Positions 1-64,000 of a stretch of 64,000 bases of DNA are shown here, piece by piece. Origin of the DNA: an uncultured virus (IMG/VR IMGVR_UViG_3300026457_000001) (lineage: Duplodnaviria > Heunggongvirae > Uroviricota > Caudoviricetes); the IMG/VR virus record IMGVR_UViG_3300026457_000001, one strand, 5' to 3'. The notes under the pieces were generated by a model. The model did not search any database, was not told where the DNA came from, and saw only the letters and a list, made by a program, of their open reading frames with translations. Within the stretch, counting starts at the first letter, position 1. Every line of letters starts with the position of its first letter. A program made the translations under genes and the position numbers.

Positions 1-127
1 CGCCTAGCCATGCACAAAGTCTATGGGTATAGGTTAATCGTGAATGATGGCTGGGCCTCCGATACCGCCACACACGGCGTTCAGCCTTACGGTCAGAACC
101 GACCCAGCAGATTGAATTTAACCGTGG
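1..127 (+). repeat. Exact 127-bp direct repeat, copy 1
   Basis: Identical to 38816-38942; first mismatch at base 128 (g vs t). Confidence 0.95.
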
Positions 128-309
128 GCTTCGGCGGTTTGAATTTCTTCGTCTAGGGCGTCGCCAGCTTCGTCAAAGCCTTCGTCATATAGCCACTGCT
201 GAACAGCGGTGAGCATGGCAGCGGCGGCAAGGCTGAATTCGTAATCACCGTCGGAATCAACGGCGGAGTCAAAGGCGCCTTGAAGATCGTGCCAGAGGTG
301 CTTGGCCAT
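118..309 (-). CDS. Hypothetical acidic protein (63 aa)
   Basis: Homolog at 38933-39124 differs mostly by synonymous changes. Confidence 0.75.
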   Translation of the reverse strand: MAKHLWHDLQGAFDSAVDSDGDYEFSLAAAAMLTAVQQWLYDEGFDEAGDALDEEIQTAEAHG

Positions 310-360
310 GAGTCGGATGTGGCAGCCCGATGCCGAGGCAGAGCGGGAACAGGATCAGGT

Positions 361-375
361 TAGTGGGTCTGACTA
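361..375. other. TAGTG-N5-GACTA site overlapping the stop codon of ORF 373-618
   Basis: TAGTG GGTCT GACTA; same 10 fixed bases at 55611 and 55660. Confidence 0.6.
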
Positions 376-618
376 CTGGGCTTCTAGTTCGGTGGCAATA
401 GCCAAGAGGGCGAATCGAGCTTGCTGCTCAGCGTTCCAGACGTGCCATTCAACTGTTGGGTGCTTGGCATCAACAGCGCCTTCGGGTGGGAGCTGCAGAG
501 GCGCCACCTGATCCGCAGCAGCTCGCAGGGCGGCGGCAATGTGCAACTGCACGATTCGAGACCCAGCACAGTTGCTGGCAGTAATCACCGCCTGCGCGGC
601 GGAGGAAAGTTCAGACAT
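373..618 (-). CDS. Hypothetical protein (accessory, unit A only)
   Basis: 81-aa ORF, plausible composition, co-oriented with neighbours. Confidence 0.65.
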   Translation of the reverse strand: MSELSSAAQAVITASNCAGSRIVQLHIAAALRAAADQVAPLQLPPEGAVDAKHPTVEWHVWNAEQQARFALLAIATELEAQ

Positions 619-699
619 GGAAATTGAGACGGGTCGTAAGCGGGCAAGTATTAGCTGATTCCTGTTTTCAGGTAATACATGCTGATACCTGCCGTGTGC

Positions 700-790
700 T
701 ACAGTGCTGGGGCTGATCAGAAAGCAGCAAAGCGACTGGAGTGAGATCCAGTTGCAAGAGCGGTGGGGGTGACATCCTGCCGCTTTTTAA
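700..790 (+). ncRNA. Candidate small structured RNA
   Basis: TG-c-TACAGT extended -10 at 697-705, hairpins 733-754 and 759-784 followed by a T run. Confidence 0.4.
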
Positions 791-795
791 TGCTT

Positions 796-1185
796 TTAAC
801 ACTGAGAAGGAAATACAACAATGCTGTCGGGCAGTGCCTCCAATGCGCGGCGGATGGTGTCCCAGTCCTTGGGTGACGGCCGCCAGCCGTCTTCGTGCTG
901 CTCAACGAGCGCTAGCGCCTGCTCCTTCAAGCTCGGCGGCTTGGGGCGGCGGTCGGCGCGGAGCGAAGGGATCAGTTCGGGATGTGTGGCCAGGTTTTGC
1001 CAGTGAAGCCACTCACAGCACGCCTCCAGCTCTTGATCTGCGCCCCATTGGGCGGCGCGGGTGGCGACATAGGCAAGAAGATTGGCCGACCAGCCGATAA
1101 CTGGTGCGTTTTGCTGCTCCCTCCATTCGCGGTCCCACTGCTGCACCAGCTCCGGCGGTGGGGTGATGGGATGTTGTTGTGTCAT
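796..1185 (-). CDS. Hypothetical protein (accessory, unit A only)
   Basis: 129-aa ORF starting MTQQHPITPPPELVQQW. Confidence 0.7.
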   Translation of the reverse strand: MTQQHPITPPPELVQQWDREWREQQNAPVIGWSANLLAYVATRAAQWGADQELEACCEWLHWQNLATHPELIPSLRADRRPKPPSLKEQALALVEQHEDGWRPSPKDWDTIRRALEALPDSIVVFPSQC

Positions 1186-1208
1186 AAGAAAAGGCCCCCG
1201 AAGGGGCC
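1186..1208 (-). terminator. Rho-independent terminator, cUUCGg loop
   Basis: ggcccc-ttcg-ggggcc-ttttctt on minus strand; equivalent at 39156-39180. Confidence 0.8.
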
Positions 1209-1216
1209 GGTGACGT

Positions 1217-1489
1217 TCAGGACAGTGCGCGATTGTTGAGCATTTCGTTTGCGGTGTTCAGGCGCTGGATCAGTTGAGGAAGGATGTGGAAGTGACGCTC
1301 ACGCTTCGCGGCTTCGATCATGCCAAGGGTTTCGGTGCGGAACTCTTGCCATTGTTGGCGCTGTGACTTGCGGACAGGCTTGGCGGTTTCAATGATGATC
1401 GTGCCGCAGTGTGCTTGCTTGCGGTTGTTTTCCTTCCATGCGGCCAGCTCAGCGGCGGTCATGTTGTCGGTGATGGAAGTGCGGGTCAT
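1217..1489 (-). CDS. Hypothetical protein in a variable promoter-ORF-terminator slot
   Basis: 90-aa ORF between promoter (1526-1555) and terminator (1186-1208). Confidence 0.7.
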   Translation of the reverse strand: MTRTSITDNMTAAELAAWKENNRKQAHCGTIIIETAKPVRKSQRQQWQEFRTETLGMIEAAKRERHFHILPQLIQRLNTANEMLNNRALS

Positions 1490-1525
1490 GGTCTTGTGTG
1501 TGGTGGGGTCGCCCCCTCTCCCCTA

Positions 1526-1555
1526 ATTATGGGGTATACCCCTGTCATCCGTCAA
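1526..1555 (-). promoter_or_regulatory. Sigma70-like promoter with GGGGTATACCCC palindrome
   Basis: TTGACG-18-CATAAT; perfect palindrome at 1531-1542 in the spacer. Confidence 0.7.
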
Positions 1556-1745
1556 CAGGCAAAAGAAAACCCCCGCTTGAGCAGGGGCTCTCTCGCCCGA
1601 CGCAGGTGAATCTGAACCATCCCTTGGATCGCACGCAGCGGTTGCCCGACTTCAGTTTCAGTTGGCTGGCTTCCCTCGGGACAGACGCAAGGCGTGTGTT
1701 GATCCGACTTCTGACAGCACCCAGCAGGGGACTTTGCTGGTGGCG

Positions 1746-3071
1746 TCAATATAGCCTGATGCCCGTGCCCTTGCCCGCGTTGGCGTACAGCGGGTTGTAC
1801 TCCGACATGACCAGATACCCCAGCCCGTCTGTCCAGTGCTCGATACCAGCCGACTTGTCGATCACGTAATCATCAGCCCCCTGCTTGTAGGTCACGTTGC
1901 GCAGCGCCTTGATCGTGTTCTTGCAGCGCGGGTGAACGAACAGGCGGATCTGGCCATTGGCGTTACGGATCAGGCTGTTAGTGGCGTTGATCTTGTCCTT
2001 CACTGCCCAGGGCGCCTTGGGGCTGACGCAGCCAAACCCGTACTGGCGAATGATCTCGTGGTCAGTGCGGCCAGCCGATGAAGTCTTGCGGGCACTACCG
2101 GTTGGATCCGGGTAGGCGATCAGCTTTCGATCTCTGAACCGCTCACGCAGCATGGCGCACACCTCATCGGTGTTGGTCTGCGTTACCGACACCTCATCCC
2201 ATATATGGAGTGTGTCGCCCACGCGGCTACCGAGCACACCGGCCAGCACGCTCACGTTGAAGTCAGTGCCCCACAGGATCGGACCGCCGGTATCGCAGAC
2301 AGTATCGGAAATGTTGTCGTCGCTGAAATCGGGGTAGACACGGCCCGAGAGGGTTTCAAAGCTGGCAAGGTATTCCTGGCGGAAGGTGCGGTCATCAAGC
2401 GTGCGACGGGCAGCCTCAACCTCATCCTCGGGAACGTTGCCGCCTTGGATCGTGGTGTAACTGAAGGTTGACCAGTCGGGTTGGTCTTGCGCCTGTTCCC
2501 ATAGATCGTGAAACCAGTTCAGGCCAGCAGGGGTGGTGATAAACCATGCGGGGCCACCTTGATCAGACAAGGCTGGGCGCAGCACCATCTCCCATGCTTC
2601 CTGCTTGACGTATGCGGCTTCGTCAACGATCAGGCTGCTGAGCGATACACCACGGAGGGCATCGGCGGACTCGGCACCTTTCAAGGCGATCACGCTGCCG
2701 TTGCTCAATTCAACGGACAGTTCGGATTCGTTTTTTCTGGCAAACATTTCGGGCGGCACCATGGCACGAAGCTGGCGCCACGCAATTTGTTTTGCCGATT
2801 TATAGGTTTGCGTGCAGTACCAATTAAGGGAATTTGGATGCTCAATTGCCCAAGCGACCAAACGGGCAATGCAAAGGTAGGTTTTACCAAAACGACGACC
2901 AGAACAAAGAAGTTTGAAGCGTTCTGGCGCGTTCCACACTTCTCGCTGTGGTGGAGTTAGCGAATCGTAAAGACGTTCCGCGAAAGGAGTCCAATCCCTT
3001 TCGTTGCAAACTGTGATCGGAGCTTCAAGTAAAAAGCCGCCAGGACAGCCGTCAAGTATGGATGGGCTCAT
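1746..3071 (-). CDS. terL: Terminase large subunit (unit A)
   Basis: Walker A SGRRFGKT, Walker B LIVDEAA, ITTP motif, nuclease GTDFN and HWTDGLGY; start taken at ATGA overlap 3071. Confidence 0.93.
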   Translation of the reverse strand: MSPSILDGCPGGFLLEAPITVCNERDWTPFAERLYDSLTPPQREVWNAPERFKLLCSGRRFGKTYLCIARLVAWAIEHPNSLNWYCTQTYKSAKQIAWRQLRAMVPPEMFARKNESELSVELSNGSVIALKGAESADALRGVSLSSLIVDEAAYVKQEAWEMVLRPALSDQGGPAWFITTPAGLNWFHDLWEQAQDQPDWSTFSYTTIQGGNVPEDEVEAARRTLDDRTFRQEYLASFETLSGRVYPDFSDDNISDTVCDTGGPILWGTDFNVSVLAGVLGSRVGDTLHIWDEVSVTQTNTDEVCAMLRERFRDRKLIAYPDPTGSARKTSSAGRTDHEIIRQYGFGCVSPKAPWAVKDKINATNSLIRNANGQIRLFVHPRCKNTIKALRNVTYKQGADDYVIDKSAGIEHWTDGLGYLVMSEYNPLYANAGKGTGIRLY

Positions 3072-3646
3072 GCCAGCAACTTGGCGCTTTTGCGGCGATT
3101 GTCGCCCCTCCAAAGCGGTTGAAGGTTTGTGAAATGGAAACAAGAAAGTCGTTGCACGGGATCGGTTAAATCAAAACTGGCGCAAGGACGAATGTGATCA
3201 ACCTCCCATTCACCGAAATTTTCCCAAGTCATACCGTCCTCAAACTTGGCAGCAATGTAATCACGAAGTTCAGTAGGTGAACAACCAAGCCAATCGGCAG
3301 TACGGCAATTTTTTCTTATGCCTTGAGAAGACAAAGCCTTGTAAAGACGAACACGGGAAAAATTGGCGATCTTGTATTCAGGCGTATGCCGCTGGCGTTC
3401 GCGCATTCTTGCTTGCCTTTTGGCTGCATTGGTGCGACGAATTTCGGGGCTGCTTGTTTTCCTGCATTCCTTGCAGCCTGCACCGCGCCAGTGATTTGTA
3501 GGCAATTGCATAAACAGCCCGTGAGAAGGGCAAACGATGGCAATTTTCGTAAGTGCGCCTTGGTAATCAGAACAGGAGTAGTCAAATCGGTCGCCATGGG
3601 CGGCTTTTGCGCGTTCAACGAACTGCGCGGTCGTAAGCTTTGCCAT
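3068..3646 (-). CDS. HNH/endonuclease VII-like homing endonuclease with Zn-ribbon
   Basis: CPSHG..GCKEC N-terminus; GMTWENFGEWEVDHIRPCASF..NLQPLW..N..K; sits between terS and terL. Confidence 0.85.
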   Translation of the reverse strand: MAKLTTAQFVERAKAAHGDRFDYSCSDYQGALTKIAIVCPSHGLFMQLPTNHWRGAGCKECRKTSSPEIRRTNAAKRQARMRERQRHTPEYKIANFSRVRLYKALSSQGIRKNCRTADWLGCSPTELRDYIAAKFEDGMTWENFGEWEVDHIRPCASFDLTDPVQRLSCFHFTNLQPLWRGDNRRKSAKLLA

Positions 3647-3699
3647 TCCTTTATAGTAGCCCGTGACGGCGAGGAAGGTAAGACCGGGTAAGAGCAGGC

Positions 3700-4017
3700 T
3701 CAAATTTCAAGGCCGATCAGTTTGGCTTGGAGCTGGATGGCGTTGAGTGCGACCTGCGTTTGACCGCGTTTGTAGGCGGACTGTTCGTAGGTGCGAGCAC
3801 GACCTAGGGCTTCAGCGATCCATGAGGGGCGCGTCATGGCGGCGTCTTCTTCTAGGCGGATTCTTGCGCGTTGAATGTATTCATCAACTTGACGGGGAGT
3901 GATATTCCATTGTTTCGACCCGAATTGAACAATTTGTCCACGGGATTGTCCTTCGGTCAAAAGACCGTAAATAGTGTCAACACGGAAGTTGACTTCGGCA
4001 GCGGTTGAACGCGCCAA
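3700..4017 (-). CDS. terS: Probable terminase small subunit (HTH)
   Basis: Position upstream of terL; helical HTH-like N-terminus; homologous to 40855-41178. Confidence 0.65.
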   Translation of the reverse strand: MARSTAAEVNFRVDTIYGLLTEGQSRGQIVQFGSKQWNITPRQVDEYIQRARIRLEEDAAMTRPSWIAEALGRARTYEQSAYKRGQTQVALNAIQLQAKLIGLEI

Positions 4018-4215
4018 TGTTGCAGAAAAACGAATGAATAAAGGATAAACCCAAAAGCAATAAATGGCGAGGCGTGAGACGCAAGTGAGACGAGCGGGCT
4101 GTGGAAAACCCTCGATTTAGGACGATTATCACACTGTCCACAGGCACATTTGCGTTTTTGCGTCAAAACGCTAGCTTTTGCAAGCATCACTAGCACAAAG
4201 CAATTTTTTGCAAGC

Positions 4216-4824
4216 ATGAGCAAACCTGTTTTTCTGCGCCTTCCCGAGGATTTGATTTGTGACTTGGAGCGTTACAAACCCAAAACGATGTCCCTGACTG
4301 GGTATTGCGCCTTTTTGATCGAACTAGGGGTTGACAGGGAGGTTACGCTGGCGGAGCGACCGACAGGGAGCGAAGCCTCTAATTCTTCTTCTAGTATTAC
4401 TAATAAAGAATCTTATAATCTAAATAATATAGAACGGTCGGAAAAAGTTAAGGAAAACGCCGAAAAAGAGCCCAAAATCGGCAAATCGAGGAAAAAGCCG
4501 GCCTACACCGAGGAGTTTGAGGCCTTTTGGAAGCTGTACCAATCTGCGCCTGATCGCGTCTCATCTCAGACGAAACCCAAGGCATTTGACGAGTGGAAGG
4601 CCATCGTTGCCCTTGAAGGCCCTGAGACCCTCCTAGAAGCCGCAGGAAGGGCGATTGACGAGCAGAAGCGCAAGAAGGGCGCCGGGGAGTTCGTGGGCAG
4701 CCTTCCTGACCTGTTTCGCTGGCTTCGTGATGGGAAGTACGAGGTGTATCTCGAAGGGCACAAGCAGCAGCAGGTTGGCCCGGTGTGGAACGCGGAGATG
4801 GGCTGCTGGGTTTACGACGACTGA
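4216..4824 (+). CDS. Replication initiator/replisome organizer-like protein
   Basis: RHH-like N-terminus, AT-rich linker, FEAFWKLY..K.KAFDEW..WLRDGKY C-domain; homolog at 42641. Confidence 0.55.
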   Translation: MSKPVFLRLPEDLICDLERYKPKTMSLTGYCAFLIELGVDREVTLAERPTGSEASNSSSSITNKESYNLNNIERSEKVKENAEKEPKIGKSRKKPAYTEEFEAFWKLYQSAPDRVSSQTKPKAFDEWKAIVALEGPETLLEAAGRAIDEQKRKKGAGEFVGSLPDLFRWLRDGKYEVYLEGHKQQQVGPVWNAEMGCWVYDD

Positions 4825-4856
4825 TCCTGTCCCTTGTTAATCATCTGAGACTCACC

Positions 4857-5144
4857 ATGAAGCTTTATCAGCCCGATGCCAAAGGGAAATACGTGTGGCA
4901 GGTATCGGACGAGAAGACCAGACAGGTCAGCTACTCCGTGACCACCAGCCGCACGCCACCGCCAAACGCCTGCTACGGGCACCCGATGGGGAAATACGAC
5001 GACCAGGGCTTGTACATGACCTTCTGCCCGAACGTGGGCGCTGATGACCCCAAGAGCCCGCTGGCAGCGCGTTATGTCGTGCATCCCCTTGCTGCGTCAG
5101 AACGTGACAACGCAGACAAGGAACGGCTTTGGAGCCACATCTGA
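4857..5144 (+). CDS. Hypothetical protein
   Basis: Protein-level conservation with 43333-43620. Confidence 0.75.
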   Translation: MKLYQPDAKGKYVWQVSDEKTRQVSYSVTTSRTPPPNACYGHPMGKYDDQGLYMTFCPNVGADDPKSPLAARYVVHPLAASERDNADKERLWSHI

Positions 5145-5746
5145 TGGCGAAATCTGGAGCGAGAGCCTTGGCCATTGCAAATGGTGAAATGTTTTACACA
5201 GGCAGTCAATGCTCGAAAGGGCACGGAAGCACTCGAAGAACCCAAAATGGCGTTTGTGTCGTTTGTGAAAAAGAAAATCAAGCGGCAAGAAAGGCAAAGA
5301 AAACATGCCGTAACTGCGGGTCTATTTTTTATGGAAGATACAGATATAAAACTTGCTCTGACGATTGCGCAAAAGCGCTTGAATCAAAAAGAAGAATTGA
5401 TTATATAAAAAGAAAATCCCAGACCAGCGCTGGCAGATTTGAGTTCAATGCTCGCCAAAGAATTATTAGGGTTCTCAAAAGAAATGGTTTATCTAAAAGT
5501 GAGAAATTTATTGAACTGGTCGGAATGACACCACTTGAGTTAATGGATTATTTGGAAAAAATGTTTACAGATGGCATGACTTGGGACAATTACGGCCAGT
5601 GGCATTTGGATCACATAAGGCCATGCGCAAGTTTTGACTTAAGCGATGTAGAGCAGCGAAAAGCTTGTTTTCACTTTACAAACTTGCAGCCGCTTTGGGC
5701 TAAAGATAATTTAATAAAAGGGACTCAGTGGAGTAATTGTGCATGA
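5144..5746 (+). CDS. HNH/endonuclease VII-like homing endonuclease
   Basis: CSKGH..CVVC and CRNC..C motifs; GMTWDNYGQWHLDHIRPCASF..NLQPLW; AT-rich; unit A only. Confidence 0.85.
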   Translation: MAKSGARALAIANGEMFYTGSQCSKGHGSTRRTQNGVCVVCEKENQAARKAKKTCRNCGSIFYGRYRYKTCSDDCAKALESKRRIDYIKRKSQTSAGRFEFNARQRIIRVLKRNGLSKSEKFIELVGMTPLELMDYLEKMFTDGMTWDNYGQWHLDHIRPCASFDLSDVEQRKACFHFTNLQPLWAKDNLIKGTQWSNCA

Positions 5747-6183
5747 AGAAAGCATTTGATTTGGCTACGGTCCGCATTTTATTACGGCGAATGGTTGATA
5801 AAAATTACATAACCATCGAGGATCTAGACGTGCCATCACAGGGCTGGGTCATCACAATGGAGGATGCCAAGCGCATTCCCGGTTTCACACCACCGATTCA
5901 CCGCAATCCCCTCAGAGATGAGCCCACACCAACAGAGCGCGTTGAAGTCGTCAGCCCAAGAGACTTCCCGGTGGCTGCAACCCCTCCCGATCCTGTTCAA
6001 CGAGGAAGCGCACCGCTACTACCACGAGCCGACGGGGCAGTGGCTGAATCATTCGGTGACGCAGGTGTGCAAGGGCACGAAGGACCCGTGGGCGATGCGG
6101 CGGATCATGGAGACGAAGCACATCTGGGAGCCGCGTGGGAAGGCAGTACACAAGGCGTTGGAGGATTTTCTGACGACTGGTGA
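5743..6183 (+). CDS. Hypothetical protein overlapping the exonuclease gene in another frame
   Basis: N-terminus conserved at protein level with 44256-44696 despite DNA divergence. Confidence 0.55.
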   Translation: MKKAFDLATVRILLRRMVDKNYITIEDLDVPSQGWVITMEDAKRIPGFTPPIHRNPLRDEPTPTERVEVVSPRDFPVAATPPDPVQRGSAPLLPRADGAVAESFGDAGVQGHEGPVGDAADHGDEAHLGAAWEGSTQGVGGFSDDW

Positions 6184-6598
6184 TGCCGGCGAATGGCCTG
6201 CTGAATATGCGGAATGGATTGAGCCGTTACTGGGCCATTCCGTTTGGCAGACCTATGAGGCCATCGCGTGTGAATACCGATTGTGCGACGTAGAGCGCAG
6301 CATCGCCGGCAGCTTTGATTGCCTATTGCGTCGTAAGGACGATCATCAACAGCTTGTGCTGGTGGACCTGAAGACGCAGGGCAAGCCTGATGCCAGTCCA
6401 TACGACGTGAGCACGCAGCTCGGTGGCTACCTGGGGATGATGAGCCTGCACTGGCCCAAGCTGTACATCCAGAAGGCTGGTGTGCTGTGGTCCCGGCCTG
6501 GCAGTACGACGCTGCAGAAGGTCGACGTAGATGAGGCGGTGATTGAGTGGCAGGGCGCTAGGGATGCATTTCTGATGTTGAACGCGCCGGAGTTTTGA
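5864..6598 (+). CDS. PD-(D/E)xK exonuclease (RecB/Cas4-like)
   Basis: SVTQV, RGKAVH..LE, CEYRL..IAGSFD..LVDLKT..QL..Y motifs. Confidence 0.85.
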   Translation: MPSAFPVSHHRFTAIPSEMSPHQQSALKSSAQETSRWLQPLPILFNEEAHRYYHEPTGQWLNHSVTQVCKGTKDPWAMRRIMETKHIWEPRGKAVHKALEDFLTTGDAGEWPAEYAEWIEPLLGHSVWQTYEAIACEYRLCDVERSIAGSFDCLLRRKDDHQQLVLVDLKTQGKPDASPYDVSTQLGGYLGMMSLHWPKLYIQKAGVLWSRPGSTTLQKVDVDEAVIEWQGARDAFLMLNAPEF

Positions 6599-6690
6599 TG
6601 ACCGATCCCGTCTGGCCAGTGATGGTGCTGATCGGCATTGGCTTGCTTGGCGTGACGGCGCTGCTGGCCTGGGTTGCCATGCAGGGTTGA
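6598..6690 (+). CDS. 30-aa membrane peptide (not in ORF track)
   Basis: MTDPVWPVMVLIGIGLLGVTALLAWVAMQG; conserved with conservative changes at 45111-45203. Confidence 0.55.
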   Translation: MTDPVWPVMVLIGIGLLGVTALLAWVAMQG

Positions 6691-6715
6691 CGGGTCTTGC
6701 GCTTAGGGGTATACT
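6687..6715 (+). promoter_or_regulatory. Sigma70 promoter with GGGGTATACTCC box over -10
   Basis: TTGACG-17-TATACT. Confidence 0.8.
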
Positions 6716-6754
6716 CCATATGGGCAGCGATGCCCTCACTACACACAAACCCCA

Positions 6755-6919
6755 ATGACAAACCTCAACCGCGCTACAAAGGCTCAGTTGCTTGAGCTGA
6801 TTACCGAGCAGGCCGGCACCACCACAACACTTGAGAAACAGGTGAACGAATCCAAGGAACAGGTCAGCATTGCGCTGTGGATTGCGGCCGTCAGCTTCTG
6901 CCTCGGCCTCCTGTTCTGA
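6755..6919 (+). CDS. 54-aa coiled-coil plus C-terminal TM protein (not in ORF track)
   Basis: MTNLNRATKAQLLELI..IALWIAAVSFCLGLLF between promoter and terminator; conserved in unit B. Confidence 0.65.
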   Translation: MTNLNRATKAQLLELITEQAGTTTTLEKQVNESKEQVSIALWIAAVSFCLGLLF

Positions 6920-6924
6920 TCATC

Positions 6925-6948
6925 AGCCCCTTCGGGGGCTTTTCTTTT
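6925..6948 (+). terminator. Rho-independent terminator, cUUCGg loop
   Basis: agcccc-ttcg-ggggct-tttctttt. Confidence 0.85.
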
Positions 6949-6954
6949 CTCGCC

Positions 6955-7263
6955 ATGAAAAACCCCGAATCACTGCTCGGCGTTATCGCAAGCACCAAGA
7001 TCGAAATTGCCCGCCATCAGGAAATCCTTGATCGCCTTATGGAGGATCTGGCCCTGATGTACACCACAGGTGACCTAGACGATCTCAAAGATGACGACGG
7101 CAACCTCAGTGCTCACGGAATCAAAGTATCCCGCTGCACACGCACGAGTTGGCAGTACAGCAATGCCGTCAAAGAGCTGCAGCAGCTAGAGCAGTTTGAA
7201 GGCGTCGCCACGAAGCGCGAAACAGAATACTGGAGAGTGACGCTGCCAAAGGCAGAGTTCTGA
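6955..7263 (+). CDS. Hypothetical protein
   Basis: MKNPESLL start; same protein at 45468-45776. Confidence 0.75.
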   Translation: MKNPESLLGVIASTKIEIARHQEILDRLMEDLALMYTTGDLDDLKDDDGNLSAHGIKVSRCTRTSWQYSNAVKELQQLEQFEGVATKRETEYWRVTLPKAEF

Positions 7264-7469
7264 TGGCTGGCTCTCCCATAGACGATCAGATCGAAGCCAT
7301 CCTGGCCAAGTACGACCTATGGGATCCAGAGCAATACACCAATGCCGTTGCCGAGCTTGCGAGCTACCTGCTGACCGTTGACCCCAAAGAAGAGGCACGC
7401 AGTCTGTACTACAAGTCCGCACGCGAAAAGATTCACCTAGAAAACTGCCTGATTCGCTCCCATGGCTAA
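7263..7469 (+). CDS. Hypothetical protein
   Basis: TGATG coupling; conserved in unit B. Confidence 0.7.
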   Translation: MAGSPIDDQIEAILAKYDLWDPEQYTNAVAELASYLLTVDPKEEARSLYYKSAREKIHLENCLIRSHG

Positions 7470-7601
7470 TCCGTACAACCTGTACAACCTGACGTGGCAG
7501 ACGCGGTTTTTGTTTTGGCTGCTATCAAAGCGCCCTGACGTAGCCGCCATTAACTTGACGACGCCAGTTGATCACCTATCGCGTTGCCTCAGCCATACGA
7601 A

Positions 7602-8012
7602 ATGAAGTTTGCCGTTCAAGGCATTGAACCCGCCCCGCAAGGCAGCAAACGACACGTTGGCAACGGGCGAATGGTTGAGGCATCAGCAAAGGTCAAGCCA
7701 TGGCGTTTTGCTGTCAGCCAAGCAGCCTTGGCGACCGGAGAGGCCATCACCGACGGGCAGGTGTCAGTGCAAATCACTTTCCTGTTCAATCGACCCAAGG
7801 CGCATTACAACAGCAAGGGCGAGCTGAAACCAAAGGCTCCGTTCTACAAAAGCACAAAGCCCGATTTGGACAAACTGTGCAGGTCAACGCTTGACGGCAT
7901 CACAGGCGTCTTGATCAAAGACGATTCGCAGGTTGTCAACTTGATCTGCAATAAGGTCTACACCAATGAGGGTGAATTACCAGGCGCACTGATTACCATC
8001 AACCCACTGTGA
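7602..8012 (+). CDS. rusA: RusA-like Holliday junction resolvase
   Basis: PAPQGSK..KPDLDKLCRSTLDGITGVLIKDDSQV. Confidence 0.9.
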   Translation: MKFAVQGIEPAPQGSKRHVGNGRMVEASAKVKPWRFAVSQAALATGEAITDGQVSVQITFLFNRPKAHYNSKGELKPKAPFYKSTKPDLDKLCRSTLDGITGVLIKDDSQVVNLICNKVYTNEGELPGALITINPL

Positions 8013-8755
8013 AAGGATCAAAGAATCGACGGGAATGCGTCGTTTGCCAGTCAGTCTTTGTTATCCCAATCTTGAAGGGAAATCACAAAAGTCAACGACT
8101 GACCTGCAGTGCGCTTTGCCATCGCCGTTATGTCAGCAGAAATGCAAGGCGTTGGGTCAAAGGTGAATTGGACATTATCGAACAGCTCAGCACCTCAATG
8201 CCGCCGAAGCGGTTGTACATGACGTATTGCCGAATGGCGGCAGAGCGTGGATTCCCCAAACGATCAGAGGCCGCGTTTCGCTGCAAGCTGCGGTTGCTTG
8301 GCATTCCTTTGATGCCGGAGCTGGACTGGTACAAACTGAATCAGTTGGCCGAGATGTTCGATACAACAAGACACTTGGTTTACAAGTTGGTGAAAAAAGG
8401 TTTGAGGGCTGAACGCGAATCAGACCACCCAAATCAGCCTTGGTTTGTAAGCCGCGCAGAGCTAAGGCGTTTCGCCCGCAAGCGCCCTGAACTGTTCAGG
8501 CACTTCAATCCAGATGGCCTGTTTGTCGCGCTTGAGGATCGCAAGCTTGTTGAGCTGATCATGGCGCAACCCAAGGTGCACCTACCCAATCGCTACAACC
8601 CCACAACGGTTAGGTGCGTGGAAACAGGAAATATCTACAAGAGCTATAGGGCGGCGGCCAGGGAGGTGTTTGTTGATCCGTCGGCCATTTACGCATCGGC
8701 TAAGCATGGCCACAGGGCAGGCGGTTACCACTGGGTTGTCGTATCTCAAATTTAA
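8009..8755 (+). CDS. DNA-binding protein with Zn motif, HTH and C-terminal NUMOD1-like domain
   Basis: CVVC..CSALC; VRCVETGNIYKSYRAAAREV..AGGYHW. Confidence 0.6.
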   Translation: MKGSKNRRECVVCQSVFVIPILKGNHKSQRLTCSALCHRRYVSRNARRWVKGELDIIEQLSTSMPPKRLYMTYCRMAAERGFPKRSEAAFRCKLRLLGIPLMPELDWYKLNQLAEMFDTTRHLVYKLVKKGLRAERESDHPNQPWFVSRAELRRFARKRPELFRHFNPDGLFVALEDRKLVELIMAQPKVHLPNRYNPTTVRCVETGNIYKSYRAAAREVFVDPSAIYASAKHGHRAGGYHWVVVSQI

Positions 8756-8764
8756 GGGTATACT
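8736..8764 (+). promoter_or_regulatory. Sigma70-like promoter with GGGTATACTCC box
   Basis: TTGTCG-17-TATACT upstream of the SSAP gene. Confidence 0.7.
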
Positions 8765-8818
8765 CCAGATGGGTCCGAAGCCCCGTCCTCTCCGATCACC
8801 ACACATCACCGCACGCTT

Positions 8819-9529
8819 ATGACTGATTACCCCAACCTCGGGGATGTGATCACTCAGGCTGATGTATCAACCAAAGGAACCGGCTCCTACGCCGCTGATT
8901 ACATCAACTGGTGTCGCGTTTCCCACCTACTTCACGACCATGCGCCTGGCTGGCAGTTCGCTTTACAGGCTCATCACGAAACAGGTCACGCATGGAAGGC
9001 CCCCGACGGAACCGCTTATGTGGTCGGGTTCTTTGAGCACGCCAGCGGCCACGAAACGCCGTACTTCCCTCAGGCGGTTATGGACAACCGCAACAACGCG
9101 ATTGCGTTTGAAAAGGTCACAGCGCGTGATCTCACCGATGCGCACCGCCGTTGTCTTTGTACCGCTGCTGCTGCTCAGTTTGGTCTTGGCTGGCAACTCT
9201 GGGCGCGGGAGCCGGTAGAAAATCCGCACCGTGATACCAAGCCTGCACTGCAGCAGGAAGCGCCCAAGGCCGAACCGTCCCAAGTGCAGGACACTCAGCC
9301 AAAGCCTGAACCCAAGACCAAGGCCAAGCCTGAATCCAAGATCACTTTCCTGACCGACGATCAGGTTGAGGAAGTGAAGGCCATGGTGAAGGCATACGAC
9401 AAGCGTGACGATCTGATTGCTGCCTTCAAAAAGCAGTTCAAGATCATGGCGCCGCGTATTGCTGATCGCATCCAATTCCCCGAACACAAGGAATTCATTG
9501 AAAAGTACATCGCTGAAAATCCCGTATGA
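8819..9529 (+). CDS. Sak3/DUF1071-like single-strand annealing protein
   Basis: DYINW..VMDNRN..RRCLCTAAA.FGLG.QLWARE. Confidence 0.7.
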   Translation: MTDYPNLGDVITQADVSTKGTGSYAADYINWCRVSHLLHDHAPGWQFALQAHHETGHAWKAPDGTAYVVGFFEHASGHETPYFPQAVMDNRNNAIAFEKVTARDLTDAHRRCLCTAAAAQFGLGWQLWAREPVENPHRDTKPALQQEAPKAEPSQVQDTQPKPEPKTKAKPESKITFLTDDQVEEVKAMVKAYDKRDDLIAAFKKQFKIMAPRIADRIQFPEHKEFIEKYIAENPV

Positions 9530-9708
9530 CAGGGCGCCGGCCCAAAACCGCAGAGGAACTCAACCGCAAGAAAAACCGCTTTTGTGTAGCGGCAAAACTT
9601 CCGGCTGATCTTCACCGTCAACTAAGGGCTTACTGCGCCAAATCGGGGCAGAACATCAATCAAGCCCTTCGCCACATCATCGCAACCTTCCTAGCTACTC
9701 ATGGCTGA
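9526..9708 (+). CDS. Ribbon-helix-helix (Arc/CopG-like) regulator
   Basis: VAAKLPADLHRQLRAYCAKSGQNINQALRHII. Confidence 0.65.
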   Translation: MTGRRPKTAEELNRKKNRFCVAAKLPADLHRQLRAYCAKSGQNINQALRHIIATFLATHG

Positions 9709-9997
9709 AACTGCCTTCACGGCGAAATTCCGAATCCAGGAAAATCGCAACCGCAAAAGCGACAAGTCACCCGAGGAAAACATCGTGGTGGACTTCACCT
9801 CAGAACAGGCCATGGCCGCGGCCAGCTACCTGATGACAATGGCCGAACAGGCGGAAGCCAAAGGCCAGAAGATCCGCATTTACACCGGCAAAGACGAATA
9901 CACCGAGCAGATCGGTTTTTCGTTGTGGGGCGGAAAGTGGGGCAACAAGGGCTCCTTTACACCGCTCAAGCCCGAATCCCCTGAATCCTCTTTCTGA
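9701..9997 (+). CDS. Hypothetical protein
   Basis: Conserved at 48202-48498. Confidence 0.7.
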   Translation: MAETAFTAKFRIQENRNRKSDKSPEENIVVDFTSEQAMAAASYLMTMAEQAEAKGQKIRIYTGKDEYTEQIGFSLWGGKWGNKGSFTPLKPESPESSF

Positions 9998-10341
9998 TGT
10001 CAACCATGATCATCCTTACCGATTCCCAACTTGTTGAGCTGAACAATCGCATCGGCCAGATTCAGCGCCTGATCGAAAGCGCACAGGTCATCAAAGCCGG
10101 CGCGGCTCAACCCAAGGCAGTAACCGACGCAGCCGAAACACCTTCTATCGTCAGCAAACCTCGCAAGGCCAAGCGTAAGCGCGGTGCACTCAACGAACAG
10201 AAGGTGGCTGAGATCAAAGCCCGCCTGGCTGCTGGCGGAGAATCAGCACAAAAGATCGCCAATGATTACGGCGTTCATGTCACAACCGTGAATCTGATCA
10301 AGTACGGCAAGACTTGGAAGAACGTTCAGGCATCCGCTTGA
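9997..10341 (+). CDS. HTH DNA-binding protein
   Basis: LNEQKVAEIK..SAQKIANDYGVHVTTVNLIKYGKTW. Confidence 0.75.
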   Translation: MSTMIILTDSQLVELNNRIGQIQRLIESAQVIKAGAAQPKAVTDAAETPSIVSKPRKAKRKRGALNEQKVAEIKARLAAGGESAQKIANDYGVHVTTVNLIKYGKTWKNVQASA

Positions 10342-10547
10342 TCTTTCATCAGTTGCAGCTCTAGGGCTGCGATTCGGTTGGTTGCCTGCTGCAGCAGCGT
10401 TTGCTGCATATTCCAGGCTCTGTACAACTGAGCGGCAATGGGGCCGGCGTTGGGGGTGTTCTCCAAGCGTCTGGCCTCTTTTTCTACGTTGAATTGGGAG
10501 GTTGGATCGACCTTAAGAGTCATCCAATCCCATGCTTCGTGATCCAT
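10326..10547 (-). CDS. Hypothetical coiled-coil protein
   Basis: Conserved at 48830-49051. Confidence 0.6.
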   Translation of the reverse strand: MDHEAWDWMTLKVDPTSQFNVEKEARRLENTPNAGPIAAQLYRAWNMQQTLLQQATNRIAALELQLMKDQADA

Positions 10548-10596
10548 GGCAGTGGCGGTAGCACATTCACGCTAGAGGCCGTGTCTACATCACGAA

Positions 10597-10627
10597 TTGC
10601 AACAGCACTGTTTTCGGGGTTTACTCC
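10597..10627 (+). promoter_or_regulatory. Sigma70-like promoter with GGGGTTTACTCC box variant
   Basis: TTGCAA-17-TTTACT. Confidence 0.55.
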
Positions 10628-10693
10628 GCCCAAATAGCCGCTACCATTCACGCAACCGGGGCGACCTGGCCAACCGACAACCCACACCGCACC

Positions 10694-10831
10694 ATGAAAA
10701 ACACTGTCTACAACCTGCTGCTGTTTGTCCTTCCGGCAGCAATCTTCGGCGTCATCATTCACGACGGATTGACACTCAAAACCGCTCACCACAGCGGCAC
10801 TCAGCACGCCATCTACACCACCACAAAATGA
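10694..10831 (+). CDS. 45-aa membrane protein (not in ORF track)
   Basis: MKNTVYNLLLFVLPAAIFGVII; ATGA-coupled to the next gene; conserved in unit B. Confidence 0.55.
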   Translation: MKNTVYNLLLFVLPAAIFGVIIHDGLTLKTAHHSGTQHAIYTTTK

Positions 10832-11127
10832 GCTACGTCGTTCTTTCCGCCCAGTGCGCCGGCATGGTTGCGCCTGTGATTCCGCTCGGCCAAAAGACCT
10901 ACAAAATGTCGCCTAATTCACGCGGCGTTAGAGCTGAACGTGATCTATGGCGTTTCCATCCCGGCATGCCTTGTTACGTCCGTGGCTGGCCGCAAGTAGA
11001 GGCAACAGTGATTGCCAAGGTAGAGGGCTGCTCATGGCCCACCTACATCGTTCAAAGCTTTTCTACCGGTGCCAGCTATCAAGTCTCCCAGCTCTATCTC
11101 TCCAAACGTCCCATCGAACAACGATGA
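10828..11127 (+). CDS. Hypothetical protein
   Basis: Same protein at 49332-49631 defines the start. Confidence 0.7.
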   Translation: MSYVVLSAQCAGMVAPVIPLGQKTYKMSPNSRGVRAERDLWRFHPGMPCYVRGWPQVEATVIAKVEGCSWPTYIVQSFSTGASYQVSQLYLSKRPIEQR

Positions 11128-11318
11128 AAACTCAACTTCAGCCCCAACCCCGTCGCTTCTACTTCACCATCCCGTCAATCAACATCTACGACTGGGTGGT
11201 GGCCTGCGGCTTCACTGAAGCAAAGCAACTGGCGCACGAAACATGGGGCACCCATTACCGCGAACTGCAGTGGCTAACGCCTGATCGCCATAGTGAGGTC
11301 AAACTCCCTCGTTTTTGA
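11124..11318 (+). CDS. Hypothetical protein
   Basis: Same protein at 49628-49822. Confidence 0.7.
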   Translation: MKTQLQPQPRRFYFTIPSINIYDWVVACGFTEAKQLAHETWGTHYRELQWLTPDRHSEVKLPRF

Positions 11319-11713
11319 TGGCACGCCCTCACAACGCCAAGCTCTCGCCTACTGACATCATCTACATCCTGCAATCCGACAAAGACAATTACACGTTGGG
11401 GCAGGAATTCGGTGTGACTCGGCAGGCGATTTCTTTGGTACGCAATGGCAAATTATGGACGGACGTTGCCCCAGAAATCCCGCGTATTCCAGTTCGCATT
11501 AAAAACAGCATTCCCAAATCCCGTCTTGCTGATGCCAAGCACTGCCACAACTGCACCGAATACAGACGCGGCGAATGCTCCTACGGCTTCCCAGAGGCAA
11601 TAGATGAACCCGAATTCGCCTCAGCCTGTTACCTCTACAGCCGAAATCCAGACCATTCTTCAACAGTGCCTTGCCGAATACTGGGCGCCACGGTTCAACA
11701 ATCACACGATTGA
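11318..11713 (+). CDS. HTH plus Cys-rich (CxxC..C..FPEA..C) protein
   Basis: LGQEFGVTRQAISLVRNGKLW HTH; HCHNC..CSYGFPEA..C.LY. Confidence 0.65.
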   Translation: MARPHNAKLSPTDIIYILQSDKDNYTLGQEFGVTRQAISLVRNGKLWTDVAPEIPRIPVRIKNSIPKSRLADAKHCHNCTEYRRGECSYGFPEAIDEPEFASACYLYSRNPDHSSTVPCRILGATVQQSHD

Positions 11714-11784
11714 TCATTACGCCCGTATGCACGCTGCACTACAGCCATTTATCCGCTATCAACAGGCAAACTGCCCGATAGCCA

Positions 11785-11982
11785 ATGGCGCCGATCAAGG
11801 CGGAAGCCAACCGATATGACAGCCCAAGGCATTACTGCTACGGAGCTGATTGGGTCGGTTATGGTCTCAACTCAGCCTTTGAACCGTGGTGCTGGGATGG
11901 CACAGCCGTATGGCGTGGTCCACTCTGCGACACAAGATCAGAAGCACTCGCACTAGCCAAAACCCATGCTGAATCGTGTTGA
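11785..11982 (+). CDS. Hypothetical protein
   Basis: Conserved at 50289-50486. Confidence 0.55.
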   Translation: MAPIKAEANRYDSPRHYCYGADWVGYGLNSAFEPWCWDGTAVWRGPLCDTRSEALALAKTHAESC

Positions 11983-12226
11983 ACTTGACCGGCGCCGCGC
12001 TGATTTCATGGAAACCCTCTACCAGCAGTACAGCACTGATCACACCTACACGGGTGTGTGGGAGCGTTTCGCCTATGACGTTGCCGGAACTATTCGTGAC
12101 TTGGATTACAGCGTGCTTCGCGCTGATCTCATCCGTGCTCTTGGTGTTACTGACAGTGAGCTGGCTAGCCGGTACGCTGATACTGCTATCACCGTTTTGA
12201 CAAGTCACCTACTGCCACGCAACTAA
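11966..12226 (+). CDS. Hypothetical protein
   Basis: Conserved in unit B (ends 50730). Confidence 0.65.
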   Translation: MLNRVELDRRRADFMETLYQQYSTDHTYTGVWERFAYDVAGTIRDLDYSVLRADLIRALGVTDSELASRYADTAITVLTSHLLPRN

Positions 12227-12228
12227 AC

Positions 12229-12462
12229 ATGGCCGTCAAAGTTCCATTCCTCAATCGTTTTGAAAATTGGTGCTTTAACGTCCTTGCTCGCAGTAAGCGT
12301 GTCGGCACTATTCAAGTCAGGCTGCGGCACACACCGGTGACCTACATCGTGCGCGATCTCAACGATCCGTGCGTTGAAGGCCAACAACCTGACGAGATGG
12401 CACCAGATCATTTCAACCTAGAGCGGCTGTTTCATATGCCGTCCTACGGCGAAGACGAATGA
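12229..12462 (+). CDS. Hypothetical protein
   Basis: Identical protein at 50733-50966. Confidence 0.65.
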   Translation: MAVKVPFLNRFENWCFNVLARSKRVGTIQVRLRHTPVTYIVRDLNDPCVEGQQPDEMAPDHFNLERLFHMPSYGEDE

Positions 12463-12463
12463 A

Positions 12464-12844
12464 ATGATCAACCTTTTCAACGGCCGAGTTGTTTTAGAAC
12501 GGCGAACGCTCGTTGAAAACTGGCGTGCCAAAGTCAAACTGCCCAAACAAGGCGGTGCCTTTGTCGTTATCGACCTTCAGACCACGAACCTGAAGACCGC
12601 CTTTGTTCGGGCTCACAATATCTACCAAAGCCTAAAAAAAGGCCAACAATACGAACAGCTCGATCCACCTGCGTTGACGCACCTGAGCTGCTGGGATTGC
12701 TGTCATTGGTCGGTTTTGCGCGTCAACAATGGCGGCAATGGCTGTGAATTTGAATTCCCCGAAGCCAAGCAGACCGCCTACGGTAAGTTCGCTGCCCAAT
12801 GCCACCTGTATGACGATGGAACCGATAGTGCTGAGCAAGACTGA
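12464..12844 (+). CDS. Integrase arm-binding-like domain plus Cys-rich domain protein
   Basis: NWRAKVKLP..DLQTTNLKTAFVRAHNIY; CWDC..CEFEFPEA..CHLY. Confidence 0.5.
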   Translation: MINLFNGRVVLERRTLVENWRAKVKLPKQGGAFVVIDLQTTNLKTAFVRAHNIYQSLKKGQQYEQLDPPALTHLSCWDCCHWSVLRVNNGGNGCEFEFPEAKQTAYGKFAAQCHLYDDGTDSAEQD

Positions 12845-12989
12845 ATTTGACGATGGTAGTTATATCGAAACCCTTGAACCTGCTGATGGCGGTGAAATGT
12901 ACTACCGCACTTGCTACCAAGGAATGTGTAGGTATTCAAGTGATCTTTGGCAGGCGCAGGTTTACCAACATCAAATGACAAGCCCTTAA
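12816..12989 (+). CDS. Hypothetical protein
   Basis: MEPIVLSKTEFDDGSYIET; conserved in unit B. Confidence 0.6.
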   Translation: MEPIVLSKTEFDDGSYIETLEPADGGEMYYRTCYQGMCRYSSDLWQAQVYQHQMTSP

Positions 12990-13014
12990 GTCACTGGCGG
13001 CGCAAGCCGCTTTT

Positions 13015-13326
13015 TTATTCCTGATTAACCCAGTCCATGATCCTTGCCTCGCCAATCTCCGACCAAAACGGCAAACTTCTATACCAAACCCTCCAATCTT
13101 TATGTCCTTTTGACATATTGCACCCGAAACAACACGCCACAAGGTTATTCATTTCGCTCGTGCCACCTTTGGCTTTCGGCAATACGTGATCAAGCGTTGG
13201 TGACCTGCCTAATGGTTCAAAGCAATACGCGCAGTGATAATTAAAGTGCAGCAATACCTGATCACGGAATCTTCGCTTTGCATCACGTTTGCGTACAAGC
13301 TCGGTGCCATCAATGTGCTCAACCAC
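13015..13326 (-). CDS. HNH endonuclease
   Basis: CAYC..TLDHVLPKAKGG..NLVACCFGCNMSKG. Confidence 0.9.
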   Translation of the reverse strand: MVEHIDGTELVRKRDAKRRFRDQVLLHFNYHCAYCFEPLGRSPTLDHVLPKAKGGTSEMNNLVACCFGCNMSKGHKDWRVWYRSLPFWSEIGEARIMDWVNQE

Positions 13327-13369
13327 GCGGTAGCCACTGATTTTCTAAACGGTAGCCACGACCACCGAT

Positions 13370-13540
13370 ATGAATTACTACATCAAGCTTCCTGACAGAA
13401 CACGGGTCGGGCCATTCCGTACAGTTGGCGCCGTTCAGCTATGGGCTCACCAGCGTGGGTATCAGGAATTTTCTATACATTTCCTGCAGAGTCCCGATCT
13501 ACCCAATGAGCTACGACACGAGCAAGGGCCAGATCACTGA
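13370..13540 (+). CDS. Hypothetical protein
   Basis: MNYYIKLPDRTRVGPF; homolog at 51861-52043. Confidence 0.55.
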   Translation: MNYYIKLPDRTRVGPFRTVGAVQLWAHQRGYQEFSIHFLQSPDLPNELRHEQGPDH

Positions 13541-13544
13541 GCAA

Positions 13545-13578
13545 TAAAAAAACCGCCCAGCCTTGACTCTGAGCGGTT
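13545..13578 (-). terminator. Rho-independent terminator ending the late/lysis operon
   Basis: aaccgctcag-loop-ctgggcggtt-ttttt on minus strand. Confidence 0.7.
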
Positions 13579-13599
13579 GGATCCTTCTCCCAGCTCAAT

Positions 13600-14151
13600 C
13601 TAGGGAGTGACGACAACAGAAGCCTTAAAAGTTTCCCAAGATGGCATGACGGTTGTATGACCGTTGTAATGACCGATCTCGGCGTAGGACCGCTCAGGGT
13701 TATCAGAAAGTGGCATGAAGACCATTTGACCAATTAGTAGGCCAGGCCACAAAGCAACCTTGTGCTTTACGCGTACATTTTTAAGCTCAAGCGTCAGCCT
13801 GCTGCCATGCCACCCAGGATCACAAAATCCGGCCAGCATGTGCTGAATGCCAGAACGGGCACGGCTTGATTTCAGTACAAACTGCGCAGCAATCGCCGGG
13901 TCATCAGGCAGGTTGAAGATCTCTTCCGTTTCGGCAAGGATGAATTCACCTGGCTGCAGCCAATACGGATCTTCCTTTGTGTGGCCGGCAATGCTGTGCC
14001 TGATCAGCTCGGGCGTTTCCGCAACCTCAAGCATGATGTTGTCACCCAAGGCCACGTCATAACTAGCCGGGTTAAGGCGCTCAGGATCAAACGGATGAAT
14101 CAGCGCATGGCTTTGGCACAGTGCGCGAATCTCCGAATCAGGCAGCAGCAT
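13600..14151 (-). CDS. dcd: dCTP deaminase
   Basis: NPASYDV.LG, LKSSRAR.G, AGFCDPGWHG.LTLEL, IGQM.F. Confidence 0.92.
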   Translation of the reverse strand: MLLPDSEIRALCQSHALIHPFDPERLNPASYDVALGDNIMLEVAETPELIRHSIAGHTKEDPYWLQPGEFILAETEEIFNLPDDPAIAAQFVLKSSRARSGIQHMLAGFCDPGWHGSRLTLELKNVRVKHKVALWPGLLIGQMVFMPLSDNPERSYAEIGHYNGHTTVMPSWETFKASVVVTP

Positions 14152-14157
14152 TCAAAC

Positions 14158-15210
14158 TCAATAATCCCAGCGGACTCTAGGACGCCCTGGCCGGATGCCG
14201 ACGTGAATGAAACCTTTAGGTGCGCCATATCCAAGCGAGTAACCCCAGTGAGCATCAGCCCACTTCTGCAGCTCATAAGTATTTACGCCTTCAACGTAAA
14301 AATCAATGGCTCCAGTATCAGGTGCGTCGTACAAATGCTCCGACCTAGCTGATCCGCCAGCCTCAGCGTTGATCTTCGCTGGCCTGTAGCCGCTTGTAAT
14401 TACTACTGGCTTATTGCCAAACGCCGTACGTGCACGCTCAGCAAATTGGCAAAGCATCAGCGCCGTATCGCATTGATGTTGCTTATTAAATCTTCTGGCC
14501 TCTTGGTTTAATGTCAACTCGCCGTATTTAATGTTCGGCGTTACCTGAAAATTGAACGGCTTATCAGGCGTAAAACGCACATCATTCGTCAGCGGTTTAG
14601 TGCCTTTGAGGAACAGATCAAGTTCATCACGCCGACGGCGTACCAAGCCTTCCAGCACTTTGCCGCCACCTTTGTTCCACCTCGGCAGCTCTTCCATCGC
14701 CACCTTTTGCGCATTTTCGCCATTGTTTAGCCGCTTACGCAACGTGCTATCCATCAATGCACCAGTACCAACATTGAACGCAAAGCTGATCAAAGCACAA
14801 CGCTGATTGTCTGTCAGCGGCACGCGGATCTGTGAATCAACAGCACGGGCAAAACGCTCAACATCAGACAGAAGCAACGCCTCAGCATCAGCTTCCGTGA
14901 TCTTCATTCCTTCCTTCACAGTTGGCCCGGTATGGCCATAACCAACAGTCGGTACACCAGCAGGACAGATATAACCTTCAAGCCGCAGACCTTCCCATTT
15001 TTTGATCAGATCAAGCGCAGGCTGCAGATTATTTTCCTCTTGCTTGCCAGATTGGCTCCAAGTCTTAAACCACGCCTGATCACGGCCAAGGATGTGCGGA
15101 TTTGCCTTGTTGATCGCCTCCTCAAGCTCGCTAACGGCGGCCATCTGATGTGGCAAGCCCGCCTTATAGAACCTGAACAGATCAATCAGGCGAATCTGAT
15201 TCTGCGTCAT
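14158..15210 (-). CDS. Endolysin: GH24 lysozyme plus peptidase M15 domain
   Basis: IKKWEGLRL..YICPAGVPTVGYGHT..GLVRRR; ITSGYRP..N..GG..SEH..AID..FIHVG. Confidence 0.9.
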   Translation of the reverse strand: MTQNQIRLIDLFRFYKAGLPHQMAAVSELEEAINKANPHILGRDQAWFKTWSQSGKQEENNLQPALDLIKKWEGLRLEGYICPAGVPTVGYGHTGPTVKEGMKITEADAEALLLSDVERFARAVDSQIRVPLTDNQRCALISFAFNVGTGALMDSTLRKRLNNGENAQKVAMEELPRWNKGGGKVLEGLVRRRRDELDLFLKGTKPLTNDVRFTPDKPFNFQVTPNIKYGELTLNQEARRFNKQHQCDTALMLCQFAERARTAFGNKPVVITSGYRPAKINAEAGGSARSEHLYDAPDTGAIDFYVEGVNTYELQKWADAHWGYSLGYGAPKGFIHVGIRPGRPRVRWDY

Positions 15211-15463
15211 TGCTCCAAGGGGCGTGAATGCTCATGGCGCCACCTAACAAGCGGCTGTCGCCAGTCTGCAGCGTATCGTCAATTTCGTGGTGCACAACAA
15301 CAGGCTTCAGCTCTTCCGGTTGCGCCTGATGCCACCCTTGCTCTTCACGGTCTAAGCGCGGCTTGAGCGTCTTCTCAAACTTCTGATCCTGCGCCCAGCG
15401 GCGTAAATGATGCCGCCAGTCCTTATCGCCAAACCGCGCCAGCCATACCGTATCAGCATTCAA
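15182..15463 (-). CDS. Hypothetical lysis-region protein
   Basis: Conserved at 53681-53962. Confidence 0.6.
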   Translation of the reverse strand: MNADTVWLARFGDKDWRHHLRRWAQDQKFEKTLKPRLDREEQGWHQAQPEELKPVVVHHEIDDTLQTGDSRLLGGAMSIHAPWSNDAESDSPD

Positions 15464-15597
15464 CGCTTTGGGAACAGTACCTTAAGGGCTTTCAGAATCA
15501 GTTGAATCCAGCTGTTTTCCTTGATCGGCAACAGACTGATGATCTCAGAGCCAGCAGCAATGATGATCGCAATAACGGCAGCAGTGGTGGGATCCAT
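15460..15597 (-). CDS. Small holin-like membrane protein (not in ORF track)
   Basis: MDPTTAAVIAIIIAAGSEIISLLPIKENSWIQLILKPLKVLFPKR upstream of the lysin; homolog 53959-54096. Confidence 0.6.
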   Translation of the reverse strand: MDPTTAAVIAIIIAAGSEIISLLPIKENSWIQLILKALKVLFPKR

Positions 15598-15629
15598 GGC
15601 GAATTAACGCTTTTCTTCAGTGTACGGCG

Positions 15630-15881
15630 TTATTTTTGCCTGCCAACCATTATTTCGATTTGCCTAACCCTCCCCTCAAGATCAGCCAGTCGCTCTTTGC
15701 TGTCGTTCTTTAGCTCTTGAATATCGGCGGCAACTGTACTGACCGATTGATCAAGCTTGGCAACCTGCATAAAAAGACCGCCCAACCCAATGACCGCTGC
15801 GGTCAATAGAGCTGGGACGGCTTGATTAAACGGATTTGGTGGTTCAGGCGATGCCGTGTATGCCTCTTCGTGGTTGTCCAT
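15630..15881 (-). CDS. TM plus coiled-coil lysis-region protein
   Basis: Single TM then heptad repeats; homolog 54129-54380. Confidence 0.65.
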   Translation of the reverse strand: MDNHEEAYTASPEPPNPFNQAVPALLTAAVIGLGGLFMQVAKLDQSVSTVAADIQELKNDSKERLADLEGRVRQIEIMVGRQK

Positions 15882-15913
15882 TTGGAGGCATAACATCAAC
15901 CCGTGCTTCTAAT

Positions 15914-16048
15914 TTAGCGACCTTGCCCACGTGTCTTTTTGCGACCGTGGTTAGGCAGGCTATTTTGCCCTTGCCCTTGACGAGTTTTTTTAGGCTTGCC
16001 GGGCTGATGGTCGATTCGCGCGGTGCCGGTTTTACTCTTGACGGCCAT
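15914..16048 (-). CDS. 44-aa basic protein (not in ORF track)
   Basis: MAVKSKTG..RGQGR; diverged homolog at 55000-55137. Confidence 0.6.
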   Translation of the reverse strand: MAVKSKTGTARIDHQPGKPKKTRQGQGQNSLPNHGRKKTRGQGR

Positions 16049-16503
16049 CAGTTCTGCTCAGGCCATACGGGGTAGTCAGCGCCAGTGATGTAGGCGGCAA
16101 GTTCGTCGGTGGTTGTGGTGGCCTCGATGGCAGTGATCTTGTCGCCAGTAGCTAGGCGAATATCTTCACGCCAAGTTTTGATGGCGGGATCAGCTTCGAC
16201 GCCGTTGTCTGCTTGGCGGATGATCATCCAATCCGTCGGCTGCAGCAAAGTGCCAGCAGTGGTGCGTGTCTGCTGCGACCACTCCTCAACCAGCTGGACG
16301 TGATCTTTGGGGATCAGATTTCCTTCGGCGTCATAGCCCCAGTAGAAGCGCTGATCATATGGCTGCGCATCAGGCTCTTCAGTGATGCCGATGGCGGTGC
16401 GCTCTTCAGGTGTTGCTAGACGCAGCCAGTTGGCGGGGTACTGGATGCCGTCGTGGGTGAACGCCACGTCTGGGCTCAGTGGCTTGCCGTCTAACAGAAA
16501 CAT
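16048..16503 (-). CDS. Tail fibre assembly chaperone-like protein
   Basis: QYPANWLR..LLQPTDWMIIR..WREDIR; follows fibre genes. Confidence 0.65.
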   Translation of the reverse strand: MFLLDGKPLSPDVAFTHDGIQYPANWLRLATPEERTAIGITEEPDAQPYDQRFYWGYDAEGNLIPKDHVQLVEEWSQQTRTTAGTLLQPTDWMIIRQADNGVEADPAIKTWREDIRLATGDKITAIEATTTTDELAAYITGADYPVWPEQN

Positions 16504-16567
16504 CTGTACTGGACCTAGACAGGAGGCACGTATGGCTGTACTTTACTCGGCCTTGTAGGCGACTACT

Positions 16568-17422
16568 GTGCCACACACCCTCCAAAGCGCATGGGCCGAG
16601 TTCCACGCGGAACGTTCCGCCGTCTTGTGTCCCACCAGTCTCATGGCGGACTACAGGCAAGTCGATAAGTGGATCGAGCGCTGTCCGGTTACGGAACTGG
16701 AGCAAGGCAGACAGGTTCTTACATGGATTTTGGGTCAGCAGCCCGTCAAGTCCAGCCGCCGTGTGGCGATGTATGTCAAGGCCCTTTACCGCTGGGTCAG
16801 CAGCGAAGACATTGCCTACCTGCCTAAAAATCCGATTGCTAGTTTTCGGATGCCGAAAGCGCCCCAGATGGATGAAGAGATTATCGTGATTCCGCGCAGT
16901 GAAGTGGCGCTTTTGCTTACTGCATTGGAAGCTCGCCAAACAAAACGTGGCGCACGGTGGTCAGCTTATTCAGAATTTATGTTGCAGACAGCAATGCGTA
17001 CAGGCGAGGTTCGCGCTGCCAAGTGGACTGACCTAAAGGATGGAAAACTGTTGATCCACTGCAATTACACCCTTACGCACGGCTTAAAACTTTCCACAAA
17101 AACAAACAAAAAACGCGTTGTGCCTTTAAACGAAAAGTGCATGGATATTCTTGAATCTGTTGACAAGGACAACGAATATATTTTCCCGTACAACAGATAT
17201 GCGTTCCAAAGCTTTTTCTATGACAGAGCGAAGGAATTGCACAGCGCCGGATTAACTAGCCACCGTTACCGGCCATACGATCTGCGCCATACAGCAATCA
17301 GCCGGTGGATTGAGGCGGGAATACCTGTGGCGCAAGTCGCTAAATGGGCTGGTAATACAGCTGAGGTTATTTGGAAGCACTACTGCAATACGACACAGGA
17401 CTACGAAATGCCGACGCTTTAA
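16568..17422 (+). CDS. Tyrosine recombinase (short, no arm-binding domain)
   Basis: TAMRTGE, TKT, YDLRHT, WAGNT..IWKHY catalytic motifs; 284 aa. Confidence 0.9.
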   Translation: MPHTLQSAWAEFHAERSAVLCPTSLMADYRQVDKWIERCPVTELEQGRQVLTWILGQQPVKSSRRVAMYVKALYRWVSSEDIAYLPKNPIASFRMPKAPQMDEEIIVIPRSEVALLLTALEARQTKRGARWSAYSEFMLQTAMRTGEVRAAKWTDLKDGKLLIHCNYTLTHGLKLSTKTNKKRVVPLNEKCMDILESVDKDNEYIFPYNRYAFQSFFYDRAKELHSAGLTSHRYRPYDLRHTAISRWIEAGIPVAQVAKWAGNTAEVIWKHYCNTTQDYEMPTL

Positions 17423-17590
17423 CCTTGTTCCCTAATGGGGTTTCAAACCACTTGCGTCGGATCTCTTCTTTACGCTGTTCGATCTGTTCACGGCGCTTTT
17501 GGCTGATGCCTTTGGTGAGTTCAGAGAAGGAGTGGGTCATTAGTTCAGGTTGTTACATCTGCTCACTGGTGGGGCACACTATTTGTTCCA

Positions 17591-17968
17591 CTACTGAGGC
17601 AACTGTTCTGAAAGAATCCAGCTCAAAGAGTCTTCGTTCCATTGATAAAGTTGGCCATCTGTTGGATATGGCTCTGGCGCCTCCCATCTGCAGGATCCTT
17701 CGTTAAGCAACCATGACGGATAAGGCTTTGGCGGGATAAAAGCGTTGCGATGCGGATCAAATGTAAAGCTAATGCCGGCAAAGTTCTTGTACTTATTACC
17801 GTTGTAACTGGTCTGAATCCATTTAGTATGGGCGCCATAAAGCTGTTGACAAAACTGTTCGCCCAGCCAGTCACACTCAATGCCCTGCTCGTTGAGCAAA
17901 ATTGAATTGTCAACAACAATGACTTGTTGCACAACCCAGTTAGTGTCTATTTGTGCGAAGTGTGCCAT
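17591..17968 (-). CDS. Tail-associated hypothetical protein
   Basis: MAHFAQI..WIQTSYN..KNFAGI..FIPPKPYPSW; coupled to the Gly-rich gene. Confidence 0.75.
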   Translation of the reverse strand: MAHFAQIDTNWVVQQVIVVDNSILLNEQGIECDWLGEQFCQQLYGAHTKWIQTSYNGNKYKNFAGISFTFDPHRNAFIPPKPYPSWLLNEGSCRWEAPEPYPTDGQLYQWNEDSLSWILSEQLPQ

Positions 17969-18849
17969 TAGAAAGTAATGCTCCCGGAGCTAGTAAATTT
18001 GTAAATGCGGTAACCCCCCGATGTTGTAACCGTTGGGCTTCCTGTAGTTGCGGCGGCAGCAGGATAAGTATCAAGATAGCGGATGACCACTATTCCCGAC
18101 CCGCCGTTGCCTCCTAAATAATAAGGAGGTGGTGAAACATTTGCGCCACTGCCGCCACCGCCGCCTCCTGTATTCACGCTACCTGAAGTTCCGTTTGCTA
18201 GATACGCGCCTCCAGCGCCGCCGCCACCAGAGCCACCAGCACCAGCTACAGCACCATTCGCAGTACCACCGCCACCGCCACCTCCTGCATAGGTAACTGA
18301 TAAACCAGTAATTGATGATGCTGTTCCATCTCCGCCCTTGCCTGATTGATTCGTTGACCCATTTGATCCCGCTGCGCTAGCTCCACCGCCGCCGCCAGCG
18401 GGGTAGCCCTGGCCAGTGCTTATATTGTTGCCACCCTTATTGCCTTGCCCAGTGGTTCCGTTGGCACCAGTTACCGAAGATAGGGTGTCTCCGTAAGCTC
18501 CACCACCAGATCCGCCAGTGGTTGGTGCTGAATTACCTACTTTGCTACCACCGCCACCTCCTCCGGTTGCAGTAATTGATGAGAATACTGAATTGTTGCC
18601 AGTTCCTCCAGGCCCAGGAGTTGCGCTTCCTTCTGCACCCGTTCCTCCAGCTCCAACTGTGACCGTATAGGAAATTCCAGGTGAAACCGAAAAACTGGAT
18701 GCCGTTAAAAAGCCTCCTGCTCCGCCGCCACCACCACCACCCGCGCCGCCACCGCCGCCGCCAGCAACTACTAAGTATTCAACTGTGGGAGTGACATTTA
18801 CGACGGCGGCAGCCAAAAGCAGCGGATTTGCACTTCCTGGAATAGTCAT
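17968..18849 (-). CDS. Glycine-rich domain tail/receptor-binding protein
   Basis: VEYLVVAGGGGGG..GGSGIVVIRY..IYKFTSSGSITF. Confidence 0.75.
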   Translation of the reverse strand: MTIPGSANPLLLAAAVVNVTPTVEYLVVAGGGGGGAGGGGGGGAGGFLTASSFSVSPGISYTVTVGAGGTGAEGSATPGPGGTGNNSVFSSITATGGGGGGSKVGNSAPTTGGSGGGAYGDTLSSVTGANGTTGQGNKGGNNISTGQGYPAGGGGGASAAGSNGSTNQSGKGGDGTASSITGLSVTYAGGGGGGGTANGAVAGAGGSGGGGAGGAYLANGTSGSVNTGGGGGGSGANVSPPPYYLGGNGGSGIVVIRYLDTYPAAAATTGSPTVTTSGGYRIYKFTSSGSITF

Positions 18850-18971
18850 GCTGCCACCTCCTGGCCATCGTAGGCACTGTCACTTGAATTGAATCGAAGG
18901 CTTCTGCTAATGGAATATCCTCCGGCTGCAGCAGTAGCAAGCAGGAGAGGATTAGCGCTTCCGGGAATCAT
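18846..18971 (-). pseudogene. 41-aa truncated tail-protein stub (not in ORF track)
   Basis: MIPGSANPLLLATAAAGGYSISRSLRFNSSDSAYDGQEVAA; shares the IPGSANPLLLA leader with the next gene. Confidence 0.6.
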
Positions 18972-18975
18972 TAGC

Positions 18976-20679
18976 TCAGCTCAGGTTGGTGATCAGTTGG
19001 GCAGTGATCTTGGTGCTGCTCTGCACGGCATACACCAAGCAGTCCACGGCGTTAGCCGTTGTGGTTAATGTCGGCGCGGTACCGCCGGTGAAGTCCCAGT
19101 AGCTGCCGTATGCCAGCGTGCGGGAGCCGGTGCCGTCCTGCGTGATCCAGATGCAGCCGGACTGCCCAGCCACCAAGTTGGTGGGGTTGGCGAGGGTGCG
19201 GTTACCGCCAAGAGTCACGCTGTAGTTGTTGCTGTCGCTGAAATCTGGCGTGATCGTAGCCCCATCAGTAAGAGCTGTAATCTCGCCGCGTTGACCTTTG
19301 GTCCAAGTCTGCGCGGTATCTAGTCCTGCACCAGAGGCAGGTGTTGTCCAGCTCAGTGTTCCAGCGCCGTCGGTGCTTAGGACTTGGGATGCGGTGCCGT
19401 CAGCACTGGGCAGTGTCCAAGTGACGTTGCTTGCAACTGTGGAGGGTGCTTGGAAAGCAACCCAGTTGCCGCCATGTCCGGTGGCTTCCCCGAAACGCAG
19501 ATCTGACTGGTTATCCAGCAGTAGATCGCCTGTAAGCGTTCCACCGGCTTTGGGGAGCGCTGCGTTGGCCAGGTCGTATGCGGACTTGACGCTGTTGGGA
19601 GTAGCAGCAGTTGTAGTGCTAGTGCTGCTGGTGCTATCCGTTAGTTGTACGACGCCGGCAACAGAAGTAGAAGCGGCGGTGCCGGCTACGGAGATCGAAC
19701 CGCTGCCGTTCGTGATTGTGATGCCGGTACCGGCACTCAGTGTTGCTTTGGTAAGGGTGTTGCCGGTGCTATTGCCGATCAGCAGTTGACCGTCGGTATA
19801 GGTGGTTTGCCCGGTGCCGCCGTCTGCAACACCAAGTGTTCCAGTGATGCTGCTGGCGCCAAGGTCAACAGCCAGTGCATTGGTCTCGGTAACAAGACCG
19901 CCATTCGCCTTAAGACTCAGCGAAATATCAGGGGCTGTGCCACCCGAACTTGCGATTGGAGCAGTGCCGGTGACGCCGGTGACTGTTCCACCAGATCCAG
20001 CGGCTGAAATGGTGATTGAGCCGTTGCCGTTGGTGATCGTGACGCCGGTTCCAGCGGTCAGGGTCGCTTTCGTCAGCGTGTTACCTGTGCTGTTACCAAT
20101 CAGCAGCTGACCGTCGGTGTAGCTGGTTTGACCAGTTCCGCCCTTGTTGACGGCAATGGTCGAAGCACTCCAGGTGCCTGTGGTGACGGTGCCGAGGCTG
20201 GTGAGGCTGGAGCCTGTAACGCCGCTGCCGAGTGTTGTGCTACTTAAGACCTGGCTGCCGTTGATGTAGTAGCTCTTGCCGCTGGCGAGGTCAATGTGCT
20301 CGCTGCTTGTCCAAGAGTCGGTCGAATTGGACCAAACCAGAAGCTTGGGCAGTGTGCCAAGCAGTATTACGCCGCCACCGTCAGCAGTTACATCGGTGGG
20401 AGTAGCGACTGCGCCAAGCTCGATATTTTTGTCTTCGACGACAAGCGTGGTGCTTTCAATCGTTGTGCTGGTGCCATTGACCGTGAGGTCGCCGTTGATA
20501 ACAACGTCATCGCCAAAGGTGACTGGACCGGCGTTCAGTCGGGCGCCAGCCTTTACGAGGTCGGCGGCGGTGATCTTTTTGGTCTCAGTTGCCGAAATAT
20601 CCGCAACAGCCAAAACGTCGGCGGATACAACGTCCGCTTCCGCTATGGCTGCCAGCTGACTGATCTTGAGATTGGCCAT
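18976..20679 (-). CDS. Tail fibre protein (unit A)
   Basis: Thr/Gly-rich, internal duplication GGTGQT.YTDGQLLIGNSTGNTLTKATL.AGTG.TITNG.GSI. Confidence 0.85.
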   Translation of the reverse strand: MANLKISQLAAIAEADVVSADVLAVADISATETKKITAADLVKAGARLNAGPVTFGDDVVINGDLTVNGTSTTIESTTLVVEDKNIELGAVATPTDVTADGGGVILLGTLPKLLVWSNSTDSWTSSEHIDLASGKSYYINGSQVLSSTTLGSGVTGSSLTSLGTVTTGTWSASTIAVNKGGTGQTSYTDGQLLIGNSTGNTLTKATLTAGTGVTITNGNGSITISAAGSGGTVTGVTGTAPIASSGGTAPDISLSLKANGGLVTETNALAVDLGASSITGTLGVADGGTGQTTYTDGQLLIGNSTGNTLTKATLSAGTGITITNGSGSISVAGTAASTSVAGVVQLTDSTSSTSTTTAATPNSVKSAYDLANAALPKAGGTLTGDLLLDNQSDLRFGEATGHGGNWVAFQAPSTVASNVTWTLPSADGTASQVLSTDGAGTLSWTTPASGAGLDTAQTWTKGQRGEITALTDGATITPDFSDSNNYSVTLGGNRTLANPTNLVAGQSGCIWITQDGTGSRTLAYGSYWDFTGGTAPTLTTTANAVDCLVYAVQSSTKITAQLITNLS

Positions 20680-20702
20680 AGCAAAGCCTCCGTGTGTACA
20701 GT

Positions 20703-21566
20703 TTAAGCCGCTTCAAGCTCCAAGCTGCCTGAGCTTTGCTCCAGCAGGATTTCGTCTTCTGACTCTTGCAGAAGTAGCGCGTCTGCTACGTCGCCGTAAC
20801 GGATTGCGATCAGTCCGGTCGTTGCAAAATCAATCGTGGACCGAACGGGCTCTGAAGGCTCAAAGGACATCGCCACATTTGTGACGACAGCGTTAATTAA
20901 GTAGTACAGCGATTCCGTGGGGTTGCCGCTGACGCCTCCAACTGGGGCGCTATCTGCAGTTTTTAGTACCAGGGCTGCTTTGAAGGTGCTGCCTAGTTGT
21001 TGACGCAGGATTAGCTGGTGGAAGTACATCGAATTTTCGACGTCTCCCGCACCAGCGCTGTAATCCCATAGGCACTCAATGCTGCCACTACCGCTGATTA
21101 GCGTTCCTATTTGTGCGGAGTAAGCGTCACCTAGCGCTGTGACGTCTACGGAATTTCTGCTGGTGCTAAGTGTGTACGAGAGAATTTGGCCTAGGTCGCG
21201 GTAGCCATCACCTAGAAGTTCAAATGTTGCTGTATAGGGGCTTGCTGGATCGGCCAGTACAAATGCTTCGTTGGGGTCATTATTGATGGACTTTTTCCAA
21301 GTGTCGTAGAGGCGAATTCCGCCCAAGGTGTCTACGTTGACGTAGGCACTTACAGAGTTTTGTGTGTAGCCGTTAATGAAGTCAAGCGGACTTGCGCTGG
21401 TAATTGATACTCGGTCGCCAGTTGTAAATACGTTCGAGCCGAAGTCAAGTTCCAGTCGCCCAGCTGAGACGTTTACTGCATTGTCGTCGATTACTGAATT
21501 GAAGGAACGCCCGGATAGTCGGCGTAGTTTTATTAGGCCGCCATTGCCGAGATAGATGCCAGACAT
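20703..21566 (-). CDS. Minor tail protein (tail-tube-like)
   Basis: Homologous to 59480-60376; DVTALGD..ISGSG motif. Confidence 0.7.
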   Translation of the reverse strand: MSGIYLGNGGLIKLRRLSGRSFNSVIDDNAVNVSAGRLELDFGSNVFTTGDRVSITSASPLDFINGYTQNSVSAYVNVDTLGGIRLYDTWKKSINNDPNEAFVLADPASPYTATFELLGDGYRDLGQILSYTLSTSRNSVDVTALGDAYSAQIGTLISGSGSIECLWDYSAGAGDVENSMYFHQLILRQQLGSTFKAALVLKTADSAPVGGVSGNPTESLYYLINAVVTNVAMSFEPSEPVRSTIDFATTGLIAIRYGDVADALLLQESEDEILLEQSSGSLELEAA

Positions 21567-21994
21567 CAGGAGGCCCCCATCGTGGCTTCGGTCAGCAGCC
21601 CTGTCACAACGAAGTCTACGGAAACCTCCACAACTTCACCGCTACTGGCGCTAATCGAGGCAGAGTTGATCAGCACATTGGCCTGGATGGCGCGAGCTGA
21701 GGTCAGCTGCAACTTCAAAACATGCGTCGTTGTGCTGGGCAGTGACGTTGTGCGGATCGTGTTAGCCAGCAGCGGTTGCATCGCCAATGCCCCAGCGCTG
21801 TTTTCGTAATACAGAACGGTGCAGCTGCCGCTCCAGCCTTGGCGGCCGAAAACGTAGGTGCGGGCGTAGTCGGCAGTTGTGGTGGTTTCGATAGTGTCGG
21901 CAGTTGCCGATAGGCTCCAGCTGCGCACTTTGGCGATTTGGGTGCCGCCAATTAGCAGCGCACCATCAATTCCGGTGAAGTAGCGGGTGCTCAT
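21566..21994 (-). CDS. Minor tail protein (tail-tube-like)
   Basis: Homologous to 60376-60801; VRSWSL..IETTT. Confidence 0.7.
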   Translation of the reverse strand: MSTRYFTGIDGALLIGGTQIAKVRSWSLSATADTIETTTTADYARTYVFGRQGWSGSCTVLYYENSAGALAMQPLLANTIRTTSLPSTTTHVLKLQLTSARAIQANVLINSASISASSGEVVEVSVDFVVTGLLTEATMGAS

Positions 21995-22377
21995 GGGCTA
22001 GGCGGGGCGACGACGCCAATAAGTTCCACGCTGACTGTTTGGTAGCCGGGGGAGTTGTAAGTGACTTGTGGTGGACCGGCGTAGCGCCATTCGTTGCCGG
22101 CGGAAATGATGTAGTCGTAGCCGTCCATGCCGCCATAAACAGCAGCCGGGACGGTGAACGATTCGAAGGTGGTATCGACGGTTTCGTAGTGATCGGTGAT
22201 TTGTTTGCCGACGGCTTCAGTGACGTTGGTGAATTCCAAGGTCAGGCGTTGTCCGACAGTGCGACTGCCGTGGCGGAAACGGATTTCACGGCCGCCCATG
22301 CTCATAAATGTGCTGATCGGCTTCGTTCCAGGTGTCCAGGAACGGGCTGCTGGTGTTAGCGCGGGGAAGGCGGTCAT
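21991..22377 (-). CDS. Minor tail protein (distal-tail-like)
   Basis: Homologous to 60801-61175. Confidence 0.65.
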   Translation of the reverse strand: MTAFPALTPAARSWTPGTKPISTFMSMGGREIRFRHGSRTVGQRLTLEFTNVTEAVGKQITDHYETVDTTFESFTVPAAVYGGMDGYDYIISAGNEWRYAGPPQVTYNSPGYQTVSVELIGVVAPPSP

Positions 22378-24356
22378 ACGACGGTAAAGCTGCCGCTAAC
22401 AATGTCCGTTGCTATCACACTAGCGCCGCTACTCAGCGGGAAGTGTTCGGCTGTAATGGATGCTGTGCCGTCCATCCGCCGAGTCAACGTGTCGATCAAA
22501 TAGTGGTTGGTCTCAGTGCGGCTGGTGCCGTCGCTGGTGACACGATCCAATTCAATCGCAATCAGATCGCCGGGCTTGAGTCCCAGTGTGGTGAAAATGT
22601 CGGTTGAGAATGAGACGTTATGCGTGGTGCGTTTGCGCTTCGCTAAGAAATACTTTGCGGCGAGTGCTGCATGGGCGCTAGTTACACAGAAATCGCTCAT
22701 GTCGTACTGCTCTTGAGGCAAAACTCCGGTATCAGCGGCGTAGCGAACTTTGAGGCTTGTTGTAAAAGGTTGATCGAAACCTGCGCCAGTTGTGTCCGCT
22801 TGGTCGCGCCACAGCATCACCGCTTCAAACGGTTTGCGCTCGGAAAGCGGGATGTAGTCAACGGCGTAAGTACCTTCAACAATTGTCTCTTCGTCAAATG
22901 TATAAGCCGGAGTTAGTACGCCAGTGTTGATAGCGTGGGCTCCGGTTACGGGCAGTGCCGGGCGAAGACCAATGCGAGATTCAAGGTTTAAGGGAACGAG
23001 CAAGAAAAATCCTGCTGTTGACTCGATCCACTCTTTGTAGTTGACGGCATCAACGAGGGCGCCGTTAAAAAACAGGTTGTTTGTGTTGGTAAAGTTTGCC
23101 GCTGCGGTTAGCGACGTCGTATCCATTGAGATTGTTTCTGTGTACTGAAGCCCTAGATGGTTTACGAGATCTGCGTAATTGTTACTTGGGCCAGTCGTTG
23201 CTGTAATTAAGTTGTAGACGTTGATCCCGTTAGAGCAGAATACAGAGGCTTGGGTATTGTGGAAATTATTGACTTGATCGACAAGATCATCTGTTACTGA
23301 TGCGTTTACAGGATCGGTTTTGTCAATCATTTCATGGGCCCCCTTCAAGCCCAAAACTGTCATGCCGCTAAAGTCGCCTGTTGTTGTTTCTCGGTAGACA
23401 AGCGAAAGGTTTAGGGGGTCAGGGATAATAAAGGGCTTGCGTATTGTTTCGTTTACACGAAAGACTTGTTGATCAATAACATTAAAGTTATCGTACGTTG
23501 TGTTAGGAAGAAAGTTATCAGTGTACTCTAAGGGGACGTACTCTGGGTTGGTAAGCGTAACTTTAAGTGTAGTTAAAAGTACGCTAGTGCTACGAAGGCG
23601 AGTTGCACCGATGGAGCTACTTCCTGAACTTAACACGCCAGTATCATCGGAGAACTCGTAATCCCACGTAACAGTAGATATGCTTCCTTGTGTGCGTATT
23701 GTAGTCCCAGTAAATGAGTTGTTGTTGTTGTACTGAACAGTAAATTCATTGCCCCCGAAAATTGTTGTGAACCAAGAAAGCCTCGTGCAAAAAGGAGAGC
23801 TTGATGAGATTGTTACTGTACCTGTGCCTGTTTCAGTAATCGGCGCGCTTACGTTGTGGTAATAAGCGTTACCTCCAGCTGCTACAGGCGTTGTGTAGTA
23901 TGTATTTGTTTCTAGATCGTAATACTGAGTAAGGTTATACGTGTATACATTATTAGTTGTAGGAAGCGATCCGTATGTAACTTCTTGAAAGCGGTTCGTA
24001 ATAAAATCGCCTAAACCCGGATAACCGCCCCAGGGGTAATAGCCAATAAGAATATCGGTATCAAAGTCCGCAACTGGCGCTGTAATTTGACCATCGCTCA
24101 GTAGAAAAGCGTGACTAAATATGGCGTTTTCGTTTAAGTTTTGTAGTCCGGTGCGTACCAGTGGTGGGGTGATCCAGGCGCCTCCTACACCGCTGACACG
24201 TTTGCAGAAAACAATGGGGATAGTTTGCCCTACTTCCGCTGGCTTAAGCGGAGTGGATAGTTCCAGTGTTGGGCGGCGGACAAGGTTGCCCTGTTCGTCC
24301 TTGCGGAGGGCAAGGGTGTTGGCGTTAGTCGCCGCTTGGCGGTAGATACGTGGCAT
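22374..24356 (-). CDS. Tail tip/central hub protein
   Basis: IPIVFCKR..GGAWITPPLV; C-terminal half homologous to 61175 gene. Confidence 0.7.
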   Translation of the reverse strand: MPRIYRQAATNANTLALRKDEQGNLVRRPTLELSTPLKPAEVGQTIPIVFCKRVSGVGGAWITPPLVRTGLQNLNENAIFSHAFLLSDGQITAPVADFDTDILIGYYPWGGYPGLGDFITNRFQEVTYGSLPTTNNVYTYNLTQYYDLETNTYYTTPVAAGGNAYYHNVSAPITETGTGTVTISSSSPFCTRLSWFTTIFGGNEFTVQYNNNNSFTGTTIRTQGSISTVTWDYEFSDDTGVLSSGSSSIGATRLRSTSVLLTTLKVTLTNPEYVPLEYTDNFLPNTTYDNFNVIDQQVFRVNETIRKPFIIPDPLNLSLVYRETTTGDFSGMTVLGLKGAHEMIDKTDPVNASVTDDLVDQVNNFHNTQASVFCSNGINVYNLITATTGPSNNYADLVNHLGLQYTETISMDTTSLTAAANFTNTNNLFFNGALVDAVNYKEWIESTAGFFLLVPLNLESRIGLRPALPVTGAHAINTGVLTPAYTFDEETIVEGTYAVDYIPLSERKPFEAVMLWRDQADTTGAGFDQPFTTSLKVRYAADTGVLPQEQYDMSDFCVTSAHAALAAKYFLAKRKRTTHNVSFSTDIFTTLGLKPGDLIAIELDRVTSDGTSRTETNHYLIDTLTRRMDGTASITAEHFPLSSGASVIATDIVSGSFTVV

Positions 24357-24799
24357 TAGTCGAAGGCCACCATGTCGTAAGTAACTTTGCGGCGTGGGAT
24401 CTGGGCTTCGGTGGTGTCGATGCCGTCCGAGATCACAATACTGACACCAGAAAAATCGCTAGATCCCGTTTCGGCAATACCCACAACAGTGGTAAAGATG
24501 GACGGCAAAATTTCAGCTGCAGTAAAGACCAGCGAAAATTTGTACCTGTAGGTGACAACAGCGGCTGTCAGCAGGTCGACGAACGTGGGTGTTCCAGGGA
24601 AGGTGAGGGTTACGGATAGTTTGCCGGCAGAGCGTTGCTGCACCATGTCGGAAACGTCAAATGGTGCGTAGCTGTAGCTGTTTCCGGTGTAGGTAACGTT
24701 TTGGTCGACGGCGAAGTTTTGGTAGCGGGCTACAAGAACAGGGCTGCCAGAAGTGATGTTGTCGATCTGGAGGTAGAACTGGGGTGTGTAGGTCGTCAT
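24356..24799 (-). CDS. Minor tail protein
   Basis: Directly follows tape measure; YQNF..AQIPRRK. Confidence 0.65.
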   Translation of the reverse strand: MTTYTPQFYLQIDNITSGSPVLVARYQNFAVDQNVTYTGNSYSYAPFDVSDMVQQRSAGKLSVTLTFPGTPTFVDLLTAAVVTYRYKFSLVFTAAEILPSIFTTVVGIAETGSSDFSGVSIVISDGIDTTEAQIPRRKVTYDMVAFD

Positions 24800-27639
24800 C
24801 GCGTCACACCAGTGCTACGGCGGGAAGCTGGGTTGTTCTGCAGCATGTCCAGAGCCATCTTCGCACCCTGTCTAGCGGCTGTGCCAGTGGCTGACACGAG
24901 ATCACGCTGGGTGACGTAGTTGGTGCCGTCCATTTGCATAACCGGGCCGGTGGTGATGTTGACTTGAGGGCTGACGCCTGCACCAGCAGCGGTTGATGAA
25001 GTGCTTTGCCCAAAAGACCGCATAGCAGACTGCCGTTCCGTACTTCCCCCTGTAAATTCTTCTCGTGCAGAAGCAAAACGCTCTTGGGCTTTACGCTGGT
25101 TGTAACCTTCTGCAAGTGCTAAATAGTCGTTGACGATTGCGTTATAGGCATTGGTAAAGGAGGCAGGGGTGAATTCGCGACTACGCTTGTTTAGTTCTTG
25201 TGTCGCCTCGTAAAAGTTTTTCATAAACCAAGCGTTTTGTCCTGCTTCACCGAAATCCACTCCTCCAACACTAGCTCCACCCCCGACTGATGCGGAGGCT
25301 ACGCGGTCCATGGCTCCAGCGACTGCGCCAGCAGCGGCGGCAGTACCTTCCATATTTGCTTTGAGGTTTGCTGCGTTTACAGCTGCGTTATACGTTGCGT
25401 CAGCAGCACGCCATTGCTCATTAGCAACCTGAATTGATGTGGCGTAATTATCTTGTGCAATATTCAATGCAGACCTTTGCGCAGCAAGCGCTTCTATATG
25501 ATTTTTGGTAAGTACTTTTTGTGCGGCCGCTAATTGCACTACGGCTTGAAGTTCTTTGTATTTGACTTCGGCCACATCCATGGCGATGCGCTGACGTTCT
25601 ACTTCCGCAGTGATTTGAGCGCGTGTTGCTAGTAGCGTAAATCCAGCATTTGCAACTTCAAGATTACGAATTTTGCTTAAAATGCGAACACGCTCGCCAT
25701 CTGTTTCTGCTGTCTTTAAGTTGTTTGTAAGACTTTGAATTTGGGCGTTGTTTATAGTTATTTGCGACTGGGCTATTGCGTCGACCTGTTTGACCGTATT
25801 GCTTAAATAGTTTGACGCCTCCTGCGCCGAACGATTAAACGCTTCGCTTTGGCGAGCTGCCTCCGCAGCAAAAGCCGCCACACGCTGTTCGCTTATCTCT
25901 TGCCTTGCGGCAGCATCAGCCTGCTCTCTCTTCGCGGCAGCCGCTTCACGTGTATTTTGTGCCACCTCATAGGCAACGCCAATCCCACGTTCGGCGATGG
26001 CAGCACCATTGATAATGGTTTCTAGTTCAAGTTTCTTGAGATTGTAGTTTTCGGCATTTACATCAAGAGCCTTTAAATCGGCTGCAGCCGCCTGGGCTTT
26101 TAGCTTTGCCTCTTCTGCGGCAATGTAAGCATTATCAATGTTTCTTTGCGCTTGAATGTTTGCGCTTTCTTCATCGAGTTTGTTCGCCTGCAGTTTGGCT
26201 TTTTGAATTTGATTGAGAACACCTAGCTCTTGCTCAAACGAAAGCGCATATTTTAATTGAGTCGAAAATCGTTGTTGATCTATTTGGTTTAAGCCAGACA
26301 ACAGATTGCGGCGTGAGTCGATAAGCTGATTATTTTGCTCATTGATTTGCTTTTGCTGGGCAAGCACTGCCAACTGCGCGCTTAGTTCAGCTTTTACGGC
26401 AGCTTGCTTTGCCTTTAAGTCAACCGCCTGTGGTGGTAATTTGCTAAATTCTTTTACGTTTTTAGCTGTTGCCTGCGCAGCGCCTTCCTGTTCTTTTTTG
26501 TATTCAACAACATGATTTGTTGTTAGACCAAGACTGTTAAGCAGCCTGCCAACTTGATCGGCAATAAACTTAAATACCGGATTATTCGATAACTCTTTGA
26601 ACTTGGTAATCACAAACGCAAGCACTTTTGAAAAGTTTCCAATAATCCCAACCGCCGCTTGGAAACCCTTAATAAGAACGTTCTGGATTACAGTGGTAAT
26701 CACACTAAAGTCAATACCTTCGACGGCACTAGCAATCGCCGCCCTTAGTGGCTCAATTGCTTTTACGACTTGCGGGAATAAAACATTCGCGACGTAATTC
26801 CATCTATCACTTAGTATTTCTCCCGCCTTCGCTAATAGCTGGGCTCCGGCAATAACGACCGGCCCTAACGCCTCTCCAAGCGAGTTAAAGAGCTGATCCG
26901 CAACTTGGCTTAATTCTGCAAAGGTTTTCTGCTGAGCATTTAGGTTGCTGCCAAGTTCGCCAGCACTGCTTGACGCTTGTTCAAGTGCCCTGTAAATAAC
27001 ATCCCCGGTTATTTTCCCTTCTGAGCCAAGCTGCTTGATCGACCCTGCGCCTACACCCATTTCCTTGGCAAGCAAAGTGCCAAGTTGAGGCATTCTTTCC
27101 AAGATGATTGCCAGTTCATCGCCATTCAAAACACCTTTGCCCATTGCCTGCGACAACTGCAGGAATGACCCAGCTGCATCTTCAGAAGAAACACCAGCCT
27201 GTTTGGCAACAACATTGAAGCCAGAATAAATATCGTTGACTTCTTTGAGTCCATACCCAAGACCGCTCAATCTGCCGTACGCATCAGCGAATGCCTCGGT
27301 CGCTTGAGTTTGCGTCAACCCAAACTGATCAGCCGCATTGGCGGCAAGTGCTGTAGCTGTTTCAAATTCCTTTGTGGAGCCGGTCAGATTTTTTAATCGC
27401 TGCTCAGCCGCTCCACGGGCAAACGCAGTCTCAAGACTTTTCCTTACTGTTTCGGCTGCCGTTGTAAACGCAATTAACGGACCAAGTGACGCCTGTAAAG
27501 CTGCGCCAAAGCCCTTAGCGCCCAATCCTGCAGCGTCAAAACCTTTCTGTGTACCCTTTGCGGCCGCGTCTACACGATTAAGCTGCTGAACCGCGTTCCC
27601 GGCATCAACGTTAATGGCAACGTTGGCAACGACAGACAC
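24796..27639 (-). CDS. Tape measure protein
   Basis: 947 aa, Ala-rich helical; LQLSQAMGKGVLNGDEL..ILERMP tape-measure motif. Confidence 0.9.
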   Translation of the reverse strand: MSVVANVAINVDAGNAVQQLNRVDAAAKGTQKGFDAAGLGAKGFGAALQASLGPLIAFTTAAETVRKSLETAFARGAAEQRLKNLTGSTKEFETATALAANAADQFGLTQTQATEAFADAYGRLSGLGYGLKEVNDIYSGFNVVAKQAGVSSEDAAGSFLQLSQAMGKGVLNGDELAIILERMPQLGTLLAKEMGVGAGSIKQLGSEGKITGDVIYRALEQASSSAGELGSNLNAQQKTFAELSQVADQLFNSLGEALGPVVIAGAQLLAKAGEILSDRWNYVANVLFPQVVKAIEPLRAAIASAVEGIDFSVITTVIQNVLIKGFQAAVGIIGNFSKVLAFVITKFKELSNNPVFKFIADQVGRLLNSLGLTTNHVVEYKKEQEGAAQATAKNVKEFSKLPPQAVDLKAKQAAVKAELSAQLAVLAQQKQINEQNNQLIDSRRNLLSGLNQIDQQRFSTQLKYALSFEQELGVLNQIQKAKLQANKLDEESANIQAQRNIDNAYIAAEEAKLKAQAAAADLKALDVNAENYNLKKLELETIINGAAIAERGIGVAYEVAQNTREAAAAKREQADAAARQEISEQRVAAFAAEAARQSEAFNRSAQEASNYLSNTVKQVDAIAQSQITINNAQIQSLTNNLKTAETDGERVRILSKIRNLEVANAGFTLLATRAQITAEVERQRIAMDVAEVKYKELQAVVQLAAAQKVLTKNHIEALAAQRSALNIAQDNYATSIQVANEQWRAADATYNAAVNAANLKANMEGTAAAAGAVAGAMDRVASASVGGGASVGGVDFGEAGQNAWFMKNFYEATQELNKRSREFTPASFTNAYNAIVNDYLALAEGYNQRKAQERFASAREEFTGGSTERQSAMRSFGQSTSSTAAGAGVSPQVNITTGPVMQMDGTNYVTQRDLVSATGTAARQGAKMALDMLQNNPASRRSTGVTR

Positions 27640-27668
27640 AGCAGCATCGTTCAGCTCTGATAATCAGT

Positions 27669-28201
27669 CTATCGCCGCCGTGCCTTTTTCATCGCTGCTT
27701 CATGCTCTTCTGCTTCTACCGAATAAATGGCAAACCATATCATTAGTTCTTCCTGCGTCAACCGTTCCATAAGCTCGCGCAGGGTGTACCCTAGATCTCT
27801 TGCCAGACGCGCCAAAAACCTTAGTTCTGGGTCGCGCTTGACCTGGCTGATTAGTTTTTTGCGTCTTCCTCTTTAGCTTCTTCGGTGTTGGTGAGCACTG
27901 CAAGCATCAGATTTTGCAGGTCAACATCCCGAACCTCGTTCTTGAGTTCAGCGATTTCGCCTGCACGAAACAGTGGTTCGCCGTTCTCATCCTTTGCTTT
28001 TTGGATCAGCAGCTGCAAAGCAAAAGCCGTGGCATCATCGCTGCCAGCAGTCTTTTGTGCACGCTCACGCTCTGCCATGGTCAGCGGCGTGCAGTAAAAC
28101 TCAAACTCCGTGCCGTCCGATAATTTCGCGGTCTTTTTGCTTGGCGTCAAATTTGCTGCTTTTTTGAGGCGATCAAGCGCACGCATCGACTGAGCAGGCA
28201 T
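27669..28201 (-). CDS. Tail assembly chaperone (gpG, ends 27851) and -1 frameshift extension (gpGT, ends 27669)
   Basis: A AAA AAC before the stop; -1 frame open as LISQVKRDPELRFLARLARDLGYTLREL.. Confidence 0.8.
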
Positions 28202-28235
28202 AAGAATGATTGACTTGCGCTCTACTTTAAGCATA

Positions 28236-28265
28236 AAAAAGGCCCTCGGTGCAACCCAAGGGCTT
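28236..28265 (-). terminator. Terminator after the major tail gene
   Basis: aagccct..agggcc-tttttt on minus strand. Confidence 0.6.
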
Positions 28266-28285
28266 GGTAATTTCCGTCTTCAGTA

Positions 28286-29053
28286 TCAGCTCTTGCTGAA
28301 GTCGAAGGTAGGTGCAGCAGATGGACGGAAGGCGATCTCTACCATTTGAGCGTCGTCAGGGTTGACGGTCAGGCTGGCAGAGGTAAGCACTGCGTCAAAC
28401 TCAATGCTACGGCTCAGCGCAGCACTGATACTGCCGCCACTGAGGACGCGATCAATGTAGAGCTTGAAGCTGGCACCCGATTGTTGGCGCTGAATCACGT
28501 CCTGAACCATGCGGTTACCGAGCGTGCTGTCGTCATCACTGAGGTAAACCATGGCAGAGCCGCTGCCGTCAGCAAAACCGGTGATGTAACGACGGAAGGG
28601 AGCGTACTGGCCAAGGGTTTGACCGATGGTCGTAACGTCAATCTCCTCACGAGTGATTTCAAAGGACCACTCACGCACATCGCCCACAGCGGCATAGTCT
28701 GCGTATTCAACCTGGAATGCGTTAGGCGATACTGCCGTACCATCGTCAGTGATGGCAATGGTTGAACCGCCAGCCGTGGCGGAAACCTGCAGTACACCAG
28801 TTGAAGCGGTGTAACCGATGACGTAATAAGTGGTGCCAGCTGTGATACCGGCAGGCAGTGTGCCAGTGCCACTTGCGCCAGTTTCAACGTTGATTACGCT
28901 GAAAACAACAGGATCGCCAACCTTGAAATTCAAAAAGGTGGCAACTGTGATTTCATCATCAGCAACATCAACGGCAGACTCGCCAAAGGTTGCTTGGGTG
29001 CCTGCGGGTTTGTAGTAGAGGGCGCCGGACGTACCGGACAGAACGGTAGCCAT
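28286..29053 (-). CDS. Major tail protein
   Basis: Position between tail terminator and chaperone; VREWSFEITREEIDVTTIG. Confidence 0.85.
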   Translation of the reverse strand: MATVLSGTSGALYYKPAGTQATFGESAVDVADDEITVATFLNFKVGDPVVFSVINVETGASGTGTLPAGITAGTTYYVIGYTASTGVLQVSATAGGSTIAITDDGTAVSPNAFQVEYADYAAVGDVREWSFEITREEIDVTTIGQTLGQYAPFRRYITGFADGSGSAMVYLSDDDSTLGNRMVQDVIQRQQSGASFKLYIDRVLSGGSISAALSRSIEFDAVLTSASLTVNPDDAQMVEIAFRPSAAPTFDFSKS

Positions 29054-29082
29054 GTTGTGAACGGTAAGTGGCTGAAAGAATT

Positions 29083-29514
29083 CTAGCTTTGCTCAAAAGC
29101 CTCAAAACTTATGGTCACCTGGGCTTGGTAAAAGCCTTCCGGCGACGGCGGTTCAATGGTACGCGGACCATTTGCGGCGTCAAATTTTATATTTTGCAGC
29201 TGCAAACGTGAAAACAAATCAATGCAGCGCTGGGCGATTGTCAGCGTTGCACCTGGCCCCTGCCCGCGCGGGCAGAAAATGTTGAAAATCAGCGTACCGT
29301 TGCGGCGGTCGTAGCCTCCATCAGTTCCGCGAGTAGCAGACGTAAGGATTGTCAAATAAGCCGAATCGCCCCAAAGGATGCTGGCCTGAACCCAACTTGC
29401 GTTATTGGGCGGCGTAAAAGGAACGTTTTGATAAGCGACTTGCAGCGCCGGTGATGCCGCGAACTCGGTAGCAATGCGGTTTTCGATTGCTGAGCGGATA
29501 GTGTTAAGGCTCAC
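29083..29514 (-). CDS. Tail terminator/completion protein
   Basis: VAYQNVPFTPP..G..NIFCPRGQG; synteny. Confidence 0.75.
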   Translation of the reverse strand: MSLNTIRSAIENRIATEFAASPALQVAYQNVPFTPPNNASWVQASILWGDSAYLTILTSATRGTDGGYDRRNGTLIFNIFCPRGQGPGATLTIAQRCIDLFSRLQLQNIKFDAANGPRTIEPPSPEGFYQAQVTISFEAFEQS

Positions 29515-29921
29515 GATGATCGACCAATGCGGTCCGCTTCGGCGTTGACATAAGTTTGAATGTCCTTGGCGATGGAATCAACCCACCCGCCCGGCACACC
29601 AGATTTTCTACTGCCGTTAATAGCAAGCCGTTCAGCGTAGATCAGATTGTTGTGCACGCTGTAGACGTTGCCGACTTTTTCATTTCCAAGCTGATAATTA
29701 ACAGCTGTTGGCGGCAGTGACTGCCGATATTCCCCAGGGTCTTTGCCTTCTGATGGCGCGGCGTTTTGTCCTATCGCCCAGCTAGCGCGAAACCGACCTG
29801 TATCAACTGGGCTGCGAAGCTTTAAGCGCCCATCCGTTTCAAGAACAGCAGCCGTAATCAACTTGTTGAATTGATTTTCTGCGTAGTCACCAATATCTTC
29901 AATCCTGATAGTGCGTGCCAT
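29511..29921 (-). CDS. HK97 gp10-like neck protein
   Basis: SPVDTGRFRASW..NNLIYAERL. Confidence 0.8.
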   Translation of the reverse strand: MARTIRIEDIGDYAENQFNKLITAAVLETDGRLKLRSPVDTGRFRASWAIGQNAAPSEGKDPGEYRQSLPPTAVNYQLGNEKVGNVYSVHNNLIYAERLAINGSRKSGVPGGWVDSIAKDIQTYVNAEADRIGRSS

Positions 29922-29922
29922 G

Positions 29923-30279
29923 TCACTCCCTCAGGAATACTTCAAACACAATAGGCGTATTGTCCTGCTCGATTTTGCGCACCTCGACCACTTGCATAAT
30001 CCGGCTGGCAATAGTCACCTGATCCGAAACTGCAGGTTCGTAGGCAAGATCGGCCGCTGCAACAGTCAGCTTTTTGTCGGTGCTCTTGATTAGATCGTTG
30101 ATCTCACGTTCGGTCACATTCTCCAGAACACCACGGACGGTGGTTGTAGATGCAGTCGGCGCAGCTGTTCCGGTTGTTGGGTTGTAAGCCGCTGTTGTGA
30201 TGCGACGGAACGATACCTCGCCCCCAAATTTCAGCATCAGCTTGCTGGCCGTTTTGCGTAGTGAGGTAGCGAGAGCCAT
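29923..30279 (-). CDS. Head closure/head-tail joining protein
   Basis: YNPTTG..STDKKL; synteny. Confidence 0.7.
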   Translation of the reverse strand: MALATSLRKTASKLMLKFGGEVSFRRITTAAYNPTTGTAAPTASTTTVRGVLENVTEREINDLIKSTDKKLTVAAADLAYEPAVSDQVTIASRIMQVVEVRKIEQDNTPIVFEVFLRE

Positions 30280-30533
30280 CAGATTTTGTAGGCGATACAG
30301 GCGCCGTTTTGGAGTTTGATGCTGGTGAAACAACCAGTCAGATGTGCGCCGGAATCAATGGCGGCACCAGCAAAATTGTTGTCAATTACGTTGGTCGAAA
30401 TGATCGCGTCAACCGTGCTGTTTTCGTAGAAGTCGATATGACTAAATCTGCCGGTATGTGCCGCAGTATCAGTGATGACCTCCGCGCCAGTCGAATAATC
30501 AATGACAGATGCACCGCCTCTTGCTTTTGCCAT
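30279..30533 (-). CDS. Small virion protein, paralog 3 of 3
   Basis: TDTAAHTGRF..G.FT..L..G..IAYKI. Confidence 0.75.
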   Translation of the reverse strand: MAKARGGASVIDYSTGAEVITDTAAHTGRFSHIDFYENSTVDAIISTNVIDNNFAGAAIDSGAHLTGCFTSIKLQNGACIAYKI

Positions 30534-30535
30534 GA

Positions 30536-30790
30536 TCAGATTTTGTAAGCAATGACAGCGCCAGATGTGGCCAGCGTAAACGCGGTAAAGACGCCTTGCA
30601 ACTCAAACCCGGCCGGGAAAGATTCACCAACCAATGTATTGCCTGTGTAGTTCTGCGCTGTGATGGCAGTGAACGACGTATTATTTTTGGCAATCACGAT
30701 GCGATTCCACCGGCCAGTCTTTGCCGTAGTGGTATTCACAAAATCGGCGCCGATGCTGTAGCTCGGATCAATGCTGTCGGTGTTGGCCAT
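30536..30790 (-). CDS. Small virion protein, paralog 2 of 3
   Basis: TTAKTGRW..GVFT..L..GAVIAYKI. Confidence 0.75.
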   Translation of the reverse strand: MANTDSIDPSYSIGADFVNTTTAKTGRWNRIVIAKNNTSFTAITAQNYTGNTLVGESFPAGFELQGVFTAFTLATSGAVIAYKI

Positions 30791-30792
30791 GA

Positions 30793-31029
30793 TCAGATCT
30801 TGTAGGCGACGATCTTGCCGGAAGCAAGCGTGACACTTGTGAATACACCTTCAATGCTGTCGCCTGCAGTGAGCGGTACAGAGCTGAAAGTGTTACCGCT
30901 GGCGTTTTGCACAGTGGCCGTACTGATCACGGCATCAGCCAAGGCATACAGCTTGTAGAACCGGCCGGTGTGCGCAGCAGTGTCGCTGATGTACTCAAAA
31001 CCAATGTTGTAGGAGTCGTTATCGGCCAT
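30793..31029 (-). CDS. Small virion protein, paralog 1 of 3
   Basis: SDTAAHTGRF..GVFTSVTLASGKIVAYKI. Confidence 0.75.
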   Translation of the reverse strand: MADNDSYNIGFEYISDTAAHTGRFYKLYALADAVISTATVQNASGNTFSSVPLTAGDSIEGVFTSVTLASGKIVAYKI

Positions 31030-31031
31030 GT

Positions 31032-31598
31032 TCAACTCCGTTTGATGGAAAAGTTACCCGGTCCACTGATTCTAAGCCCGGTCAGATAGCGCTCAAAGAT
31101 CGGCGGCACACGGTCAGCACCCGTTGCCATGCTGCTGGCACCTGCAGTTGTGACGCTAAGACTGCCGATGCTCACGGACTTGTAATCTTCAAGGCCGCTC
31201 AATGCCATGCCGTCCTTGTTGTTGTTCAAGTAAACGGCTAGGACGACCTGAGCCTTTTTGATCTGATCAGGAATTTCGGTATCGGTGTAATAGTCCGTGG
31301 TGATGCGGAACGGAAAGCCAACAGCGTACGTGTTGATGTACGTGTCAGGCTTGCGCACGCCTGTACGCGGCCATTGCAAGGCTTGAGTGTCGGTTGCCCG
31401 TGCGCCAAGAAAACGTTCACGATCAAGACGCTGGGTGGCCGTAAATAGCGCCCGATTTTTTTGATCGGTAGTAGCCGATGCCCATGCAGTTACATCATCA
31501 TCCTCAACAAAGCCATCAATAATGGCCTGTGCGTCAGCAAGTGTGATGTAACTATTAGCCGAAGCTGAACCAACCGTGGCGTTAATTGAAATCGGCAT
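31032..31598 (-). CDS. Head-tail adaptor protein
   Basis: ANSYITLADA..AL..AT..QALQWPR..IP..IKKAQ. Confidence 0.8.
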   Translation of the reverse strand: MPISINATVGSASANSYITLADAQAIIDGFVEDDDVTAWASATTDQKNRALFTATQRLDRERFLGARATDTQALQWPRTGVRKPDTYINTYAVGFPFRITTDYYTDTEIPDQIKKAQVVLAVYLNNNKDGMALSGLEDYKSVSIGSLSVTTAGASSMATGADRVPPIFERYLTGLRISGPGNFSIKRS

Positions 31599-31751
31599 CG
31601 GTAGGCTCCGCCTTGGGCTTTACAGTGCGGCGTTTTTTAGGCGCCGGCTCTTCTGTATCAAGTTTAGGAGTGGGCTCTGCTGTAGAAAAAGAGGCCCCAG
31701 CCGAAGCCAGAGCCTCCTGTTCACGCAGTCGCCGGAAGGCGAACAGACCCA

Positions 31752-32120
31752 TCAGGCAGCAGCTGCCTTGATCACAGCAAAGTTGAGCACCACAGCTTCA
31801 CCAGCGGTAGAACCGACGTTGGAAACAGTGATCTCAAAGCTGCCGGCGGCAGTGGCGGTCACGAAAGGCAGGTACTTACCAGTGGTAGCACCGGACTTGA
31901 CCGAAACCAGCACCACGTCAGTAGCAGCGACTTCGCTGTTGGTCACCGTGAAGGAAACCTCAGCATCGCCAGCCAGCGAAGCGTTGTGCATGGTGATGGC
32001 GCCACAGGGCTTATTCAGCGTGACGCCAGTGGACTTGCTGGTGGCCTGGGTAACAGCACCACCGTTACCGCTGACGTAGCCAATGGCCTTGCCGGCGGTT
32101 ACTTCAAAAAGGGAAGCCAT
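31752..32120 (-). CDS. Probable capsid decoration protein
   Basis: Beta-rich 122 aa immediately after the capsid gene. Confidence 0.55.
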   Translation of the reverse strand: MASLFEVTAGKAIGYVSGNGGAVTQATSKSTGVTLNKPCGAITMHNASLAGDAEVSFTVTNSEVAATDVVLVSVKSGATTGKYLPFVTATAAGSFEITVSNVGSTAGEAVVLNFAVIKAAAA

Positions 32121-32135
32121 GGTTAGTTGCTCCTA

Positions 32136-33152
32136 TCAGTCGTAATTGGAGCTGACCGAAGCACGCACGATGCCAATGTTCTTGGTTTCGTACACCTTGC
32201 TCCAGTTACCTACCGTGGCCAGTTGGGCGCGGGTGGGGTTCGTGGTGGTCACGGCCCACTTGGCACCAACGGGGTGGTAGATGTAGTGCATGTCCAGAGA
32301 CATTGCGTCCGACTTGGCGAGGATGTCGCGGTCGGTTTCAGTGCGCATTGCAGCTTGCTCACCGGTGGCAATAGCGCCGTTGGTGAAGAAATAAGCGGCA
32401 TACACACCACCGGAATTGGTGATGTCATCGGACACAATCACGCGCATACCCATATAGGTAGGAACGCGATAGTCGGCGCTGTAGGCAGAAGCCACAGAAC
32501 CACCGAAGGCGTCAGGCATGGAGGTATCGGGGCTAATACCCAGATCCGAAGCCAGAACGTAATCAATGGCCTTGCGCTCAACAAGGTCGTAGTAACAAGC
32601 GCTGTGCAGAGCCACAGCAGACAGCTTCTCGCCTTGATCACCCAGCAGTGCACGGGCCTTAGCCACGTGGCGGGGGCTCAGAGCAGTTTGGGTGCTGGTA
32701 TCGAAGCGCAGGGCATCGAAGGCAGGGGAGTCACCGCCGGTCAGGGCGCCGAACACACCTTCCAGACACTTGTACAGGTCAGCCTGCTGCTGGTTAGCAA
32801 CGTACTCACCAACTTTGGCGCCGATGGCAGCCATGGGGTCGGAACCTGCAGCCAGAGCAGCAAGGTCGCGGGCCTCAAAGGCACGGCCACGGTGCAGGAT
32901 CACGCCGATTTGCTTATCAGCAGTGATTTTGCCGGGGGTAAGGCTGGTGGAATCAGAAAGAACTTCCAGATCGCCAGAGAGGTTGGCTTTCCAGAAAGGA
33001 ACATTCACGAAATCGCCGCCCTCAGTTGCATTGAGTTCAGCCATGGGCTGAGCAACACCACTCGCCAGGAAGGCGTTCTTTTGGGTGCTTTGCTCAATGA
33101 CGTAGGGCGTAAAAATTTCGGGAATGATCACGTCCGAGCGGAGCGTGGCCAT
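32136..33152 (-). CDS. Major capsid protein
   Basis: DVIIPEIFTPYV..GGDFVNVPFW..AGSDPM..ETDRDIL; follows scaffold. Confidence 0.9.
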   Translation of the reverse strand: MATLRSDVIIPEIFTPYVIEQSTQKNAFLASGVAQPMAELNATEGGDFVNVPFWKANLSGDLEVLSDSTSLTPGKITADKQIGVILHRGRAFEARDLAALAAGSDPMAAIGAKVGEYVANQQQADLYKCLEGVFGALTGGDSPAFDALRFDTSTQTALSPRHVAKARALLGDQGEKLSAVALHSACYYDLVERKAIDYVLASDLGISPDTSMPDAFGGSVASAYSADYRVPTYMGMRVIVSDDITNSGGVYAAYFFTNGAIATGEQAAMRTETDRDILAKSDAMSLDMHYIYHPVGAKWAVTTTNPTRAQLATVGNWSKVYETKNIGIVRASVSSNYD

Positions 33153-33231
33153 TGTTAGTACCAGAAATGTTTACGGTGCGGGCGTAACCCAATGACGGAC
33201 GGCGTAGCCATTCACGTCTAACGGTTACATA

Positions 33232-33927
33232 TTAAGCATTGTTTGCTGCAGCCTTCAACCGTTCGTACAAATCACGGTCAGTGCGATACAGCCGTGACTG
33301 CTCTGTGAGGTTGAAGTATTCACGGGTGAACGGGTTTTTGGTGCCGGCCGGCACTTCGCCAGAGCTTGCACGAGCGCCGACAGGTGCGCCGGAACCTTTG
33401 ACCGTAGGCGCCTTGAACAGATAGCCGCGTTCAGCCTTCAGACGTTCTACCCACTGATCCATGGGAACCTCGTTGTAGCCGTCAACAGCCACGGGGTTAC
33501 CGTTTTCGTCAAGCTTGAGCTGATCACGCACAAGGCGTAGTGCATCGTGTGGATTGTGGGCACCCTGCTCAGCGAGGATTGCCACCACGCGGTTGTCCAG
33601 TTGATTAAAGGTCAGCTTTGATTCAAGTTCAGCGATGCGCTTTTTGTAGCCATCTTCCCGTTCTTGAAACTGCTGAGCGTATTGCTTGAGGGCCTCTTCG
33701 TACTTGCCCTTTGACTCAAGCTCTTCTTGTTCTTTCTTGCGCTTGAATTCCAACAACTCCTGAACATCAATGCCGTCAGGAAGTGCTGGTGCCTTTTCTT
33801 TCTGCTCCTTAAGCTTGCCGATCAGCTCAAAGTTTTTGCGTTCTAAACCTTCAATGCTTCGCTTGAGCTTTTCCAGTTCGTCGTTGCTTGCAGTCTGCGT
33901 AGCTTCCTGCAGTTGTTCGTCAGACAT
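33232..33927 (-). CDS. Capsid scaffolding protein
   Basis: Charged coiled coil, YLFK..GSGA..NPF..NLTEQ C-terminus; upstream of MCP. Confidence 0.8.
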   Translation of the reverse strand: MSDEQLQEATQTASNDELEKLKRSIEGLERKNFELIGKLKEQKEKAPALPDGIDVQELLEFKRKKEQEELESKGKYEEALKQYAQQFQEREDGYKKRIAELESKLTFNQLDNRVVAILAEQGAHNPHDALRLVRDQLKLDENGNPVAVDGYNEVPMDQWVERLKAERGYLFKAPTVKGSGAPVGARASSGEVPAGTKNPFTREYFNLTEQSRLYRTDRDLYERLKAAANNA

Positions 33928-33984
33928 TGTGACCCGTAGGGTTTACCACCAAACTGTATAAGTAAAAGATGCTTTTTGCACGTC

Positions 33985-34179
33985 ATGTCCCGGCGTGAGT
34001 GGGATACGCCAATTCGTGAGCCGTGGAACCCCGTGATTCACCAGATGTTGAAGGCGATTGACCTGCACACGCAGGCTTACTTGAAGACTGGCGACAGATG
34101 GCACGCTGAAAATGCCAACGCGTTGCGTAAGTACGTGGCAGAGCTAAAAGACCGAATCCACGCGGCGGAACGTCAGTAG
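33985..34179 (+). CDS. Hypothetical protein
   Basis: Isolated plus-strand ORF with plausible composition. Confidence 0.5.
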   Translation: MSRREWDTPIREPWNPVIHQMLKAIDLHTQAYLKTGDRWHAENANALRKYVAELKDRIHAAERQ

Positions 34180-34180
34180 C

Positions 34181-34452
34181 TCACCATTTTGTGTTGCTTG
34201 ACCACCACGCCGCTGACATTTTGCCCTTGGCGATATTGGCCGCATGGCGTGCCTTAAACGATGATCTTCTTGTTTGCGCTTGTGCCGATTCTCCTTTTCG
34301 TGGCGGTGAGCCTGACACGCCCTGCTGACCGAACCTGATCATTTTCACCTTGTCGCCTTCCTTCGCTAGGACAACGTGTGATTTGGTCGGATGGTTTGGC
34401 GTGCGCTTGGGCTTGTTGTAGCCCTCAAACTTTTCGCCCCGGTACTCAATCA
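34181..34452 (-). CDS. Hypothetical basic protein
   Basis: NKPKRTPNHPTKSH..IRFGQQG..SFKARH; start uncertain. Confidence 0.65.
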
Positions 34453-34637
34453 TCGTCTTCCTCCTCATCGTCGTCGTTTTCAGTGCAGGTAATAACCTCA
34501 ACACCTTCGGCTAAACGGCCCATCAATGCACCAAGACCCTCAGGTGAATTCGGCACTGGGAAAAGAAACCGACCCTCAATCAGGCCATCGGCACACTTGA
34601 GGTAAGTGCAGCTTCCTTCCCAGATCTTGCCTTTCAT
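34446..34637 (-). CDS. Hypothetical acidic-tailed protein
   Basis: Coupled to neighbours by start/stop overlaps. Confidence 0.5.
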   Translation of the reverse strand: MKGKIWEGSCTYLKCADGLIEGRFLFPVPNSPEGLGALMGRLAEGVEVITCTENDDDEEEDDD

Positions 34638-34864
34638 TTGCGCTTCGTGGCTTCCTTCAATTCTGATCGCTTTTTCAGAACTGGGTTGCCAGTCGATTCA
34701 GATTGAATGCGCAATACCGGGTCAGCTTCTGTGCCGACGCGGGTGACCTTGCCGCCGGTTGGACCTTCAATGGTGGCGCGATTGCCAGCCTTGCCGGTCA
34801 CAGTGCCGTAGGTGGTCTTGCCTTGATAGGTCCAGCTGACGCGGGAGCCGATGCCGATAGCCAT
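34634..34864 (-). CDS. DUF2945/HVA1-like small beta protein
   Basis: IGSRVSW..GTV..VTR.GT..DP..I.SE.TG..VLKK.SEL. Confidence 0.55.
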   Translation of the reverse strand: MAIGIGSRVSWTYQGKTTYGTVTGKAGNRATIEGPTGGKVTRVGTEADPVLRIQSESTGNPVLKKRSELKEATKRK

Positions 34865-35049
34865 CACTTCTTGCCTTTGGGCTTACGGGCCTTGCCGGCT
34901 TCAGACAGAGCGATGGCGATGGCCTGTTTACGGCTTTTGACGGTTGGGCCTTTGCCGGGGCCTGGCTTGCCACTTTTCAGCGTTCCGGCCTTGTACTCGC
35001 TCATCACCTTGCCGATTTTCTTCTCGGCTTTGGTCGGTTTCTTGGCCAT
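34864..35049 (-). CDS. Small basic protein (DUF6496-like)
   Basis: KVMSEYKAGTLKSG..VKSRKQAIAIALSEA. Confidence 0.65.
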   Translation of the reverse strand: MAKKPTKAEKKIGKVMSEYKAGTLKSGKPGPGKGPTVKSRKQAIAIALSEAGKARKPKGKK

Positions 35050-35189
35050 CACGCCATTCTGTGACTGCATCCAATTTAGTAGTTAGATCGGAAGTGAACC
35101 AGCCGTGGTTGGTGTAGATGGCTTCAACCCAAGCCTCACCAATAAGAGCTAAAACGCAGTCACTCCTTAAATAACCGTCAACAAAACAT

Positions 35190-37313
35190 TTAAGCGTCGG
35201 GTTTGCCATATCTTTGCTGCAACTGTTTCAGGCTAACTTCGCTGCCGTCTTCACGCACAAAACGAGCAAGTGCCTGCTGCGGACCTAGTTCTTTGCTGAG
35301 TTTTTCAAAGTACGGCAGACGCGACTTGCCGAGCACTTCGGCTTGATATTCCTTGGGCTGACGCTGTAGCCATTGCCCGTAGTTTGTATCTGCGGAAACC
35401 TCACCGCCTTGTGCGGCGCGCTTTGCTTCGCCAATCACATCCTCGGGTGACCGCAAGCCAAGGGCGCGGTAATCAATGACCGGAATTGTGGTGCTACGGC
35501 AGTTGTGGGTTAAAATGGAGTCAGCCCAGTACAGGCCGCTTTCGGTCTCGAAGTTGTAGACATGCCCGCTAAATGGCTCCCGTCCAATCCCGACGACCTT
35601 CACCGCATCATTGCCCTTTACGACGACGGAATCGGGATCCGTGGAATCGCTCAGCAGTTCAACGTCTCGCCACGTCCCATAGAGCGCATCATCCTGAGTT
35701 CTGGCCGCACCCTCAGAAATAGAAGCGAACAGCAATTCGCTCGCATGGCCAGAGCCACCCCCGCTGAAAGAAAGGCTTTGGCTTCCGCCGCTCACGTCGC
35801 TAAACGCGGAACCACCAACAGCGAGGAAACTTTGCGCAAAATGGCCAACGCCAGAGCCCGTAGAGTCGGACCCTTGGAGGCTGATGTTGCGCAGCATCTT
35901 GAAAAGTTCGGGATTCACTGCGAGCAACAATTCCCGATTGGCAAGTACAACTGCGACATCCTCTGCGGCAACATCGCCGTGGAAATCTGGGGCGGAAATT
36001 GGCACTTCTACGGAGAACACAGAAGGCGATTTTCCGAACGCACTAAATACATCCTCGGCAGTGGTTACAGCGTCGTTTTTTTGGTCGCCTGCAAAAGCTT
36101 CCAATGGAACAGCACTGCTGCGGAAAACCTGATCACCAATTTGCACGCTTTGCGCAGTCTTCCAGCCGACATTCGTCAATACAGGGTGGTTTGGGGTGAC
36201 TCTGAGCACGTCACCATCGGTGGTGCTGATGACACACAAAAAGCCTTGATATGGCCGACGGTAAACCGCCGCGATTTGACTACTGGCCGATACACGCGCT
36301 TCACCCGGTAAGCAGTTGAAGTGAACGGGAGGCATCGGGCCTTCACCGTATTTGAATTCCTTGCCGTCAAGGCTGCGGCAAATCGCTGAGGTGCGGCTAT
36401 CCAACGTGGCGAGGTAGCGGTATTTCTTGGTGACTTCCTCATTGGCGCGGTAGACCTGTTGGCTGGCTTCATTCGCCACTTGTTGCACGCTTGTACGCAC
36501 AACGGTCAATACCTGATGATCAGCCATGCGGGTAAGCTCACCACCGGCTAATGCCTGTTGCCGTGCAGTCTTGGCGAGCTGGCCAAATTCAAGGCTCCCA
36601 ACCATGCGCCGAGCGATCTGCGGTGTCGGTTCACCTGACAAGATTCCGGTGCGCACGATGGTGTTGAACCGCTGCGCTTGCGACTCGGCCAATCCACGAA
36701 ACGCTTTTTGCACCACCTCGCCATTGGGCAATGTGATAGCTGAACCCTGCGCTGCAGTCAGATTGAACTGCCCCGTACCTGGGAGCGTGAAGTTCAAATC
36801 CGTGGGGTCAACGCTGGCGACACTGGCCGCAAAGTTCGGCGCAACCTCAACGGTATTAACTGCCTGCTGAGCTACGACGCTGGGCTCAATGCCACGGCCA
36901 CCAACCTCGCCACCGGCTACAGCAAGGCGAAGCTGTTCGGTGACAAATTCTGTTTGCAGCTCAGCCAAACCTTGTAATTCACGAGAGGCATAAGCCGTGC
37001 TGCGATCTGCCCAGCCATCTAGTGATTGCTTGAGCTGAGCAAGGATCACACGTAGACGCTGCGCCTGCACCGATGACGGGCTGACAATGCCTGCGCCTGC
37101 TGTGGCTTCGCCAAAATCAATGCGCTTTAGATCGTCAACGGCGCTCAGGATGATGGCGTTGTAATCCCGCACAATCTGACGGGCGACAGCATTGCTGAAG
37201 CGGTTCAGATCAATGGCGTTTCGGTAGATGTTGGCAACAGGATTGCTGCGGTCAATCTTCCGCTTGAATTGCTCAACGTTGAGCAGGCGAGGTGTAACGC
37301 CCGATTGCGTCAT
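35190..37313 (-). CDS. MuF/SPP1 gp7-like minor head protein, intein-containing
   Basis: Follows portal; YLATLDSRTSAICRSLDG..PPVHFN|intein|CRST. Confidence 0.9.
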   Translation of the reverse strand: MTQSGVTPRLLNVEQFKRKIDRSNPVANIYRNAIDLNRFSNAVARQIVRDYNAIILSAVDDLKRIDFGEATAGAGIVSPSSVQAQRLRVILAQLKQSLDGWADRSTAYASRELQGLAELQTEFVTEQLRLAVAGGEVGGRGIEPSVVAQQAVNTVEVAPNFAASVASVDPTDLNFTLPGTGQFNLTAAQGSAITLPNGEVVQKAFRGLAESQAQRFNTIVRTGILSGEPTPQIARRMVGSLEFGQLAKTARQQALAGGELTRMADHQVLTVVRTSVQQVANEASQQVYRANEEVTKKYRYLATLDSRTSAICRSLDGKEFKYGEGPMPPVHFNCLPGEARVSASSQIAAVYRRPYQGFLCVISTTDGDVLRVTPNHPVLTNVGWKTAQSVQIGDQVFRSSAVPLEAFAGDQKNDAVTTAEDVFSAFGKSPSVFSVEVPISAPDFHGDVAAEDVAVVLANRELLLAVNPELFKMLRNISLQGSDSTGSGVGHFAQSFLAVGGSAFSDVSGGSQSLSFSGGGSGHASELLFASISEGAARTQDDALYGTWRDVELLSDSTDPDSVVVKGNDAVKVVGIGREPFSGHVYNFETESGLYWADSILTHNCRSTTIPVIDYRALGLRSPEDVIGEAKRAAQGGEVSADTNYGQWLQRQPKEYQAEVLGKSRLPYFEKLSKELGPQQALARFVREDGSEVSLKQLQQRYGKPDA
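35502..36314 (-). mobile_element. Intein (271 aa) in MuF
   Basis: Block A CLPGEARV, block B LRVTPNHPVLT, block F/G VYNFETESGLYWADSILTHN followed by +1 Cys. Confidence 0.92.
35562..36311 (+). CDS. Antisense intein-nested endonuclease: HTH + NUMOD3-like + Vsr/DUF559-like domain
   Basis: IRGIAQQFNVS HTH; RGTTNSEETLRKMANAR; LE..VAQHL..EQQFPIGKYNCDIL..IAVEIWGGNWH. Confidence 0.8.
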   Translation: MPAKWLPSNPDDLHRIIALYDDGIGIRGIAQQFNVSPRPIERIILSSGRTLRNRSEQQFARMARATPAERKALASAAHVAKRGTTNSEETLRKMANARARRVGPLEADVAQHLEKFGIHCEQQFPIGKYNCDILCGNIAVEIWGGNWHFYGEHRRRFSERTKYILGSGYSVVFLVACKSFQWNSTAAENLITNLHALRSLPADIRQYRVVWGDSEHVTIGGADDTQKALIWPTVNRRDLTTGRYTRFTR

Positions 37314-38809
37314 TGCATTTGATCGTTAGAACTTTGATCTTCATAGCTCTGATCGTTGGGCATTTCTTCGCCCATCACGTCTTCAGAGCCAAGGTTTTCA
37401 GGGCCGCCAAGCTCAATCAATCCACCAGATTGCGTGGCTTCTAGTTCTTCCTCAACATCGAAGTCATCGCCCAGCACTTCACCTTGAGCGAGCTGATCAA
37501 GCAAGGTTTTCTGACTGATCACGCCGGCGGTGTAAGTCTGCAGCAACGCGGTGATTTCGGCAGGTTCAAGACGTGCACCGATAAAGTCACGGTTGACATA
37601 GCTGCTGCCGGATTGCGCTTGGCCCAGGTAGTCAGCGTGATAGCGCAGGCAGTTATCAATTAGATCTTGCACCTGCTGTGCAATCACCATCATGGTGGAA
37701 TCGCCTTGGCTCCGATCAATGCGCTTTGCCTCGGCAGTTTCGGCACTTAGCTTTTGGCCAAGGATGGCGGACAGGCCAAGTTCATTGATCTGCGCTGCCA
37801 GTTGAGCAAGACGATCAAACTGCGACTTGAAGCTGTTGCCGCTGGGTTCGATGTATTCGGCACGGCCTTCAGACGGGAAGGCGATGGCCTCACCAGGACC
37901 GGCGCTTACTTCCTCAGCACTGGACGGGAAGCCGAAGAATGCCAGCATCGGCACTGCCGAGATGTGCAACATGTTGTCCAGATCGCTCTGGATTTGGTAG
38001 GTCTTGAGGTTCAGTTCAGCAATGTCTTCCAGCGGCGGGCGTGATTCCAACAGGCCAACGCGGTTTGAGTAGGCAGTGGCGAACGGAATGTAATCAAGGC
38101 TGGTGGTGCCTTCAGCCACTTTTTCAAAGCTTCCGCGTGTGTCATCTTGACGGAACAATGCATAAGAGCCTGGCTTCAGTACACGCACCTGTTCAACAAC
38201 CTTTTCGCCGTATTCACCGTCAGCGATGGTTACGCGCTCCATCAGACGCAGTTGAGTGAGTTGTTGTGCGCCGTTTACCACCTCCGAACGCCAACCAAGA
38301 ATGTCACGCGGCGTATAGGTAACCCAATAAGGACGCAATGCAGAGACGTCGGTGATGTTTTGCAGCTCGCTGTCGTCTTGGCTAGGGAAATCAACAAGAA
38401 CACCAGCGTGGCCGTACCGAATAATTTTTCGCGCTAATTCGTAGACGTAAATGTTCAGGTCATTGCCCTGAAGGTCTACGTCAAATAGTTGCTCACGAAT
38501 AACATCGGGCACGTCGTCAAGACGCACAGGCTTACGGGTCAACATGCCCGCCAACATGCGTTCAAGCCGCTGGTAGTACGGCGGACAAACAGAACGCGCT
38601 AGGCGGTTGTCGTAGCTGTCGTCTTGCTCGCGTGGTTCCTGCGGCAGGTAACGCCGGTGTTTACGGCGCATTCCATAGGTGCCCTGCAAGAGATCTTCGA
38701 TCAGGATCCAATGGGCCTCTTGTGCCTGCCAAGCTGCGTTGGGATCTTGAACCTGCGTGGCCGTGCGCGTCAGATTCCGGTCGTAGTGCCTGAAACCGGT
38801 GTACGTCAT
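37310..38809 (-). CDS. Portal protein (DUF4055-like)
   Basis: YLPQEPRE..Y..RL.RS..YGHAGVLVD..PPL.DIA.LN..YQ.QSD. Confidence 0.9.
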   Translation of the reverse strand: MTYTGFRHYDRNLTRTATQVQDPNAAWQAQEAHWILIEDLLQGTYGMRRKHRRYLPQEPREQDDSYDNRLARSVCPPYYQRLERMLAGMLTRKPVRLDDVPDVIREQLFDVDLQGNDLNIYVYELARKIIRYGHAGVLVDFPSQDDSELQNITDVSALRPYWVTYTPRDILGWRSEVVNGAQQLTQLRLMERVTIADGEYGEKVVEQVRVLKPGSYALFRQDDTRGSFEKVAEGTTSLDYIPFATAYSNRVGLLESRPPLEDIAELNLKTYQIQSDLDNMLHISAVPMLAFFGFPSSAEEVSAGPGEAIAFPSEGRAEYIEPSGNSFKSQFDRLAQLAAQINELGLSAILGQKLSAETAEAKRIDRSQGDSTMMVIAQQVQDLIDNCLRYHADYLGQAQSGSSYVNRDFIGARLEPAEITALLQTYTAGVISQKTLLDQLAQGEVLGDDFDVEEELEATQSGGLIELGGPENLGSEDVMGEEMPNDQSYEDQSSNDQMQ

Positions 38810-38815
38810 CTTTTG

Positions 38816-38942
38816 CGCCTAGCCATGCACAAAGTCTATGGGTATAGGTTAATCGTGAATGATGGCTGGGCCTCCGATACCGCCACACACGGCGTTCAGC
38901 CTTACGGTCAGAACCGACCCAGCAGATTGAATTTAACCGTGG
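38816..38942 (+). repeat. Exact 127-bp direct repeat, copy 2 (A/B junction)
   Basis: Identical to 1-127. Confidence 0.95.
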
Positions 38943-39124
38943 TCTTCGGCGGTTTGAATTTCTTCGTCTAGAGCGTCACCAGCTTCGTCAAACCCTTCGT
39001 CGTAGAGCCACTGTTGAACAGCGGTGAGCATGGCAGCGGCGGCGAGGTTGAATTCGTAATCGCCGTCGGAATCAACGGCGGAGTCAAAGGCGCCTTGAAG
39101 ATCGTGCCAAAGGTGCTTTGCCAT
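38933..39124 (-). CDS. Hypothetical acidic protein (unit B copy)
   Basis: Homolog of 118-309. Confidence 0.75.
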   Translation of the reverse strand: MAKHLWHDLQGAFDSAVDSDGDYEFNLAAAAMLTAVQQWLYDEGFDEAGDALDEEIQTAEDHG

Positions 39125-39155
39125 GGTGATATTTCGGCGGCCTTACGTTAGCGGC

Positions 39156-39180
39156 AAAGAAAAAGCCCCCCGAAGGGGGC
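39156..39180 (-). terminator. Rho-independent terminator, cUUCGg loop
   Basis: gccccc-ttcg-gggggc-tttttcttt on minus strand. Confidence 0.8.
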
Positions 39181-39187
39181 GAGGCAG

Positions 39188-39424
39188 CTAAACACGCTTG
39201 CCATAGCCCTTAGCCAAATAATCGGCATAAACGCGGCGGGCGTGCTCTTTGGTTAGATATTGAGCGGGAGCATTAGGGGCAAGCCAGCTTTTCAGATCCT
39301 GTTTGCAGAATTTGGTGCCGTAGGTCTGAACCTGAACCTCTTCGGTGTTTGGGAAGAGGATGAACTCAACACAGGCAAAGCCTGATTCGGTGTAGAGGGT
39401 GTGGACTTCGTTGCGAGGAAACAT
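39188..39424 (-). CDS. Hypothetical protein occupying the slot of 1217-1489
   Basis: Unrelated sequence, same flanking promoter leader and terminator. Confidence 0.65.
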   Translation of the reverse strand: MFPRNEVHTLYTESGFACVEFILFPNTEEVQVQTYGTKFCKQDLKSWLAPNAPAQYLTKEHARRVYADYLAKGYGKRV

Positions 39425-39460
39425 TTTTCTGTGAGTGGTGGGGTCGCCCCCTGTCCCCTA

Positions 39461-39490
39461 ATTATGGGGTATACCCCTGCCGTTTGGCAA
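39461..39490 (-). promoter_or_regulatory. Promoter with GGGGTATACCCC palindrome
   Basis: TTGCCA-18-CATAAT; palindrome at 39466-39477. Confidence 0.65.
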
Positions 39491-39517
39491 GCACCCCAGT
39501 AGGCAGTTCACAAATCG

Positions 39518-40858
39518 TCAGTACAGCCTGATCCCAGTCCCACGGCCAGCCCCAGCCTGCAGCGGGTTGAACTCACGCCACACCACATACCCCAGCGCGT
39601 CAACCATGTGATCGTGGCCAGCCTCCTTATCCGGCTCGCCTTTCTCCGTCCAGCTCTGCAGCTCAAGGCATTCGATCAACTTCGGGCAGCCCTGGCTTAC
39701 GGTCAGCCTGACTTCGCCCTTGCCGTTTTCCAGCAAAGCCTGAACAGCAGCCACCCGATCACGCACGGCAGGGTTAGACCGCCCAGATTGATTGCTGAAA
39801 CCGTACTGCTCAAGGATTTGAATGTCTGTGCGCGATGCGTTGGTTGAGCGGTTACCACCCGAGGCATCGGGATAAACGTAAACGCGGTGTTGTGGATACC
39901 GGCGTTTGATTTCTTGCGCCAGAGCATCAGTGTCATGTGCGCCGGTGATTTCATCAACAATCGTCAGTCTGTTGCCGCTACGCACACCAATCACGGCTGA
40001 CATATTGCCAACGTTGAAGTCAACCCCAACGCGCAATGGTTCGTTACTGAAATCAGCGACAGATGCAACAACGTGTTTGCTGCGATCAAAACGGTCGTAC
40101 ACCTGGCCCGTGTTCAGATTGACCCATTGGCCTTCTAAATACGACTTGATTAGTTGTGGGGGATAGTTGGCCATCAGGCTGTCAACAAACCCGTCAGGCA
40201 AGAACGGGTTATCCATCGTGCGAGCACGGATCAGCGCAGTGTCTGCCCCGGCGTTGCGGTCAAAGGTATCGAACGCCCAGCCGTAGCCCTCGGGCGTGGT
40301 GGCCGCATAGAACTGCTGGACATTGCCAGCACGAAGACGGGCAAGCGCCATGCGTGTGGCCTGCTCTGCTACGCGCTTGTTGGCCGTGTCCGCTTCGTCA
40401 AAACCAATAGCGCAGAGGTTCTGACCACGGATACGGTTCCACGTTTCCATCGTGCGCAGCAGGATCGTGTGGCTGCCCTCAGCAAAGTGCAGCGTGTACT
40501 CCGGCAACGGGCTGACGCGGAAATCAAACGGTATTTCCCACTCTTCTAATAGGTCATCCATCGTGCGCTGCAGAATGTCCCGGAGCATCGGGGCGACCGG
40601 TTCAAACAAGGCGCTGACGTACCCGATATTCAGGGCAGCCATGTGAACAGCCTTGGCAACAAGCCCGTGGGTTTTGCCAGCACCGAACCCGCAGACCAGG
40701 GCGAGTTTGCGGTGCTCAGTGTCTTCTAAAAACTTCTGCTGATGCGGCAGGAGATCGGTCTTGACGCGGGCAATGGCCTGCGCTGCCGTCGGCAGGCTTT
40801 CAGCAAAGCCAGGAATGGCGAGGATGCTGCGCTGCTCAACAGCGGCTAGAACGCTCAC
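39518..40858 (-). CDS. terL: Terminase large subunit (unit B, divergent from unit A)
   Basis: CGFGAGKT, IGFDEAD, ATTPEG, GVDFNV, DHMVDALGY; GTG start overlapping terS stop. Confidence 0.93.
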   Translation of the reverse strand: MSVLAAVEQRSILAIPGFAESLPTAAQAIARVKTDLLPHQQKFLEDTEHRKLALVCGFGAGKTHGLVAKAVHMAALNIGYVSALFEPVAPMLRDILQRTMDDLLEEWEIPFDFRVSPLPEYTLHFAEGSHTILLRTMETWNRIRGQNLCAIGFDEADTANKRVAEQATRMALARLRAGNVQQFYAATTPEGYGWAFDTFDRNAGADTALIRARTMDNPFLPDGFVDSLMANYPPQLIKSYLEGQWVNLNTGQVYDRFDRSKHVVASVADFSNEPLRVGVDFNVGNMSAVIGVRSGNRLTIVDEITGAHDTDALAQEIKRRYPQHRVYVYPDASGGNRSTNASRTDIQILEQYGFSNQSGRSNPAVRDRVAAVQALLENGKGEVRLTVSQGCPKLIECLELQSWTEKGEPDKEAGHDHMVDALGYVVWREFNPLQAGAGRGTGIRLY

Positions 40859-41178
40859 GCAATCAGCTTGGCCAATTTGGCCATCGTATTGATGCAACCA
40901 AGGGCAATATGTAGCTGACCAGCCTTGCGGGCTTCCATGTGGAGCGTGCTGGTTTGACTCAGCAAATCTGCCAGCATTTGCGTGGTGTCGTGCGCCCAGT
41001 CTTCCCTTATTTGTTGACGGGCAAGGTTGATGTATTTATCAACGCTGCGCTCCGAAACCCCCCACGTCTCTGCCGCATAACGAACGCAATCGGAGCGTTT
41101 ACCACCGCTTGCAATGATGCGAGCAAGGCGACTAGCGCGGTATTGAGTTTCGGCCCTGGTACTACCTTTGGCAGGCAT
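40855..41178 (-). CDS. terS: Probable terminase small subunit
   Basis: WGVSERSVDKYI..AR; homolog of 3700-4017. Confidence 0.65.
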   Translation of the reverse strand: MPAKGSTRAETQYRASRLARIIASGGKRSDCVRYAAETWGVSERSVDKYINLARQQIREDWAHDTTQMLADLLSQTSTLHMEARKAGQLHIALGCINTMAKLAKLIA

Positions 41179-42425
41179 CAGATCTCATCCCCAGCGTCGT
41201 TGAAGTGGGTTTCGGAGGGGATACAGACGGCAGTATTGCCAGTAAAGTCTTCCCAACGCTTGACGATCACGTCGCAGTAGGCGGGGTCCAGTTCCATCAT
41301 GCGGCAGTGGCGGTTAGTTTTTTCGCAGGCGATGAGTGTGGTGCCTGAGCCACCAAAGATGTCAAGAACCAACTTGCATTGATGATTCTGTATTGCAACT
41401 ATTGCTAGGTCTACTGGCTTTTGTGTTGGATGAATGGTTCTAGCGTCATCATCTGGCGTCATTGGATGATTTGGGACCGTGGCTGGCCATACAGTTGTTT
41501 GCTTTTTGTCGCCAGCCCAAATGTGCGACGCTCCTTTCTTTACTGCATACCAAGCGCATTCATGCTGCCAGTTATAGTCTTGTCTTGACATAATGCCAAA
41601 AGGCTTCATCCAGACTATTTGCTGCTTTACTTCATAGCCAGCAGACGTAAGGCCATCAAACACAAGCCCTGCAAATCGATGGTCGTGCCAAACGTATGCA
41701 ACGTCAGCATTCATTAAGGCAAAGGCGTCTTTCCAATCTGCAATGTGATCGTTGGCAACTTTGTGGTCAGTAGAGCCACCAAAATACTTGGAGCCAGCTT
41801 TGCGCCATGATTCGTCGTATTGGATTCCGTAAGGCGGGTCAGTAAAAACCATGTCGGCCTTTTGCCCATCCATCAGCCGTTCAACGTGCTGCGGGTTTGT
41901 GCTGTCACCGCAGAGAAGGCGGTGATTGCCGAGGATCCATAGGTCACCGGGCTTGGTGGTTGGCTCAGCAGGGGGCTCAGGGGCGTCGTCGGGGTCGGTG
42001 TTGCCTTCTACGGGATCTAGCCGCTCAACCTGCTCAAGGAGGGCTTCAACGTCGTGGTCGTCAAACCAGGGGCTGATGTCGTGCTCCTTACTGAGCTGCT
42101 GCAGCATTTCCGCGTCCCATTCGGCTAGGTCAGCGGTGCGGTTGTCGGCGAGGGCTAAGCCGACTTTTTGATCCTCGGTCAGGCCGGTACGGCGGACGGC
42201 AATGATTTCGTCGGGGCTGGCGTCAACGATGCGGAGCCCTTCGATGCCGAGGTTGAGTGCGGCTTCAACGGTGCCATTGCCGGCAAGGATGCGGTCGTCT
42301 TCGTCAATGACGATGGAGCGTGCGGGACCGTAACGCTGCAGGGATTCCTTGAGGAGGGACGCGGAGGTTTCAGTGCGCTTGCGAGCGTTTTTGTGATCTT
42401 GTTTTAGGTCCGACAGCGTAGCCAT
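41178..42425 (-). CDS. ParB-like domain plus N6/N4 DNA methyltransferase (beta order)
   Basis: IVIDEDDRILAGNG..ADNR; HRLLCGDS, FTDPPY, HPTQKP, DIFGGSGTTLIACE. Confidence 0.92.
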   Translation of the reverse strand: MATLSDLKQDHKNARKRTETSASLLKESLQRYGPARSIVIDEDDRILAGNGTVEAALNLGIEGLRIVDASPDEIIAVRRTGLTEDQKVGLALADNRTADLAEWDAEMLQQLSKEHDISPWFDDHDVEALLEQVERLDPVEGNTDPDDAPEPPAEPTTKPGDLWILGNHRLLCGDSTNPQHVERLMDGQKADMVFTDPPYGIQYDESWRKAGSKYFGGSTDHKVANDHIADWKDAFALMNADVAYVWHDHRFAGLVFDGLTSAGYEVKQQIVWMKPFGIMSRQDYNWQHECAWYAVKKGASHIWAGDKKQTTVWPATVPNHPMTPDDDARTIHPTQKPVDLAIVAIQNHQCKLVLDIFGGSGTTLIACEKTNRHCRMMELDPAYCDVIVKRWEDFTGNTAVCIPSETHFNDAGDEI

Positions 42426-42640
42426 CGTTAATTGAGGTATTGCGCGAAGGATACCGCGATGTTGAAAGTTTAGCCGAAAAACTGTCGCAGGCTGGGACAA
42501 GCGGGACGCTATCGAGCCTGCGGAAAACCCACCTTTAGAAATCCTGAAATGTGCCGTAGCGCACCTGTCGGGCCGATTTTTTATGGCTAATCTCTTCCCG
42601 TTGTTTCCCGGGGATTCCCGGACGAACCCGTAAACCTCCG

Positions 42641-43300
42641 ATGCGCCTTGAACTGCAAATTCCCGATGATTTAGCCGAAGACCTAGCCCGTTTCAAGCCG
42701 AGAACCCTGTCCCTGCCTATGTTTTGCGCCTATTTACTGGAGATAGGTATTGACAGGGACGCTAAGCTACCCGCGTACCGTGTCGGTGCGGGGACACCAC
42801 CTCTAGGTAACTCCACACCGAAGCAGGTTCAGGATTTAACGCCTCAGCAACCTTCCAGCGAAGGGAAGGCTGTTTCGGCTGTTGGGTTTGATGGCTGTTT
42901 GGATCTTCCGCTCTTGCCCAAAGAATGCGACACAAAAAAAGAAATAGGCTGTAAAAAGCCAAAAAAATCGGCAAAGGTTGAGTACAGCGAGGCGTTTACT
43001 TGCCTGTGGAAAACTTACCAGTCAGCTCCTGAGCGAGTCTCAGCACAGTCCAAGCCAAAGGCGTTTGACGAATGGAAAAAGGTCGTCAAGGAGGAGGGTG
43101 AAGAACGCCTGCTGGGTGCCGTCAATAACGCCATAGCCGAACAGAAACGACGAAAGGCCTCCGGTGACTTTGTAGGGAGCCTTCCTGACCTGTTTCGCTG
43201 GCTTCGTGACGGCAAGTACGAGGTGTACTTGGAAGAGCACAAGGCACAGCGCAGCGGGCGGTACTGGGATGAGGAAAACCGCTGCTGGCGGGAAGACTGA
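42641..43300 (+). CDS. Replication initiator-like protein (unit B)
   Basis: Homolog of 4216-4824 with a different central linker. Confidence 0.55.
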   Translation: MRLELQIPDDLAEDLARFKPRTLSLPMFCAYLLEIGIDRDAKLPAYRVGAGTPPLGNSTPKQVQDLTPQQPSSEGKAVSAVGFDGCLDLPLLPKECDTKKEIGCKKPKKSAKVEYSEAFTCLWKTYQSAPERVSAQSKPKAFDEWKKVVKEEGEERLLGAVNNAIAEQKRRKASGDFVGSLPDLFRWLRDGKYEVYLEEHKAQRSGRYWDEENRCWRED

Positions 43301-43332
43301 TCTGCCTTTGTTAATCCAATCTGAGACTCATT

Positions 43333-43620
43333 ATGAAACTATTCGCGCCTGAGAGCAAAGGCATGTACGTCTGGCAGGTGGCTGATCCCAAGACCCGCGC
43401 CGTGTCGTACTTCACCACCAGCAGCCGCCAGGCACCCAATGACGCCTGCTACGGGCATCCCATGGGCAAGTACGACGATCAGGGCATGTACCTGACCTTC
43501 TGCCCGAATGTCGGTGCTGATGACCCCAAGAGCCCGTTGGCCGCCCGGTACGTCGTTCACCCGATGGCGGCGACCGAAAGGGACAAGAGTGAGCGCGAAC
43601 GCCTGTGGAGGCAAATCTGA
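43333..43620 (+). CDS. Hypothetical protein
   Basis: Homolog of 4857-5144. Confidence 0.75.
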   Translation: MKLFAPESKGMYVWQVADPKTRAVSYFTTSSRQAPNDACYGHPMGKYDDQGMYLTFCPNVGADDPKSPLAARYVVHPMAATERDKSERERLWRQI

Positions 43621-43656
43621 TCCAAACCGCCAGCAAGTTGTTTTAATCGCCTAAAA

Positions 43657-44259
43657 ATGACATTCAACCAATCAAGCAAACGCACGCCATGTCCGGTTTG
43701 CGGTAGAACAAAAGACGGTGACTGCAGATGGTCTACAGACATTATTTTTTGCCATCAAAGCAGTAATTCATCTTTTGCTGATGGAATGAAGCTGGGAGAC
43801 ACTATTCAGATTCACGGAGAATCTTGGGCGCTTGTTAAATTAAATGGTGGCTTTAGTGGGATGGCTGCTGTATTCAAACCGGACAAAGGCAAGTATCAAA
43901 ATCCTATAAAAGTCTCGCAGATTAAAGCAGTAGCAGCAATCAAGGATCAAGAAAGGCTTGATCATCAGTTGTTCGATTTCAGGATTGCGACGGAAGAAAT
44001 TCTTGCAATACCGCCGCTTGAATACTTGCGAGATTCGGACATCAAAATGTACAGAGACAAAGCCGAGCATGTGTTTGAATCAACCAAAAAGATGGAGGCA
44101 AGGTTGACGCGTCTTGCTCGATCTGATCTATATATAAAAGAGGTGCTCGCTGAATTCAAGTCTGTTCGCAGGCAGATCCAATACCAGCTAAAAGATCTGA
44201 GCATGTATTGTGATAACCCTGCAAGATATTGGCAAACTTTTATACTTACGCAGAAATGA
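43657..44259 (+). CDS. Zn-finger (primase-ZBD-like) protein, unit B only
   Basis: CPVCGRTKDGDCRW..FCH; AT-rich; occupies the slot of HNH 5144-5746. Confidence 0.55.
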   Translation: MTFNQSSKRTPCPVCGRTKDGDCRWSTDIIFCHQSSNSSFADGMKLGDTIQIHGESWALVKLNGGFSGMAAVFKPDKGKYQNPIKVSQIKAVAAIKDQERLDHQLFDFRIATEEILAIPPLEYLRDSDIKMYRDKAEHVFESTKKMEARLTRLARSDLYIKEVLAEFKSVRRQIQYQLKDLSMYCDNPARYWQTFILTQK

Positions 44260-44696
44260 AAAAAGTATTTGATATGGCAGAGGTGATCGCTCTGCTGCGC
44301 CGTGGCATTGCCGCAGGTTATTGGACGCTGGAAGACCTAGACGTGCCATCACAAGGCTGGGTCATCACAATGGAGGATGCCAAGCGCATTCCCGGTTTCA
44401 CACCACCAATTCACCGCAATCCCCTCAGAGATGAGCCCACAACAGCAGAACGCGTTGAAGTCGTCAGCCCCAGAGACTTCGCGGTGGTTGAAGCCACTCC
44501 CGATCCTGTTCAACGAGGAAGCGCACCGCTACTACCACGAGCCGACGGGGCAGTGGCTGAATCATTCAGTGACGCAGGTGTGCAAGGGGACGAAGGATGC
44601 GTGGGCGATGAAGCGGATCATGGAGACAAAGCACATCTGGGAGCCACGTGGGAAGGCAGTACACAAGGCGTTGGAGGATTTTCTGACGACTGGTGA
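44256..44696 (+). CDS. Hypothetical protein overlapping the exonuclease gene
   Basis: Homolog of 5743-6183. Confidence 0.55.
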   Translation: MKKVFDMAEVIALLRRGIAAGYWTLEDLDVPSQGWVITMEDAKRIPGFTPPIHRNPLRDEPTTAERVEVVSPRDFAVVEATPDPVQRGSAPLLPRADGAVAESFSDAGVQGDEGCVGDEADHGDKAHLGATWEGSTQGVGGFSDDW

Positions 44697-45111
44697 CGCC
44701 GGCGAATGGCCTGCTGAATACGCGGAATGGATTGAGCCGTTACTGGGCCATTCCGTTTGGCAGACCTATGAGGCCATCGCGTGTGAATACCGATTGTGCG
44801 ATGTAGAGCGCAGCATTGCCGGCAGCTTTGATTGCCTGTTGCGCCGTAAGGATGATCATCAACAGCTTGTGTTGGTTGACCTGAAGACGCAGGGCAAGCC
44901 TGATGCCAGCCCGTATGACGTGAGCACGCAGCTCGGCGGCTACCTGGGGATGATGAGCCTGCACTGGCCCAAGCTGTACATCCAAAAGGCTGGTGTGCTG
45001 TGGTCTCGGCCTGGCAGTACGACGCTGCAGAAGGTGGATGTGGATGAGGCAGTGATCGAGTGGCAGGGCGCTAGGGATGCGTTTCTGATGTTGAACGCGC
45101 CGGAGTTCTAA
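44377..45111 (+). CDS. PD-(D/E)xK exonuclease (unit B)
   Basis: Near-identical to 5864-6598. Confidence 0.85.
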   Translation: MPSAFPVSHHQFTAIPSEMSPQQQNALKSSAPETSRWLKPLPILFNEEAHRYYHEPTGQWLNHSVTQVCKGTKDAWAMKRIMETKHIWEPRGKAVHKALEDFLTTGDAGEWPAEYAEWIEPLLGHSVWQTYEAIACEYRLCDVERSIAGSFDCLLRRKDDHQQLVLVDLKTQGKPDASPYDVSTQLGGYLGMMSLHWPKLYIQKAGVLWSRPGSTTLQKVDVDEAVIEWQGARDAFLMLNAPEF

Positions 45112-45199
45112 TGACTGATCCTGTGTGGCCAGTAATGGCGCTGATTGGCGTTGGTTTGCTTGGCGTGACGGCGCTGCTGGCCTGGGTTGCCGTACAGGA

Positions 45200-45228
45200 T
45201 TGACGGGCCTTGCGCTTAGGGGTATACT
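45200..45228 (+). promoter_or_regulatory. Sigma70 promoter with GGGGTATACTCC box
   Basis: TTGACG-17-TATACT. Confidence 0.8.
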
Positions 45229-46114
45229 CCATGTGGGCAGCGATGCCCTCACTACACACAGACCCAAATGACAAACCTTAACCGCGCTACAAAGGCTCAG
45301 TTGCTTGAGCTGATTACCGAGCAGGCCGGCACCACCACAACACTTGAGAAACAGGTGAACGAATCCAGGGAACAGGTCACCATCGCGCTATGGATTGCGG
45401 CCATCAGCTTCTGCCTCGGCCTTCTGTTCTGATCACCAGCCCCTTCGGGGGCTTTTCTTTTCTTGCCATGAAAAACCCCGAATCACTGCTCGGCGTCATT
45501 GCCAGCACCAAGATCGAAATCGCCCGCCATCAGGAAATCCTTGATCGCCTTATGGAGGATCTAGCCCTGATGTACACCACAGGTGACCTAGACGATCTAA
45601 AGGATGACGACGGCAACCTTAGTGCTCACGGAATCAAAGTATCCCGCTGCACACGCACGAGTTGGCAGTACAGCAATGCCGTCAAAGAGCTGCAGCAGCT
45701 AGAGCAATTTGAAGGCGTCGCCACAAAGCGCGAAACAGAATATTGGAGAGTGACGCTGCCAAAGGCAGAGTTCTGATGGCTGGCTCTCCCATAGACGATC
45801 AGATCGAAGCCATCTTGGCCAAATATGACCTATGGGATCCAGAGCAATACACCAATGCCGTTGCTGAGCTTGCGAGCTACCTACTGACCGTTGACCCCAA
45901 GGAGGAGGCACGCAGTCTGTACTACAAGTCCGCACGCGAAAAGATTCACCTAGAAAACTGCCTGATTCGATCCAATGGCTAATCCGTACAACCTGTACAA
46001 CCTGACGTGGCAGACGCGGTTTTTGTTCTGGCTGCTCTCCAAGCGTCCTGACGTTGCCGGCATTACGTTGAGCACGCCAGTTGATCACTTAGCGCGTTGC
46101 CTGAGCCATACGAA

Positions 46115-46525
46115 ATGAAGTTTGCCGTTCAGGGCATTGAACCCGCCCCGCAAGGCAGCAAACGACACGTTGGCAACGGGCGAATGGTTGAAGCATCAGC
46201 AAAGGTCAAGCCATGGCGTTTTGCTGTCAGCCAGGCAGCCCTTGCAACCGGCGAGGCTATGACCGACGGACAGGTTTCAGTGCAGATCACTTTCCTGTTC
46301 AACCGGCCCAAGGCGCATTACAACAGCAAGGGCGAGCTGAAATTAAAGGCTCCGTTCTACAAAAGCACCAAGCCCGATTTGGACAAACTGTGCAGGTCAA
46401 CGCTTGATGGCATCACAGGCGTCTTGATCAAAGACGATTCACAAGTTGTCAATTTGATCTGCAACAAGGTCTACACCAACGAGGGCGAATTGCCAGGCGC
46501 ACTGATTACCATCAACCCACTGTGA
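46115..46525 (+). CDS. rusA: RusA-like resolvase (unit B)
   Basis: KPDLDKL..DDSQV. Confidence 0.9.
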   Translation: MKFAVQGIEPAPQGSKRHVGNGRMVEASAKVKPWRFAVSQAALATGEAMTDGQVSVQITFLFNRPKAHYNSKGELKLKAPFYKSTKPDLDKLCRSTLDGITGVLIKDDSQVVNLICNKVYTNEGELPGALITINPL

Positions 46526-47268
46526 AAGGATCAAAGAATCGACGGGAATGCGTCGTTTGCCAGTCAGTCTTTGTTATCCCAATCTTGAAGGGAAATCACA
46601 AAAGTCAACGACTGACCTGCAGTGCGCTTTGCCATCGTCGCTATGTCAGCAGAAATGCAAGGCGTTGGGTCAAAGGTGAACTGGACATTATTGAACAGCT
46701 CAGCATCTCAATGCCGCCGAAGCGGTTGTACATGACGTATTGCCGAATGGCGGCTGAGCGTGGATTCCCCAAGCGATCAGAGGCCGCGTTTCGTTGCAAA
46801 TTGCGGTTGCTTGGCATTCCTTTGATGCCGGAGCTGGACTGGTACAAGCTGAATCAGTTAGCGGAGATGTTTGATACGACTCGGCACTTGGTTTACAAGC
46901 TGGTGAAAAAGGGCTTGAGGGCCGAACGCGAATCAGACCACCCAAATCAGCCTTGGTTTGTAAGCCGCGCAGAGCTGAGGCGTTTCGCACGCAAGCACCC
47001 GCAACTGTTCAGGCACTTCAATCAAGATGGCCTGTTTGTTGCGCTTGAAGATCGCAAGCTTGTTGAGCTGATCATGGCGCAGCCCAAGGTGCATCTACCG
47101 AATCGCTATAACCCAACAACGGTCAGGTGTGTGGAGACTGGCAATATCTACAAGAGTTACAGAGCGGCGGCCAGAGAGGTGTTTGTTGACCCGTCTGCCA
47201 TCTATGCATCAGCCAAGCACGGGCACAGAGCAGGCGGCTACCACTGGGTTGTCGTATCTCAAATTTAA
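46522..47268 (+). CDS. NUMOD1/HTH DNA-binding protein (unit B)
   Basis: Near-identical to 8009-8755. Confidence 0.6.
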   Translation: MKGSKNRRECVVCQSVFVIPILKGNHKSQRLTCSALCHRRYVSRNARRWVKGELDIIEQLSISMPPKRLYMTYCRMAAERGFPKRSEAAFRCKLRLLGIPLMPELDWYKLNQLAEMFDTTRHLVYKLVKKGLRAERESDHPNQPWFVSRAELRRFARKHPQLFRHFNQDGLFVALEDRKLVELIMAQPKVHLPNRYNPTTVRCVETGNIYKSYRAAAREVFVDPSAIYASAKHGHRAGGYHWVVVSQI

Positions 47269-47331
47269 GGGTATACTCCAGATGGGTCCGAAGCCCCGTC
47301 CTCTCCGATCACCACACATCACCGCACGCTT

Positions 47332-48030
47332 ATGACTGATTACCCCAACCTCGGGGATGTGATCACTCAGGCTGATGTATCGACCAAAGGCACAGGCTCC
47401 TACGCCGCTGATTACATCAACTGGTGTCGCGTCTCCCACCTACTCCACGATCATGCGCCTGGCTGGCAGTTCGCTTTACAGGCTCATCACGAAACAGGCC
47501 ACGCATGGAAAGCTCCCGACGGAACCGCTTATGTGGTCGGGTTCTTTGAGCACGCCAGCGGCCACGAAACGCCGTATTTCCCTCAGGCGGTTATGGACAA
47601 CCGCAACAACGCGATTGCGTTTGAAAAGGTCACAGCCCGTGATCTCACCGATGCGCACCGCCGTTGTCTTTGTACCGCTGCTGCTGCTCAGTTTGGTCTT
47701 GGCTGGCAGCTCTGGGCGCGGGAGCCAGTAGAAAATCCGCACCGTGATACCAAACCTGCACTACAGCAGGAAGCACCCAAGGCCGAACCGTCCCAAGTGC
47801 AGGACACTCAGCCCAAGGCCAAAGCCAAGCCTGAATCCAAGATCACTTTCCTTACGGACGATCAGGTCGAGGAAGTCAAGGCCATGGTCAAGGCATACGA
47901 CAAACGCGACGATCTCATTGCTGCCTTCAAAAAGCAGTTCAAGATCATGGCGCCGCGCATTGCCGACCGCATCCAATTCCCCGAACACAAGGAATTCATT
48001 GAGAAGTACATCGCCGAAAATCCCGTATGA
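47332..48030 (+). CDS. Sak3/DUF1071-like annealing protein (unit B)
   Basis: Near-identical to 8819-9529 with a 4-aa linker deletion. Confidence 0.7.
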   Translation: MTDYPNLGDVITQADVSTKGTGSYAADYINWCRVSHLLHDHAPGWQFALQAHHETGHAWKAPDGTAYVVGFFEHASGHETPYFPQAVMDNRNNAIAFEKVTARDLTDAHRRCLCTAAAAQFGLGWQLWAREPVENPHRDTKPALQQEAPKAEPSQVQDTQPKAKAKPESKITFLTDDQVEEVKAMVKAYDKRDDLIAAFKKQFKIMAPRIADRIQFPEHKEFIEKYIAENPV

Positions 48031-48209
48031 CAGGGCGACAGCCCAGATCCGCAGAGGAAATCAACCGCAAGAAAAACCGCTTTTGTGTAGCGGCCAAACT
48101 TCCGGCTGATCTCCACCGTCAACTAAGGGCTTACTGCGCCAAATCAGGGCAGAACATCAATCAAGCCCTTCGCCACATCATCTCAACCTTCCTAGCTACT
48201 CATGGCTGA
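48027..48209 (+). CDS. RHH regulator (unit B)
   Basis: Homolog of 9526-9708. Confidence 0.65.
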   Translation: MTGRQPRSAEEINRKKNRFCVAAKLPADLHRQLRAYCAKSGQNINQALRHIISTFLATHG

Positions 48210-48497
48210 TATTGCCTTCACGGCGAAATTCCGAATCCAGGAAAATCGCAACCGCAAAAGTGACAAGTCACCCGAGGAAAACATCGTGGTGGACTTCACC
48301 TCAGAGCAGGCCATGGCCGCTGCCAGCTACCTGATGACAATGGCCGAACAGGCGGAAGCCAAAGGCCAGAAGATCCGCGTTTACACCGGCAAAGACGAAT
48401 ACACCGAGCAAATCGGTTTTTCGTTGTGGGGCGGAAAGTGGGGTAATAAGGGCTCCTTTACACCGCTCAAGCCCGAATCCCCTGAATCCTCTTTCTG

Positions 48498-48845
48498 ATG
48501 TCAACCATGATCATCCTTACCGATTCCCAACTCGTTGAGCTGAACAATCGCTTGGGTCAAATCCAGCGCCTGATTGAAACTGCTCAGGTCATCAAGGCTG
48601 GTGGCGTCGCTCAACCTAAGGCCGTGACTGAAGCTGTAGAGGCACCGTCTGTTGTCGGCAAGCGCCGTAAGGCCAAGCGCAAGCGTGGTGCACTGAACGA
48701 ACAGAAGGTGGCCGAGATCAAAGCTCGCCTTGCCGCCGGCAACGAATCAGCACAAAAGATTGCTGACGACTACGGGGTGCACTTCACCACCGTGAATCTG
48801 ATCAAGTACGGCAAGACTTGGAAGAACGTTCAGGCATCTGCTTGA
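48498..48845 (+). CDS. HTH DNA-binding protein (unit B)
   Basis: Homolog of 9997-10341. Confidence 0.75.
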   Translation: MSTMIILTDSQLVELNNRLGQIQRLIETAQVIKAGGVAQPKAVTEAVEAPSVVGKRRKAKRKRGALNEQKVAEIKARLAAGNESAQKIADDYGVHFTTVNLIKYGKTWKNVQASA

Positions 48846-49821
48846 TCTTTCATCAGTTGCAGCTCTAGGGCTGCGATTCGGTTGGTTGCCTGCTGCAGCA
48901 GCGTTTGCTGCATGTTCCATGCTCTGTACAACTGAGCGGCAATGGGGCCGGCGTTGGGGGTGTTCTCCAAGCGTCTGGCCTCTTTTTCTACGTTGAATTG
49001 GGAGGTTGGATCGGCCTTAAGAGTCATCCAATCCCATGCTTCGTGATCCATGGCAGTGGCGGTAGCACATTCACGCTAGAGGCCGTGTCTACGTCACAAA
49101 TTGCAACAGCACTGTTTTCGGGGTTTACTCCGCCCAAATAGCCGCTACCATTCACGCAACCGGGGCGACCTGGCCAACCGACAACCCACACCACACCATG
49201 AAAAACACCGTTTACAACCTGCTGCTGTTTGTCCTGCCTGCAGCAATCTTCGGCGTCATCATTCACGACGGTCTAACCCTTAAAACCGCTGAACACAGCG
49301 GCACTCAGCGCGCCATCTACGTCACCACAAAATGAGCCTTGTTGTTCTTTCCGCCCAGTGCGCCGGTATGGTCGCGCCTGTTATTCCGCTCAGTCAAAAG
49401 ACCTACAAAATGTCGCCCAATTCACGCGGCGTCAGAGCTGAACGTGACCTGTGGCGTTTCCATCCCGGTATGCCCTGTTACGTCCGTGGCTGGCCACAAG
49501 TAGAGGCAACGGTGATAGCCAAGGTAGAAGGCTGCTCATGGCCTACCTACATCGTTCAAAGCTTCTCAACTGGCGCCAGTTACCAAGTTTCTCAGCTTTA
49601 TCTCTCCAAGCGTCCAATTGAACAACGATGAAAACTCAACTCCAACCACAACCACGCCGTTTCTACTTCACCATTCCGTCAATCAACATCTACGACTGGG
49701 TGGTGGCCTGCGGCTTCACCGAAGCAAAACAACTCGCCCACGCAACATGGGGCACGCACTACCGCGAACCGCAATGGCTAACGCCTGATCGCCATAGTGA
49801 GGTAAAGCTTCCTCGCTTTTA

Positions 49822-50217
49822 ATGGCACGCCCCCACAACGCCAAACTTTCGCCTGCTGACATTATCTACATCCTGCAGTCCGACAAAGACAATCACACTT
49901 TGGGGCAGGAATTTTGTGTAACTCGGCAGGCGATTTCTTTAATACGCAATGGCAAGGCATACAAAGATGTTGCACCAAACATTCCGCGTATTCCAGTTCG
50001 CATTAAAAACAGCATCCCAAAATCACGCCTTGCCAATGCCAAACACTGCCACAACTGCATCGAATATCGACGTGGCGAATGCTCCTACGGTTTCCCAGAG
50101 GCCATAGATGAACCCGAATTCGCCGCAGCCTGTTCCCTCTACAGCCGAAATCCAGACCATTCTTCAACAGTGCCTTGCCGAATACTGGGCGCCACGGTTC
50201 AACAATCACACGATTGA
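49822..50217 (+). CDS. HTH plus Cys-rich protein (unit B)
   Basis: Homolog of 11318-11713. Confidence 0.65.
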   Translation: MARPHNAKLSPADIIYILQSDKDNHTLGQEFCVTRQAISLIRNGKAYKDVAPNIPRIPVRIKNSIPKSRLANAKHCHNCIEYRRGECSYGFPEAIDEPEFAAACSLYSRNPDHSSTVPCRILGATVQQSHD

Positions 50218-50967
50218 TCACTACGCCCGTATGCACGCTGCACTACAGCCATTCATCCGCTATCAACAGGCAAACTGCCCGATAGCCAATGGCACCGATC
50301 AAGGCGGAAGCCAACCGATATGACAGCCCAAGGCATTACTGCTACGGAGCTGATTGGGTCGGTTATGGTCTCAACTCAGCCTTTGAACCGTGGTGTTGGG
50401 ATGGCACAGCCGTATGGCGTGGTCCACTCTGCGACACAAGATCAGAAGCACTCACCATTGCCAAAACCCATGCTGAATCGTGTTGAACTTGACCAGCGCC
50501 GCGCTGATTTCATGGAAACCCTCTACCAGCAGTACAGCACTGATCACACCTACACGGGTGTGTGGGAGCGTTTTGCCTATGACGTTGCCGGAACTATTCG
50601 TGACTTGGATTACAGCGTGCTTCGCGCTGATCTCATCCGTGCTCTTGGTGTTACTGACAGTGAGCTGGCTAACCGGTACGCTGATACTGCTATCACCGTT
50701 CTGACAAGTCACCTACTGCCACGCAACTAAACATGGCCGTCAAAGTTCCATTCCTCAATCGTTTTGAAAATTGGTGCTTTAACGTCCTTGCTCGCAGTAA
50801 GCGTGTCGGCACTATTCAAGTCAGGCTGCGTCATACGCCGGTGACCTACATCGTGCGCGATCTCAACGATCCGTGCGTTGAAGGCCAACAACCCGACGAG
50901 ATGGCACCAGATCATTTCAACCTAGAGCGGCTGTTCCATATGCCGTCCTACGGCGAAGACGAATGAA

Positions 50968-51348
50968 ATGATCAACCTTTTCAACGGCCGAGTTGTTTTA
51001 GAACGGCGAACGCTCGTTGAAAATTGGCGTGCCAAGGTCAAGTTGCCTAAACAAGGCGGTGCCTTTGTCGTTATCGACCTTCAGACCGCAAATCTGAAGA
51101 CCGCCTTTGTTCGGGCTCACAATATTTACCAAAGCATTAAAAAAGGCCAACAATACGAACAGCTCGATCCACCTGCGTTGACGCACCTGAGCTGCTGGGA
51201 TTGCTGTCATTGGTCTGTATTACGCGTCAACAACGGCGGTAATGGCTGCGAATTTGAATTCCCCGAAGCCAAGCAAACCGCCTACGGTAAGTTCGCTGCC
51301 CAATGCCACCTGTATGACGATGGAACCGATAGTGCTGAGCAAGACTGA
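50968..51348 (+). CDS. Arm-binding-like plus Cys-rich protein (unit B)
   Basis: Homolog of 12464-12844. Confidence 0.5.
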   Translation: MINLFNGRVVLERRTLVENWRAKVKLPKQGGAFVVIDLQTANLKTAFVRAHNIYQSIKKGQQYEQLDPPALTHLSCWDCCHWSVLRVNNGGNGCEFEFPEAKQTAYGKFAAQCHLYDDGTDSAEQD

Positions 51349-51517
51349 ATTTGACGACGGCAGTTATATCGAAACCCTTGAACCCGCCGATGGCGGTGAG
51401 ATGTACTACCGCAGTTGCTACAAAGGGATGTGTAGGTATTCCAGTGATCTCTGGCAAGCGCAAATTTACATACACCAGATGACAACAACTTGAACCATTG
51501 CGGCATCAGCCGCTTTT

Positions 51518-51829
51518 TTATTCTCGATTGATCCAATCCATAATCCTTGCCTCGCCAATCTCTGACCAGAACGGCAAACTTCTATACCAAACCCTCCAGT
51601 CCTTGTGTCCCTTACTCATATTGCAACCGAAGCAACAAGCCACAAGATTATTCATTTCGCTCGTGCCACCTTTGGCTTTTGGCAGCACATGGTCAAGCGT
51701 TGGCGACCTGCCTAATGGTTCAAAGCAATATGCGCAGTGATAATTAAAGTGCAATAACACCTGATCACGGAACCTTCGCTTTGCATCACGTTTGCGGACA
51801 AGCTCGGTGCCATCAATGTGCTCAACCAC
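51518..51829 (-). CDS. HNH endonuclease (unit B)
   Basis: Near-identical to 13015-13326. Confidence 0.9.
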   Translation of the reverse strand: MVEHIDGTELVRKRDAKRRFRDQVLLHFNYHCAYCFEPLGRSPTLDHVLPKAKGGTSEMNNLVACCFGCNMSKGHKDWRVWYRSLPFWSEIGEARIMDWINRE

Positions 51830-52101
51830 GCGGTAGCCACTGATTTCTTAAACGGTAGCCATGACCACCAATATGAACTACTACATCAAGCTGCCTGACA
51901 GAACACGGGTCGGGCCATTCCGCACAGTTGGCGCCGTTCAGTTATGGGCTCACCAGCGTGGTTACCAGGAATTTTCTATACATTTTCTGCAGAGCCCTGA
52001 TCTACCCAACGAACTACGACACGAGCAAGGGCCAGATCACTGAGCAATAAAAAACCGCCCAGCCTTGGCTCTGAGCGGTCGGATCCATCTCCCAACTAAA
52101 T

Positions 52102-52653
52102 CTAGGGAGTTACAACAACGGAACCCTTAAATGTTTCCCAAGATGGCATGACGGTTGTATGACCGTTGTAATGACCAATCTCGGCATAGGACCGCTCAGG
52201 GTTGTCAGAAAGTGGCATGAAGAACATTTGACCAATTAGCAGACCAGGCCACAAGGCAACCTTGTGTTTCAGGCGTACATTTTTAAGCTCAAGCGTCAGC
52301 CTGCTGCCGTGCCACCCAGGATCACAAAATCCGGCCAGCATGTGCTGAATGCCAGAACGAGCGCGGCTTGATTTCAGTACAAACTGCGCAGCAATCGCCG
52401 GATCATCGGGAAGGTTGAAGATCTCTTCCGTTTCGGCAAGGATGAATTCACCTGGCTGCAGCCAATACGGATCTTCCTTGGTATGGCCGGCAATGCTGTG
52501 CCTGATCAGCTCTGGTGTTTCCGCTACCTCAAGCATGATGTTGTCACCCAAGGCCACGTCATAGCTAGCCGGGTTAAGGCGCTCAGGATCAAACGGATGA
52601 ATCAGCGCATGGCTTTGGCACAGTGCGCGAATCTCCGAATCAGGCAGCAGCAT
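52102..52653 (-). CDS. dcd: dCTP deaminase (unit B)
   Basis: Near-identical to 13600-14151. Confidence 0.92.
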   Translation of the reverse strand: MLLPDSEIRALCQSHALIHPFDPERLNPASYDVALGDNIMLEVAETPELIRHSIAGHTKEDPYWLQPGEFILAETEEIFNLPDDPAIAAQFVLKSSRARSGIQHMLAGFCDPGWHGSRLTLELKNVRLKHKVALWPGLLIGQMFFMPLSDNPERSYAEIGHYNGHTTVMPSWETFKGSVVVTP

Positions 52654-53709
52654 TCAGGCTCCGTAGTTCCAGCGGACTCTAGGACGTCCTGGCCGAATTC
52701 CAAGATGGATAAATGAGGGCGCACCATATCCAAGCGAATATGGCCAGTGAGCATCAGCCCAATTCTGCAGCTCATAGGTGTTCACGCCTTCGATAAACCA
52801 ATCAATCGCGCCCGTATCTGCTGCGTCGTACAAATGCTCCGACCTGGCAGATCCGCCAACTTCAGCGTTGATCTTCGCTGGCCTGTAGCCGCTTGTAATT
52901 ACTACTGGCTTGTTGCCAAACGCCGTACGTGCACGCTCAGCAAACTGGCAAAGCATCAGCGCCGTATCGCATTGATATTGCTTATTAAATCTTCTGGCCT
53001 CTTGGTTTAATGTCAACTCGCCGTATTTAATGTTCGGCGTTACCTGAAAATTGAACGGCTTATCAGGCGTAAAACGCACATCATTCGTCAGCGGTTTAGT
53101 GCCTTTGAGGAACAGATCAAGCTCATCACGCCGACGGCGTACCAAGCCTTCCAGCACCTTGCCGCCACCTTTGTTCCACCTCGGCAGCTCTTCCATCGCC
53201 ACCTTTTGCGCATTTTCGCCATTGTTTAGCCGCTTACGCAGCGTGCTATCCATCAATGCACCAGTGCCAACATTGAACGTAAAGCTGATCAATGCGCAAC
53301 GCTGATTGTCTGTTAGCGGCACACGGATCTGTGAATCAACAGCACTGGCAAAACGCTCAACATCAGACAGAAGCAACGCCTCAGCATCAGCTTCCGTGAT
53401 CTTCATTCCTTCCTTCACAGTTGGCCCGGTATGGCCATAACCAACAGTCGGTACGCCAGCCGGACAGATATAACCTTCAAGCCGCAGACCTTCCCATTTT
53501 TTGATCAGATCAAGCGCAGGCTGCAGATTATTTTCCTCTTGCTTGCCAGATTGGCTCCAGGTCTTGAACCACGCCTGATCACGACCAAGGATGTGCGGAT
53601 TGGCCTTGTTAATCGCCTCCTCAAGCTCACTGACAGCAGCCATTTGATGTGGCAGGCCAGCCTTGTAAAACCGAAACAGATCAATCAGGCGAATCTGATT
53701 TTGCGTCAT
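52654..53709 (-). CDS. Endolysin GH24 + peptidase M15 (unit B)
   Basis: Near-identical to 14158-15210, C-terminus more diverged. Confidence 0.9.
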   Translation of the reverse strand: MTQNQIRLIDLFRFYKAGLPHQMAAVSELEEAINKANPHILGRDQAWFKTWSQSGKQEENNLQPALDLIKKWEGLRLEGYICPAGVPTVGYGHTGPTVKEGMKITEADAEALLLSDVERFASAVDSQIRVPLTDNQRCALISFTFNVGTGALMDSTLRKRLNNGENAQKVAMEELPRWNKGGGKVLEGLVRRRRDELDLFLKGTKPLTNDVRFTPDKPFNFQVTPNIKYGELTLNQEARRFNKQYQCDTALMLCQFAERARTAFGNKPVVITSGYRPAKINAEVGGSARSEHLYDAADTGAIDWFIEGVNTYELQNWADAHWPYSLGYGAPSFIHLGIRPGRPRVRWNYGA

Positions 53710-53958
53710 TGCTCCAAGGGGCGTGAATGCTCATGGCGCCACCAAGTAAGCGGCTGTCACCAGTCTGCAGCGTATCGTCAATTTCGTGGTGCACAACAAC
53801 AGGCTTCGACTCCTCTGGCTGCGCCTGATGCCACCTTTGCTCTTCACGGTCTAAGCGCGGCTTGAGCGTCTTCTCAAATTTGTAATCCTGGGCCCAACGA
53901 CGTAGGTGATGCCGCCAGTCCTTATCGCCAAACCGCGTTAGCCATACCGTATCGGCGT

Positions 53959-54096
53959 TCAACGCTTTGGGAACAGCACTTTCAGAGCCTTAAGGATTAG
54001 TTGAATCCAGCTATTTTCCTTGATCGGCAACAGGCTGATGATCTCAGAGCCGGCAGCAATGATGATTGCGATAACGGCAGCGGTGGTGGGATCCAT
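53959..54096 (-). CDS. Holin-like protein (unit B)
   Basis: Homolog of 15460-15597. Confidence 0.6.
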   Translation of the reverse strand: MDPTTAAVIAIIIAAGSEIISLLPIKENSWIQLILKALKVLFPKR

Positions 54097-54128
54097 GACG
54101 AATCAACGCTTTCCTTCAGTGTACGGCG

Positions 54129-54380
54129 TTATTTGTGCCTGCCAACCGTCATCTCAATTTGCCTAACCCTTCCTTCAAGATCAGCTAACCGTTCCTTGCT
54201 GTCGTTTTTGAGTTCTTGTATGTCGGCCACTACTGTGTTGACCGATTGATCAAGCTTGGCGACCTGCATAAAAAGACCGCCCAACCCTAAAACCGCTGCG
54301 GTCAAAAGAGCTGGAACGGCTTGATTAAACGGATTTGGTGGTTCAGGCGATGCCGTGTATGCCTCTTCGTGGTTGTCCAT
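54129..54380 (-). CDS. TM plus coiled-coil protein (unit B)
   Basis: Homolog of 15630-15881. Confidence 0.65.
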   Translation of the reverse strand: MDNHEEAYTASPEPPNPFNQAVPALLTAAVLGLGGLFMQVAKLDQSVNTVVADIQELKNDSKERLADLEGRVRQIEMTVGRHK

Positions 54381-54488
54381 TGCGAGGCATAGCGCCGACC
54401 CTTGATCTAATTTAGCTGCCTTGGCCGATCAGTTTCTGCCCCTAGTTTTGTCGTGTGCTAGGGTTGCCCCTGGTTATTACACGTTTTT

Positions 54489-55076
54489 GTGGCCACAACG
54501 CGCAGCATCAAACCATTACCACCGTTAGCCGATTTGCAGGAGTGGTTCGCTATTGAAGGCCCCGATCTTGTTTGGCGCACAAATTACTTCCCGGATTTAA
54601 TCGGTAAAAGAGCTGGCTACAGGCGTAAAGATGGTTACATCGAAGTCAAAAAACACAAGCACAAAATGTTGGCCCATAGAGTCGCGTATTACTTGGGAAC
54701 CCAGCAAGATCCGCAAAATTATTTCATTGACCATATAGACGGAAATCCTTCCAACAATTCACCTGAAAATTTGCGCTTGGCTACTCATATGCAAAACATG
54801 CGCAACTGTAGAAGAATTCGCAGAAACAATACATCTGGCCAGCAGGGTATAACTCGTGCCGTAATTGGTGGCATTGAATACTGGAAGGCTTATGTAGTCC
54901 TCAAGGGAAAAGGTTTGCATTTGGGCTCTTATGCAACAAAAGAGGCCGCTATTGCGGCCCGAGAAGTGGCTGAAAAATTTTTGTACGGGAAATTTGCTCC
55001 TATCGCCCTTGACCACGAAGAGGTTTTTTCCCTCTTTTCCGAGGACGAGAGTTTTGACCATAGCCATCTTTCGTAG
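54489..55076 (+). CDS. HNH-AP2 homing endonuclease (unit B only)
   Basis: AHRVAY..IDHIDGNPSNN..NLRLAT..QN; NTSG..G..WKAY..HLGSY.TKEAA..AR. Confidence 0.88.
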   Translation: MATTRSIKPLPPLADLQEWFAIEGPDLVWRTNYFPDLIGKRAGYRRKDGYIEVKKHKHKMLAHRVAYYLGTQQDPQNYFIDHIDGNPSNNSPENLRLATHMQNMRNCRRIRRNNTSGQQGITRAVIGGIEYWKAYVVLKGKGLHLGSYATKEAAIAAREVAEKFLYGKFAPIALDHEEVFSLFSEDESFDHSHLS

Positions 55077-55137
55077 TTTTAGGACGGCCGGCTTTGTGGT
55101 CGACACGCCCCAGGGCTGTTTTACTTTTGACTGCCAT
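55000..55137 (-). CDS. 45-aa basic protein (not in ORF track)
   Basis: MAVKSKTALGRVDHKAGRPK..RGQGR; homolog of 15914-16048. Confidence 0.6.
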   Translation of the reverse strand: MAVKSKTALGRVDHKAGRPKTTKDGYGQNSRPRKRGKKPLRGQGR

Positions 55138-55231
55138 TACCAATAACGGTCTTGCCAATCAGAAGTATGACACCACTGCCAAGCCATCATCCCGAAAATG
55201 GCGAGGATCAGCAGTAGTGCTCCAGCGGTGG

Positions 55232-55546
55232 TCAGGAGGCCCAAGGGACACCGGCGGCTTTGGTTGGATTGCGTTGCTCATCAATTTGAGCTTGTAGTGC
55301 GCCTTCAATTTCGGCAACTTTTTCGTTGCCGCCGAGGGCTTCCTTGACCCAGCCGATCACCAGCTCTTCGGTGAGATCAGCAAAAGGGATCAACTCACCC
55401 TCGGGGCGCTCAAAACCCAACGAGCCATAGGCACCAGCTTTGTAGGTGCCGTCATTGGCATCAACGGTGTAGTGAGCAGTGAACACGTAGCCGTCGCTGG
55501 TTTCACGCTCCAGCTGCGCAATCTTCCAAGTAAAGGTGGTGGCCAT
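55232..55546 (-). CDS. Tail-fibre-associated hypothetical protein
   Basis: FTWKIAQLER..IPFADLTEE.VIGWVK..GVPW; follows fibre. Confidence 0.7.
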   Translation of the reverse strand: MATTFTWKIAQLERETSDGYVFTAHYTVDANDGTYKAGAYGSLGFERPEGELIPFADLTEELVIGWVKEALGGNEKVAEIEGALQAQIDEQRNPTKAAGVPWAS

Positions 55547-55608
55547 GAGTGATGTGGCGATGGTTAAAGCTAAAGGTTGTGCAACCTGTTGAGTAGGCCG
55601 GTTGCCCG

Positions 55609-55675
55609 CCTAGTGACGTGGACTAGGAACTCCTAATTAGGAGGAAACTAGGAGGTGGCTAGTGAAGGGGACTAC
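55609..55675. repeat. Cluster of two TAGTG-N5-GACTA sites, CTAG repeats and a 14-bp palindrome
   Basis: CCTAGTGACGTGGACTAGG (55609-55627), CTCCTAATTAGGAG (55630-55643), TAGTGAAGGGGACTA (55660-55674). Confidence 0.75.
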
Positions 55676-57687
55676 GCGCCCTCAAGAGCAGCAACTTTGG
55701 CTTCAAGGGTTTCGATGCGCTCAATCGACTCTTTGAGAGCGGAAGTTAAAACAGAGATCAGGTTGCCTTCGGCAATGCCAAGGAACTCCTCCTCTGGAGC
55801 AAGTACATTACCGTCAGAACTAATAACAGCAGGCCGAACGTTTTGCTTAATAACGCTATTAAGCCAAGGTTTGCCAGCAAGAACAGTCTGAACCTCTTGT
55901 GCAATGAATCCAACCTGAGTACCACCTGGGAAATTGTGGCCCTCACGTACTAAAACCTCATTACCATCGTCGTTAATACGGGTAATATCTTGCTGAGGCT
56001 TCCAGTCAAATGAAACTGGACGGAGTGCTTTAACAAGATCAATGCAGCCATTCAGTGTTGCAATGTTTTCCTTGTAGCGTCCGTCAGAGGTAGCGATAGT
56101 TGCACTTGTGGCAAAGATCTGACTATTGACTTGTAGACGGTAGGCGCCGTTGTCGGTGGTGTAACCAATGAGTAGCTCTTGCGCATTGTTAATCCTCATC
56201 GCCTCAGTCGGAGTACTCGCTCCGTCTGCGGTTGTAGAGAATATAAGGCGCCCTGGCATGTCATTAGTGCCAGGGGTACCGTCTACTTGGGCAAGGATTC
56301 GTGCAGCAGTTAAGAAAGAGGTACCGTCGTCAGCGGTAAACTCAACTCTTCCGATATTATCACTACTAGAAACAATGCCGTTAGTACCTACAGTTCCGCC
56401 ACGGCTTTTTGCAAGAGTGATACCGGGATCTGCCGTGCTTGCATCCCATCGAGATAAGGAAGCCCTGGCCGCGCTTGTAGTGCCAGCAACTTGAAAACCT
56501 TCAAAACCAGAGCTGTAAGAACCAACGTTTAACGCACTAGTCGTCCCAATCAACGTTCGACCCGATGAATCAATACGCAGTCGCTCCGTTGGAGCACTCG
56601 CCCCAGACGCAGTTGTACTCAGCACGATCCTGCCTGGCATGCTATTAGTGCCAGGGGTACCGTCTATTCGAGCTTCAATTTCTGCTGCAAGAATAAAGGA
56701 AGTTCCATCGCTTCCAGCAAAGTTGATTCTCCCTAGCTGATCGCCATCAATAACAATAGTATTGGATCCGACTGCAGCTCCTTTTGATTTGGCAAAACCT
56801 AGAATTGAGCTAGCACTGTTAACAGAGTTTCTGGTAATAACAAAAGATGTAGTATTTGCATCCGTTCCTTCAAGTTGAGTTTGAGCTGTAACACCTGCAC
56901 TAAGAAAGTTTGTGCGCGCAGTAGATGTGCCAACCAACACGCGACCACTCGCATCAACCCTGAGCCTCTCCGTGCTATTAGTCGAGATGCCTACGGTGTT
57001 TGCGGCAGGTAGATAAACCCCATTTGTGGGAATGGTGCTGCTGCTTGGAATCAGGCTTGCACCAGTAACCGTACCTGTGGTGGTGACGTTTTGACTACCG
57101 AAGTCAGGGCTGATCTTGGTGCCGGCAATGGCAGCAGAGGCGTTGACATCAACATCAACAATGGTGCCATTAGCAATCATTGTCGAGGTTACAGTGCCCG
57201 TATCACCCGTGCTAACCAATGTTCCAGTTGCATCGGGCAATGTCAGCGTGCGATCTGACCCAACAGATGCGGGCGCTTGAATAGCAATGTAGTTAGTGCC
57301 GTTAGCAGTGGCTTCACGAAAACGAACCTGTTGCTGATTATCCATCACCAGCGCACCAGTCATGGTGTCACCGCTGGCATTAACAAATTCGCCGGCTTCA
57401 CTTTGCCACGCGCTACCGTCCCAGACTTTTAGAACGGGATTAGTTCCGCTGGTATCAAGCCACTGCTCGCCTTTAGTATTGCCTGTTTGACCACCTGAAG
57501 CAGGGCTGGCATTAGGGGCAGTTGCTCCAACATGGACAGGACCGACCTTAACAAGATCGCCGTTGCTGTCCTTAAAGAAAACACCGGGGCTAGCGAGGTT
57601 GGTATTGATGGCGAGTTGACCATCACTTACGCCGGCCGGCAAAGGGCGCTTGTGAGCAGTGCTGCTGCGCAGATGTTGGAGAGCCAT
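55672..57687 (-). CDS. Tail fibre with C-terminal intramolecular chaperone (peptidase S74)
   Basis: DGTPGTN.MPGR..STT..G...PTE repeats; TSDGRYKENI..LRPVSFDWK..GFIAQEV..coiled coil. Confidence 0.88.
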   Translation of the reverse strand: MALQHLRSSTAHKRPLPAGVSDGQLAINTNLASPGVFFKDSNGDLVKVGPVHVGATAPNASPASGGQTGNTKGEQWLDTSGTNPVLKVWDGSAWQSEAGEFVNASGDTMTGALVMDNQQQVRFREATANGTNYIAIQAPASVGSDRTLTLPDATGTLVSTGDTGTVTSTMIANGTIVDVDVNASAAIAGTKISPDFGSQNVTTTGTVTGASLIPSSSTIPTNGVYLPAANTVGISTNSTERLRVDASGRVLVGTSTARTNFLSAGVTAQTQLEGTDANTTSFVITRNSVNSASSILGFAKSKGAAVGSNTIVIDGDQLGRINFAGSDGTSFILAAEIEARIDGTPGTNSMPGRIVLSTTASGASAPTERLRIDSSGRTLIGTTSALNVGSYSSGFEGFQVAGTTSAARASLSRWDASTADPGITLAKSRGGTVGTNGIVSSSDNIGRVEFTADDGTSFLTAARILAQVDGTPGTNDMPGRLIFSTTADGASTPTEAMRINNAQELLIGYTTDNGAYRLQVNSQIFATSATIATSDGRYKENIATLNGCIDLVKALRPVSFDWKPQQDITRINDDGNEVLVREGHNFPGGTQVGFIAQEVQTVLAGKPWLNSVIKQNVRPAVISSDGNVLAPEEEFLGIAEGNLISVLTSALKESIERIETLEAKVAALEGA

Positions 57688-57724
57688 TCCTTAACGCCCT
57701 TAGGCCGGAAATTACCCTTTCAGC

Positions 57725-59434
57725 TTAGTAAGTTCCATCATTTAGATCGCTAGTCAAGGCAACTGTTCCGGTTGCATCCTTGAAGGTAATTGTGCGATCA
57801 GCGGTTGGATCAGTTACTGCAAGAGTGGTTTCGAAGGGATTATCTGTAGCGCCTTCAAATACCAAGCTGCCTGCCGCACCAATCAGCAGCTGACCGGTCA
57901 CTGTGCCACCGGCTTTTGGCAACTTTTCGTCGTCTAGTTCTGCAATAGCACCTTGGACATTGGTACTGGCAATTGTTCCATAAGGTGTAAAGCCGATATT
58001 TGACGCAATTTGCGCCGTGATTGTTTCCGAAGTTTCAATCAGTACATAACTTGTCCCGGTTGAAAGCAAAATATCTGGCGGTTCAAGGGTTACAGCTGGA
58101 GCAGGGGCTGTACCAGTACCTGATTGACTAACAACTACATAAGATCTGTTATTACCAGCAGAAGCAGCAGGCAAGGATTGACCATTTACAAAGCCAGCGG
58201 CAAGGCCTTCAACGGTTACAGAATCAAGAAGATTAGTGCTGGCGTCGTATGTGCCAGCGAGGATAATTTCACCTGCGCTAATTCCTACTGGCTGATAAAC
58301 ATTGCCATCCCACAGGTAAAGTTCGCGGGTAATTGGGTTAAAGAAAAACTGGCCAATATGATCTGCAACCGGTTGAGTTTCACCAATCGCTGTTACAGAA
58401 TAGTTAGCAAGTTTATTTGCAACAATAGCCGCATTAGCGATACGAGTTGTTGGGAAAGTTCCCGTTGTAATTTTTGCGGTATCTAGATCTGGAATATCTG
58501 TAGCAATTAGACCTTCAGATGCGGTTACATGGCCTTCAGTGTCATATGTAATTTTGGTGCCCGTAGTGGCGGTAACTGTATTTGCGTGATTCAGAAAACC
58601 AGTAACGTCAACACCAAGTCCAGTCCCGGGTTTAATTGCCCCAACGGTACTTTCTGTCGCAATAGGCAAATCAGATGGCCCAATTATGCCTCCGTCGGTG
58701 ATCAAACCGTTGGCTGTATATGTAACAAGATGTCTTGTGGCACTACTGCTTACAGTATTATTGATTGCAATGGTATCGCCACTTAGGGTTAAGCCGTTTC
58801 CACTAACAATTACGGCGCCCTTAGTGGAAGTTGTTGCAGTAGGAAGATCCGTTGAAGCAATCGTGCGGTAACTTACTGCGCCAGCGCCTCCAGTTGGACC
58901 GGCTAAAAATTGAGCTGCAGCACCGGTGTTATCAAGTGTTGTGCTTATGGTGACTTCATCCCCAGATGTACTAACACTGATATTGACTACTCCACTGCTG
59001 CTACCAAGAACGCTGTTAATCGATCCAGCTGCTTTAAGGCTGATCCAACTTGTACCATCCCAGCAATAAATTTTGCTGTCATCGGTATCCAAGGCAATTT
59101 GACCGACAAAAGCGCCACTAGCGGGAAGAGTGGTAACGAGATCAACGCTGGATTCGTCGGCCAGCTTTGCGGCTGTTACTGCGTCATTCGCTAACTGAGT
59201 TTCTGTAACGCTGCTGTTCTGAAGGGCCGCACCAGCAACAGTATTGTTATTGAAGAGAATTTTGGCGCCGGGAATTGTGGCGTCAGCAATCAGTGTGGTG
59301 GCATTGCCCACCAGATCGGTAACAGTGATTCGCTTGGTTTCACTAGCGCTTACGTCTGCGATCGGCAGAAGATCACCTGCGGCAAGGTCATTACCAGCAA
59401 GTGCCGCTAGTTCGCTGATACGAAGGTCGGCCAT
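57725..59434 (-). CDS. Tail fibre (proximal) protein (unit B)
   Basis: MADLRISEL..DVSASETKRIT N-terminus homologous to 18976-20679. Confidence 0.8.
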   Translation of the reverse strand: MADLRISELAALAGNDLAAGDLLPIADVSASETKRITVTDLVGNATTLIADATIPGAKILFNNNTVAGAALQNSSVTETQLANDAVTAAKLADESSVDLVTTLPASGAFVGQIALDTDDSKIYCWDGTSWISLKAAGSINSVLGSSSGVVNISVSTSGDEVTISTTLDNTGAAAQFLAGPTGGAGAVSYRTIASTDLPTATTSTKGAVIVSGNGLTLSGDTIAINNTVSSSATRHLVTYTANGLITDGGIIGPSDLPIATESTVGAIKPGTGLGVDVTGFLNHANTVTATTGTKITYDTEGHVTASEGLIATDIPDLDTAKITTGTFPTTRIANAAIVANKLANYSVTAIGETQPVADHIGQFFFNPITRELYLWDGNVYQPVGISAGEIILAGTYDASTNLLDSVTVEGLAAGFVNGQSLPAASAGNNRSYVVVSQSGTGTAPAPAVTLEPPDILLSTGTSYVLIETSETITAQIASNIGFTPYGTIASTNVQGAIAELDDEKLPKAGGTVTGQLLIGAAGSLVFEGATDNPFETTLAVTDPTADRTITFKDATGTVALTSDLNDGTY

Positions 59435-59479
59435 GCCTCAGTGCCTGTGTGACGATTACAGTTACACCGAGTCTAAGTC

Positions 59480-60376
59480 TTACTCCCGTTCTTCCAACAG
59501 CATAAAGGAATCTGGATCCTGCTCCAGCTCGATCTTGCCTGTGTCTTCCTGCAACAGATAGCGGTTGGGCAATGTCTGAGCCTTAAGTCGAATCGGTCCA
59601 GTGGCAACAAAATCAATTGTGCCGACCACAAGTGCATCAGTGGTAAAGCTGACCGCACTAGCAGTCACAAGAGCATCAAATTCCCACCATAGGGCGTCAT
59701 TGATCTGAGTTGCCGCAAACGACCCAGCATGTGCAGTCGTATTGGGGTATTTAATATAAAATTTACCGTGAAATGCGGATCCAATTTCAGTCCTAAGCAC
59801 TAACTGCATTAAATAATTGACAGGCTCTACTTCGCCATTATTAACGTAATCCCATTGGGCGGTCAGTCGTCCACTTCCAGTGATCAAACTGCTGTATTGC
59901 TGGCGATGCTCGTCACTAAGAGTTGTAATATCAACAACTTCACGATTAGTGTTCAGTTCGTACTCTGTTACCGATGCCAATAGTCGCGAATCACGATCAC
60001 GAATTACGGCGCGAATTGGAATGTCGCGTGCGATAGCAGTAAGTGGGATCAAGCCAGTTGAACCGCCTTCTAGGCTCGCATCAAAACTGCTGTACAACTT
60101 AATTCCGCCCAAATCATCAACGTAGGCGTACCAGTTCCCGCTTGTTTGAACTGTATTATTGGCCCATCCGCTTGCTGCAACAAAATCTAAATTTGTGCCG
60201 TCAGTTGTCGAAAGCTCCAGTAGATCGCCACTGATTAAAAAACCAGAATCAAAATCGAAGCTAAAACGATCCCTATTCGCATTTACATCGGATGGATTAA
60301 CGATAGAAGTTTTATTGCCTTCCAATGATTTGCGCGTCAGCTCAATATTGCCGACATTGCCTAAATAAAGTCCCAT
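59480..60376 (-). CDS. Minor tail protein (unit B)
   Basis: Diverged homolog of 20703-21566. Confidence 0.7.
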   Translation of the reverse strand: MGLYLGNVGNIELTRKSLEGNKTSIVNPSDVNANRDRFSFDFDSGFLISGDLLELSTTDGTNLDFVAASGWANNTVQTSGNWYAYVDDLGGIKLYSSFDASLEGGSTGLIPLTAIARDIPIRAVIRDRDSRLLASVTEYELNTNREVVDITTLSDEHRQQYSSLITGSGRLTAQWDYVNNGEVEPVNYLMQLVLRTEIGSAFHGKFYIKYPNTTAHAGSFAATQINDALWWEFDALVTASAVSFTTDALVVGTIDFVATGPIRLKAQTLPNRYLLQEDTGKIELEQDPDSFMLLEERE

Positions 60377-60801
60377 TAGATTGTCACCGCAGTGAGGGCC
60401 CCTGTGCCTTGGAAAGAAATCTCTGCACGAGTAACTTCCCCAACACTGGCACCAAAACTTACGCTTGTAATGTATGCAGTTAGTTCAACATCATTGACAA
60501 TTGTTCCGTCTCTAAGGCGAAGACGTAACGTAACAGTGTCTGTACTGGCTACACCATCAACACGTAGAATTTTTTTCAATGCCGTAGCGGCATCGTTACG
60601 ATCTTCGTCGTCTTTGTAATACAGAAGTGTGGCACTGCCGTTAAATTCCTGAACGCCAGGTACATAACTACGCTGTGCTTGTCCCAGTGTGGTTGTCTCA
60701 AGAACTTCGAGGGAGCCAGTCAAAGTCCAGTTGCTGACCTTGAGCTGGGAAACGCCGTCGATTAGCAGGCGTCCATCGCGACCGGTATAGACCTTAGCCA
60801 T
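60376..60801 (-). CDS. Minor tail protein (unit B)
   Basis: Diverged homolog of 21566-21994. Confidence 0.7.
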   Translation of the reverse strand: MAKVYTGRDGRLLIDGVSQLKVSNWTLTGSLEVLETTTLGQAQRSYVPGVQEFNGSATLLYYKDDEDRNDAATALKKILRVDGVASTDTVTLRLRLRDGTIVNDVELTAYITSVSFGASVGEVTRAEISFQGTGALTAVTI

Positions 60802-61175
60802 TAGATGACTCCCACCAGTTCAACTCTAACGCTGGAAATCCCAGGGCGAATATTGGTCACCTGCGGTGGCGACGAATAACGCCAAGCAGCATTGGTGCCG
60901 CTACCTGCATTTAACGCAGCACCCCTCCAGCCAGTAAGCGCCTCTGTTGGCAAGGTAAAAGTCAAAAAGGTGCCTTGTGTTTCATTGTAATGAACAAGGA
61001 AAGCGTCGGCATTGGCATCCGTAATGTTGTCGTAACTCAGCGCCAAAGTTGGGTTTGTTCGCTGGTTGCCGTACCGGATGCGTACTTCTGCTCCAGATTG
61101 CGCAGGAAAAACCTTGACCGGCCAATCACCTGGAGCGTAATCGCGGGTTGAAGGAGCAAGCGTTGGATAGGGCAT
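60801..61175 (-). CDS. Minor tail protein (unit B)
   Basis: Diverged homolog of 21991-22377. Confidence 0.65.
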   Translation of the reverse strand: MPYPTLAPSTRDYAPGDWPVKVFPAQSGAEVRIRYGNQRTNPTLALSYDNITDANADAFLVHYNETQGTFLTFTLPTEALTGWRGAALNAGSGTNAAWRYSSPPQVTNIRPGISSVRVELVGVI

Positions 61176-64000
61176 TAGTCAAGGTATTCAAACAATGACG
61201 AATCCATTACGTCCACAGCCACTTTACTGCGACCATCAGCGTCTGTCGGTACAGCCACAGCGGCGACTTCAACCAAACCATCTTCGTCAAGCGTCAACTG
61301 CTCCACCTGATAAACGCCTTTTCTGTAATTTGTGTTTTGGATGCTGATCAAAGTTGTTCCTGTATCCAAAGCAGGCGTTACAACTCCGTTTGAAATTGTG
61401 ATGGTTTGGGTAGTTACTTCTGTGCTTCCAGGAGCATAGACATATGCCTGATACGTTCCATTTGGAATCAGACTCACGCTAGTTATTGTTCCATTTGGTG
61501 AAACGAGCGCATTGTTACCAGCACTGTATGTAGTGTCTTCCGTTAATACGCGAATGTATGATCCTGGACCAATCGAAAGCCCATCCGGAACAGTTTTGAA
61601 GTTGATAGTGTGATCAACGTGTTTTCTGACAGCAAGTAAAAACCGTGCGGTAAGCAATGCCTGTGTTTTGCTGCAACAAAATGCCGTAAGATCATAATTT
61701 TCCGTTATCGTTGTTCCATATTTATTGGTGTTGTAACTTACGATTGAAGATAGTTCTGAGGGCAGTTCGTAAGGAATTGCATCGCGATACCGAACAGAAA
61801 TGCTCAAAGGTTCACGTTGTGCCGCCTCTAAATATGAGAGGCTGAAACTGCCTTCAATGATGTTGCCTGCGCTAAAGATTTGCTCTACAACAACAGCATT
61901 CGTATTAATCGTGCCATCTGTATTTGTTGGCAGCGCTGGCATCATGCCAAATTTGCCGTTTTTAATAATAAAATTGCACAGTAGCAATGGCGCTTGGCTC
62001 GCCATGAACTCACGGAAGTTCTGCGGTGTCTCTAGCACAGTATTGTATTGAATTTTATTTGCACGTAAAAATGTGCCTGTTGTCCGAAGGGATTCAACAT
62101 CAATAAGCGAAGAATTGACCAGGCCGCCAACACCTTGTTTTTTATTGGTGAGGAGATAGTAAACAAGATCCGTAAACTGATTGCTTGGGCCAACGGCATC
62201 ATCGTCATTCAAACGAACAACATCAATGCCTGTTTCTATCCATGCCCGCAGTTGATCAACAGTTTTAAGGCTGGTACTGGATTTGATGCTTAAACCGATC
62301 ATGCTCATATCTTCGTACTGGGCCACTGTGTCATCGGCGATCGCCTCGTTCACATAAACGATTTGATGTTCAGGGCCTTGCTCGCAAGATTTTTCAAGTT
62401 CAACGTAATGGCTGCAATCACTGACTTGACTATTCTCTTCAAAAATGCGGCCCTCTTCGTCAACGCTTACCGAAGTGACGGTTGTCCCAGCTGTTACTGA
62501 GTCAATCTTCAGTTTTACGGCAACTTCCTTGTATCCATAATGTTGGCTGTATTTTGTTCGTGTTAAAACTTGCGTATTCCACGCTGCATCATTAGCGGCC
62601 CATGAACCGGTAGACGACACAATAGTGAACGAATAACTCCCAACCCAACTCCACTTATTGCCAAAAAGCTCAATGTGCTTTGGCCCAGAAGAAGCTTCGG
62701 TTGATGTAGCTGTCAACTTAACGGTAATTGTCCTGCCAGTCCCACCATTGAAAGTAAGGTTTACGCTCTTTGTTTCGCCAGCTTGTGTGGCCGCGTCTCC
62801 TAGCGCCTGATCCATGTAGGCAACAAGAACAAAATTTGCATTGAGATTATCTGCAACAAAAGCTTCAACGGATATAGATTTAGGCTTGGATTCAGTTGTC
62901 GTTGTTTCAGAAATTGTTTTATTGGGATCAGCTACAAGCTCGGGATTGATGGCAATGGCAGATTGGGCTACCTTGTCCCCAACAATTGTCATCCTGAATT
63001 TTCCGTATGTTGTTTCAAAGTCCTCTCCAATGGTTGTGCCAACCTGTTTATTTAGCCGCCAAAAAATAGTGTCTTTTCCTTGAAAAATGGCAATATCGCT
63101 GCCGCTGTGGGGAATAAATCGAAACTCGTAGCGGCCGCGATTGCGTGGTCTGATACGAACATAGTTATACATGTCAACAGGAGAATTACCTGTTACGCAA
63201 AAAATAATCGGAATTCTTGACCACGCCTGCAAAGGCTGATCGGTTTCTTTCCACTCTGGAATTGGACGCACCCATATTGAAAAACATGAAGTGCGCTCGA
63301 AATATTTATCCATTCTTGGCGTATTAAGCTGTATCTCTTTATCGTCTTTTCTTTTTAGTGTTTCTGGGCTAGGAATAGCATTGAAATTGCACAATCCGCT
63401 AGCGCGATTCCATACCTGTGATTTAATCCCTACTTCAATGGTGTCCGCAATGCGCACCATGCGCACAGTGGCAACATCATATTGAACAAGGTTATAGAAA
63501 GCTGCCCCACAATGTTTTGTGGGATTTTTTGCGGTGCCCTCATCTCCTCCTAGAGGCTCGGTTGATGCACGCATACCAGCAATGCCAATTTTGGCCGTGC
63601 CAGTAGTGCTTACACACTTAAGAGTTACATTGACGTTGTAACCACGTTCCCAGATTTTCTTTGGTGATGAGGCATCCCTAGAAATGACAACCCATTGACT
63701 TGCGCCGATCATCCAACGACTGCCAACGGTTAGCAAATTGTCTGCTCTAACGCGCCATGTATCTGCGGCACTGGTTAAATCTTTTAGATTGTGGCCATAC
63801 TGTTTCAACGATTTTCCGATATTCTTGTCGTTACTTACATAATCGCTAGCCGCAAAATCATTCCAGTCAAGACTATTGATACGAAATACAATTGTGTCAT
63901 TTGCTTTTACATTGATTTCTGTCCGATCTTGATACTCGGTCATTTCCCCTCCAACGGGGGTATGACGAATTAAGCCCATGCGACGGCCGTAGGCGCGTCC
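61175..64000 (-). CDS. Tail tip/host-specificity protein, 5'-truncated by the window end
   Basis: Frame stays open from 63979 to 64000; GPSN.F.DLV..NIIEGSF..YDLT.FC similar to 22374 gene. Confidence 0.75.
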   Translation of the reverse strand, partial: GRAYGRRMGLIRHTPVGGEMTEYQDRTEINVKANDTIVFRINSLDWNDFAASDYVSNDKNIGKSLKQYGHNLKDLTSAADTWRVRADNLLTVGSRWMIGASQWVVISRDASSPKKIWERGYNVNVTLKCVSTTGTAKIGIAGMRASTEPLGGDEGTAKNPTKHCGAAFYNLVQYDVATVRMVRIADTIEVGIKSQVWNRASGLCNFNAIPSPETLKRKDDKEIQLNTPRMDKYFERTSCFSIWVRPIPEWKETDQPLQAWSRIPIIFCVTGNSPVDMYNYVRIRPRNRGRYEFRFIPHSGSDIAIFQGKDTIFWRLNKQVGTTIGEDFETTYGKFRMTIVGDKVAQSAIAINPELVADPNKTISETTTTESKPKSISVEAFVADNLNANFVLVAYMDQALGDAATQAGETKSVNLTFNGGTGRTITVKLTATSTEASSGPKHIELFGNKWSWVGSYSFTIVSSTGSWAANDAAWNTQVLTRTKYSQHYGYKEVAVKLKIDSVTAGTTVTSVSVDEEGRIFEENSQVSDCSHYVELEKSCEQGPEHQIVYVNEAIADDTVAQYEDMSMIGLSIKSSTSLKTVDQLRAWIETGIDVVRLNDDDAVGPSNQFTDLVYYLLTNKKQGVGGLVNSSLIDVESLRTTGTFLRANKIQYNTVLETPQNFREFMASQAPLLLCNFIIKNGKFGMMPALPTNTDGTINTNAVVVEQIFSAGNIIEGSFSLSYLEAAQREPLSISVRYRDAIPYELPSELSSIVSYNTNKYGTTITENYDLTAFCCSKTQALLTARFLLAVRKHVDHTINFKTVPDGLSIGPGSYIRVLTEDTTYSAGNNALVSPNGTITSVSLIPNGTYQAYVYAPGSTEVTTQTITISNGVVTPALDTGTTLISIQNTNYRKGVYQVEQLTLDEDGLVEVAAVAVPTDADGRSKVAVDVMDSSLFEYLD

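Follow-up and report, generated by a model that had tools for sequence, protein, structure and literature searches.

How can a phage head gene carry, within a single uninterrupted reading frame, both an intein and a second complete gene on the opposite strand? This question was raised by a locus in a 64,000-nucleotide stretch of DNA from an uncultured member of the Caudoviricetes (IMG/VR record IMGVR_UViG_3300026457_000001; hereafter, the window), in which the minor capsid gene on the minus strand contains an intein and the intein in turn contains an antisense open reading frame (ORF). A sequence-only reading had proposed a dual-coding element, in which the sense strand would specify splicing and the antisense strand a helix-turn-helix (HTH) endonuclease of the Vsr/DUF559 type. 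This proposal is supported by the selection, fold and distribution analyses below. The locus is very probably a composite selfish element, a sense MuF intein joined to an antisense-encoded homing endonuclease gene, in which the intein would splice, the antisense gene would be transcribed and its product would cleave DNA.

A Hint intein in the MuF gene

The MuF, or head-morphogenesis (minor capsid), gene occupies an ORF of 707 codons including the intein (35190..37313, minus strand), the product of which matched Pfam Phage_Mu_F (1.2e-11) and phrog_241, head morphogenesis (1.7e-78). Alignment to intein-less alleles, which read HFN|CRST at this position, delimited an N-extein of 333 aa ending in PPVHFN (36315..37313, minus strand) and a C-extein that starts with CRSTTIPV and extends through the stop codon (35190..35501, minus strand). 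The 271-aa intein between them (35502..36314, minus strand) begins with CLPGEARV, with Cys1 directly after HFN, carries a block B motif (T40-x-x-H43), and ends in SILTHN (H270-N271), followed by the Cys of CRS. Residues C1, T40, N42, H43, and N271 were invariant in 37 sequences, and a simple boundary method recovered canonical intein ends in 69 of 80 IMG/VR loci (four truncated, seven unresolved).

The AlphaFold2 (AF2) model of the sense protein had the Hint fold with a disordered insert that had been expected from the sequence, aligning to the hedgehog domain 1at0 (Z 11.6) and the Mtu RecA intein 2in0 (Z 11.3, rmsd 1.7, 107 aligned). Model confidence was high in the N-terminal splicing region (aa 1-69, 36108..36314, minus strand; pLDDT ~84-94 for aa 1-60) and in the C-terminal splicing region with blocks F and G (aa 231-271, 35502..35624, minus strand; pLDDT 78-95). 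A stop-free linker (aa 145-230, 35625..35882, minus strand) was Ser/Gly-rich (S19 and G14 of 86 residues) and predicted to be disordered (pLDDT ~30). Sense aa 82-144 were modeled at pLDDT 56-83 and may represent a real extra sub-domain of the intein or an artefact of mirrored covariation; alignments of dual-coded sequences may carry covariation from the other frame, a caveat that affects this segment and aa 200-249 of the antisense protein.

Based on motifs and model, the MuF insert is a class-1-type Hint intein that is predicted to splice. The Pfam Intein_splicing match was below the gathering cut-off (6e-5; 23.3 bits vs. 35.8), and a precedent exists for an in-frame insertion that hides a nuclease and has no splicing domain, the ShiLan domain of a phage methylase (PMC11855218, as described in the available text). 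As in the window, that insertion is read through in the host frame and the nuclease lies in another frame of the same DNA; the ShiLan nuclease is of the HNH type and is encoded on the same strand. An insert that does not splice but is tolerated as an internal domain of MuF, as proposed for the ShiLan methylase insertion, is nevertheless very unlikely, considering the conservation of Cys1, T40-x-x-H43, H270-N271, and the next Cys, the purifying selection on the minus frame at both ends of the intein, and the Hint fold matches to 1at0 and 2in0 (Z 11.3-11.6).

An antisense gene for a putative Vsr-like nuclease

The antisense ORF lies entirely inside the intein and encodes 249 aa from an ATG start (35562..36311, plus strand). 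It is in codon-aligned antisense register, such that both frames use identical triplets, and intein codon 2 is complementary to its TAA stop (36309-36311). The coordinates originally assigned to the intein and this ORF all hold against the ORF list, junctions, codon register, and stop position.

An N-terminal HTH of the resolvase type (aa 9-37, 35586..35672, plus strand) scored above the Pfam HTH_7 cut-off (25.3 bits; cut-off, 23.8) and aligned to the DNA-binding domains of Hin and gamma-delta resolvase (Z 5.2-5.4). Relatives of the protein possess one to three HTH modules well above the Pfam cut-offs. The second domain is a predicted Vsr-like nuclease (aa 101-221, 35862..36224, plus strand; E106, D132, E141, H148, and R160) of the EDxHD/DUF559 type. 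In VIA-align comparisons, the AF2 model of the protein (pLDDT 84.3) aligned to Vsr (1cw0_A; Z 12.4, rmsd 2.5, 112 aligned), the homing endonuclease I-Bth0305I (3r3p_A; Z 11.1, 93/97 aligned), and a DUF559 protein (3hrl; Z 9.6). These Z-scores come from re-alignment, and Foldseek alone returned no match to the model at E<=0.001 (E ~1e-2). A profile of the protein matched 3hrl (3.3e-6) and 3r3p (8.4e-4) in the PDB. The Pfam scores were sub-threshold for both MTES_1575 (PF18741, restriction-endonuclease fold; 8e-4, 19.9 bits vs. 38.2, with 33.9 for the best relative) and DUF559 (PF04480; 0.024, 14.9 bits vs. 20.6); despite this, a relationship to DUF559/MTES_1575 is supported by the profile match and the Z-score to 3hrl. 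The NUMOD3-like motif that the sequence-only reading had described was not recovered, with no Pfam match to NUMOD3 at E<=1.

Among 15 close sequences, E106, D132, E141, and R160 were invariant and H148 nearly so. No conserved candidate for the final Asp of the EDxHD motif was found in these sequences, in which R160 is invariant instead, and the Gordonia, Aaphi23, Edwardsiella, and Klebsiella members have a different sequence in place of the GG-x-W-H segment around H148. Due to these two features, some members may be inactive or mechanistically different. Sequence and model together indicate that the plus-strand protein is most likely a homing endonuclease, with a predicted cleavage activity and target.

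Selection on two frames of one DNA

Substitutions were sorted by the frame in which they were synonymous. In the intein middle, changed codons that were synonymous only in the plus frame outnumbered those synonymous only in the minus frame in all four pairs (43/7, 36/13, 46/16, and 39/8), and the pooled counts differed between the middle (164/44) and the splicing ends (36/69; Fisher p = 1.6e-14). A sliding map placed plus-frame purifying selection at ~35590-36145 and minus-frame selection at 35502-35590 in the C-terminal splicing end, while changed codons in the N-terminal splicing region were mostly synonymous in the minus frame and substitutions in the linker were mostly non-synonymous in the sense frame. 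The selected frame switches between the intein middle (plus) and the splicing ends (minus).

The two frames also avoid each other's stops. TTA, CTA, and TCA were absent from the plus frame inside the intein in 12/12 loci, compared to a rate of 0.003-0.045 per codon in the exteins. Because two genes share the codons, these triplets are avoided in each frame. Under the local codon usage of the window, the chance of an open minus frame across the plus ORF is ~7e-4 and that of an open plus frame across the sense codons ~9e-6; in low-GC relatives, these chances drop to 4e-9 (minus) and 9e-12 (plus).

Codon-aligned antisense frames are often open at mid or high GC, and the antisense ORF could be a by-product of this kind, the conservation of which only mirrors the sense intein. 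Similarity in one frame is also mirrored in the other automatically, and in the two Gordonia phages, at 68% GC, an antisense frame would stay open by chance with an appreciable probability of 0.04 to 0.2. Such a by-product is nevertheless extremely unlikely, as substitutions in the middle fall at plus-frame third positions (plus-synonymous, 164 vs. 44), low-GC phages keep the frame open at a chance of 1e-6 to 1e-12, the HTH exceeds Pfam cut-offs in a protein with a confident Vsr-like predicted fold, and an annotated free-standing homologue exists. On the basis of selection, mutual stop avoidance, and predicted fold, the plus ORF is a real gene.

At one position, both frames appear to be constrained. 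The sequence-only reading had pointed out that sense DFHGD is the complement of IAVEI in the nuclease core, and the correspondence is exact over 15 nt (35973..35987, both strands). Among 69 distinct versions of these codons, GCC was present in 69/69, GTG in 68/69, RTC in 68/69, and GAA in 64/69, while the flanking Gly codons varied freely. The GCC and GTG codons (35976-35981) lie opposite sense Gly113 and His112. The free-standing homologue reads GTG GCG CTG GAA at the IAVEI position. This codon conservation indicates that sense DFHGD is itself under selection and that the sense middle is not purely passive.

Candidate expression signals in the antisense of blocks G and F

No promoter was returned (0.8 expected) when 35100-36700 was scanned for two-hexamer sigma-70 sites, and for this reason -10-only elements were sought by comparison across loci. 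The TAAAAT previously suggested as a -10 is present (35511..35516, plus strand), antisense to the Ile-Leu codons of block G and at the exact position of TGnTATAAT in relatives. Hexamers resembling a -10 occurred at the antisense of block G in 44/72 loci compared to 240/3913 control windows, perfect TATAAT in 23/72 compared to 21/3913, and the TGn-extended -10 in 19/72 compared to 12/3913. The Ile at position -4 of block G is encoded by the rare ATA codon in 18/23 cases, compared to 17% elsewhere. Downstream are a weak candidate ribosome-binding site, GAAG (35550..35553, plus strand; GAGG or GGAG in relatives), and the ATG start codon (35562..35564, plus strand), antisense to the codon of block F His251. 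A start codon was present at this fixed offset in 65/71 distinct inteins (ATG, 60/71; GTG, 5/71). The window's own -10, which lacks the TG extension, and its GAAG are weaker than the signals of its relatives.

Three riverine metatranscriptome runs contain parts of the window, one of them 78% of the sampled words. The metatranscriptome matches at 33000-39000 are contig pieces that give no strand, transcript start, or level, with possible DNA carry-over, and are neutral with regard to antisense transcription.

Distribution, empty sites and a free-standing homologue

The nested arrangement was found in 92/92 loci examined, comprising IMG/VR contigs and phages of Salmonella, Escherichia, Pantoea, Vibrio, Pseudomonas, Klebsiella, Edwardsiella, Aggregatibacter, Idiomarina, and Gordonia; Escherichia phage Snoke is one of the carriers. 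The loci compared here and above are phylogenetically non-independent. The comparison of homologues proposed with the original reading supported it: the codon-aligned minus frame was open over the whole match in 80/80 IMG/VR loci, as it was in 11 loci from GenBank that span ten host genera, and, as described above, the three acidic residues of the nuclease (E106, D132, and E141) did not vary in the 15 sequences. Relatives of the plus-strand protein were present in 116 GenBank phage records and at least 534 IMG/VR stretches, and a profile search retrieved 1105 representative clusters (50% identity) at E<=1e-30. A megablast search of the MuF region against GenBank phages returned no match.

Among 62 close MuF relatives, seven contained the intein, 53 were exactly empty (HFN|CRST), and two were cut by contig ends. 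The DNA boundaries of the intein are clean relative to the empty alleles, and the N-extein of some empty alleles is 96-97% identical to that of the window. The nearest empty alleles are only ~89% identical at the DNA level, and so no very recent invasion is documented. Of the virus records compared, the nearest to the window is intein-less.

Acinetobacter phages have an annotated homologue of the plus-strand protein as an independent gene next to a MuF that lacks the intein, close to the empty site. Stops abound in the antisense frame of this homologue, with 13 TTA, CTA, or TCA in 311 codons. A decayed intein at this locus was considered on the visual resemblance of motifs and rejected: tblastn searches with eight intact inteins identified no splicing-block match there, and the sole weak match (E 0.001, 2.3-kb subject) was the mirror of the nuclease similarity, which follows automatically from homology of the plus-strand protein.

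The plus-strand protein could be real and selected but not, or no longer, a homing endonuclease. It could act instead as a DNA-binding regulator, as a nickase or nuclease with some other use to the phage, for example against co-infecting competitors, or in support of the intein, with the intein itself inherited mostly vertically. Three points would suit this possibility: HTH modules clear the Pfam cut-offs comfortably whereas the nuclease families match below threshold, several lineages do not conserve the catalytic His/Gly-Gly segment, and the available text of a 2025 preprint (bioRxiv 10.1101/2025.01.02.630785) describes most of its Vsr-like cases as apparently vertically inherited. It is unlikely when set against the invariance of E106, D132, and E141 in the 15 sequences, the strong structural similarity to both Vsr and I-Bth0305I, a proven homing endonuclease, the presence or absence of the element at the exact same site among near-identical exteins, and the free-standing homologue directly adjoining MuF near an empty site. 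Homing remains the favored function for the composite element.

Comparison with known systems

The layout is rare and striking, but had already been described in 2025 for other phages; the earlier supposition that it was undescribed does not stand. Antisense Vsr-like endonucleases in actinobacteriophage inteins were reported by Gosselin, Arsenault, and Gogarten (bioRxiv 10.1101/2025.01.02.630785), who, in the text available, proposed that a free-standing endonuclease gene had invaded an intein. The same preprint also reports antisense LAGLIDADG endonucleases within inteins. The window shows the features of this class, an opposite-strand endonuclease ORF and an open intein with an in-frame middle without a recognizable fold. 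As in the actinobacteriophage cases described there, the intein is full and non-split, the antisense ORF is separate and encodes a Vsr-like nuclease matching PDB 3R3P (EDxHD family), and the host genes include that of a minor capsid protein. At the same MuF site, homologues of the window element are present in the Gordonia phages Vivi2 and Angelicage. Unlike the actinobacteriophage cases, the window and most of the relatives identified come from metagenomes and from phages that infect Gram-negative bacteria. In the preprint text that was available, a term search found neither 'promoter' nor 'Salmonella', and no codon-level selection test, embedded expression signals, dual-constraint motif, or free-standing derivative was seen in it. 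In the literature covered, including the available text of the preprint, no report was found of a spread beyond actinobacteriophages, an embedded -10, ribosome-binding site, and start, a dual-constraint motif, or a free-standing derivative. A term search of the available text of the 2016 mycobacteriophage intein survey (PMC5050341) likewise found no mention of antisense or opposite-strand, minor capsid, or MuF.

Antisense LAGLIDADG ORFs in inteins, including Synechocystis DnaX, are older examples (Gorbalenya 1998 and Gogarten et al. 2002, as cited in the available text of bioRxiv 10.1101/2025.01.02.630785). There too the endonuclease gene is opposite an open, functional intein, though the nuclease family and host genes are different. 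In fractured genes (Dassa et al. 2009, PMC2677866), the text available describes inteins split in two, the halves being separated by a free-standing endonuclease gene of the Vsr-like or GIY-YIG type. These share with the window an intein-associated Vsr-like homing endonuclease family in phage-like DNA and an endonuclease with its own expression signals and a coding region that overlaps parts of the intein. In fractured genes, the break leaves host gene and intein distributed over two genes, whereas the window intein is uninterrupted, as its antisense gene introduces no stops into the sense frame. A term search of the same text found no antisense arrangement. I-Bth0305I of the EDxHD family (Taylor et al. 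2011, PMC3239194, as described in the available text) also combines N-terminal DNA-binding modules with a C-terminal Vsr-like catalytic domain, but its gene lies within a group I intron and in sense orientation, in contrast to the antisense nuclease within the window intein. The window protein further differs in having no evident final EDxHD Asp, and its modules are resolvase-type HTHs by Pfam as opposed to demonstrated NUMODs.

A proposed two-strand homing element

In the proposed mechanism, the sense strand would be translated within MuF as a Hint intein that excises itself at HFN|C, and because the intein presumably splices itself out, the cost of the insertion to the phage would be low. 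The antisense protein, in which a helical linker connects an N-terminal resolvase-type HTH to a Vsr-like PD-(D/E)xK domain of the EDxHD/DUF559 kind, would cut the intein-less MuF allele of a co-infecting phage at or near AAC|TGC, and recombinational repair would then copy the intein and nuclease gene together. The codons of blocks G and F, read in antisense, would supply the putative -10, ribosome-binding site, and start of the nuclease, and with its own signals there the nuclease could be produced independently of the late head gene. Most of the middle of the sense frame would act as a disordered linker that needs only to stay open. A further reading, for which the balance of evidence is slightly favorable, is that the two strands form a co-adapted unit widespread in Gram-negative phages, with signals derived from the antisense of blocks G and F, a stop antisense to intein codon 2, at least one dual constraint of 12-15 nt, and a nuclease gene that can outlive the intein and persist on its own next to a restored MuF, as in the Acinetobacter phages.

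The locus provides a clean natural case of antiparallel dual coding over ~250 shared codons, in which the selected strand is readable per position from the substitutions. It bears on how inteins gain and lose homing endonucleases, including the 'splicing first' and fractured-gene models. Most annotated phage records that were examined do not list the nuclease gene, as gene callers report only MuF, and a putative site-specific nuclease gene is therefore unlisted in the examined phages of Salmonella, Escherichia, and Klebsiella. The Vsr-like family is poorly characterized, and its specificity could become easier to define with many members directed at a single conserved site.

Results

The MuF gene of the window (minus strand, 35190–37313; 707 codons; Pfam Phage_Mu_F, 1.2e-11; phrog_241, 1.7e-78) encloses a plus-strand ORF of 249 codons with an ATG start (35562–36311), and alignment with relatives placed an intein insertion of 271 codons at 35502–36314 (minus strand). 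The intein begins with Cys, ends with His-Asn, and is followed by Cys-Arg-Ser; the plus ORF and the MuF ORF read the same triplets, and the TAA stop of the plus ORF lies opposite intein codon 2 as its exact complement. The ORF listing and the alignment reproduced all coordinates of an earlier sequence-only reading, which was also right about the nature of the arrangement, an intein with a homing endonuclease encoded on the opposite strand, with splicing, transcription, and activity only predicted. Neither frame gave a LAGLIDADG or HNH match; the earlier reading had likewise reported no such motif in the middle of the sense frame. A second pair of fully overlapping long ORFs (32127–33158, plus, 343 aa; 32136–33152, minus, 338 aa) adjoins the head genes. 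The window contains more than one related genome unit: in a blastn comparison of its first 38 kb with the rest, 1–310 matched 38816–39125 (96% identity, 310 nt) and 5818–15925 matched 44331–54423 (93% identity, 10.1 kb), an offset of ~38.5 kb, and ORF sizes recur with small differences. Two related phages in tandem, a concatemer, or an assembly join could each explain this. Among virus records, the nearest (39,998 bp, with terminal repeats) is intein-less.

Relatives of the plus protein were found by tblastn in 116 GenBank phage records (24–37% identity), and the matches listed sit under genes named head morphogenesis, minor capsid, hypothetical, or otherwise. Of 13 records examined, 11 have the match on the strand opposite an open MuF gene whose intein occupies the same site and keeps the same register, one has a free-standing gene, and one is unverified and unannotated, with its minus frame broken. 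This last record, Salmonella phage GE_vB_M5, has a minus-strand ORF open for just 277 codons and a partial plus-frame match, and may reflect a sequencing error or a decaying copy. Annotation is inconsistent: the antisense ORF is listed as a hypothetical protein in Salmonella phage PK2 (1444–2253), the intein and its ends are annotated and the antisense gene is not in Escherichia phage Snoke (1435–2064), and several public records name MuF an ADP-ribosyltransferase. In IMG/VR, a relative is encoded by at least 534 stretches, out of the 600 pattern matches listed. The codon-aligned minus frame was open across the full match in all 80 loci kept; the enclosing minus ORFs span 324–1268 codons, contig ends having truncated the shortest, and a simple method gave canonical junctions in 69 loci, with 4 truncated and 7 unresolved. 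A profile of the plus protein retrieved 1105 representative clusters at E ≤ 1e-30 among 1.84 billion, a count of homologues by profile alone, whatever their genomic context.

An IMG/VR search with the N-extein only returned 66 loci; 62 entered the analysis, and the remaining four were partial matches at contig ends. The intein was present in seven (four identical to the window), the site was exactly empty (HFN|CRST) in 53, including alleles with 96–97% N-extein identity, and two loci were cut. Element boundaries were clean at AAC|TGC (blastn). Such scattered occurrence, confined to a single exact position, is the pattern that a homing element produces. The nearest empty alleles are only ~89% identical at the DNA level, so no very recent insertion event is documented.

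Similarity in the antisense frame could be a mere mirror of sense-protein conservation, and for this reason it was tested which frame substitutions respect, using five pairs of related loci from GenBank and four others that involve the window or relatives of it in IMG/VR; in this register the third position of a plus-frame codon is the first of a minus-frame codon. In the intein middle, changed codons were predominantly synonymous in the plus frame only (plus-only vs minus-only: 43 vs 7, 42 vs 5, 36 vs 13, 46 vs 16, 39 vs 8), whereas at the splicing ends they were mostly minus-only (e.g., 5 vs 17, 2 vs 10). Pooled over four independent pairs, plus-only/minus-only counts were 164/44 in the middle and 36/69 at the ends (Fisher p = 1.6e-14), and a sliding map in window coordinates assigned ~35590–36145 to plus-frame selection and 35502–35590 and ~36130–36314 to minus-frame selection. 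Both frames also shun TTA, CTA, and TCA, which are stops in the opposite frame. Within the intein, the plus frame has none in 12 of 12 loci, compared with 0.003–0.045 per codon in the exteins and 13 in 311 codons of a free-standing homologue, and the sense intein has just one to three, all at its ends. Judged by local codon usage, frames as open as those observed would arise by chance with probabilities of 7e-4 and 9e-6 in the window and as low as 4e-9 and 9e-12 in a Vibrio phage; in two Gordonia phages (68% GC) the chance is not small. The frame-specific substitutions and stop avoidance show that the plus ORF encodes a protein and is under purifying selection, whereas along most of its length selection chiefly requires the opposite sense frame to stay open.

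One stretch of the nuclease core is more constrained. The plus-frame motif (I/V)-A-V-E (within 35973–35987) is encoded RTC GCC GTG GAA with almost frozen third positions (GCC in 69, GTG in 68, RTC in 68, and GAA in 64 of 69 distinct versions), while no such constraint is seen on the Gly codons three to four positions away; GTG GCG CTG GAA takes its place in the free-standing homologue. The sense reading, F-H-G-D, forms intein residues 111–114, with H112 and D114 invariant in 37 sequences. Stop avoidance cannot account for the frozen positions, so that, to judge from the codon pattern, the sense F-H-G-D or the nucleic acid itself must be under selection besides the plus frame.

In the plus protein, Pfam detected HTH_7, a resolvase-type HTH (25.3 bits; gathering score, 23.8), and weak matches to PD-(D/E)xK families (MTES_1575, 8e-4; DUF559, 0.024). 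An AlphaFold model built from the window's protein aligned to 14 database homologues had a mean pLDDT of 84.3, with no weight given to residues 200–249, where covariation from the other frame may mislead, a caveat that applies to the models of both frames. Foldseek E-values were weak (~1e-2), and re-alignment matched the Vsr endonuclease 1cw0_A (Z = 12.4, rmsd 2.5, 112 residues, model 101–221), the Vsr-like fold anticipated earlier, the catalytic domain of the homing endonuclease I-Bth0305I (Z = 11.1, 93 of 97 residues), the DUF559 protein 3hrl (Z = 9.6), and, at residues 1–50, the DNA-binding domains of Hin and gamma-delta resolvase (Z = 5.2–5.4). A profile search of PDB sequences agrees (3hrl, 3.3e-6; 3r3p, 8.4e-4). 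Across the 15 proteins, E106, N130, D132, V140, E141, G144, and G145 are invariant and W147, H148, and R160 nearly so. Relatives carry one to three HTH modules, and because this number differs the inteins fall into length classes of ~271, 316–325, and 350–370 codons (e.g., compared loci L004, L007, L009, L011, L038, and L061). The sense intein, modelled from 37 sequences, was confident at residues 1–69 and 231–271 and matched solved Hint domains and inteins (Z = 11.3–11.6, ~107 residues); residues 145–230 had a pLDDT of ~30, fitting the predicted Hint fold with a disordered insert, and residues 82–144 were given no weight owing to possible cross-frame covariation.

Candidate expression signals lie in the 60 nt spanning the C-terminal junction, which on the plus strand read as the antisense of splicing blocks G and F. 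In many lineages TGnTATAAT occurs at a fixed position, with Ile-Ile-(Thr/Ala) encoded ATT-ATA-(ACA/GCA). Among 72 distinct junction sequences, which share ancestry and are not independent events, a -10-like hexamer (≥5/6) was present in 44, a perfect TATAAT in 23, and a TG-extended -10 in 19, compared with 240, 21, and 12 of 3913 control windows (60 nt each, taken elsewhere on that strand in these loci). The block G Ile at position -4 is ATA in 18/23, compared with 17% elsewhere. Many loci have GAGG or GGAG 7–10 nt upstream of the plus-ORF start. The start codon lies antisense to the block F His codon, which is nearly invariant; of 71 distinct inteins, 60 have ATG there and 5 have GTG. The stop is antisense to intein codon 2 in 53 of the 71 and to codons 3–20 in 11, lies past the intein in 6, and is early in 1. 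The window's signals are weaker than those of its relatives (TAAAAT, 35511–35516; GAAG, 35550–35553), and a two-hexamer scan of 35100–36700 called no promoter. Two metatranscriptome runs, covering a small share of the window, each yielded one ~150–164-nt contig within 35826–35989, over the nuclease core, the sole contig of the region in one run; these may stem from relatives' conserved sequence and, as contigs only, were not taken as evidence.

A 297-aa homologue is an annotated gene in Acinetobacter phage IME285 (vB_AbaM_IME285) and two near-identical records; in IME285 the homologue and MuF together occupy 413–1348 and 1342–2127. It is convergent with an intein-less MuF (ending ..CKCRAKL..), overlaps it by 7 nt, and shares 34% identity with the Aaphi23 antisense ORF (residues 1–279, E = 1e-27). 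Its codon-aligned antisense frame has many stops, yet resembles worn intein blocks (..IIASPQFTIL*SNG.. compared with ..LLATPNHPILTSNG.., and HVHSLM*.. with HVHNLQM..). Mirrored similarity is expected anyway because the plus proteins are homologous, and tblastn gave no independent support for worn blocks at this locus. Because the worn motifs are general intein motifs, descent of the IME285 gene from a nested one is favoured, the intein probably having decayed after MuF regained an uninterrupted frame, which suggests that the nuclease gene can outlive the intein.

Discussion

The window element is very probably an intein encoded on the sense strand together with a homing endonuclease that is encoded on the antisense strand and expressed independently, as predicted from these comparisons. 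The sequence-only reading erred in holding the arrangement to be undescribed. The preprint bioRxiv 10.1101/2025.01.02.630785 reports 63 non-canonical actinobacteriophage inteins, some with antisense-strand LAGLIDADG or Vsr-like endonucleases, in DNA polymerase, minor capsid, terminase, and thymidylate synthase genes; the Vsr-like type matched 3R3P by HHpred, and earlier antisense LAGLIDADG cases are cited there (Gorbalenya 1998; Gogarten et al. 2002). The terms ‘promoter’ and ‘Salmonella’ are absent from its text. The Vsr-like/EDxHD family was defined in split inteins (Dassa et al. 2009, PMC2677866) and in an intron (Taylor et al. 2011, PMC3239194). Literature searches found no published report of the frame-selection evidence, embedded expression signals, doubly constrained motif, or free-standing relative. 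The window element is thus of the same recently described kind as the actinobacteriophage inteins, in a different phage group.
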